A stretch of 64,000 nt of DNA from Sphyrna mokarran (lineage: Eukaryota): NCBI GenBank assembly GCA_024679065.1, contig JAGIQG010000009.1, forward strand, positions 96,844,001 through 96,908,000. Reading direction: 5' to 3'. A program made the position numbers and the translations under genes. A model generated the notes under the pieces. The model was not told the origin of the DNA. It made no database searches and worked only from the letters and a program-made list of their open reading frames with translations. This document shows, in pieces, positions 1-64,000 of the stretch. Within the stretch, counting starts at the first letter, position 1. Every line of letters starts with the position of its first letter.

Positions 1-283
1 TGTTCATCTCGTCTCAAGTATACTCAAAGCCTCACTTGTCAGGAAGACAATTCCAGAGGCCCACAGCCCTCCGAGAGAAACAATTTCGCTTCATCTCCCG
101 TTCAAATTGGCGACCCCTTCTTTTATAGCAGTTCCTAATTCCATTTACCCGCTGACACTGAGATTGAAATGAGCACGAACGTTTGACATGGATTATTCTG
201 CAAAGGCACCCCAATAGTACAGCAATTGCTCTCGCTGCGGAGCGCCAGACACTTCCTCACACACAGTAATACTGTTGACTTAC

Positions 284-304
284 TTGGAGTACTCTGGTAA
301 TCGT
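284..304 (-). CDS. NCR3: NCR3-like 1 21-nt stalk microexon (D-DYQSTP)
   Basis: ttag|ACGATTACCAGAGTACTCCAA|gtaagt, phase 1-1, open frame. The polypyrimidine tract is weak. Confidence 0.55.
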
Positions 305-3300
305 CTAACTAGCATTTTATGCAGTTCCAGCATGACTTCCCTGCACGCACCGTATCTTATCCACTGTATCTAACTTCCCTCTCCATTGCAATTACATCCT
401 TGCTATAAAGTGGTGGCCCTGAAATAATTCATTCTCAAGATATTCGGCACTATCAAGACTAGCACTCATTGCCTGTGCCAGGATACCACATTGTGAGTGC
501 CTTTGGAACCGCTACCGCCATATATCTGGTGCATGTACCGCACACGCAGAGCTGTTAAAGAGGGTGTTAAAGGATTTTGATCGAATGAAGTGGTGCTCCA
601 TATACTAAAAGTCGGGATGGTGTGTGAATTGGATGGGTACTTTTAAAGTTCCCACTGCCGCTACTATCTTATTCTTCTAATAGTGGAGGTTGCAATTTGA
701 GAGCTCAAATTGGTGTAATGGATAATTCATCTATCCGGGAGATGTTCAATTGTCTCCCACGACTTGTTGCACGTTGATTGTAAGAATAACTCCTCCATCT
801 CACACTTACCAGCTTCACTATGCGTCACGGTCACTATTATCCCGGCTCCATAGGCGGCATTGGTTCCCATCAGCTCCACTTTGCAAAAATACGTGCCTGT
901 ATCCTCGGGTTTCAGATTACTGATTCGAATCGACGCGTTTCTCCTCTTGCTGAAATCCTCCTGCGTTGCTCCGAACACCCTACCCGTAAATTCCGCTGTG
1001 TTGTTGGAGACTTCAATTCCCTGCTTGGAGCCCCTGTGCCAGCTGTAGCCACCAACTCCAGAGGGACCTTCATATGTACAGCCCAAGTCCGCGGCTTGTC
1101 CCGGGGCTTTGGTAAGGGATTGCGGGCTCTGATTAACTGTGATATTTCCAACAGTAATTGCTGTAGATGGATAAAGTTAACAAGATTAATGCAATGCTTT
1201 TTTTCATGGCAGGAAAGCTTAGATGTTTTAAGGAAGATCTTTTCCATTTAATATAAAAACGTTACTTGGGTTGCATAAATGATTCATTCCACTAATCTGG
1301 GAAGTGTTAACTTTCACACGCGAATGTACGAACAAGGAGCAAGAGTTGGCTACTTAGCCCATCGATCCTGCTCCACCATTTCATAAGACGATTGCTTATT
1401 GATCTGATAGTAACCTCAACTCTGCACCTTGCCTGTGAATCTATCCATCTCGCCTTAAAAAGTATTGAAAGCCTCACCTGTCAGGAAGGTAATTCCAGAC
1501 ACTCACGAGAGAAATAAATTAGCTTCATCTCCCTTTTAAATGGGCGACGCCTTATTTCTAAACCTAGTTCTAGGTTCTTCCACAAGAGGGGCCATCTCTT
1601 CATCCACCCTCTCAAGATCTCTCAGGATCTTATGGCCCCAAACATTGGGGCGGGCGAGGCTCCAAGAACGGCATTCTCATTGGCCTCGGCCGCGATCTTA
1701 TGTGCCTCGGTCGGGCGCGCCAGTTTCAGTGAAGTTGCCTCTCACTCTTTTAAACTGCAAGGAATACAAGCCTAGTTTCTTTAATCCCTCCTCAGAAGAC
1801 AACCCAACCATTCCGGGTACTAGACTTATAAAACTCTTGTTTCCAGCGTATTTATATCTCTAGTATTCTGTATGGCCCTCCCTACTTTTGTATTCAATTC
1901 AGGACACATTACTGGTATCATAATATGGCATTGTGTATTTAGAAAAAAACATGAGCTTCAATGCAGCGTCATTGCCAGCAACTAGCATGTTTTTGCCGGA
2001 AACTAGAAAAGATTAACTGATCTAATTCAGCACGGGAACTCAAGCGACTATGGCAGTGAAATGCCACTGAACCTTTCAAAGACCAGTTGTGACATGGTGC
2101 TCCATGCATAACTTTTAATTATCCTTTTTTACCTTCCTTAAAAGGAGCTTCTATTGTTCCTTGCATGGATCAATGTAATTATTATAATTTTTAACCAACA
2201 ATAATTCTCCGCTGCAGTCAAAATATCATTTCCACTAGCTTGCATTCATCAAACTTCTTCTATTAGCATGACTGTAATAATAGCTGGCGAGAACTTATAA
2301 ATACCATTTCATTTGCATGCTTTTCTATTGCCCTTTTATTTGGTACCGAAATGTCTGATTTCTGGTGTCTCATCTTATGGAAACGATATTATGTTTCCTC
2401 TGCGAATCTTTTAAAGCCAGAGTTAGGAAAGCTGAACCCAAGTTTCTAAGTATAATTGACCGGTAAATTTAGATGAGTAGCCCATATGATACTAAGGCTT
2501 TATAAAATAGCCAGCATTTTTAACTGATCCGTTACATCCGTTGTCCTTCAGACGTTATTTATCTCATCATCATGTCAAAACTAAGGATTAAAGTTAAAGT
2601 TTATTTATTAATATCACAAGTCGGCTTACATTAACACCGCAATGAAGTCACCGTGAAAATTCCCGAGTCGTCACACTCCAGCACCTGTTCGGGTACACTG
2701 AGAATGAATTTAGCATGGCCAATGCACCTAACCAGCATGTCCTTTGGACGTGGGAGTGACCAGAGTACTCGAGGGAAAAACATGCAGACACGGGGAGAAT
2801 GTGCAAACGCCACACAGACAGTGACCCAAGCCAGGAATCAAAACCATTATCCTGGGGTCATGAGGCAGCAGTGTTGACCGCTGTGCCGCCTTGCCACTAG
2901 AGATTAGAAGGATTGGAAACACGTGGCATAGTGGCCCAGTGGTTAGCGCTGCTGCCTCACAGCGCCAGGGATCCAGGTTCAATTCCAGTCTTGGATAACT
3001 GTTTGTGTGAAGTTTGCACATTCTCCCCATGCCTATGTGCATTTTCTCCGGGTGCTCAGTTTCCTCTCGCAATCCAAAAATATGCGTATTAAGTGGATTG
3101 GTCAAATAAATTACCCCCTAATGCCAGGGGGATAAGGAGGGGAAATATGCGAGGTTACTGGGATAGGATAGATCTGGGTGCGATTATTGTCCATGCAGGG
3201 TCGATGGGCTAAATGGCCTCCTTCTGCACTGTAGATTCAATGAAGTGATCTTAAGAAATGTTTATGATCAATTATTTCAAATGTTTGCTTAGATGCTGAC

Positions 3301-3656
3301 AGTTTGCATTTATTGACTGCGGGCAACGTTGACTTCCAGGAGCCAACAGGAAATAAAAATGGACCAGTGACCATTACTTGCACATTTAAAACCGTAATAA
3401 TTCACCATCATATGAATAGCCTCAAATTTGGAAATCTGCCTATTGGTATCATTGATTTGTCAAGCTTACTTCTCTATCTATTCAAATGTCCACTCTCAAC
3501 CTGCAACAGTACCTGAATTTGACATCAGTAGCACCAATGCAAGAATCTGGTGTGTCCACCCATCTTCCGATTGCAAACCGGGATCACTCAAAATACTTTC
3601 TTACCGGCGAACGCGGTCATTATCCAGATTATCCCGATAATACGGCTGAATTTCAT
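284..3656 (-). CDS. NCR3: NKp30/NCR3-like receptor, paralog 1; partial gene (leader + V-J Ig exon + stalk microexon; TM/cytoplasmic exons presumably left of the window)
   Basis: Exons 3656-3605, 1160-810 and 304-284 are all GT-AG and phase 1. They join to [154 protein letters not shown] and CKVELMG resemble human NKp30 EVRNGTPEFRGRL and CRVEVLG (from memory). Confidence 0.85.
810..1160 (-). CDS. NCR3: NCR3-like 1 Ig V-set exon with built-in J-like motif
   Basis: Acceptor ctacag at 1161, donor G|GTAAGT at 809, 351 nt, phase 1-1. Canonical Cys-Trp-DxGxYxC and YGAG..VTV. Confidence 0.93.
2590..2890 (-). mobile_element. HE1-type V-SINE (variant ending ...AATAAATAAACTTTAA); same variant at ~6270-6510(-), ~13735-14035(+), ~25970-26245(-), ~56485-56890(+), ~57230-57495(+)
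   Basis: tRNA-derived A/B boxes plus V-domain TTCTCCCCGTGTCTGC..GGGTTTCCTCC. Confidence 0.85.
2920..3240 (+). mobile_element. HE1 V-SINE (CR1-type tail); same type at ~5255-5565(+), ~11800-12115(+), ~18425-18725(-), ~22610-22925(+), ~25035-25330(-), ~27505-27810(-), ~33920-34235(-), ~44535-44855(-), ~48800-49130(-), ~49310-49625(-), ~58780-59140(+)
   Basis: GTGGTTAGCACTGCTGCCTCACAGCGCCAGGG head, V-domain, and GGCCTCCTTCTGCACTGTAG tail. Confidence 0.88.
3605..3656 (-). CDS. NCR3: NCR3-like 1 signal-peptide exon (MKFSRIIGIIWIMTAFA)
   Basis: ATG at 3656, hydrophobic 17 codons, phase-1 donor G|GTAAGA. A strong acceptor (tttcctccttttatcctacag) opens the exon at 3692, so a 5'UTR exon lies further upstream (candidate donor at 3921). 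Confidence 0.8.
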
Positions 3657-6600
3657 TATGCTTGCAGAGTTCTGCGCATGAATTTGGCTGACCTGTAGGA
3701 TAAAAGGAGGAAAGGACGCAATGTTATCCGTGAGGATGGACAGAATACAGAATGCAAACAATTACTCAAGATCATGGCAATATCTATTTAAATGCCTCCC
3801 TCCGTTAGCAAGCACGGAGGGATCCGAATATATAAATAATTGTCCCCCTGGAGGGTCGGCTGTCCATCATTTTCCTTCCATATACCAGGCTGGCTGAAAT
3901 TGAAAGTGTGAGGAGCTTACACCATCAAACTGTTTCAAATTCTTCTGAACGAAAGGAAATACATGGTAGTCACGTCTCGCTAATAAGGTGTGGACCTCAC
4001 TGTGCTCACAGAGATAAGGCGCAACAGACCAAGAGGTATTAAGTAGATGCACCGATAAAGCAATAACAGACTCTGCGGTTTTTCGGGGGCCATAAGCTAC
4101 TGTCTGCCATTGGTTCAATAATGCTGAGAAAGAGATGAAGAGTGTTACACTTTATTCCGCGATCTTGCTTGCAAGTTGAACTTCAAACTAAGTTTTTTCT
4201 CTCTCTCTCTCTCGGCGCGTCAGACAAGATTGAAAATAACATGCATGAGAGATCAGACTGAATTGCATTTAGCATTTTGTTCGACTGTACATTACAGACT
4301 CGTGATGATGGTAACCCGTGTATTATAATGACAAGTGTTTACCTTTGAGTGGAACGGGATTGACATACTAGATAAATGCAAGAAAGAAAAATGCAATCAT
4401 AGAAAATAGGTTCAGGAATGGGCCATTCGGCCCTTCGAACCTGTATCACTATTCAATTTGATCATGGCTCATCATGCACTTTCAATATCTCGCTCCCGCT
4501 TTCTCTCCTTGCCCTTTGACTCCTTTAGCCACAAGGGCCACGTCCAGCACCTTCTTGAACATAACTAACACCAGCAGTTATCCATGGTAGACAATTTCAC
4601 AGCTTCCCAACCCTCTGAGTGAAGAAGTTCTTCCTCATTTCAGTCCTGAATAAGATCACTGGGCCCTGCTAGGTGCACTGAGTTGGTGAACTATATATGG
4701 ATAAAGGTCTGAAAAGCGGATGTTAATACGAGATGCAAATTTCAGGTGGCACTCAGGGAGATATACAAAGATGAGAAAAATAATTATTGATTAGTCACCA
4801 GTCGGCTTACATTAACACAGTAATCAAGTTACTGTAAAAATCCCCTAGTCGCCACATTCCGACGCCTGTTCGTGTACACTGAGGGAGAACATAGCCAATG
4901 CACTTGTTTCTTCAAATAACTCTTCGTTAACATTTAATCATTCACATACATAACGTTCTCGTTTCTTCTTGATTATAGGTGTCACTTACAACCACAATAA
5001 ATGGTATAAATGCCAACATTTCTGCTAAGAATTCCCGCATGACAAACTCAAATCTTCAAAAGATTTTCTGGTCGATGCACAGAAACGTATTAATTATGCA
5101 AATCTTAGAAGCACAGGCATATACGATTGCCTATTCTTTCATGAGTTGCCGGGTGTTGAGTAGGTTTCAGAAGCCTTTGTATTTCAACTCTTACTGCAGT
5201 TTCTCTGGGCTTTAGTTGCAATTAAGTTATGCACCTATCTAGGATGCAGTAAATGGGCGGCACGGTGGCACAGTGGTTAGAACTGTAGCCTTGCAGCATC
5301 GGGGATTCTTGTTTGGGTCACTGTCTGTGTGGAATCTACACATTTGCCCCATCTTTGCGTGGCGTTCCTCCAGGTGCTCCGGCTTCTTCCCACAGTCTAT
5401 AGATATGCGGGTTAGGTGTCTTGGCTATGGTAATTCGTCCCTTAGTGTCAGGGGACTAGCTAGGGTAAATGCATGGTATTCTGAGGGTACGGCCTAGGTG
5501 GGATTGTGATCGGTGCAGATTCGATGGGTTGATTGGCCTCCTTCTATACTGTTGGAATTCTATGAATCCCGAATACATCCTGTACAGCGTGTAGCATTTT
5601 CCAAAAGGCTCTCTAAGGAAAACACGCGGCTTTTAAGCATATGACTGGATGCTCATCTTTGGAAGATTATTAATTCTCTTAAGGATTTGGAAGACTCGCT
5701 GGTCCTGTTGTGCGAACTTGCGAACTCAAAACAATAGATCGAACAAGCATTAATCCCATATTAATCGGGATGCGTTAGCCCATTAGCGAAACGTATTTTA
5801 GATTGCCAAACGGCTACTGCATTTCAGTAAAAGGAAAATGTAACACCACGGATGCTGAAAATCTGAAGTAAAAAAGGCAAAGATGGGACAAACACTCAGG
5901 AGATCAGACAGCATCAATAAAATAAAAGCATTCAAGTCAATCGACTTATATCGTTTAAAATTTTACTTTACGGGAAGTGTGTATCGATGGTTCGAATAGG
6001 AATTGTCACCCATCCATAATTGCCCTGGGAAGATGCAGGGGAGCAATAAGGAATGGGCAATAAATTCTGGTCCAACCAGCGACGCCCATTTTCCTTAAAT
6101 TAATATTTAAAAATCTAACCTCGGAAATAAGAAACTTTTGTAACAATAGATGAGAAAGTGAGGGTTAGAGCAGGCGAAGAACAAAAGTAAAAGTTCTGAG
6201 TTATAACGGGGAATATTCAAATGGAATATGTATGTATGTAGCCAGCCACAATCATGAAATTGTCCCATTGTTTATCTATTAGTGTCACAAGTAGGCTTGC
6301 ATTAAGACTGAAATGAAATTACTGTGAAAATCCCTTCGTTGTCACACTCCAGCGTCTGTTCTGTACACTGAAGGAGAATTTAACATGGCCAGCGCACCGA
6401 ACCAGCACGTCTTTCATACTGTGGGAGGAAACCGGAGCCGCTGGAGGAAACCCACGCAGACACGAGAGAATATGCAGTGTCCGCACAGGCAGAAACTCAA
6501 GCCGGAAATTGAGGCCATTCACGATGAACCTCACATTTGCATAATTGTACTTTGTGCTGGAGGACTGTCAGTGGTTTTATTAGAATATATAGCAAGGGTG

Positions 6601-7729
6601 GTGCTGCTAGTTGGACTTTATTGGCATATTTTTTAACCGTTTCACAATGCTTCTATTGGTCTTAACAAACAGATTTATTCACAATGCACCTCTTTTTTTT
6701 CCTATTCGATATGAAGTGATAAGTCAAATTTGAATTGCTTAAAAATAGGGAATTAAAAGTCTAATGGTGACCATGAAACCATTGATAGAGAAAATCCATC
6801 TGGTTCACCAAAAGAAATAAGCCATTCTTACCTGGCGTGGACAATAACTGTGCCTCCAGGTCCACAGCAATGTGGTTGACTTTGAAATGCCCTCAGGAAT
6901 GACCCAGAAAGCTTTTAAACAAGTGGATACTATCTTAAAGTTTAAAGTCTTTTTTCAACTTTTAAAGTTTTATGTATTAGTCATAAGTAAGGCTTAAATT
7001 GACGCTGTAATGAAGTTACTGTGAATTTTTTCTATCCTTATTTAAATGACCTGTACAATCATTTTATACTAGCGCTATAGGTCATCTATTGTTTTAAACA
7101 CACGTCATAAATATAAAAGCCTAACTTAGCACATGAAGTTTTAGGTGCATTTTGTGTCTGCAGGAATCACCCTTTAGGACTTACAAGTCAATGCAACTCA
7201 TCTATAATTTCCACGTCATGACAGATACTGGAAGGTAGGTGGAGTTGTTCACGTCCTTTGGATGGGGTTCATTCATATTTCCTGAGCAGATTGTAGCCAT
7301 GACTTACGTAGGTGGCTTGTCCCATCAAATTAAAGCATGCAAGTAGTATATAGAATTGGATTCAGTGCCATGTATGTTCGTGAACAAAAACCTTTCAGAA
7401 CCCCAACATCTGAGTTATTAATGGTGTATTCCAATTGGAATTGATGTGGAAATGCCAGTGTTGGATTGGGATGGGCACAATAAGAAGTATCACAACAACA
7501 GGTTAAAGTCCAACAGATTTATTTGGAATTAGGAGCTTTCGGAATGCTGCTCCTTCTTCAGGTGAGTGGAGAATTGAGTTCACAATCACAGCATATATAG
7601 ACAGAGACATAATTCAAGGTAATGGTTGGAATATGAATCTTTACTTCTTACTGTCCCAATTAAAATTGATACGTGTGTTAAATTTGCAGTATTTCTTTCT
7701 TTACTGTGTATCCATTTGCCATGCCAGTT

Positions 7730-8125
7730 GCGGCTCAGTGGTTAGCAGCCTGCACTCTGAATCACAAACCCTACTCCCAAAAGGATGCACAATAAAATGA
7801 AAATTGATACTCCAGTGCAACAGTCAGAGAGTGCCAGGTGCCGGCTTTAAGATGACATGATGAACTGAGGCCTGGCCTTCACTCTCATACATAAGTGTAA
7901 TAAATACCACTTTGAAGAGAAACAGGGGATTTGAATCCGGGGTCATGGCCAGGATCTTTCCACCAGTATCACTATCTGGTCATGATCATTTGGTGTTCGT
8001 GGGATCTTCTTTCACGCAAATTGGATGTTGTGTTTCCTACATTACCAAAGTGACTTAACATCAGAAGTACTCCATTAGCTGGAAGATGCTTTGTGGCTTC
8101 CGATGGTGTTGAGAAACGATAGGCG
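7730..8125 (+). mobile_element. DeuSINE (SacSINE1/AmnSINE1-like) copy
   Basis: tRNA-like head and Deu-domain-like GTGGGATCTT...GCAAATTGG...GTTTCCTACATTAC...AAGTACT.CATT.GCTG. Confidence 0.65.
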
Positions 8126-8273
8126 CTATTCATGAGCTACGTGCAGAGCAGCACAAGTAATAGGAAATTTAATGATGCACAGATCATGTACAGTCTGCAC
8201 TGAATACAAGTCAAAGCAAGTAAAGACACTTTGTTACTTTTAAAGATATTCAAAAGAAAACTGGCTATTGAAA

Positions 8274-11200
8274 TAGAACATAGAACATAGAACATTACAG
8301 CACAGAACAGGCCCTTCGGCCTTCGATGTTGTGCCGACCAAAATAAAAAGCAATGCCCCTCCTAACTAAATCATTCCCTTCTCTTCCATATACTTATCAA
8401 GTAACCTCTTAAACGCCACCAAACTTGGCGCATCTACAACAGCTGCAGGCAGGGCATTCCAATCCCTAATCACTCTTTGAGTAAAGAACCTACCTCTGAT
8501 ATCCGTCCTATAACTCATACCCCTTAATTTAAAGCTGTGTCCCCTGTGCTAGCTTTCTCCATCCTAGGAAAAAGGCTATCACTGTCCACCCTATCTAAAC
8601 CTCTAATCATCTTATATGCTTCAATAAGATCCCTTCTTAGCCGCCTCCTTTCTAACGAAAACAACCTCAAATCCTTCAACCTCTCTTCATAGGACCTGCC
8701 CTCCATACCAGGCAACATCCTGGTAAACCTCCTCTGTACCCTCTCCACAGCCTCCACATCTTTCTTATAATGCGGGGACCAGAACTGCACACAATACTCC
8801 AAGTGCGGCCGCACTAGAGTTTTGTACAGCTGCAACATGATGCTGCGACTCCTAAATTCAATCCCCCTACCAATAAAAGCTAAGACTCCATAAGCCTTCT
8901 TAACAACTTTTTCCACTTGACTGCCTACTTTCAGGGATCTATTGACACATACACCAAGATCCTTCTGTTCCTCAACACTATTAAGAGCCCTACCATTAGC
9001 CATATACTCTACACATTTATTGTTCCTGCCAAAGTGCATTACCTCACACTTTTCCACATTAACCTCCATTTGCCACCTCTCGGCCCAGTTCTGCAACTTG
9101 TCCAAGTCACTCTGTAAACTAAAACACCCCTCTTCACTATCTACCACACCACCAACTTTAGTATCATCTGCAAATTTACTGATCCATCCCTCAATACCCT
9201 CATCCAGATCATTTATAAAAAATTACAAACAGCAGGGGCCCCAAAACAGACCCCTGAGGTACACCACTTGTCACCGAACTCCACGATAAATATCTCCCAT
9301 CAACCACCACCCTCTGTCTTCTATCTGCTAGCCAATTCCTAATCCAATTAGCTAATCACCCTCTATTCCACACATCTGCATTTTCTGTAGAAGTCTTCCA
9401 TGGGCCACCTTATCAAACGCCTTACTAAAGTCCATATATACTACATCAACCGCCTTACCACCATCCACCTCTCTGGTCACTTTCTCAAAAAACTCAATGA
9501 GGTTAGTAAGGCATGACCTACCCTTCACGAAACCATGCTGACTATCCCCAATCAATTCATTTCTCTCTAAATAACTATAAATCCTATCCCTAATAATTCT
9601 CTCCAATACCTTGCCCACCACAGAAGTAAGACTCACTGGCCTATAATTCCCAGGAAGGTCTCTCTTCCCCTTCTTAAACAATGGGACCACATTCGCCATC
9701 CTCCAGTCCTCCGGAACCACACCCGTAACCAACGAGGACCTGAAGCTCAGAGCCAGAGGCTCTGCAATCTCCTCTCTTGCCTCCCAGAGAATCCTAGGGT
9801 AAATCCCGTCCGGCCCAGGGGACTTATCCAACTTCAAAACCCTCGAGAATTTCTAGCACATCCTCCCTATCTACTACAATACTTCCCAATTTGCAAGCCT
9901 GTACCTCAGTGTTCTCCATAGCTACATTTCCAGCACTCTGCGTGAATACCGAAGAGAAATATTTATTCAGTGCCTCACCAATCTCTTCAGGCTCCACGCA
10001 CAACTTCCCACTGCTGTCTATGACTGGCCCTAATCTTGCCCTAACCAATCTTCTATTCTTAACACATCGAAAGAAAGCTTTAGGATTCTCCTTAATCCTA
10101 TCAGCCAACATCTTCTCGTGTCCCCTCTTAGCTCTCCTCAATTCCCTTTTTACCTCCTTCCTGGCTAATCTATAGCTATCCATTGCACTATCTGAGCCTT
10201 CAAGCCTCATCCTGACATAAGCCTCCTTTTTCTTCTTAACCAGCAAATCAACTTTTTTCGTACACCAAGGCTCTCTTACTCGTCCATTTCCTCCCTGCCT
10301 GACAGGGACATACTTATCAAGGACTCGCAGCAGCTGCTCCTTGAATAAGCACCACATTCCAGATGTTCCCAGTCCCTGTAGTGCCCTAGTCCAATCTATG
10401 CACCCTAATTCTCTCCTGATGGCCTCATAATTACCCTTCCCCCAGCTATAACTACAGCCCCAGCTTCATGCCTATCCCTGTCCATCACTAAGGTGAACGT
10501 AACCGAATTGTGGTCACTATCACCAAAATGTTCACTAACTTCCAAGCCTAACACCTGGTCTGGCTCATTGCCCAGCACCAAATCCAATGTAGCCTCACCT
10601 CTAGTTGGCCTATCTACATACTGAGTCAAAAAAACCTTCCTGCACACTTTGTACGAAAACTGACCCCTCTAACGAGCTAGAGCTAGAGCTATTCCAATCA
10701 ATATTAGTAAAGTTAAAGTCCCCCATAACAATTACCCTATTACTTTCACTCCTGACCAGAATTGACTTTGCAATCCTTTCCTCAACCTCTCTAGAACTAT
10801 TAGGAGGTCTGTAAAAGACTCCCAACAGGGTGACCTCTCCTCTCCTGTTTCTAATCTCGGCCCATACTACCTCAACAGACAAGTCCTCATCAAACTTCTT
10901 TTCTATCACCGTGATACAGTCTTTGACCAATAACGCCACTCCTCCCCCCCTTCTACCTCCTTCTCTACTCGGACTAAAGCATTTGTACCCCGGAACCTGC
11001 AACATCCATTCCTGTCCCTGCTCTACCCAAGTCTCTGAAATGGCCACAACATCGAAGTTCCAGGTACTGGTCCAAGCTGCAAGTTCCCCCCCCTTATTGC
11101 GAATACTCCTTGCATTAAAGTATACGCATCTCAAACCATGCCCCACCCCACCCGTACGCCGCTGTGTTTTACAACTCTCTTCTATAACCCCCTTACTCTC

Positions 11201-11625
11201 ATCCCTCTCAGCATCCCAACTACTTAGGATCCCACCCCCCCCACCCCGAATCAGTTTAAAGCCCCCATCATAGCCTTAGCAAATTTTCCCCCCAAGATAT
11301 TAGTCCCCCTCTGGTTCAGGTGTAGACCATCTCTCTTGAAGAGGGCCCACCTATCCCAGAATGAGTCCCAATTGTTAAGGAACCTGAACCCCTCCCTCCT
11401 GCACCATCCACGCAGCCATGAGTTCAAACTATCCCTTTCTCTGTTCATCTCTAAACTATCTCTTGGCACAGGCAAGAGTCCAGGGATAACCACTCTGCCT
11501 GTTATGGACCTAAGCTTCCACCCTAACTCCATAAATTTCTGTTTAATATCCCCTTCCCTTGTCCTACCTACATCATGTGTCCCCACATGAACTATGACTT
11601 GGGGCTGACTCCCCTCACCCTTAAG
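8274..11625 (-). mobile_element. Young 5'-truncated CR1 (HER1-like) LINE: ORF1 esterase C-terminus + ORF2 APE endonuclease/RT, frameshifted
   Basis: Consecutive minus ORFs: GTHDVG...DGLHLN (SGNH esterase), YFNARSI/ISETW/MGDFN/SDH (APE), KSPGPDG/YRPVSLTS/QHGF/YMDFSKAFD (RT), [12 protein letters not shown]. (CTATGTT)n 3' tail at 8274-8295. Confidence 0.95.
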
Positions 11626-14308
11626 AAATGTTTTGGGTCATTTCGATTCATTTGGGGACAATATAAATATCAGAAAGTTATTCACATAATAACCTTCCTG
11701 CCAACTAACACCACAAAAACTGTTTCACAGTAACCCTATTGTTCTACATATGGTAGACCTTAATTGCCCCACCACTGACAATCTTCACTGGGAGGCTACT
11801 CACTGGCACAATGTTTAACACTGCTGCCTCACAGCGCCAGGCACCTGAGTTCGATTCCCAATTCTGGTCACGGTCTGTGCAGAGTTTGCACAATGTCTGC
11901 AAGGGTTTCCTCCAGGTGCTCCAGTTACCTCCCACAGTCCAAAACTGTGCGGGTTGGGCCGATTGGACATTCTAAATTGACCTTCAATGTCGGGAGACAA
12001 GCTAGGTTAAATGCATCGGTTATGGGGATAAGGCTTGGGTGGAATTGTGGTCGTTGCAGACTCGATGGGCCGACTGGACTCCTTCTGCACTGTAGGTATT
12101 CTGTGATTCTATGTTCCATCTCTGGGCCTGGGCAATTTTTGACGACAAGCGCTTCAACAGATAAGTGTTCTCTAATTCCGCTCTAATTGTCAATTAGATG
12201 GGAGGTTGCGGCCCAATAGTTTATTCTGGCTCAGATATTACACTATTTTGATTGTCACATAATTACTTTGGTTCTGAACCTCTCTCCCTGACAGTTAGCA
12301 TGGAAAGATTTTGAATGAAAAATTACCACATTACAAGCGATGCCCACATCCCGTCAATGAATAAAAAACTCACCTACTTAAAGACCAATTTCTGGTAAAT
12401 CTGCTATTATCTTAAAGATCGCATCGATTAAGAATCAAATATTTATGTTTAATCTGCTCCTGACAGAATTGACGTTAATAATCGTCATTTTTACAGTAAT
12501 CTGGACTAGTCCATAAATCTACATTTCTCTAGCACATATGATTTGACATCCAACTGGTGAGATATGTGACAGGATTTTCTAATTTGCATAGTTCGGTCAT
12601 ATTAACAGATCAAACAAAATGCCATTCTTCACAGGGATTAGGTGTTAATTTGTCTCAATGTTCTGAATTCGGTTCTAATATTAAGGTTACAGATTGTCAG
12701 TCTGCCAGACGTTGACCATATTGAAGCTTCCCTTATTTCAGATGTGATCCATATGGTTCCAAACCAAGGACGGTATTCCAATCCGATTGCAGTAATTTGA
12801 GCATTAATGTCAGGTTAACATTTTCAGGTCAGTACTTAGGGAGTGCTAAACTGTTTTCATCTATCAAATGGTATTATAATGTGTGATCCTTGTACACTTT
12901 CAGGTGAAGATAAAATATCCCTTGCTTCTTGAAAGCAAAATTATGCAGATGCTGGAACTGAAACAAAAAAAAGCAGAAAATGCTGGAAAATCTCAGCAGG
13001 TCTGACAGCATCTGTGGGGGGAAATAGAACCAATGTTTCAAGACACGATGACCCTTCATCAGGGCTGTGATCAAAGGGTCCTCTGATCTGCTGAGATTTT
13101 CCAACATTTTCTATTACTTCTCTACAGGTAAAAGCCAAATATTGCTGGTATTTGTGAGAATACAGACTAGTAATGCATCAATTTGAATCTGAATTTGAGA
13201 GCTTCAAGCAGAGAAAGATAGATTTCTTTGTGTGTTGCTGAATATTGGAAAACCTTATTAGCTTTATTTTATTGTTTGCATTAACTTTATATAGATGAAG
13301 CGATATCATTGATTAAGGAAAATATGTTGATGTCAAGCTTAGTTGACGGTACCTCTCATTTCTTTTGTGGACGAAAATTCCATACCTTTGAAACACAGAA
13401 TGAACAGTTGATTTCTACACCTACTGATTGTGTAGTGCAGAGCTGAATAACCTGGCTTTGCTTTTCAGGTCATGTCCCCCTAACCTGGACAGCCAATCAG
13501 TGCAATAGGTCCCTCTCTATAAATCTTACTAATTGCTTTGGAAAACCTTAGAACTTCGTTCAAATCACTTCCCAATATTGCCCATTCAAGAGAACAGGAG
13601 GTTCGTGTATTTAGCCCCACCGCACAATGGTGCTATGTAGTCTCTACGACACAATCAGTTAGCATGTTCAGCATGTTCAACCAAAAGGATAGTGGTTCAA
13701 TTCCACCCAGAGATGAAAAGTGATCATTTTTGGAGTGGCACAGTGGTTAGCACTGCTGCCTCGCAACGCCAGGGACCCAGGTTTGATTCCCATCTTGGGT
13801 GGCTATCTGTGTGGAGTTTACACATTCTCCCCGTGTCTGCGTGGGTTTCCTCTAAGTGTTCCAGTTTCTTTCCACGGTCTATAGATGCGCAGTTTAGGTT
13901 GATTGACCATGCTAATTGCTCCCTCAGTGTACCCAAACAGGGGCCAGAGTGTGGTGGCTAGGGGATTTTCACAGTAACTTCATTGCAGTTTTAATGTAAC
14001 CTACTTCTGGCAATAATAAATAATGTTTAAACTTAAACAATTTAACCCTTGAAACCTGATTCTGCAATACATGTTTCCGACATCAATATATGATTTTGAT
14101 TGTGTAGCGCAGAGCTGTACACATTACACAGACATGGTCTAAGCAGAGACTTCCATAGCTACAGAAATTTTTCTCCCTTTATTTCGAGTGTATACCATTA
14201 ACCTTACTGCCTGTCTTGAACAACTCCCAAAAATGGTCATCAACAAGGTCACAACTTGGCTTTCAATCCTACAATTTTTTAATTTTAGCGTACTGACATG
14301 CATGTGGC

Positions 14309-14955
14309 TGTGATATTAGTGCACCTTTGAGAGGTTTTTCTAATCATGATCACGGCCTTGTGTGCTGCCATTGCTGGAAGCAGGAGTAAAACTGTGGGCA
14401 AGTCAGGTGACGAAGATTTCCAGCTTTCAGTCTCATTTTGGTCGTTGCGTTAGAGGCAGTCATGCAAGCCAGCTGGAAACGAAGTCTCTTTTATCTCTGT
14501 TTTGCTTTGAAATTTTTACCAGTTAGCTGAAAGAAAGTAAAGAATCCGTGCTTTGATGTTTCGGGGAGCTAATCTGACAACAAACTGCCCCGAGTTTTCA
14601 AAACCATTTCAAATTCAATCCAGGGAACTGGATTCCAGTATCATGTGAGCTTTATCCTGTGTGGTGATTAATGTATTAAAGGGTTTTGTTTATTGGGTAT
14701 TGGTTTTGATTGAACATCTGATATATATTGGTTAAGGGTTATACATTATTGTGACTGTTTTCACTTGTAATTGATGAAAGTAATTGCTATTTTTCATTCC
14801 ATATATGTTAACTGCAGTCTTAAATAAAATTTGTTTGATAAAAGCTCCCTAGTGGGTCTTTGAATCACACCTGAAGTGGAACATATCATGCTTATCCTAG
14901 CCAGATTTAAGATGCTTCATAAAACACTTTGGAGTTTCTAACCTGAACCATAACG
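14309..14955 (+). mobile_element. Solo LTR (647 bp) with 5-bp target-site duplication
   Basis: Starts TGTGATA and ends CATAACG (degenerate TG...CA inverted termini), flanked on both sides by GTGGC (14304-14308 and 14956-14960). Internal AATAAA at ~14823. Confidence 0.7.
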
Positions 14956-15649
14956 GTGGCTTTTACAGAATTCGATCTTAATATCCGAATATAACTCACT
15001 AATAGCTGTTTCTCCGTCTACACCTTTAGTTACTTCCACAACAAGGACATGACCTATCCCTTACAAATCCATGGTGGCACTCCATAAATAATTTAAACTT
15101 CATAAGTGTGCAGCCATTCTATCCTCAAATCAAGTTCCCAACAACTGCCCCACCACAACTTCATTTCTTACTGGGATCATCAAAAACATCAGTCGTTTGT
15201 ACCAGACAGTCTTCATTACAGTGGAACGTCAGTGTTACTTCTGATCTGTTGGTGATTTGCATTGTTCGATGTAATAGACATCTTGTCCACAGTATAAAGT
15301 ATGGCTCAATCAATAACGTCTGGAACATAATAGCGTTCTGTCTGGGCTAATACGAATTGTTGCGTAGTTTGTGATTAAGGTGATATTTTCCAGTAAGAAC
15401 ATTGCTCATTCTGTATTTTATTAACTGTAATCAGTATTGAAATCTCTAACAACCTGGTATTTACACGTGCCATGTTCGTAAAGAAACAATGCACATTGAC
15501 AGCGGTATCTTTGTATTCAATCCGAAATAGATTTGATGGATTAACTGATTGGTCCGAGTCATGCTAAATAGTGCAATTCTTGCTGTCCACATTGGTGGCG
15601 CTGTTCACGTTTCTGGTTGCAATTCTTTTCAACCGCAAGTCCCACAATT

Positions 15650-15846
15650 CTATGATGTTTTCTTCTTCACTGATGCATACTGGTCAAGTACATTTTTAGT
15701 CTGCTTGCTCTATAGTAATAAAGCACATGAAACAGTCAATATACAAGTAAATGGAGGAAAACATGTATGAAGGAGAAGATGGGTGAGAATGGAGAAAGAC
15801 GTTGGGCAATATACTAACCAAATATTGGTAAGAATTTGTATAAGAG
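15650..15846 (-). CDS. Candidate distal cytoplasmic exons of NCR3-like 2 (28 nt 15846-15819 + terminal 15709-15650): xSYTNSYQYL SKQTKNVLDQYASVKKKTS*
   Basis: ttttaag|..|gttagt, then a 109-nt intron, then tactatag|AGCAAG..TAG. AATAAA on the minus strand at 15417-15422. The upstream splice partner is not resolved. Confidence 0.55.
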
Positions 15847-16374
15847 CTTAAAAGTTAAATAAAGGAACGGGTTTGCCCGTTGATGAAATTTGAATCTTAT
15901 GTATAATAAATGCTTGTTACATAGAAAAATCTCCAACATTTTCATTGGCGTGCAAAAACTGAATGGGCTTCCATTAACTTCGAATGCTTTCTTCTTTATG
16001 GTATATTTCGCTTAAAGGAGCTGAAAAGCCCTGGAGAAACAAGATTTCCTGGCAGATTTCATAGAATGTAGGTGTCACTTGCATGGCCTCACTCTGTTTC
16101 CAAAGCATTATTACCCTTCCTATCTGAGTGGATTGCTACTTTGAGAGAGTAGTCAGTCAACCATAGAGAGAGTAGACTGTCAACCATATTGCCGTGGGGT
16201 CTGGAGTCGCATATATGCCAGATCTCATAAGGACAACCGTTTTCTTCACCAAACAGCGTTAAGTGAAGCAAATGTTTTTGTTACAATCCATTGCAGTTTC
16301 ATAGTTACCATTACCGAGAATAGCTTTGAATTCCAGATTTATTAACTCAATGCAAATTTCACCAATTTGAGGGA

Positions 16375-16730
16375 GACAGTGGCGAGGATGCATTGTCGCT
16401 GGAATAGTAATTGAGAGACCCAATGCAAGAGATTCTTGAAACCTGGGTTTGAATGCCATCATGGCATTTTATGAAATTTGAATTCAATAAAAATCTGGAG
16501 TGAAAAGTCTAATGATGACTATGATGCCATTGTTAATTATTGTAAAAATTCTTCTGGCTCACTAATGTCCTTTAGGGAAGGAAATCTGTCGCCTTCACCT
16601 GGTCTGGCCTATCTATCTGTGACTCCAGATCCATATCCATAGCAGTGTCGTTGATTCTTAAATACCCTCAGGGATGGGCAATAAATGCTGGACCAGCCAA
16701 TGATACCCACATTCCATGAAGTTTTTTTTT
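16375..16730 (+). mobile_element. Second tRNA-derived SINE family sharing a GGCAATAAATGCTGG tail with the L2/CR1-group LINE; other copies ~16075-16370(-), ~28665-29010, ~32825-33100, ~37785-38120
   Basis: Repeated GAATTTGAATTCAATAAAAATCTGG...GGAAGGAAATCTG..CTTACC.GGTCTGGCC core. Confidence 0.7.
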
Positions 16731-17149
16731 AAAATCCCCATGCTGTTATTTGAAACAGTTGCCCCCAAAAGATTTGGCTGGATCTCTGGATTACTGGACG
16801 AGTCGCGTTAATATTACACCATAGACCCATTCCTCCTCCAAAAAATTGTGGTTAATCAAAGAAATCAGCACTGATTTCTTAAAGAAAAATTATGCTTGAT
16901 TAATTGATTGAATTGTTTGATGAACGGACAGAAAGGATTGATGAGCATAGCGTGGCGAATGTTGTGTGTATGAGCTTACCCATAGCCTTTGGCAGTATGT
17001 CTGTTGCAAATTCTAAACTCTAAATTCTAAACATTAGCAAGACGATGGGCGTGTGGATCCAGCATTGGCTTAGTGAGAGATAGGAGGGAGCAGTCTGCAC
17101 ATAATAAGTAGGAACTGCTACCCCTGGTGGATGGATCGAGAATACATCT

Positions 17150-17457
17150 ACCAAATAGCCTTTTTCCTCGGATGGAGAAAGCTAGCACGAGGGGACATAG
17201 CTTTAAATTAAGGGGTGGTGGTTTTAGGACAGATGTCAGAGGTAGGTTCTTTACCCAGAGGGTGGTAAGGGTATGGAATGCCTTGCCTGCGTCAGTTGTA
17301 GATGCGCCAAGTTTGGTGGCGTTTAAGAGGTTAGTAGATAAGTTTATGGATGAAAGGGGAATGGTTTAGGTTAGAGGATCACTGCTTATTCCTAATTGGT
17401 CGGCGCAACATCGAAGGCCGAAGGGCCTGTTCTGCGCTGTAATGTTCTATGTTCTAA
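17150..17457 (+). mobile_element. Short 3' fragment of a related CR1
   Basis: SLFPRMEKASTRGHSFKLRG... and the same GTTCTAT tail. Confidence 0.9.
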
Positions 17458-19547
17458 ATCTTCACGAAATCTTGGCAAGCAAAATAACCCCACCTTCCCC
17501 AACTTTACTTTGCAACTGATGTTTGCATACTTGGAAACATTCATGTGTCTACTATGCGATCTCGGCAACCTTCACATCCATCCTAAATTGAGGCGCCCAA
17601 AACCATAGGAGTTGAGGCCAGAGTACAGTTTATATAGGTTTATTGTCGCTTCTCGCTTTTACTTTCAATATTCCAGTTTCTAAAGACCAGTGATTCGTCA
17701 ATTATCGTTTTATAATGACCGAGACTAAGATCAAATTAAGATGCAGATTTATTTTTAATTAGGTGAATTTAAATGCCAGTAATGCGGTGGAGCATTAGCC
17801 TGGGCGCATTGCTAGCCCGGTAACATTGCCACTAGCACCTCCCGACACCCACACCAATTATACATAGACGTTCAGAGAATTATAAAATGATTCCGGAGAT
17901 ATGAGTAATCCCTAAGAGATAAGAGATTGATATTTTGAATAAGAATGCGGTCTGCCCTCTGATGCTGAATGCCTGTAATTCTTTGCAGAAGCCTCTCTAC
18001 TTTGCCTCGTTTAGCCTTCTTTAAGACATTTCTAGAAATCTATGTCTTTGATCCACCTTATGTTCGCCTATCCTGGCCTCCAGTTCTGCGACTCGAATTC
18101 TATTTCGTATTGCTGTTATGAAGTATATTGAGACGTTTTACCAATATTTGCACTACACAAGTGCCAGGCAAAGGCTATGATGCACTTAAATACCTGATAT
18201 TAAAATTCAACAGCGTTACAACATCTGAATTCCAAACATCCAACCTCAAGGGGTCACCATTGACCAGAACCTGAACTGGGCCAGTCATCTCAGTGCTGTG
18301 GTTGGAAGATCAGATCGGAGGCTGGGATTCTGGGCGAGTAACCCACCGCCTATGTCCCCAGCTCTGTCCCCTACCTACAAGACACCAATTAGAACTGTGA
18401 TTATAGATTCGTAATTCTCCTAAAGTATAGAACAGGCCATTCGGCCCATTGAACCAATTCCCAGGTCCTCTCCCCGTCCTATCCTCATAAGCCGACACAT
18501 TTCCTATGGTTAATCCACCTAGTCTAAACGTCCTGGGATACTAAGAGACAATATTCATGGACAATCCACCTGCACATCTTTGGATTGTAGGAGGAAACCG
18601 GAGCATCCAAAGGGTCCGAAGGAATCCTACGCAGGCACGGAGGGAATTTACAAACTCCACACAGTTAGCCAAGGCTGGAATTGAACCCGAGTTCCTGGAG
18701 CGGAGGCAGCAGTGCTAACTATTACAACAACCATTGTCCAGGGAGAGGGCACTTTCAGCACTCAATTAAATTGACACCGTCCAGAACAAAGCCACTAGCT
18801 TGATTGGCATCCCCACCACTAACCTTTACATTCGCTTCCTTTAACACCACTACAAAATGTCATAGCATGTGTCATCGACAACATGAAATCATCAAAGCTT
18901 CTTCGTCAGCTCATTCCAAACCTGCGATCAGTAACACCGACAAGAGCATGGACAGCCGACATAGGGGAACGACCCAATCAGTACGTTCTCCTCAAAACCC
19001 TACACAATCCTTCCAACTATATCTGACACTCACTTAGAATCCTGGAAACCCCCGTTTTAACAGTACAGTGGGATTCCGACACCACACGACCTTAGCTGGT
19101 TCCCGATGGTAACTGCCGACACCTTGTCACGGGCAATTTGGAAGGAGCAATGCTCTCCGGCCATGTCAGATACGGCACCAATTCATGAAATAATACACGT
19201 GAAACAAATGCGCTATTTAAATGCACGTCATTGTTGCCACTATTGTGATATGAAATTATCTCCCAATAAGACTGGGTTTACATAATGGATTTCCGCCACT
19301 GGTTAAAGGATTAACGGGGTTTATTTTGTGAAACTTCTGGCGGTTTTTACTCTGAAGCACTTGATTCGCATGTGGGGTTGCGCTTAAATCGTAATATCGA
19401 GACAGGGAATATATTTTTCGCCTCGATTTCATTAACTGTAAGTGTACGTACCACACCGTTTAAATCGGTCTCAATCACCGCACCGACGAGGTCTATCACG
19501 TCTAAAAACAAAGGGATACAATTCTAAAACGAGCAAAAGGTAGGTTG

Positions 19548-19597
19548 CTATAAATGCACATGATAGTTCTGGTAAACAGGCATCGATGATAAGCACC
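19548..19597 (-). CDS. NCR3: NCR3-like 2 proximal terminal exon ([16 protein letters not shown])
   Basis: Acceptor gacctacag, phase 1, TAG at 19550-19548. AATAAA on the minus strand at 19320-19325. Confidence 0.6.
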
Positions 19598-22500
19598 CTG
19601 TAGGTCAAACAATTACATAACTTTAACAGGCAGTTTGTAACATTCGCTGCGTACAATGTCTAATAGTACACCATATAGTTTGGTTGCAGCGTATACCTTA
19701 TCGATAAGACAAAAAAAAGTGCATTTTATATTTCATAACAACATTTGACAGTACAATAATAAAATACACTTTAATATGAAGAACCTTTATTTTTCCCTCA
19801 TTACTATAGGGATAGGTGTTGGCTATGCGTTTAATGCGTTTTAATAGATTGTGGCAAAACCCTTATCTGCTTCACGCACGTCCTTCAGGGAAATCTGCCA
19901 TCCTTCTCTTGTCTGACAGCCTCAGAAACCTTCCAGCCTTTCAGCAATGTTTTTACTTTAATTATTTCGTGGGGCATCGCTGATAATGTCAACATTTGTT
20001 GCCCCCTATTAATTGCCCTGAATTGCCATTTCAGTGGGCAGTTAAGAGTCGAGCACTTTACTATGGCTCTGGAATCACACGTAGGCCAGATCAGATAAGG
20101 ACGGCAGATTTCTTTCCCTGTAGGACATCGGTGAGCCAGTTGGGGTTTTCCAGCGGCTATAGTTGCAAGATCGCCTCCAGATTGACTTTTCACACGCGGT
20201 TAATCCGTGACTTTTTTTCTAAAGTGGTACAGCAAACATCTCAATTGTTTGAAAGGCAATCCATATGGGCAATAAATATTGGCCTTGTCAGTGATGCCAG
20301 TATGGAATCATAGAATCACAGAATCCCCTACAGTGCAGAAAGGAGCTATTCAGCCCATCGAGTCTGCACCGACCATAATATCCACCCAGACCCTATTCCC
20401 ATAACCGCATGTAATTACCCTAACTAGTCTCCCTGGCACTAAGGGGCAACTTAGCATTGCCAAACCACCTAACCCGCATATCTTTGGAGTGTAGGAGAAA
20501 AAAGGAGAATGTCATTTTTTAAAGCACTAACCAGACTACAAGAAATTCGAAAGGCGAATATGGCCAATACTATCTGCCAAGGGTAAAACGAAAAATCCTT
20601 ACCGAGCTGGTCAATTTCGGAGTAGAACTCACTGAACAACAAAGGAAAGAGATTAGAGTGAGATTGGTTCGAAACATGTGGGACACCTCCGCTGAACACG
20701 AAGGTAAAAAGTGATATCTTGGTATATTTCTACTCACCATTGAGGAGGCGGGGGTAAGTCTGTGAAGATACAAACAATAAATAAAGAGACCATAAGTATG
20801 TAACAAAATTGCATTTAGCCATGTCTGAGTTTGAACATTAGCTATAATCAATGATAAGTATTCATCGGGAGGGCACTGAGAATTAGAGAAGGTCTTGTCT
20901 GCAGCTATTACATTGTCCCTTCATTATAGCAACAGCTTCTATACCACTGCAGGCAACGCACTGAATCTATCTTGTATCCACATCTGAAGGTGCAATGTTT
21001 TACTTTCAATCCAGGATAGAATGAGCGGAAGGTGGTGCTCAGCACAACAGAGCTCCATTCAACTGAACACGTGTAGTTGATCCGACAAATCAAAACAATA
21101 AAATAATCCTATGTTGCAGTGATTCTGGTGGAACTGTAGCGTTGTTGAAGTATAGATAACATGATTCTCCTACTAGCCGTCATTCCAATTCAATAGTAAT
21201 CTCAGTCAGAGATTTGATTAAGGGTCATCCCGACTCCAAACATTTGTTCTATTCACTCCCCAGAGATGCTGCCAGATCTGTTGAGCATCTTCGGTGCTTT
21301 GCTTTCATATTATTGTAGGAATCTAAGTGTCCTTGTTGCCAATACCATCGATAATTTTAACGTGCAGCTTGGAAAACCACGCGAGCGGATGGAGCGCCAG
21401 TTCTTTGCTAAGCGCAATCATAATTTCCGTTGAGTTCTAGAGAGAATAAAATCGCGCAAAACAAGCGGTGTTTCCTCAAGGGCGGAGCAGGTGAGTCCCA
21501 GTATGGGAACAGTGGGTTGGGGTGGCATACCGGGACGAGGAGGTGGCGGACAATGCATTAGCAAACAGGCAATTACACAAGCTACTCTCGAGGTACTTAG
21601 CCAGTTCTATGTTCTATGTTCTATAAACCACAATTCTTACGGAACGTTAGCCTTTGGAAAAATTGCATAAATCTTGAAACTCACCATCCAGGTTGGTTTC
21701 GTCATACACTGCCTCATCCCTTGGTGATAAAAAAAGAGATCAATGTCACTATATTTTTACTCAACTATAGATTAATGCTTAAAAAAAGTGACAAACGAAA
21801 TCAAATCTGAGATTCACCAACCATTCCGAAGGCGGGTCAAATTCTGCAAGAATAATGAATAATGATGAAAAGTTAATATAATCCATCTAAAGATACTTTG
21901 AATAAAAGAAATTGTTGCCATGGCGGGTGGGGTCATGATTATAGAACTTAGATTTACATTGATAAAAATACCCGGGGGAAATTTATATTTTTCAATGAAG
22001 GGGTTAGTTATGCGCTATAGGAAATCGTGTTGCAAATAAATTATCGCTCAGATAGTTGGATTAATATTCAGTTCAGAAGAATGAGATGTGATCTTATTGC
22101 AACACCTGAGATCCTGAGAAGACTTGGAGGTTGGATACTGGAAGGATGTTTCTCCCTTGTGGCAAATCTAGAACTAGGGGATATAGTTTACGAACAAGAG
22201 GTCTCTTATCTAAGGCTTAGATTAGGGTCATTTTTGTTCTCTCAGGCAGTCGTTAGTCTGTGAAATTCTCTTCCGCAATGGAGGCTGAGTCATTGAGCTA
22301 AGCTACGGCTGAGTTGAATAGTTATTTAATAAACAAGAGTTGGGGGAGGTACGTGCTGGAAAAGACATTGCAAAGTAATGCTGACACACAACCAGATTAG
22401 CTTCGATCTTACTGAATGGCGGAGCAGGCTACAAGAGCTGATTGGCCCCCTCCTGATCCCAACTCTTCCATTCCTGAAATTAACTCCGATTTCCAGGCAC

Positions 22501-25500
22501 ACATGTTGTTACGTTTGATCAATGGATGATCATTTTGGACTGCAATTCAGACTGATTTTACTTTTCACCTTCTCAAAATAGACTGACATTATCTTATATT
22601 TATATTCGGTGGCAGGGTGGCACAATGGTTCGCACTGCTGCCTCACAGCGCCAGGGACCAGGAGTCAGTTTTGGCCTCAGGTCACTGTGTTTGCACGTAC
22701 TCTCCATGTCTGCCTGGGTTTCCTCTGAGTGGTCTGGTTTGCTCCCAAACTCCAAAGCTGTGTGGGTTTGACTGATTGGCTAAGCTAAATTACAACTTAT
22801 TGTCAGGAAAATTAGTAGGATAAATGTGTGGGGCTACAAGCATAAGGCCTGGTTGGGATTGTCATCAATACAGATGCAATACGCCAAGTGGCCTCATTCT
22901 TCACTGTTGAGATTCTATGATTCATTATACAATGTCTCACCAGATGCTTGGATTGGCGGGTACAGAGGAGCAGTGCCAGGCAATACAACAGGACATAGAT
23001 AGGTTGGTAGACTGGGCAGATATATGGCAAATGGAATTTAATCCGGATAAATGCGAGGTGATGCATTTTGGCCGGAAAAATGTAGAAGAAAGTTATAGGA
23101 TAAAAGGTAAAATTATTCGAAGTATAGAGGCGCAGAGAGACTTGAGGGTGCAGGTTCGCAAGTCTCTGAAGGTGTCTTCACAGGTGATTAAGGTGATAAA
23201 GAAAGCGTATAGTATGTTAGCTTTCATTGAAAAGGGTATCGAATACAAGAGTAGGAGTTTGATGTTGCAATTGTATAGAACGTTGGTTAGGCCTCATTTG
23301 GAATACTGCGTCCAGTTCTGGTCGCCGTACTATCGGAAGGATGTGGAGTCCTTGGAGAGAGTGCAGAGGAGGTTTACCAGGATGCTGCCTGGTATGGAAG
23401 GACTGTCTTATGAGGAACGATTAAATAGACTGGGGTTGTTTTCCCTTGAAAGACGTCGGCTTAGAGGGGATCTAATAGAGGTGTATAAGATTATAAGGGG
23501 TATAGATAGAGTGAATGGTGGTAAACTTTTTCCACCTTCAGAAATGGATAGGACGAGGGGTCACGGCCTTAGGGTGAGGGGGGCTATGTATAAGACGAAT
23601 ATTAGAGGGCAGTTTTTCACACAAAGGGTAGTGGGGGTGTGGAATGCACTGCCGAGTAAGGTGGTGGGAGCAGGCACGCTAGGGCTGTTTAAGGGTCTCT
23701 TGGACAGCCACATGAGCGTTATGCAGATAGAGGGATATAGTAGGACTGTTTAACTATGGCTTTTTTTTCCACAGGTAATTCGGTCCATACTTGACCATCA
23801 AGGAGCATGCATTCGGCAGGTGGTGCGAGGACAGCTCTTGGATGTTGATTCATGGGTTGCCTGGTGCTTCATGTCGTAAATGAGTGCTTTATCTGGACCA
23901 TCTGAAGGGCACCATGACAGCTCAGTGACTATCGCTGTAGCTGTGCAGACACTTGGAATTGGGCCGGTGTCTGCGGGAGTTTGTGCGTTCTCCCCGTGGT
24001 TGCGTGGGTTTTCTCCGGGCGCTCCGGTTTCCTCCCACATCCCAAAAATTCGCTCTTAGGCTGATTGGGAAACAAATTGTCCCTACAGTGAGACTCTTCC
24101 ATATTAGGAATAACCTAAAATTAGGATAGGATAATGGAATTGTTACTATATAGTTATGACGGCGGCGCGGGCTCGTTGGGCCGAAGGGCCTGTTTCCCGT
24201 GCTGTGTTGCTCCAAAAAAAATAAAAGAAACTTGTTTGGCATATGTCACGGATCACTCATGGCATTGCACTGATGCAAAAGACAGTATAGCGCATGTACT
24301 CCTAGTCCTGCTGAGAAGAAGGTTCAGTACTATGAATGTGCTTTATTTACCAGGTAGGTTAATTTCATCATAGTTGGAGACATCACTATCCACACAGGGT
24401 CTGCCAAAGATAAAACAAAATTGCATATATATAAAACAAAAGTGCAGAACTATTTTTTTTAAAGTCTCATTACTGCCATAACCACAAACTAACCTTTGTA
24501 CGTCCGTGTCTAATTCTGTGGGAAAAAAAGTCAAAAACTAAGATTTATCATTTAATGCAAACATGCCAAGCACTTTTGATATTGTGAAGAGATGTTACAA
24601 TCACATGAACCTTCTAAATGCAATAATAGTTAGAAAATATAATGAACTATTTTCCTAATGAGAAATATCATTCTGAATGCCTGAATGATGATTCAGTAAT
24701 CGGACTGTTAAAGAGATTGACTCACTATTACATACTCACCATGCAAATTGACAACATCGCAAGGCGCAAAATTGCTTTAGATTCAATGGAAAACAATAAT
24801 GTCACTAAATTGAACATTGGAAAGCATATCATTTTTTTTAATAAAGAAAATATGAGATTTGTCTTCAATGTTCACTGACCGTTGTAATGCTGAAGGATCC
24901 GGTGCTGTTGAAATCAAAGGCAAAAGAGAACAGCTATCATTAACTTTCCTTCTTACAGCCTTCCAAGCACAATCCACCTAAAACGGGATATTAGTTTCAA
25001 CTAAGCTTTACCACTACCGTTTATTTAATCAATTATAGAATCATAGAATCCCTACAGTGCAGAAGAAGACCGTTCAACCCTTCTACCATCCTATCCCTGT
25101 AACCCCACATATTTATCCTGCAATCCCCCTAACCGAGGGGCAATTTAGCATTGCCAGTCAACCTAACCGGCACATGTTTGGAGTGTGGCGGGGGAAATCA
25201 GAACACACAGAGGAAACCAATGCAGACACGGGGAGGATGTGCAAACTCCACACAGACAGTGACCCAAGTTAGGAATAGAATCTGGATCACTGGCATTGTG
25301 AGACAGCAGTGCTAACCACTGTGCCACCACACCACCCCCAACTGATTCAATTTCTTTTTATGTCCGTTTGCTGAATATTAAAACATGTAGTGTAGAATTT
25401 AATGTATCTCACTCAACAAAGTCAGGAAATAGTGCATTGCAGATCACAAAATATAAATATTACAATCTAAAAGTTAATGTTTAAAACAGATAAGGAGGAA

Positions 25501-36909: not shown

Positions 36910-39085
36910 TTCAATGGGATGTGAAAATTGCTGGCTGGACCAGCATTTATTGTCCCTGTCACTGAGAAAGTGATGGTGACCTACCTTATTGAACCATACG
37001 GTATAGGTGCACCCGCAGTGCTGTGGGGGATTCAGAGGCAATGAAATAGTGTGTATATATATCAAATCTGTATAGTGAACATTGTGGAGAGAAACTTTCT
37101 GTTGCTAGTGTTTGGTGTGCGTGCTGTCTTTCCCCTTCTAGATGGTAGTTGTGGTGGGTTTGGAAGGTAATTGTAAGTTCCGAAATTGTAAGTTCCTACA
37201 TCTTGTAGATTGTGCACATTGCTACAGTTGTGCTTCAGAGTTGGAGGAGATGAATGTTTGTGGATGGGGTGCTTTGTCTTGGATGGTGTCAAGCTTCTTG
37301 ACTGATCTTGGAGCTGCATTCATCCAGGCAAGTGGAGAATATTCTATCACTGTCCTGACGTGTGCCCTGTAGATGATGGATAGGCTTTCAGGAAATATGG
37401 AGGTCAACTATATGCTGCAGTATTACTAGTCTCTGGTTTGTTTGAATTGCCACAGTTATTTAAATAGCCAGTCTAGTTCAGTTTCTGGTCGATGATAACC
37501 CAGGATGTCGAACATTGTGGATTCAACCTTGATAATGCTATTAAAGGTCAAAAGATCGCCGAAATCTCTCTTGTTAGAGATGGTCTTTGCTTGGCACTTG
37601 TATGGCACAAATATCACTTGCCAGCTGTCAGCCCATGCCAGGATATTGTCCCAGTCTGGTTGCATTTGAACATGGGCTGTTTCAGTATCTGGGGGGTTGT
37701 GAATAGTGCTGCGCAATCATCGGTGAATAGCTATACTTCTGACCTTATGATGGAAGGAAATTGATTCGTGAAGCAGGGTTGAGGAGTGCTATTGTCGCTA
37801 GATTAATAATCCATAGACCCCACGCAATATCTGGGGTGACCTGCGTTCAAATCCCACCATAGCAGATAGTGATATTTGAATTCAGTAAAAAAAAACTGGA
37901 ACTGAACGTTTAAAGATGATCATGAAACCATTGTCGATTAATGTAAAAACCCATCTGGTCAGTAATGTCCTCTAGAGAAGGAAATCTATCATCCTTACCT
38001 GGTTTGGGATCTAAAACTGTACGGTTGACTCTCAAATGCCCTCTGAACTGGAAGGAAGTTAGGGATAGGCAATAAATGCTGACCCAGCCAGCGACACCCA
38101 CATCCCCATAAATGAATAAAATCAAAGCTGAAGGTGATTGTGCCAACGGCACAACCCTGAAGAACTCCTACAGTGATGTGCTGAAGCTGAATTAATTGAT
38201 CTCTAACCATCACAAACTACCTTCCTTTGTGCCAGGTATGACTTCAACCAGAGGAGAGTTTTCATCTTGATTCTCCTTGACACCAGTTTTGAAGATACAT
38301 CAAGTCAAATGTGACCATGGTGGCAAGGTTGTTATTTTTCAGCTCACATCTGGCATTCAGATCTTTTGTCTATGTATGAATCAAATAATGAGGCCAGAAA
38401 CTGAGTATCCCTGGCAGAATTCAAGCCTGCCATTAGTGAGCAGGTTATTGCTGAGAAAGCACCACTTATTAACACTGTTGGTTACCCCTTTCATTCCTTG
38501 ACTGATGACTGAGAGTAGGCTATTTAGTCAATAATTGGCCTGGCTGGGCTTGGCCTGTTTTTAATGCACAGGACATACCTGGGCAATTTCCCACATTGCT
38601 GAGTAGACTGCAGAATAGGATCTGTACTGAAACAGCTTAGCTAGAGTCATGAGAAGTTCTGGAGCACGTATCCAATGCTCCAGAACGTCCCACAACTATG
38701 CCAAAATATTGTCAGGGCCCTTAACCTTTGTATCATCTATTGCCTTCAGCCGTTTTTTCGTATCACATTGGGGTGAATTGAATTGGCTGAGAATTAGCAT
38801 CTAAGATGCTGTGGATCGCCAGAGGAGATCACGATGGCTCATCCAGCCTACATTTCTTTGCAGAAGTTGATTATAAACATTTCAGCTTTAGCTTTAGCAT
38901 TGATGAGTTGGGCTCTTCCATCAATAAAGATAGAGATATTTGTGGAGCTGACTCCTACTGTGAGTTGCCTAATTGTCCACTGGCCCTGGGTGCAGCAAAA
39001 CTGCAGAGCTTAAATCTGATCCAGTCATTGCAGAATTGCTTAGCTCTGTCTAGCAGTTGTCACTTATGATGGTTTATATTCAAGG
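36910..39085 (-). mobile_element. Degenerate L2/CR1-group LINE with a nested SINE (~37785-38120, plus)
   Basis: Minus ORF fragments IYRAHVRTVIEYSPLAWM, AWADSWQVIFVPYKCQ, GVLQG. A related 3' copy lies at ~51810-52385 (+). Confidence 0.7.
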
Positions 39086-39089
39086 AGTC

Positions 39090-39930
39090 AAGATGATACC
39101 AAAATTGATGGCATAGTGGACATTCAAAAATGTTATCTTCGATTGCAACAGGACCTTGATCAATTGGGCCAGTGGGCTGACGAATGGCAGATAGAGTTTA
39201 ATTTAGATAAATATGAGGTGATACATTTCAATGGATTGAACCAGGACAGGACTTACTCAGTTAATGATAGGGCATTAGAGAGAGTTACAGAACTAAGAGA
39301 TCTAGGGGTACGTGCTCATAGTTCCTTGAAATTGGAGTCACGGGTGGTCAGAGTGGTGAAAAAGGCATTCAGCATGCTTGGTTTCATCGGCTGGAACATT
39401 GTTGAAATTGTACAAGACGTTGGTGAGGCCACGCTTGGAATATTGTGCACAGTTCTGGTCACCCTGTTATAGAAAAGATATTATTAAACTGGAAAGAGTG
39501 CAGAAAAGATTTACTAGGATGCTACCAGGACTTGTTGGTTTGAGTTATAAAGAGAGGTTGGATAGACTGGGACTTTTGCTCTGGAGCATAGAAGGCTGAG
39601 GGGTGATCTTATAAAGGTCTATAAAATAATGAGGGGAGTCTAAAGCTGGAGGGCATAGGATTAAGGTGAGAGGGGAGAGATACAGAAGTATCCAAAGGGA
39701 CATCTTTTTCACATACAGGGTGGTACAAGCTGCCAGAAATAATAGAAGAGGCGGGTAAAATTTTGTCTTTTAAGGAGCATTTTAGACAGTCATATGGGTA
39801 TGATGGGTATAGAGGGATATGGGCCAAATGTGGGCAACTGGGACTAGCTTTGGAGTTTAAAAAAAAGAGTGACTTGGACAAGTTGTTTCGAAAGGTCTGT
39901 TTCCATGCTGTAAACCTTTAGGATTCTAGG
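39090..39930 (+). mobile_element. CR1 3' fragment
   Basis: LQQDLDQLGQWADEWQ, YKTLVRPRLEYC. Confidence 0.88.
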
Positions 39931-41607
39931 ACTCTCTGAGTCATGTCTTGTCTCTTCACCAGATTGACATCTCACATCTTTGGTATGCTTTGTGCTTTGT
40001 CTTGGCTTAAACATTTTCAAATGCTTTGTTTTGGTTACAGTTTGTGCAATCGATTTCCAAAGACTTACGATCCTCTGACAGAGAAAAATAATCTCCTTAT
40101 CGCTGTGTTAAATGGCCAACATCTTATTTTTAAATAATGACTCCTAGTTCCAAATTCTTCCACAAGAGGAAACATCCTTTCCACATCCACTATGTCAATA
40201 TTCCTCAACCTTCCAATTAAGTGACCTCTTACTCTTCCAAACACTGGCAGATTCAAGTTCTTTCCACATAGGAGATCCCATTTATTCCAGATATTAACAT
40301 CGTAAACTTAGTTGTTTTCAAGTGTTTATATCCTTTCTTTAGTAAAGAGACCAATACTATACACAATATAATGGTCTCGCCATTGCTCTGTATATCTGAA
40401 GTATAATGTCCCTACCTACGCGTTCAATCACCCTCACAATAAATGATAACATTCTATTACTTTATCTAAATACTTGCTGTACCTGTATAATCATCTCCTG
40501 CTATTCGTGCATTGGGACACCCAGATCCCTCTGCATCTTAGAGCTCTGCAGTAAATCTTGCCTGAAGAAAAAGAAGCATCAGGCCATTCAGATGTTTGCA
40601 AAAATGAATTTAAAAAATGAACGGTGGTAAATACTGAGAAAATTCTTCTTGGGAAACATAGGACTGATCTCTCGAAATAAAGAATACGTTACTTATGGCA
40701 GTGAAAGCATTGAGAATCTTTAGGTTCTAATAAAAAAACACTAAAGACGTCCAATTGTTAAGGATATTCACAGCACTGCTAGGTAGACTGAAGTAGAAAG
40801 ATAGTGTGAAGCAATGGATTAGACATGGATCAGCAGAGTTGATTCACACCAAGTGTGGCTAACGCCTTTATTATTTCTTTCCTGACTTCTTAAAGGCGCT
40901 GTTATTTCACCCTCTGGAATCGCAAATGTTGCAGTTGAAATAAGTATAAACTTGCCGCGTAAAGTACAATTGTAGTAATCTTAAATCCAGGCAAATAACC
41001 ATACCAATAATTTACATACCAAAGCATTGCCCTAAAATGTTGCTGATAAGCAGGAGACACCGCACTGGTTAATTTGCCAATTCTTCTGGTAGATCACGAA
41101 CATACACCCTGTTATCTGTCCTAACCACTGTTTGCTGATGATAACTGTTCTCCCTCTGGACTTAATTCACCGATCAATAACAAATATTGTGCAACTGCTC
41201 TGGTTTATTTCCCATTATCTTGTGTTTGTAGACGGGAAATTACTGCATAGAAATGCACAGAAAAAATACACCATTTAACTTCCAGAGATAATTAGACATA
41301 GAAGATTACAATGGTGCAAAGTTCTCCAACAGGGATATGAATTGCAACCTCCATGAGAAAATGCATTGACATAGGGATAGAGTCACTGGATCCATGGCAA
41401 AATTGTATAAAATTGGATTAACTCAGCAGTATCACCTCAGAGAGAAACACGACAATCTTGTGACCTGTTGAAATCCTGCCATGATAGATGGTGAAATCTA
41501 CCTTCCACAAAGGTCTTGGATGGGACTTTCCACCTGTGCTTATCCCAAAACTGGAAAATTTCTCCTGCGTCTAATGGGCCTTTCCCCAGTAGCCCCCCCC
41601 CCAAAAA

Positions 41608-41646
<39 letters not shown>

Positions 41647-44600
41647 CCCCCCCCACCCCACCCCCCACCCCCCACTGCCTGCTATTACTCCTGTGGTGAG
41701 CGGAAAGAGAAATTTCTACTGGCAATTAAAAAAAAACTACTTATGAGTGTGAAACCATTTTCTTTCAAACCCAAGCCGGTTCAATAATGCCCTTCAGGGA
41801 CTCTGGGTTTTAGCTGGTCTGGCCTACTTAATACTCAGCCTAAAGGCAATTAGAGATGGGTATTAAATTATAGTGATGCCCACATCCAATATGTCACTTG
41901 TGTTCTGTAAACTACAAGCCCCTTCAAATAGCATATGTTTCTAAAAGCATAATACTGTGGATGTTAGAATCCAAATTTTTCCTCCCACATACCAAAAATG
42001 TGCTCTTAGGCTGATTGGGTAACAAATTGTCCCTATATGGGAATCTTCAACAATAGGCATAGCCTAAAGTCAAGAATATGTCATTAAGACGTTAGGACGG
42101 CGGCGTGGGCTCGTTGGGCCGAAGGGCCTGTTTCCCGTGCTGTGTTGCTCTTTGTTCTTTGTTCTTTGTAAATAAGAATAGCTCTGAAGTAGGGTCAGAC
42201 AGATCTGAAATATTGGCTCTATTCTCTCTCCACAGATGCTGTTTGACCTGCTGAGATTTTCCAGCATTTCCTGGTTTTGTTGTAGCACCTTCTTGTGCTT
42301 AATAGAATGCTTACATTTGGCTGAAAAGAGGGATCTATATCATGCTCTTAGTTGGAATGGTAATATGGAGACCCTTGTAAACTCTAAGGAGATTAGGTTT
42401 TACAACTCATCAGGCACCTCTGATAATGCTGCACTATATCAGCATTATGTTGACTTATCAACTTGGACTTTTGGTCTCAGAATCCACCTTCCCCCCAAAC
42501 TCTTCCCCCCTAGATTCCCAGGCGTGAGACTTACTAACTGAGCTAGTGTTGACCTAAGGCTTTCTCTCCGTCCGGCCAGCTGTACAGCAGTATTCAGTGA
42601 AATAGAACTTCCATCAGAGTAGATCTCCATTTGACATGTTAGGAAGTTCTCCCCGTGTGAGCACGGGTTTCGTCCAGGTGCTCCATTTTCTTCCCGCACT
42701 GCAAAGATCTGTAGGTTAGGTGGATTGGCCATGACAAATTGCCTCTTATTGTCCAAGAATGGGTAAGATCAGGTGGATTAGCCAGGGTAAATGCATGGGG
42801 TTATCAGGGTAGTGCGGGAGAGGAAGAAAAGATGCTCTTTAGTAATCTATCCAGACTCATGAACAGAATCCCTAGAACACTTATAACGCAGAAAGAGACC
42901 ATTCGGCCCATTGAGCCTACACCGACAACAATCCCACCCAGAGCTTATCCCTATAAATCCACATATTTGCTCTGCTAATCTCCCTGATACTAATTAGTCG
43001 AATGACTTCCTTTGGTATTGGAAAGATTCAGTGAAACTAGGCTTCTTTCCATTTTTTTTCACCCATTGTTCTCACACATCAACACAGCAACAAAAAACTG
43101 ACACGAATTCACAGAGAGATTGCCCAGGAAGAACACAGAGCGGGTGTTAAATTGGTATTATTGCAGTGACAATTCTATGCTACTCAGGCAGTGAAAACTT
43201 GCTTTGCATCTGACTGGTGCCTAATTCTCTATTAACATTAAGGATCCACGCTTAGCTGCCATGCACTGGCAGCGATTCATGTTGTTTATTTGCAAGTACA
43301 AGATTACTCATTAACATCACTCAACCTCGAACCCACAAACAGCCGGTCACTTGCATTGTGCGCTGTGAAAATGCCATCTCTCTGTGATTACATAATGGCC
43401 GACGCTGCAGCCTCGGTGTCTGGTTGTTCAAAAGCAACATACGGAATCTTACGGCTTTGCTCGGGTGAGACGGAAGATTCACGCCTGAGGCCAACTGAGA
43501 TTTCGGACTCTCGCCAGCGCCAATTACGAGGCGGGCGCGCTGGTGGACCTCCGACTAAGAAAAACAAATCTAATAATTGCAGACTTCCATTCATACATAT
43601 GACCCACGCTTCAGTCCAAATTAAAACTAGTTGGCGTCTAAGTATAAAGGATAAGTATAAAGATTTCGCCTCTTCCTCAAATATCTTCGATGGGAAGAGC
43701 TGGTGACACTTCGCAGTAGGAATGAGAGCGTTTTAGCCAGTTTAATTCCACTTTTATAACAACTACGGCGATTTCAGCCCTTGGCCAAGGGTTTGCACCT
43801 GATTTAAACTGAGTTTGTTATTTGGTCTGACCTTAAAAGAGGCCGAGGGTTTGTCAGCCCCCCTATACAACGGCTGACATGTCGCCACAGTTCAAATGCT
43901 GGGGATTTGTGCATAGCAAGGCTGCAGACACTGCAATCTGGTAGCTCATCAGATAGTGTTGCTGTGAAACTAATAACTGAATAGGAGTGTGGGAAGGAAC
44001 ACATTTATCCGGGTTGGTTTAGTGTTAGTTTGGCCTCAGCGATTCCATTGACCACCCCTTGCTGGCATTGAGAGTACAGCAGGCCAATCGATCCATCTAG
44101 CCCATGGTGGGGTTTCTGTACACAAGGCCCCTCTTCCCCACCTCCCTCATCCCATCGGGGCTTCTTTCTATCATCTTCTGCTTAGCCGCCCAGTAAATAC
44201 AGCCACCCTCCCTATTCCATACCCTCACCATCCTCTGGGTTAAAGAAATAATACTCCGAATAATACTGGCATTCTTATATTCATTGCCGTCTAAGTTTGC
44301 TTTCCCGGAAGAGAGAACGTTTAATGCACGTTGTCGCAATCAAACAGTTGCATTAACTGAAAAATGTCTATCAGAATGTATACCACCCACTCGGCCGCAG
44401 TCTCCCCACCCCTCCCCCTCCCCCCACATACACACGCACACGCAAAACCTCCAAGTGTTAGATTTTGTTAAGCAAAGGGATGCAGCAGCATCAAACTATT
44501 CATTAGTCTCCAACATTTCAATCATGGTTTAGCTCATAGAAATAGAAACCCTACAGTACAGAATGAGGCCATTCAACTCATTGAGTCTGCACCGACTACA

Positions 44601-44919
44601 GCTACCCCCCCCCCCCCCCCCCATATTTACCCACCCTCTAATCTACACATCTCAGGACACTAAGGACAATTTTAGCATGCCCCATCAACCTAACCCACAC
44701 ATCTTTGAACTGTGGGAAGAAACCAGAGCCCCCGGAGGAAACCCACGCAGACACGAGGAGAATGTGCAAACTCCACACAGACAGTGACCCAGCCGGGAAT
44801 CGAACCCAGCTCCCTGGAGCTGTGAAGCAGGAGTGCTGACCACTGAGCTACCGTATGGTTTAATTCTCGTATTTCGTCTTCACGGCTTTTCCAGGTTCAC
44901 TCTTTTCATCTTTTGTATG

Positions 44920-45215
44920 AATCCATCCATCCATCCATCCACCCACCCACCCATCTGTTTACCAGTCTGTCAGTTTGTCTGTCTACTTATCCATCAGTGT
45001 CTGTCCAGCCGACCGTCCGTCCATCCATCCATCCATCTGCCTATCTAGCTTTCTGTCTATAACCCGTCTATCTTGCTGTCCATCCATCTGTCTATCTATC
45101 TGTCCGTTTGTCTATCTGTCTATTTATCCGTTTATCATTCCGTTTATCCATCAATCCATCCATCCGCTTGTAAGTCTATCTCAGTCCATCTATCCATCTG
45201 TCTATCTGTCCATAT
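44920..45215. repeat. (CCAT/CTAT/CTGT)n tetranucleotide tract; a similar tract lies at ~61125-61450
   Basis: Directly visible. Confidence 0.9.
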
Positions 45216-45509
45216 AATTCATAATATATGTCTATGTATGTATATAAATATACAAAAAAGACTACAATTTTGCACTAGTTTCGAGAGTGGTTGGACAGAA
45301 AGATCAATACAATTTCAAGTTTTTTTTAAAGTTCTATCCGACCAGAATGTCTTTTAGTAATTTGATTACTTCTCGTGGCTTTATTGTCCTATGTGACTAT
45401 TTTTTGGAATTGATATTCCCCTAGGTTCGTTTGCTCATCCACCCAGGTAAAACTCTTATCTGAGGAAGAAGGGACTTTTTAAAATGTTTTTATTGAATCC
45501 TCGGCGCAA

Positions 45510-45719
45510 GCTCCGGGAAAAACCCGGACAGGGAGAATATGTGCAATCCATTTGGCGCACGCACTTCCAGGTTAAATGTCTAGCAATGTAAATAAGTAAC
45601 TTTCAAATCAATATTATTGCCTAGAATATCTACAAAACATCCCAAAGGACTGTTTCATTGCACAGGCAGGTTGGCTCGGCTTGCTCCAGCCTGCAGGCAG
45701 TGGGGAAATTTTTCTAACA
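45510..45719 (+). promoter_or_regulatory. Putative C4 proximal promoter
   Basis: Non-repetitive DNA directly upstream of the ATG with NF-kB-like GGGAAAAACCC (~45515) and GGGGAAATTT (~45702), HNF1-like GGTTAAATGTCTAGC (~45570) and an HNF4-like CAAAG core (~45643). Motif matches by eye only. Confidence 0.35.
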
Positions 45720-45784
45720 ATGGGTCAGGCTGTGTTCCTTCTCTGGCTCTCTGTGCTAATACCTGCTGCTGAACAAGCTCCATC
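45720..45784 (+). CDS. C4: C4 exon 1 (signal peptide)
   Basis: acaATGG, hydrophobic leader, TC|GTAAGT phase 2, 65 nt. Confidence 0.88.
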
Positions 45785-48700
45785 GTAAGTATGCTACGCT
45801 TTGTGAACGGCTTCCAGTTATTAAAAGCGTGCAATATTTTTTAAGAAGAATCACCTTAATGTGGATTGCGTTCACTCTTATAAATCATTAGAATGAATGA
45901 ATTGTAAGCCAAGTGCAATTGGTGAACCAGCGGCATCTCCTGGCGAGATATTAAACCGGTTTTCACTTTAGACTCTCACTTCGAAGCATAGTGGAGATGT
46001 CTCCGATATCCCGGCCTTTCATCCTTATTCCAAATGAGAGGACAATTCAAAAACACTGAAAAACAAGGGATCGTTTCACTCATTCCTCGTTGATTTGATT
46101 TGATTTATTATTGTCACATATATTGGAATATAGTGAAATGTATTGTTTCTTGCGCGCTATTCAGATAAAAACATACCGTTCTAAGCTACATAGGAGAGAA
46201 GGAAAGGAGTAGGTGCGGAATATACTGAACATTATTGGAGAGATGTGGGATATTGTGTGAAAATAGATCGCTACTTTTCTTGCACCGGTGACTGTACTTC
46301 ATAACTGAACACGTGTGGAGAGGATTTTGTGCTCCAATTCTTCCTTTATTTTGCTGGTGTAGTTTGTGCTAGCTGCAGGAAACTGGGAGAGTTTCATTCA
46401 GACTAAAGGCTCTTCCTAATGATTAGAGAATCTTCACTACACGGATGCATCCATTTCTTCCTGTATGAATAGGTGTGTGTGTGCATCTGCGTTCACGTGT
46501 GCGTGTGTGAGTGTTTGTGTGATCTGTGTGTGTTTGCTTATGTGTGTGTGTGTGTGCATGCGACTGAGAGTTTGTGTGGAAGTTTGTGGGCTTTGAGTAT
46601 TTGTGTGGTGTGGGCCCATGTGTCTGCTTGTGTGAGTCTGTCTGTTCTTGAATGTGGTGTGTGTGCACATTTTATGTGTATGTGTGTTTCTGTGTGTGCT
46701 CCTGTATGACTGTTTGTGTGAGTCTGTGTGTTTGCATTTGTGTGTGTGCGTAGGTGTGTGTGTGTGTGTGTGTGTTTGGTAGGAGGTGTGAGTTTTTATC
46801 TGGTGGGCACCCGGGTGTCTGTGTGTGACTCCCGTGTGTGTTTGCAAGTGTGAATATGTTTGTGTGTGAGAGAGAGAATAAATGAGCGCCTGCTATGATG
46901 GAAACAGCCTGAGTTTGTGTGAATGTTTATATGTGTACGTGCATGAGGGTGCTAGTGTACACACAAGTCTGAATGTATAGATGTAGAACATTACAGCACA
47001 GAACAGGCCCTTCGGCCTTCGATGTTGTGCCGACCAAAATAAAAAGCAATGCCCCTCCAAACTAAACCATTCCCTTCTCTTCCATATACTTATCAATTAA
47101 CCTCTTAAACGCCACCAAACTTGGCGCATCTACAACAGCTGCAGGCAGGGCATTCCACTCCCTAATCACTCTTTGAGTAAAGAACCTACCTCTGATATCC
47201 GTCCTATAACTCATACCCCTTAATTTAAAGCTGTGTCCCCTCGTGCTAGCTTTCTCCATCCTAGGAAAAAGGCTATCACTGTCCACCCTATCTAAACCTC
47301 TAATCATCTTATATGCTTCAATAAGATCCCCTCTTAGCCGCCTCCTTTCTAACGAAAACAACCTCAAATCCTTCAACCTCTCTTCATAGGACCTGCCCTC
47401 CATACCAGGCAACATCCTGGTAAACCTCCTCTGTACCCTCTCCAATGCCTCCACATCTTTCTTATAATGTGGGGACCAGAACTGCACACAATACTCCAAG
47501 TGCGGCCGCACTAGAGTTTTGTACAGTTGCAACATGATGCTGCGGCTCCTAAATTCAATCCCCCTACCAATAAAAGCTAAGACTCCATATGCCTTCTTAA
47601 CAACTTTATCCACTTGACTGCCTACTTTCAGGGATCTATTGACACATACACCAAGATCCTTCTGTTCCTCAACACTATTAAGAGCCCTACCATTAGCCCT
47701 ATACTCTACACATTTATTGTTCCTGCCAAAGTGCATTACCTCACACTTTTCCACATTAAACTCCATTTGCCACCTCTCGGCCCAGCTCTGCAACTTGTCC
47801 AAGTCACTCTGTAAACTATAACACCCCTCTTCACTATCTACCACTCCACCGACTTTAGTGTCATCTGCAAATTTACTGATCCATCCCTCAATACCCTCAT
47901 CCAGATCATTTATAAAAATTACAAACAGCAGGGGCCCCAAAACAGACCCCTGAGGCACACCACTTGTCACCGAAGATGTATATCTATCATAGATCATATA
48001 TCATATATCATATATATATCATATATCATAGATGTATATCATAGATATCATATATCATAGATATATGATCATATATCATAGATGTATATCTATGTACATA
48101 GCAGATGAGAGCAGGCTCGCCTCCAAGCTACAATCCCAAGTGCAAATCACACAAGATACCTTACCAAGCAGCAGGATTACATCTTGTGTCAAGAAAAAAA
48201 CACATGCAGCCCTTGGTGAAATTGCACAATGCGGCTGTACAACAAAATTCCAGGCGGTGCACTTGATTGCATGATGTCAAGTTTGTTTTATCTAATACGA
48301 ATGGCAATCCAAATAATACAGTGTTGAAATCTGTTTTTGTCAGCACGGTGCCATTGCCTACCTTCTAACCCAAGAGCCTGAACGGCCCAAACATCTTAAG
48401 TTATACTAGTCCTTTAATTTTGAAACTTCTGGAAAGCCTGTTGCAAAGACAAAGCAGCAGCACTTAGTGCGAATGTCTGCCCTTTGCTACATATACATTT
48501 GATGATCCATTCATCAGTCTCTGATGGGTAACTGGTTGAGTTCCTATGGTGTGACGGTTCGTTTTGCCCAGTCTGCTTTCCAGTTGAAAAATGAACCTAG
48601 AGGCAGAATGAAGTGAGCAGGGAGCGTGGACTCTTTTCAAACCGAAGTTTTCAGATCCGACTTACGTCTAAGCACCGAAATTGAAAATGAATGTCTAATC

Positions 48701-51700
48701 ATTGGACCAAAGCATTAATTCTCTTCCTCTTTCCACAATGATGTCATTATTTTCAGTATTTACTTGAGGCAATAGTATTTCTCCCACTTTCAAACATGGT
48801 AGAAATCCTACAGTGCAGGGGAGGCTATTTGGCCTATCGAGTCTGCATCAATTCTCTGACAGAGCATCTTATCTAGGCCCTCACCCTTTAACCCTATACA
48901 TTTAACATGGCTAATGGACCTAATCTACACGCCTTTGGACACTAAGGGACAAGTTAACATGGTCAACCCACCTAACCTGCATACCTTTGGACTCTGGGTA
49001 GAAACTGGAGCACCTGAAAGTGACCTACAAAGGCAAGGGGAGAATTTCACATAGTTAGCCAAGGCTGGGCTCGAACCCAGGTCCCTGGTGCTGTGAGGCA
49101 GCAGTGCTAACCACTGTGCTACTATGCTGCCACTAAATTATATTAGGCTATCTTGGCAGTCTCCATAAAAATAATGGATAGAGGCAATAACGAACACATT
49201 ATTAAGGGAAACAAATGAAATCTAGTGGATTCCAAATCATAAGGCAATGGAAAAAGTGAATGGAGTAAAATATTGAATTGATTTATTTGCCATGCAGATC
49301 AATTTTATCATAGAATTCTTGCAGTGCCAAAGAAGTCCATTCAGCCCATCAAACCTGTGCCAACAATAATTCCATGAAGGCTCCAAACCCGTGACCCTAA
49401 TTATTTATCTTGCCAGTCCCCCTGACACTGAGTGGCAATTTAGTATGGCCAATCAACCTAACTCTCGCATCTTTGGATTGTGGAAGAAAACCAGAGCACT
49501 TGGAGGAAACCCATGCAGACTTGGGGAGAATGTGCAAATTCCACACAGACAGTGACCCAAGCTGGGAATTGAACCCAGGTCCCTGATGCTATGAGGCAGC
49601 AGTACTAACCACTGCATCGCCATGCCAAATGTAGCTTTAAAAAAGAAAAGCACAAGAAACAGGGAATTCTCATTAAATAGTTTATATCTTTTCAATACAA
49701 GTATGGATACCAAGCTGAAGTAGACGACAGACGACTGATTTTATTTCAGTGCTGTTCTCATTTGCAAAGATTGCAACAGGAGCAACCTGTAGTGGAAGGA
49801 GTGCATTACTCATGGTGACCATCTCACTCCCATGTTTAACTGTCCATACTCAGGCACCACAATGTTCTACACAGTATTTTCAAGTTGCATATGTAGGATT
49901 AAAAATGCAGTATTTGACAAATGTAAATAGTGAAAAGAAATGCTAAAGGAAAAGAAATAATGATATAGTGTTGTCTCTTTGAAAAAAGGAAGTGTCTTGA
50001 GTAGTGGATTTTAAAATTGCAGAGTGCAGGCTGCAGAAGCAGGTTTTTGCAACATTGTATCAAAGCCAAGGAGTCAATGTTCCAACCTAACCAAAACAGG
50101 CTTTTGAATTGGACCATTGGTTTTAAAGCCAGCATGCAGAGAAGCAGAACCAGTGAATTTAAATGTGAGCATTGTTGACAACTCAGATCACAGGAATATT
50201 GTGAGGTAATTCCGGATATATAACCCCAAACAAGGGAGGAGGGGTTAACTGTCAGAGTATGCATGCCACCTCTTGAGTCGGAAGAGAGATAGGTGAGGCT
50301 CTCATGTAAATCCTGCAGTTCCATATATATCTTCAGAAAATCATCGTTTAAAAAGACAGAAACCAACTCAAAAAGTGATCCAGACATGAACATCACCAGA
50401 GATCATACCTCCAAAATATACTTATTTGTATATTAAGAAGTCTCACAACACCAGATTACAATCCAATAGGTTTATTTGGAATCACAAGTTTTCAGAGCAC
50501 TGCTCCTTCATCAGATGAGCCTCCTGATCAACTTATCTGATGAAGGAGTAGTGGTCCAAAAGCTCTGATTCCAAATAAACCTGATGGACTTTTATCTAGT
50601 GTTGTGAGACTTTTTACTGTGCCCACCCCCAGTCTAATGCTGGCATCTCCACATCATTGTATACTAAATGAGAGTGACTGAATTTTGTAATGATTTATTT
50701 CATTATTCTTGAAGGAGTGTTGTAATATTTGAACATCATTCTAGTGGGAATTTTATTCAGTTTGTTAATTGTTTCAGTAAGGTTCTCAAAAGTTTAAAAA
50801 TAAAGACCTATTAATTGTTTCTGAAAGAGAGTCTCAGATCCTGTTTTAATTTACCAAAACCAATAATTTCCTTCTGCCTCACACATACTTGTACAAGATT
50901 ATGAAGTGTGCTATGTCCCTTTGGTTCTTCCAAAATCGAGCAGAACGAAAAGTCAGCTTCATGTCATAACAACAGCAATGATGGGGAGACCTGACATAGT
51001 CCCATAAATTCCCAGCCGTTTGACTGCCAAGCTTGTGTGTGTGTATGTGTGTGTGTTTATGTATGTGTGTGTTTGTGTGTGTGTGTGTTTATGTTTGTAT
51101 GTGTGTGTATATGTGTGTGTTTGTGTTTGTTTGTGTGTANNNNNNNNNNNNNNNNNNNNNNNNNNNNNNNNNNNNNNNNNNNNNNNNNNNNNNNNNNNNN
51201 NNNNNNNNNNNNNNNNNNNNNNNNNNNNNNNNNNNNNNNNNNNNNNNNNNNNNNNNNNNNNNNNNNNNNNNNNNNNNNNNNNNNNNTGCTTTTCAGTGAT
51301 GACTTCCATGTTGAAACATTAATTGACTTTCCCTCTCCCCAATAGCTACTTAATTAGTGCCCCTAACGTCATTCACGTTGGGGTGAAGGAGAGTGTCGCC
51401 ATTCAAGTGGAAGGAATAGAAAAAGATATCAATGTTAAAGTGTATCTAATCGATCTGATCACATCAAAAAAGTATTCGGACGAAATCGATTTTAAACTAA
51501 CGGCAGAGAATGGTTACCATCAAATTAACGACATAGTTGTAAGTACTACCACTGTGATGCATACCTTACAGTAAAGAGTGAATAAACTTGGCACTTCATT
51601 ACTTTAGTGCGATCTTTGTTGAGATGCATTGCAAAGTCTGAGAATGAAACTATCACCATGTTCTTTAGGCAATCATTTACTTGTTCTTTCCTTTTCTTGG

Positions 51701-54700
51701 CCAAATCTGTGAGGTTTCATGTCACAATTTCAAGTTCATATTGACTAATATGTCCAAAGGACGGGTTTGCAACCCACATTGCTTTGATTACTTTGATCAC
51801 CAACAAACACAGTAGCAATAAGAGCAGGTCAGAGGCTAGGAATACTAGGTGAGTAAGTAACTCTTGACCTCCCAGAGTCTATCCACCATCTAAAAGGCAC
51901 AAGTCAGCAGTGTGCTGGAGCACTTGTCTGGATGGGTGCAGCTCCTACAACACTCAAGAAGCTTGACACCATCCAGGACAAAGCAGCACAACTTGACTGG
52001 CATCACATTCAATCCTTCTGGCACCAACGCTCAATAACAGCAGTGTGTACCATCTAAAAAATGCACTGCAGCAACTCATCAAAGATCCTTAGGTAGCACC
52101 TTCCAAATCCATGATCACTTCCAAGGGCAGCAGGTAAATGGTGGAATACCACCATTTGCAAGCTCCTGTCTAAGCCACTCACCATCCTGACTTGGAAATA
52201 CATCACCGTTTCTTCATAGTCACTGAGTCAAAATCTCAGAATTCCTTCCTTAATGGGAGTCAATCCACAGGCCATTGACTGCAGCAATTCAGATGACAAT
52301 TCTTCACCACCTTTTCAAGGGCAATTATGGATGGGCAATAAATGCTGGTCAGCCAGCAATGCCCAAGCCCCATGAATGAATTAAAACAAAAGCTTTTTTT
52401 GTGCTCAGGATGGCACAGATGTAAAGATAATATTCTAAATCCATGTAGGCTATATTTTATATAGATTCTGGCAGTCCGGTGTTTGTAGCCTGACCACACC
52501 AGAACTCCTTTGTGATAAAAACATAAGAACATAAGAAATTAAGTCAGAGAATTTCAAGCCCATTTAGCCATTCTCGACTTTCCCTTTCAATTTATATAAC
52601 TCCATGATCCTCTGAGAGCCTCAATATCTGCCTATCTCAGTCTTAGATGCATTCATGATGTTGCAGCGCCAACCCTCTGAGATGGAGAACTTCAAATATT
52701 CATAGTCATTCGAGTGAAGAAACTGGCTCTCATTTCAGTCCTGAATGGTTTTCCTTTTGTCGAAAGGGTCTAACTCCCTTCATCCCCCATCCCCCATTTA
52801 CACCCTGCCATTTTGTTCTCGATTCCAGGCCAGGGGATTAAACCACAAGCACGCAGAATCTATCAGATCAAGTCCCATAAGAACATAAGAAATAGGAGCA
52901 GGAGCAGGCCATCCAGCCCCTCGAGCCTGCCCCGCCATTCAATAAGATCATGGCTGATCTGTAGTGGTTCAGTATCACTTGCCCACTTTCTCCCCATAAC
53001 CCTTAATTCCCTTGTCAGTCAAAAACCTCTTGACTTGAACATATTCAGCGAGGAAGCCTCCACCACCTCATCAGGCAGAAAACTCCAAAGATTCACCACT
53101 CTTTGTACGAAGAAACTCCTCTGCAACTCTGAGCTGAACCGTACCCCCCCGCCTAATCTTGAGGCTGTGCCCTCTAGTCCTGCTATCTTTGTTAAGCGGG
53201 AAGAGTCTCTCAACCTCTACCCTATCCATCCCCTTCATTATCTCACATTCCTCCATAAGATCCTCTCTCAGCCTTCTAAACTCCAAAGAGTACAAACCTA
53301 GCCTATTCAGTCTCTCCTCATAATCCAATGCCCTCATCTCTGGTATCAGCCTAATAAACCTTCTCTGCACCCCTTCCAAAGCCAATATATCCTTCCTCGA
53401 AGGCGGCAACCAAAACTGCACACAGTACTCCAGCTGTGGCCTCACCAGTACCCTATACAGCTGTGACAGAACCTCCCTATTTTTATATTCTATCCCCCTA
53501 GCTATAAAGGCCAACATTGCATTCACCTTCTTAATCTCCTGCTGCATAATCATACTGTGTTTTTGCGATTCATGCACAAGGACCCCCAGGTCCCTCTGCA
53601 CTGTCGCATGCTGCAACTTTTAGCCATTTAAATAGTAATCCTTCCTACCATTATTCTTACCAAAGTGGATAAACTCACACTTGCTAACATTATACTCCAT
53701 CTGCCAGATCCTCGCCCACTTTCCAGATCCCTCTGCAGGCTTTCCACACCCTCCACGCAATTTGCTTTTCCGCTTCATTATATTCAAATTTTCAGTAAGG
53801 TCCAGCTCTCATTCTTCTAAATGATAGTGAAAATCATCCAATTTACACTGCCTCTTATCATAACCCCCTCATCTCTGGGAACAGCCTAATAAACCTACCG
53901 CTTCCATTCCTTAACTATGGAGACTAGAAAATCACACTGCATTCCAGATTTGTCCTCCCATATAATAGTAACAAGACTTACTTCCAATTCTTGAACTCAA
54001 ATCCCCCTCAATAAAAAGCCAACATTTTAAATTCCATTGTTGGAGCATGGGTGTCACTGGCCGGGTTAACATTTATTACTCATCCCTGGTTGTCCTTGAG
54101 AAGGTGGTGGTGAGCTCCTTTCTTGAAACACTGAGTGGCTTGCTCAGCCATTTCAAAGGACAGTTGAGAGTCAACTACATTGCTGTGGCTCTGGAGTCAC
54201 ATGTAGGCCAGAATAAGTAAGGGTGCAGATTTCCTTCCCTAAACAACATTAATGCACTATGTCATCTACTTTCTTAATGATTTGCTGTACCCACACGTTA
54301 AATTTTTCTGTCCCTTGCTCAAGTAGTTGCAAATCTATCTGGGCATCAAAGTGCACAAGTTCCATACCTTTTGAAAAATATTCTGCTTTTACATTTAGCC
54401 CAACCAAGCGAGAAATGTAACACTTACTATGACTTAATTCCTACCAACTGTCCAAGCTTGAGACAATTCACACCTCTTTAACCTGTGATTATCCAACTCT
54501 CCACTTGTATTGTCTGTACCTATAAAAACTTAATGAGCTGAAAAGAATTGCATTCCAATCATTATCTTGCAATTGTGTCTTTGTCTACACATGCCGTGTT
54601 TGTGAAAACTACCTCTCCACTCACCTGATGAAGGGGTAGTACTCTGAAAGTTCATGATTCCAGATCCATCTGTTGGACTTTAAGTTGGTGCTGTGAGACT

Positions 54701-57700
54701 TCTTACTGTGCCCAGTCGAATGTCAGCAACTCCACATCGTGATTTAATTAGTGACATGAGCAAAATTACGAGATATAGTACCACTGACCTCCTTGCTATC
54801 AAATCCCACAGGCTTTTGCTGATCGTATCAAACAAACCAAAATTTGGTCACGCAAAAACAAGCACATTTATCTTGCTGCTGAATGCCACGAACTGTTTGC
54901 AGATAGGAAACTGGTCCCACTTTTGCTGTCATCAAAGAAGGGCTATATATTCATTCAGACAGACAAACCAATATACACTCCCAGTGAAACCGGTGAGTAT
55001 TGCCATGTAATGCTTCACACATTTCAGCATGAGAGCAAAGGTTGGGTGATATTTTGCTGGTCCAACAATAAAGTGTTATAACCATTGAACGCGAGAAAGG
55101 ACATTGGTAAACATGTTCTTGAATGGTAATGTTACATGACCAGGTATAGGCAGAGATAGGGTTTGGATAGGATGGTCTGTTAAGGAATTGGTGGAGACTT
55201 GTTGGGCCAAAAGGTCTCCTTCTGCACTGTAGTGACTCCATGATTCAATGGTCATTACAGTAGCAGCCATTAGTTACACATTCATCCAAAAATGAGCCAT
55301 CACTTGCCTTCAACTAAACTTGTGATAAACGATAATCCCCAGGTTAGCACTATTCTGCCATGAATGTTTGCCTGGGGAAAAAGTTTCATTGCAAAACAAG
55401 GCAAATAATTTAGTGAAAAAGAAAATCTTGGCCTCAACAGATAAGTTTTTTTGTTCATTCATGTGCGTCTGAACTCTCATTTACCTGATGAGGAGTAGCC
55501 TTCCGAAATCTAATGGCTTTTGCTACCAAATAAATCTGTTGGGCTTTAACTTGTGTTGTGAGGCTTCTTACTGTGTCCCTGTCTGGCCAGTATTTATTGC
55601 CCTTGGAGGGCAATTGAGAGTCAACCATATTGCTGTGGCTCTGGAGTTACGTGTACGCCAGACTGACCAAAGACAGCAGATTTCCTTTCCTGGTGAACCA
55701 GCTGCCTTTTTCTGATAATCAACAATGATTTCATGATCATCAGTAAATTCTCAATTCCAGATTTTTTTTTTAACTGAATTCAAATTCCAACATGCTGCCA
55801 TGGCTGGATTCGAACATGGATCCCCACAGTACCAGTTGAGTTTCTGGATAAATCGACCAGGGGTGGGGAAGAAGGTGGGGGAGAGACATAAAATGGATGG
55901 TGCAACATTTGTGCCCCATTTAATATTCTGTTCCATTGGCTTCATAGAATGGAGAATGAAGGAGTGCTATAGCAGGCATCAAAAGTAACCCCTTTTATTT
56001 GCCATCTTTGCTTGTGTTCAATTTTGTACCCACTGATGTTAAAAAATAAATATCTTGTACGCTGAACAGTGGCATCTCATTGTTTAGTCCAGCTTGCTGC
56101 TCTGTACTATTCAAGTCAATGGGATTGAATATCCAGCCAGATTACAATTGGTGACAGAATGAATGCTGCCATTATGTGGTTAATGTACAAGACATGTTAC
56201 TTCCCTGCAGATGCCATTTGTGAAGTGTCAGGGTAGCCTGTAGCCAGGCAAACTATAAAACAGTCATGGTGACTGAAAAAGCTGAATGACATTTTTGTAA
56301 ACTGTGTTTGTTTCTCATTTAACCAATACCGTTGCTTATGGTGTGCCCATTCCTGTTTTTTTTTGTGCAGTGAAATACAGGATTTTTACTCTGGACCATT
56401 TGATGAGACCAGTGACAGCGAATATTGAAATAACCATATACGTGAGTATCTTTGGAATTATAAGTTATTAGAAATGGACCACACTGGCACAGTGGATGGT
56501 GTGGCTACTTCACAGAGTCAGTGACCCAGGTTCGACTCCTAGCTTGGGTCACTCTCTGTGTGGAGTCTACACATTCTCCCTGCATTCGTGTAGATTTCCT
56601 CTAGGCACTCCGGTTTCCTCACACAGTTCAAAGATGTGCAGGTTACGTTGATTGGCCATGATACTGTGTTACCATTCTGTGATCACTTATTGTGCAGGCA
56701 CATACCTATGTGTGTTTCCTCCGGGTGCTCTGGTTTCCTACTACAGTCCAAAAGACGAACTGGTTAGGTGCTAAATTCTCCCTCAATATACCTGAACAGA
56801 TGCCAGAGTGTGGCGATGACAGGATTTTCACAGTAACTTTCATTGCAGTGTTAATGTCAGCCTATTTGTGACACTAGTAATTAAATTTTAATAGATGATG
56901 GATTGCAGCAGAGAAATTGGCAACTTCTATTTGCGTTGAACCTTATACCAAATAGAAAGTTTGTTTGGAATTGATTATGTGGCACTATATAAAAGACCAA
57001 CTTTGTTTCTACAACATAATGCAAGTAGATTGGCTTCAATTTCCAAGGTAACCCTTGGTAAAAGATATTAGCTGGGTCCTATTTGATTGGTGATCAATGA
57101 AATAAAAGAGAAGTCATAATCTGCAAAGATTACCAGCTGATTATCAGCCAATATTGTGATGAATATTGCAAGATGCAATAATGCAATAATGCAATAATAT
57201 TGCAAGATTGCAAGATGCAATATTGCAATAATGCTTAGCACTGTTGCCTCACAGCGCCAAGGACCTGGGTTTGATTTCCATCTTGGGTCACTGTCTGTGT
57301 GGAGTTTTCACATTCTCTCCATGTCTGTGTGGATTTCCTTGGGTGCTCCGGTTTCCTCCCATAGTCTGAAACATGTGCTGGTTAGTTGCATTGACCCTGA
57401 AGAGGCACTGTAGTGTGGCGACTAGGGGAATTTCACAGTAACTACATTGCAGTGTTAACGTAAGCCTTACTTGTGATAAATAAATAAACTTCTAAAACTG
57501 AAAAAGCACTTTATTAATTATTGAGAATGATTTTGTAATTTACTTGTAATCAAATATAACTGGAGAGTGAAATGCAAGCAACACAGATGAATTCACGCAT
57601 TGAACACATTCCATTCCCTTACTAGAATTCCAAAAATGTGCAACTCCCCAGTTTGTTTGTGCGATCTGGTAAAGTGTTCAAAAGGCAGTTAAAGATCCCG

Positions 57701-60700
57701 GATATTGCAGAGTAAGTAATAAAATTATTTTGGGACTTCCATTCAGTGCGTGCGTTTACTGAACACGTTTTGTTTTTCACGAAAATGATAAGATGCTTCA
57801 GATCTGGTGATTACCCTGTTCAGAGATCATTGTTCGGGATGTGAGTTCAGAAACAATGGCCAGCATTTTACAGTCTGGTGGATAGCAAGAATGGAGAATT
57901 TGGCCAACATTGCATTCACTGCAGCGTGACCGGCCATTCCCAGCCACGGATGAGGTTGGAAATCTCACTGGATATCAGCAACTACAGATTTTACTAAACT
58001 AAATTATTAACACTAATGTTTTGATCATTAGATTGTTAGGCGCCATGGAGTCTGGGTCTTTTTATTGATCACTTTGATCAATATTTGTTTTCACGGTTTA
58101 AGCTCATTTTGCCATTTGCTTTTGTTTGATGCAGCGTCCCTTTAAGGGGCTGTTACCTCTAACTTGCCCCTTAGTTTGTTTAACTTAGTTTAATTGACAC
58201 AAAATAGTGTACAAGTAAAGCAGTGTGCTCATTGGAACACACGAGGAAGATTTAAAGAGCTTTGGGAAACCACTCGATCAGTGCTCTTGACATGCTGGCC
58301 CAAGCGCGATGTACTTGTTGGAACTTGAACTCCCTCCAAAACAAAAATTAAGAAAATTCCGTTTGGGGTATTAAAAATCTTATTCGAGCAATCACTAATT
58401 TAAGGGACAAGTGAAAGGGCAAGGTCTGTTTGACAATAAAAATTAATATGGGCTTATTATTATCAGCGCTGAAAGCTGCTCCTGGGCCGGACCAAACTTA
58501 CCATCAACAGATATGAGCAGGTGGCAACCAAGGATGTCTGTCTATCTATCTCCCATTGTCACATTCATGGCACGGTGTCCCTTGGAGCACATCGAGGCCT
58601 TCCATACCTGATGGGCACCATGTAGAATGGGGCATTTTATCAATCCCATTAATCAAATTATGGTTTAATGTTTTTCGCATCCTTTGCCATTTGTTTTTTT
58701 GCATTTGATGTAGTAATCTTTTAAGGGGCTGCTGCTGCTTTGATTTGTCCCTTTGTTTGTCTAATTTAGTTTCATTTAGGGTGGCACGGTCATACAGTGC
58801 TTAGCACTGCACCCCAGAGTGCCAGGGACCTGGGTTTGAATCCAATCTTGGGTAGCTGCCTGGGTGTTGGTTGCACGTTCTCCCCATATGCCCAGGGGCT
58901 TCCTCTAGGTGCTCCAGTTTCCTCCAAACTGGTCCAAAGATGAACAGGTTAGGAGGATTGGTCGTGCTAAATTGCCACTCTGTGTCGAAAGGTATGTCTT
59001 TTTGTGGATTGGCCGTGGTAAATGCACAGAGCTATAGGGATGGGGACAAAGGGCAGGGGCCTGGATGGGATGGTCTTTTGGAAAGACAATGCAGATCCAT
59101 TGGGCTAAATGGCCTCTTTTTGAAATGTAGGGATTCTGTGAATTGGTTGAGCCTGTTTATCATTTGTATTCTCAGAACTGATCAGTGGAATATTGAGATA
59201 ATAGTGTCTTGAATGCCAAGAGCAGACAATGTACATCTAAAAACATAATTCCTATCAACTTCAAAGGGAAGGGGCCTGTTAATTCGTGGCTGATATAATA
59301 AATCGCTTTAACTTAAGCCAAATTTCTGCACTTTTTCCGAACATTCATGTCTAACTGTTATAAGATCAAGTCGGGGAAAGCACTGTATCTTTTTCAATGT
59401 TTACCTTTCTTTGACAGGCCCGGAATTTGGAGAATTGAGGCACAGTTTAGTGAATTCCCAATGTCCACGGTATCTACAAAGTTTGAGGTCAAGGAATTCG
59501 GTAACATTATTTTAGCACTCATAAATAATCAGGGAAAATGTGGACTAGTTTTCATTGTTCCAATCGCACTTTTCATACCTACATTACAAGATCATATTTT
59601 TTGATGGCAATACATTTGTTGCAAAGTAACTTTATATCCACAATCTATAAAGTTAAGGGGAGAATAATGGCAATAAAACAGTTGCCCTTTTATTTATATC
59701 CATACCACGTCACAACCTCAACTTTATTTCCTTAGAGATTAAAGTTCATGAATTGAACTTTTATCTGTGTGTCTCTCTCTCTACATCAAGTGCAGAAAGT
59801 AGATATGCATGTACAACATGTGATATAAAAATCAAATGGATGTTAGCATTTATTGTATAAGGACTAGAATATAAAAGTAGAGAAGTATTGTGACAATTAA
59901 TTTGATTTGATTTGATTTATTATTGTCACGTTCATTAACATACATTGAAAAGTAGTTTTTCTTGCACGGTATATAATCAAAACATACCGTTCATAGAGAA
60001 GGAAATGAGAGAGTGGAGGATGTTGTGTTACAGGATAGGATGTTGGTGAGGCCACATCTTGCGTATCATGCCCAGTTTTGCCCTCCTTATTTGAGGTAGG
60101 ATATGGTTGTACTGGAAGCAATTCAAAGGAGGTTCAATTCTTTGGTTCCAGGGATTGCTGAATGAGGAGAGTTTAAACAGTTTGGACTCATACTCACTGG
60201 AGTTTAAAATTTTGAGAGAAGACCTGATCGCGGTTCATAAAATCCTATAATGGAATGATAAGGTAAACGTAGACCAAATGGATGACCTTCTGGGGCAATC
60301 TAGAAAATGAGGTCGCTGGAAGAGATTGAAAGGTAATAGATTTAAAACTGAGATGAGGATGAACTATTTCTTGCAGAGGGTGATAGATTTGTGGAATTCA
60401 CTGCCCCATAGTGCATGGAGTCTGAATCATTAAATGGTTTCAGGAATGAGATAGATATATTTCGGATAAAATAAATGGATTAAAGCAACTTGGCGAACAG
60501 TAGGAAGGTGGAGTTGAGGCCAGAAAGGGATCAACCATGACTTGATGAATGGTGGAGCAGGCCTGGAGGGCTGAATTTGTCTATTTTGCTCCTAATTCCA
60601 ATGTTACTATGTTTACAGGCTGGGAAACATTGTGAGGTATCAGCATAGAGTCTCAACCATCTCCATATTTTAATTGTTATTGAAATAATTGGAAATGTAG

Positions 60701-62264
60701 GTCAGGAGGTGTGTGAACTGAAGTGCAATTCACTATCATTCTGTTTTCAACTGGCTAAACAAGCGAATGTGAATCCAAACAAGGCTGAAGTTCACTTTGA
60801 AACTTCACATATTCCCTAATAAGGCTCTTTTCAGTTACCCAGTTGGCCATCTGTACCTTCTACAAGATGTGCCGCTACTCACCAGGACTCCTTCCACAGC
60901 ACTTTCCAAACCCATCACCTCCACCATCCAGAGTGACAAAGGCAACAAATGCATGGGGACACTACTGCCTGTGAGCTCCCTTCCAAGACACTCACTATCC
61001 TGAATTGAAACTACACCTCCATTCTTTCACTATCACCAAGTTACAAACCTGGAACATCATCTCAATCAGTACAATCGACTGCACCACATGGACTGCAATG
61101 ATCCAAGGGAATGGCTCAGAAACTGTCCATCTGCCCATCCATCCTGCAGTCCATCCAACTATCCATTCATCTGTCCTTCTGACCAACCATGTGTCCATCC
61201 ATTTATCCTTCCATTCATCCATCTATCTGTCCTTCCAAAAGTCCGTCCTTCCAAAAGTCCGTCCTTCCATCCATTTATCCATCCATTTGTCCACCCATCC
61301 ATCCATCCTTCTGACCATCCAACTGTTCATCACTGTCCATCCATTTATCCATCCATCTGTTCACCCATCCTTCAGTCTGTCCAACTATCCATCCATTCAT
61401 CCATCCACCTATCCTTCCATCCATCCATTCATTCAGCTACACACCCATCAACCAGGCACAGCAGTGGAAATGTGTGGATAATCTGTATCTCATCATGAAA
61501 ACAATGATGAGATGTAATGCTGGATATCCCTATTTGTTGTGTGAGGGGCAGTACAGACTATGGCAAAGGCTTTTTACTCAGTGCAACATTGTTAAGGGGT
61601 GATATCATACTGTCTGCCATTATAAATCTGGCTAGTTTACCGTTCCATTGAATGCAAAGGTAATCAGCCCTCAGAAATATGAATATTGGAGTCGAAGTTT
61701 AATATTACTGAAATTGGATAACCACACAAAGACTTTTTTTAAAGTAGCCACGTCATCCATTGCAATGCCAAGGCAAAGCAATTTCAAATTCATTTGTGCA
61801 TTCCTTAATGAAGAACTTCAATAGTATCAAGTGAAGCTCTTAGAATATAATCATCTATTTGGGGTATGTTCGGGATTCTTCGGGTAGTTCTATGCTTGCG
61901 TGATAATATGGGATATGTGATATCAGTTCGATATTCTGTTGAGCAGAATAGAAAGGCATATGATGGAGGTGTGTATAACCCATGGATGATCCATTATCAC
62001 CCATTTTGGATTATTGCCAGAAATTAAAATTACATTCAGCTATTTTGTGGTTCATATCATAAGCAGGGAATGGAAACAGGCTGGGCAGTTTAATGCTTAA
62101 ATAAGCAGGTCCTCAATGCAAGAATTGCATTGTCCATTATGTTCGGGATTATACTTGACTTAATCATCTTTCAAAGTTCTCCCTAGCTTCAAGGTCGAGG
62201 TGAAGTTGGCCGAAATGTTTTACCTGATAACAAAGGAGGAATTCCAATTCACAATTTCAGCAGA
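45720..62264 (+). CDS. C4: Complement component C4, exons 1-7 (signal peptide and N-terminal MG domains of the beta chain); gene continues beyond the window
   Basis: Exons 45720-45784, 51346-51538, 54812-54992, 56371-56441, 57626-57711, 59418-59500, 62177-62264; all GT-AG and in phase. Protein: MGQAVFLLWLSVLIPAAEQAPSYLISAPNVIHVGVKESVAIQ...[35 protein letters not shown]...IPDIAEPGIWRIEAQF...KFEVKEFVLPSFKV. C3/C4/C5-family motifs are present. APNVIHVGV, LDHLMRP and IPDIAEPGxW favour C4 over C3/C5. Confidence 0.9.
46470..46880. repeat. Degenerate (GT)n tract; others at ~26996-27021, ~41608-41643, ~51035-51139
   Basis: Directly visible. Confidence 0.9.
46984..47974 (-). mobile_element. 5'-truncated CR1 copy nearly identical to the 3' kilobase of the 8274-11625 element, in C4 intron 1
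   Basis: Uninterrupted RT ORF (GVPQGSVLGP, FADD). Sequence is near-identical by eye to 8290-9280. Confidence 0.95.
47975..48100. repeat. AT-rich (ATATC/ATAG)n tract abutting the CR1 5' truncation point
   Basis: Directly visible. Confidence 0.85.
50435..50657. mobile_element. Palindromic Penelope-derived terminal-repeat element
   Basis: Two ~85-bp inverted arms (AGTCTCACAACACCAG...CTTCATCAG / CTGATGAAGG...GTGTTGTGAGACT). Single arms occur at ~7443-7640, ~54430-54740, ~62340-62480 and ~63635-63860. Confidence 0.65.
51140..51286. other. Assembly gap (147 N) 59 bp upstream of C4 exon 2
   Basis: Run of n following a (GT)n tract. Confidence 1.
51346..51538 (+). CDS. C4: C4 exon 2
   Basis: aatag|CTAC...ATAGTT|gtaagt, 193 nt; YLISAPNVIHVGVKESVAIQ. 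Confidence 0.92.
52875..53790 (-). mobile_element. CR1 3' fragment in C4 intron 2
   Basis: [16 protein letters not shown]; (CTTATGTT)n-type tail near 52877. Confidence 0.88.
54812..54992 (+). CDS. C4: C4 exon 3
   Basis: cacag|GCT...ACCG|gtgagt, 181 nt; [14 protein letters not shown]. Confidence 0.93.
56371..56441 (+). CDS. C4: C4 exon 4
   Basis: tgcag|TGAAA...ATAC|gtgagt, 71 nt; [14 protein letters not shown]. Confidence 0.93.
57626..57711 (+). CDS. C4: C4 exon 5
   Basis: actag|AAT...GCAGA|gtaagt, 86 nt; NSKNVQ...KIPDIAE. Confidence 0.9.
59418..59500 (+). CDS. C4: C4 exon 6
   Basis: gacag|GCCC...TTCG|gtaaca, 83 nt; PGIWRIEAQF...FEVKEF. Confidence 0.92.
59820..60615 (+). mobile_element. 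Degenerate CR1 fragment with a nested minus-strand LINE tail (~59900-60030)
   Basis: CR1 3' remnants. The nested (GATTT)n-led repeat also occurs at ~46090-46220 and ~63404-63600. Confidence 0.7.
62177..62264 (+). CDS. C4: C4 exon 7
   Basis: caaag|TTCTC...CAGA|gtgagt, 88 nt; VLPSFKVEV. Confidence 0.9.
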
Positions 62265-62499
62265 GTGAGTACAACATTGTTATCTGGTTCAATACTCCTA
62301 CATTATCCTGTCCACTTCCTATATTTGCTTTGGAATTAGAAAGAAGTCATGCAACACCACATTAAAATCCAACAGGTTTTATTTGAAATCATGAACTTTC
62401 AGAGCACTTCCCCTTCATTAGGTGAATGGAGAGATATTTTCACAAACATGCCATATATAAGCAAAGACACAACTGCAAGATAATTCAATCATCCTTTGG

Positions 62500-63290
62500 A
62501 AGTGGAATTCAACTATTTGAGATAATGCAATTGGAGAGGGCCAACAAGGTCAACACTTACACTGTGAATAGTAAGACCATTGAAAGTACTGAAGATCAGA
62601 GGGATTTTGGAATGCATATCTACAGATCCCTGAAGTTGTCAGGGGAGGCAAATAAGGTCGTTAAGAAGTTATATAGGATATTTGTCATTATTCAATGAGG
62701 CATAGAGCACATGAGCAGGGAGGCCATGCTGGAACTGTATAAAGCTGGTTAGACAACTGTTGCACTGAGTGTATTTCTGGTCACTACATCATAGGAAGGA
62801 TGTGATTGCACTGGAGAGAATGCAGAGGAGATACTGCCTGGGCTGAAGATTCTGATTATGAGGAAAGATTCAATAGACTGAGGCTGTTTTCCTTGGAGTA
62901 GTAAAAGTTGAGAAGAGAGCTGATGGAGGTGTATAGGAGCATGAGGGACATAGATAGGGTGGATAGGAAGGCACCATTTCCATTAATAGACGGGTCAATA
63001 ACCGTGGGCACAGATTTAAGGTAAAAGGTAGAAGGCTAAGAGGGGAGCTGAGGAGAAACTTTTCACCCAGAGGCTGGTGAAAGCCTGAAACTCAATGTCT
63101 GAAAGGATGGTTGAGTCAAAGACTTTTGTAACATTTAAGAACTACTTAGATGTTCACATGAGCTGTTGTAACATCCAGGGCTATGGACCAAGCACTGGAA
63201 AATGGGGTTAGTGCAGTCAGACCTTTTTTGACTAGGGTGGATATGATGGGCCGAATGGTCACTTCCTGTGCTATCCATGCCTATGGATCT
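62500..63290 (+). mobile_element. Degenerate CR1 3' fragment in C4 intron 7
   Basis: EDQRDFG...SLK...VVKK and a GATGGGCCGAATGG tail. Confidence 0.8.
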
Positions 63291-63634
63291 AAAATAAATC
63301 TATGAATGAAAATCAAGAAGGTTCTGCAACAGGCAGCTGTAGTTAAAATCTGACTCTCAAGCTGATTGGAGTTGAACTCGGTATGATCTGAGGCTGTCAG
63401 GGAATTTGATTTGATTTATTATTGTCACATGTATTGGGATACAGTGAAAATTATTGTTTCTTACATGCTATAGAGACAGAACATACTGTTCATAGATTAC
63501 ATAGGGGAGAAGGAAAGGAGAGGGTGCAGAATGTTGTGTTACAGTCATAGCTAGGGTGTAGTGAAAGATCAGCTTAATATATGTTAGGACCATTCAAAAG
63601 TGTTGGCGGCACGGTGTTAGCACTGCTGCCTCAC

Positions 63635-64000
63635 ACAGTAAGATTCTCACAATACCAGGTTAAAGTATAACAGGTGTATTTGGTAGCATAAGCCACTAGC
63701 TTTCGGAGCACTGCCCCTTCATCAGGTGAGTGGAAGTTCTACTCATAAACAGAACATACAAAAACACAAGCTAAAATTTAGCAAAATCAATTAGTTGGAA
63801 TGCAAGTCTTTGCAGGTAATCAAGTCTTAAAGCTACAGACAATGTGAATGGAGAGAGCACAGCTTAAAGAGATCCAGGCTCCAGGCAAGAGTGTTCTCTT
63901 CCTGTTGGGGAACACTTCAAAGGTCTCTGGCATTCGGCCTCTGATCTTCAGGTAAGCATTCTCTAAGGCAGCCTTCATGATACACGGCAGCGCAGAGTCA
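63635..64000 (+). mobile_element. Penelope-like element fragment (terminal repeat + GIY-YIG endonuclease C-terminal remnant)
   Basis: 63894 onward reads SLPVGEHF...HSASDLQVSIL..SLHDTRQRRV. Confidence 0.65.

What the first reader, a model, noticed from the sequence alone, without database searches (positions are those of the whole stretch)
15650..15846. Hidden distal exon pair giving an ITAM-like alternative C-terminus
Seen: a 28-nt exon (phase 2-0, xSYTNSYQYL), a 109-nt intron and a terminal exon SKQTKNVLDQYASVKKKTS*, with AATAAA ~230 nt past the stop. Joined, they give YQYL-x10-YASV, which has ITAM-like spacing (last position V rather than L/I). The proximal end at 19597-19548 (YQNY, a YxN Grb2-type motif) has its own AATAAA at a similar distance. 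Inference: any phase-2 short microexon (e.g. 20759-20738, or a weak 25-nt candidate at 19696-19672) could splice here, giving mutually exclusive tails with different signalling. Human NCR3 isoforms a/b/c also differ by alternative last exons.
Basis: partly seen in the sequence, partly recalled or inferred. Interest (0 to 1): 0.75.

Follow-up and report, generated by a model that had tools for sequence, protein, structure and literature searches.

The report
Shark NKp30-like receptor's conserved last exon
The last exon of this shark immune-receptor gene matches the horn-shark counterpart, but the proposed activating (ITAM) tail is likely not made; the exon likely joins a different, overlooked exon and is predicted to end in a docking site for Csk, an enzyme that dampens immune signalling.

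Summary
The DNA is as described, but only half of the pair holds up. The gene is an NCR3/NKp30-like receptor (IgV, uncharged TM, multi-Tyr tail). Its horn-shark orthologue (XP_067865364.1) ends in a clear homologue of exon 15709-15650 (8/19 identical; YASVKKK vs YSTVKKK). With it, 15 coding exons close a 306-aa frame that skips the 28-nt 'exon', so YQYL-x10-YASV is not formed. From the nearest real donors the 28-nt piece is read in other frames. The 28-nt, 25-nt and YQNY exons have no homologue and middling splice scores. YASVxK fits published Csk-SH2 sites (SIT, PAG, Hic-5); it fails ITAM and ITIM consensus. The receptor is more likely a self-signalling brake than an activator. Alternative tails are predicted in horn shark (8 of 9 models lack the motif, 7 through a likely LINE-derived exon). 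No RNA data could be obtained, and only one orthologous tail was found.

The parts
32103..32145 (-). Leader exon (43 coding nt, exit phase 1)
   Evidence: 12 of 15 identical to horn-shark leader by tblastn; donor 10.9 bits
29247..29585 (-). Single-exon VJ-type IgV domain
   Evidence: Pfam V-set E 6e-12; best PDB hits human NKp30, E 1.6e-16; 75/112 identical to horn X4
26306..26434 (-). Stalk/transmembrane exon, no K/R inside the hydrophobic 21-mer
   Evidence: 19/42 identical to horn X4; hydropathy
25707..25893 (-). Tail unit 1: micro-exon 25893-25872 (22 nt, phase 1-2) + exon 25744-25707 (YEDI)
   Evidence: 3/6 and 7/12 identical to horn X4
24740..24904 (-). Tail unit 2: 24904-24880 (25 nt) + 24774-24740 (no Tyr in either species)
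   Evidence: 4/7 and 4/11
24351..24515 (-). Tail unit 3: 24515-24494 (22 nt) + 24400-24351 (SNYDEI, fits ITIM consensus, identical in horn shark)
   Evidence: 2/6 and 10/16; motif count
21685..21843 (-). Tail unit 4: 21843-21822 (22 nt) + 21719-21685 (YDET; horn YHDI)
   Evidence: 3/6 and 4/11
20603..20759 (-). Tail unit 5: 20759-20738 (22 nt) + 20631-20603 (YSEI; His in horn shark); exits in phase 1
   Evidence: 4/6 and 3/9
19452..19501 (-).
   Evidence: rank 1 of about 14,250 positions for the horn segment; best of 20 AG..50 nt..GT candidates, 19 vs -2, 17 of 10,000 shuffles; acceptor 9.4, donor 7.1 bits, rank 3 of 682
15650..15709 (-). Last coding exon, entered in phase 0, 19 aa + stop, carries YASVKKK (Csk-type motif)
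   Evidence: 8/19 identical to horn X4 last exon with same length
15417..15422 (-). AATAAA, likely poly(A) signal of the conserved form (228 nt past stop)
   Evidence: sequence; weak on its own, P about 0.19
15819..15846 (-).
   Evidence: rank 25 of 682; no homology to the horn penultimate segment (rank 5,559 and worse); acceptor-anchored match to horn majority tail rank 36-114 of 219
19548..19597 (-).
   Evidence: acceptor rank 17 of 277; absent from 9 of 9 horn models
19672..19696 (-).
   Evidence: donor 2.1 bits, rank 66 of 271; exon rank 58 of 682

Best explanation
Exon 15709-15650 is likely the ordinary, conserved last exon of a shark NCR3/NKp30-like receptor gene, likely spliced from an overlooked 50-nt exon (19501-19452) rather than from the 28-nt piece, so that no ITAM would be made and the tail is predicted to end in a single Csk-docking tyrosine (YASVKKK). 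Shown: homology, exon sizes and phases, a closed 306-aa frame, an uncharged TM, motif fits. Inferred: with no TM Arg/Lys the receptor would not pair with CD3zeta/FcRgamma and would signal through its own tail. After ligand binding a Src-family kinase would phosphorylate the acidic Tyr motifs (YEDI, SNYDEI, YDET, YSEI) and the terminal Tyr; the terminal site would recruit Csk, as PAG Y317, SIT Y169 and LIME do, and SNYDEI could add an SHP-type site. The net output would be dampening, and tails lacking the last exon would lose the brake.
For: Orthology: only long relatives found are horn shark and catshark; V domains group together 94/94. Exon-by-exon match of all 14 exons after the leader in order, phases chain, 921 nt. 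Terminal exon rank 1. 50-nt exon. Conserved route: 0 ITAM (strict or loose), 1 ITIM, 1 Y[AST]xVxK; horn X4 the same plus 1 ITSM. Table I of PMC2194115: YASV occurs in 2 of 13 listed Csk sites (SIT Y169, IGF-IR Y943), YSTV in 1 of 13 (Hic-5 Y60), K at +5 in 7 of 13. NKp30 signals through a TM Arg and has no tail motifs (PMC6514059); here 0 K/R in the TM 21-mer. 10 of 11 named paralogues carry at least one ITIM.
Against: No RNA evidence for any junction. One orthologous tail only, from computer-predicted RefSeq models whose read support I could not see, and the motif-bearing form is 1 of 9 models. The 50-nt exon is only 4/16 identical, and unanchored it barely exceeds noise (19 vs 18; 21.3 vs 20.3): the case rests on length, phase and splice sites together. 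The peptide-library consensus for Csk wants K/R/Q/N at +2, here S/T. Y[AST]xV is a short motif that other SH2 domains may bind. The catshark orthologue has an Arg in its TM and its model has no such tail. The tree group is not starred (94, threshold 95).
Confidence: 0.6

Rival explanations
1. One reading: a phase-2 donor (20738 or 19672) splices to the 28-nt exon and then to 15709, giving an ITAM-like YQYL-x10-YASV tail that recruits Syk/ZAP70.
For: Both routes are open frames (289 and 307 aa) with one loose ITAM match; 10-residue spacing lies within the broad x6-12 definition (PMC9052152); the GTTAGT donor and 109-nt gap resemble the gene's micro-exon units; one bamboo-shark paralogue (P0163) has a strict ITAM-pattern match in its tail.
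Against: No Tyr at that place in the orthologue; 0 of 9 models use such an exon; needs skipping of two conserved exons or a 2.1-bit donor; last position V fails the consensus; splice score rank 25 of 682; DNA similarity to the five real units is at background (z 0.1-2.4).
Confidence: 0.05
2. Same gene structure as the best explanation, but the terminal Tyr works mainly with SHP-1/SHP-2 (or another SH2 protein), paired with upstream SNYDEI, and not with Csk.
For: Paralogues end in ITIM pairs whose last motif is also Y-A-x-V (P0028, P0039, P0047); SNYDEI fits ITIM and is identical in both sharks.
Against: The terminal motif has D (horn: E) at -2 and fails ITIM and ITSM consensus (PMC8631942); K at +5 is kept in both sharks as in Csk sites; LIME's putative ITIMs bound no SHP.
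Confidence: 0.2
3. The tail is an activating or mixed adaptor scaffold (Src-family/Nck/Vav-type docking on the acidic Tyr motifs), with the last exon a minor regulatory add-on and most transcripts ending earlier (read-through of 19452 to the AATAAA at 19325, or the 15846 or 19597 acceptors).
For: 8 of 9 horn models lack the motif; read-through of 19452 gives an open 34-residue Tyr-free end with AATAAA 22 nt past its stop; LIME binds both Lck and Csk.
Against: The horn majority tail looks LINE-derived and has no counterpart here; none of the alternative ends in this window has a homologue; the binding preferences of the acidic motifs are recalled, not tested.
Confidence: 0.15

Closest known systems
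Heterodontus francisci NCR3-like, XP_067865360-369 (isoform X4 = XP_067865364.1)
   Same: Same leader, V (75/112), TM without K/R, five micro-exon units, 16-residue penultimate segment, 19-residue last exon with Y-[AS]-[ST]-V-K-K-K
   Different: Tyr of unit 5 is His there; 7 of 9 models end in a likely LINE-derived exon absent from this intron; 3 of 9 skip the TM exon
Human NKp30 (NCR3), isoforms a/b/c
   Same: Best solved-structure match of the V domain (E 1.6e-16); tail variation by splicing at the 3' end (PMC5371597)
   Different: NKp30 uses a TM Arg and CD3zeta/FcRgamma, has short tails from splice variation within exon 4; this gene has no TM charge and 12 tail exons with 5 Tyr
Csk-binding transmembrane adaptors PAG/Cbp, SIT, LIME
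   Same: Multi-Tyr tail with one Y-[AST]-x-V-x-K site; PAG too has only wide-spaced 'ITAM-like' pairs that bound no Syk/ZAP70 in cells (PMC2213442)
   Different: They have very short ectodomains and (PAG, LIME) a CxxC palmitoylation motif; this protein has an IgV domain, no CxxC, and no sequence homology was sought or claimed
Nurse shark NCR3 family (Kinlein et al. 2021; QTT61898.1)
   Same: Same family; the second gene in this window groups with QTT61898.1 (100/99)
   Different: The studied gene falls in a different clade (with horn X4 and catshark). The paper could not be read, so whether it describes this subtype is unknown

Membership tests
NCR3/NKp30 family | Single-exon VJ-type IgV closest to NKp30 | tested here: met
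   One 339-nt exon; top 4 of 405 PDB matches are human NKp30, E 1.6-2e-16, next 2.6e-10; orthologue named NCR3-like
NCR3/NKp30 family | Arg in the TM for CD3zeta/FcRgamma pairing (human receptor) | tested here: not met
   No K/R in best 21-mer here or in horn shark; Arg present in the catshark orthologue. Also absent from nurse shark QTT61898.1, which is named NCR3, so it is not required for the shark family
NCR3/NKp30 family | MHC class III linkage | tested here: inconclusive
   A complement MG1 exon lies at 51323-51574; Pfam MG1 2e-13, C4_MG1 below cut-off, only PDB hit C5, E 0.0024; no genome held
NCR3/NKp30 family | Binds B7-H6 | not tested
   No shark B7-H6 sequence was fetched
ITAM | YxxL/I-x6-12-YxxL/I (PMC9052152) | tested here: not met
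ITAM | Both tyrosines kept in the orthologue | tested here: not met
   Horn X4 has Phe at the first Tyr's position and no Tyr in that segment
ITIM/ITSM | S/I/V/LxYxxI/V/L or TxYxxV/I (PMC8631942) at the terminal Tyr | tested here: not met
   D at -2 here, E in horn shark; the one ITIM of the tail is SNYDEI in exon 24400-24351
Csk SH2 docking site | Y-[A/S/T]-x-V, often K at +5 (Table I, PMC2194115) | tested here: met
   YASVKK here, YSTVKK in horn shark; +2 differs from the library consensus
Csk SH2 docking site | Phosphorylation-dependent binding of Csk | not testable with these tools
   Needs phosphopeptide or cell assay
Transmembrane adaptors (PAG/LIME type) | Short ectodomain and juxtamembrane CxxC | tested here: not met
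   IgV ectodomain, single juxtamembrane Cys; works-like claim only

The most novel reading that the evidence does not exclude
A shark NKp30 paralogue is a receptor and a PAG/LIME-type adaptor in one chain: it has dropped adaptor pairing, built a multi-Tyr tail by repeating a micro-exon pair, and ends in a Csk brake kept across shark orders that is switched on or off by last-exon choice (in horn shark through an exonised LINE).
Probability: 0.3. Interest if true: 0.55.

Novelty: new member of a known kind. Interest (0 to 1): 0.3.

Why it matters
Human NKp30 is an adaptor-dependent activator. A shark family member that signals through its own tail and ends in a conserved Csk-type site would show that the early NCR3 family held self-signalling, likely dampening receptors using a brake known mostly from adaptors such as PAG and SIT. 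It also corrects the gene model: the 50-nt exon, not the 28-nt piece, closes the conserved frame. The headline ITAM switch is probably an artefact of joining unrelated AG..GT sites.

Tried and rejected
RNA: no RNA holder listed for 15380-15860; this is no evidence either way, and no reads could be laid. No whole genome held. Tail-fragment search under 171 aa: 0 of 6 candidates scored. Representatives search: 150 listed, no further orthologous tail recognised among the 14 I fetched or by a C-terminal motif scan of the stored proteins. ESM Atlas on the horn tail: one unnamed hit at 0.77, uninformative. Alignment of single exons was unusable. Earlier findings: nothing. Idea that 15846 is a conserved alternative acceptor used by the horn majority tail: a protein-level match at 15827 looked significant (42; 2 of 1,000 shuffles) but nucleotide-level tests ranked 15846 36th-114th of 219, favoured another site (18193; 1 of 150, then 17 and 44 of 150 with the whole tail forced), and were null unanchored (17.8 vs null mean 17.8); whole-window best hits were antisense LINE copies, so rejected. 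LSVMP/LSSMP likeness between horn tail and the YQNY frame: post hoc, rank 30 of 14,219 for the whole tail, rejected. Idea that the 50-nt horn segment splits into 22+28 nt with the 28-nt piece as orthologue: ranks 5,559-13,675, rejected. Idea that the last exon belongs to the downstream gene: its V is at 1164-811 and a candidate leader near 3650, rejected. No structure or complex prediction was run: a phospho-motif in a disordered tail is not tested by it.

Full report
Observation. An AATAAA within 250 nt is expected with P about 0.19 (54 on this strand), so neither signal proves an end.

The gene. A minus-strand IgV exon at 29585-29247 (Pfam V-set) has human NKp30 as its top 4 of 405 PDB matches. 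Two homologue searches for long forms gave 3 of 130 and 5 of 571 candidates; the close ones are a horn-shark gene and a fused catshark model, which group with this V at 94/94, just under the starring threshold (16 rows). The horn-shark gene has 9 stored proteins (XP_067865360-369); these are predicted RefSeq models and I could not see their read support. Exon by exon the window matches isoform X4: leader, V, TM, five pairs of a 22-25-nt micro-exon (phase 1->2) and a 29-50-nt exon (phase 2->1), then two more exons; phases chain to 921 nt, 306 aa, 15 coding exons.

The last exon is real. The X4 last exon finds 15709, frame 0, as its best site in six frames of the window (46 vs 29; rank 1 of 14,246; 31.0 vs 21.8); same 19-residue length, 8 identical, YASVKKK against YSTVKKK.

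Its partner is another exon. Between unit 5 (exit phase 1) and the last exon (phase 0) X4 has 16 Tyr-free residues, i.e. 50 nt. That segment's best site is 19499 (rank 1 of about 14,250), inside an AG..50 nt..GT exon 19501-19452 of phase 1->0: best of 20 such candidates (19 vs -2), reached by 17 of 10,000 shuffles, and independently rank 3 of 682 by splice score (matrix frequencies recalled). Weakness: 4/16 identity, and without the splice anchors the margin is thin (19 vs 18; 21.3 vs 20.3 against a whole-window null near 23 measured for another peptide).

The 28-nt piece. It ranks 25 of 682, has no likeness to the X4 segment (ranks 5,559-13,675) and only background DNA likeness to the five units. 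The YQYL frame needs a phase-2 donor: 20738 (skipping two conserved exons) or 19672 (2.1 bits). Entered from the phase-0 donor 19452 or the phase-1 donor 20603 it is read in other frames and YASV is lost. The YQNY acceptor lies 96 nt upstream of the true 19501 acceptor and has no counterpart in 9 of 9 horn models; if spliced on at 19452 its stop would sit 96 nt before the last junction, a likely NMD substrate (rule recalled).

Alternative tails. Horn shark: 7 of 9 models end in a 27-residue tail, 1 in the YSTV exon, 1 by read-through of unit 5; 3 of 9 lack the TM exon. I first mapped the 27-residue tail to 15827 (2 of 1,000 shuffles), but nucleotide-level tests did not confirm it. Its best window-wide hits are antisense to LINE reverse-transcriptase copies: top score 29.2, reached by 2 of 200 shuffles; 3 of the top 5 sit 24-27 nt from an intact LEYCVQFW motif and the top hit is, by eye, a decayed copy of the same spot (RVT_1 in two other copies). 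So that tail is likely an exonised LINE with no counterpart in this intron, and the motif-bearing exon is likely the ancestral end.

Mechanism. Shown: no K/R in the TM 21-mer; five tail Tyr on the conserved route, one ITIM (SNYDEI, identical in horn), one Y[AST]xVxK, no ITAM. From papers: NKp30 signals via TM Arg and ITAM adaptors (PMC6514059, passages); Table I of PMC2194115 (section 13 part 1 and passages) lists 13 Csk sites, 2 with YASV, 1 with YSTV, 7 with K at +5, though the library consensus prefers K/R/Q/N at +2; PAG recruits Csk through one Tyr and its wide ITAM-like pairs bound Syk/ZAP70 SH2 in vitro but not in cells (PMC2213442, passages). Inferred: Src-family phosphorylation, Csk docking at the terminal Tyr, net damping. 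I put the gene structure at about 0.85 and Csk as the partner at about 0.55-0.6 of that. Against: single orthologue, motif form 1 of 9 models, an Arg in the catshark TM, and one paralogue (P0163) with a strict ITAM pattern, which shows such motifs can occur in the family (the second match, P0014, rests on a misplaced TM call).

What is known. Passages only were read from PMC5371597 (human exon-4 variants), PMC12272517 (its figure legend credits NKp30a with an ITAM, at odds with PMC6514059), PMC9052152 (ITAM definition), PMC8631942 (ITIM/ITSM), PMC10751288, PMC12227049, PMC11599192, PMC7688343; PMC11302387 and PMC12151841 gave nothing. Kinlein et al. 2021, the shark NCR3 paper, was seen only as a reference entry and is not held; nor is Flajnik 2012. 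Six searches listed no paper whose title or abstract start deals with this tail, but the unread paper and its supplements may describe it. No supplements were read.

Verdict. Terminal exon real and conserved; ITAM-like pair probably an artefact; true partner exon identified; likely a self-signalling, damping NCR3-like receptor. New member of a known family, already annotated in one other shark. Interest 0.3.

Noticed in passing
window 1164-811 (-), candidate leader about 3655-3604: Second NCR3-like gene downstream in the same orientation; V groups with nurse shark QTT61898.1 and the N-terminal V of the catshark model (100/99). In the catshark model the order of the two V domains is the reverse of that here.
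   Followed up: partly
window 51323-51574 (+): Complement MG1-domain exon; Pfam MG1 strong, C4_MG1 weak, best PDB hit C5. C3/C4/C5 identity unresolved; bears on MHC linkage.
   Followed up: partly
P0002-P0010 (horn shark): Majority tail (7 of 9 models) resembles the antisense strand of a CR1-type LINE at one fixed register; likely exonised repeat replacing the Csk-type exon.
   Followed up: yes
P0002, P0004, P0005 (horn shark): 3 of 9 models skip the 129-nt-type TM exon in frame, predicting a soluble form with the tail attached; the window's TM exon is also phase 1->1 with a weak donor (4.1 bits).
   Followed up: no
P0001 (catshark) residues about 430-452: The orthologue's TM carries an Arg where this gene and horn shark have Gly, suggesting an activating version in catshark; the model fuses two genes.
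   Followed up: no
P0163 (Chiloscyllium punctatum XP_072406317.1): A paralogue tail has a strict ITAM-pattern match (YxxL-x8-YxxL) besides an ITIM.
   Followed up: no
window 25893-20603: Tail built of five repeats of a 22/25-nt micro-exon plus a 93-127-nt intron plus a Tyr exon; skipping a whole unit keeps the frame only for some units (unit lengths 60, 60, 72, 57, 51 nt are all multiples of 3), so units are modular.
   Followed up: partly
window 32024-32003 (-): A stretch in the leader intron reads like the horn-shark first micro-exon (5 of 7 residues); chance or a remnant.
   Followed up: no
window 19451-19347 (-): Read-through of the 19452 donor gives a 34-residue Tyr-free end with AATAAA 22 nt past the stop: a candidate intronic poly(A) form.
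   Followed up: partly
window 8524-11637, 17112-17456, 22911-23753, 39044-39472, 47062-48000, 53071-53619: CR1/LINE-type reverse-transcriptase fragments (RVT_1 in the copies tested); assembly gap of Ns near 51130-51290.
   Followed up: partly
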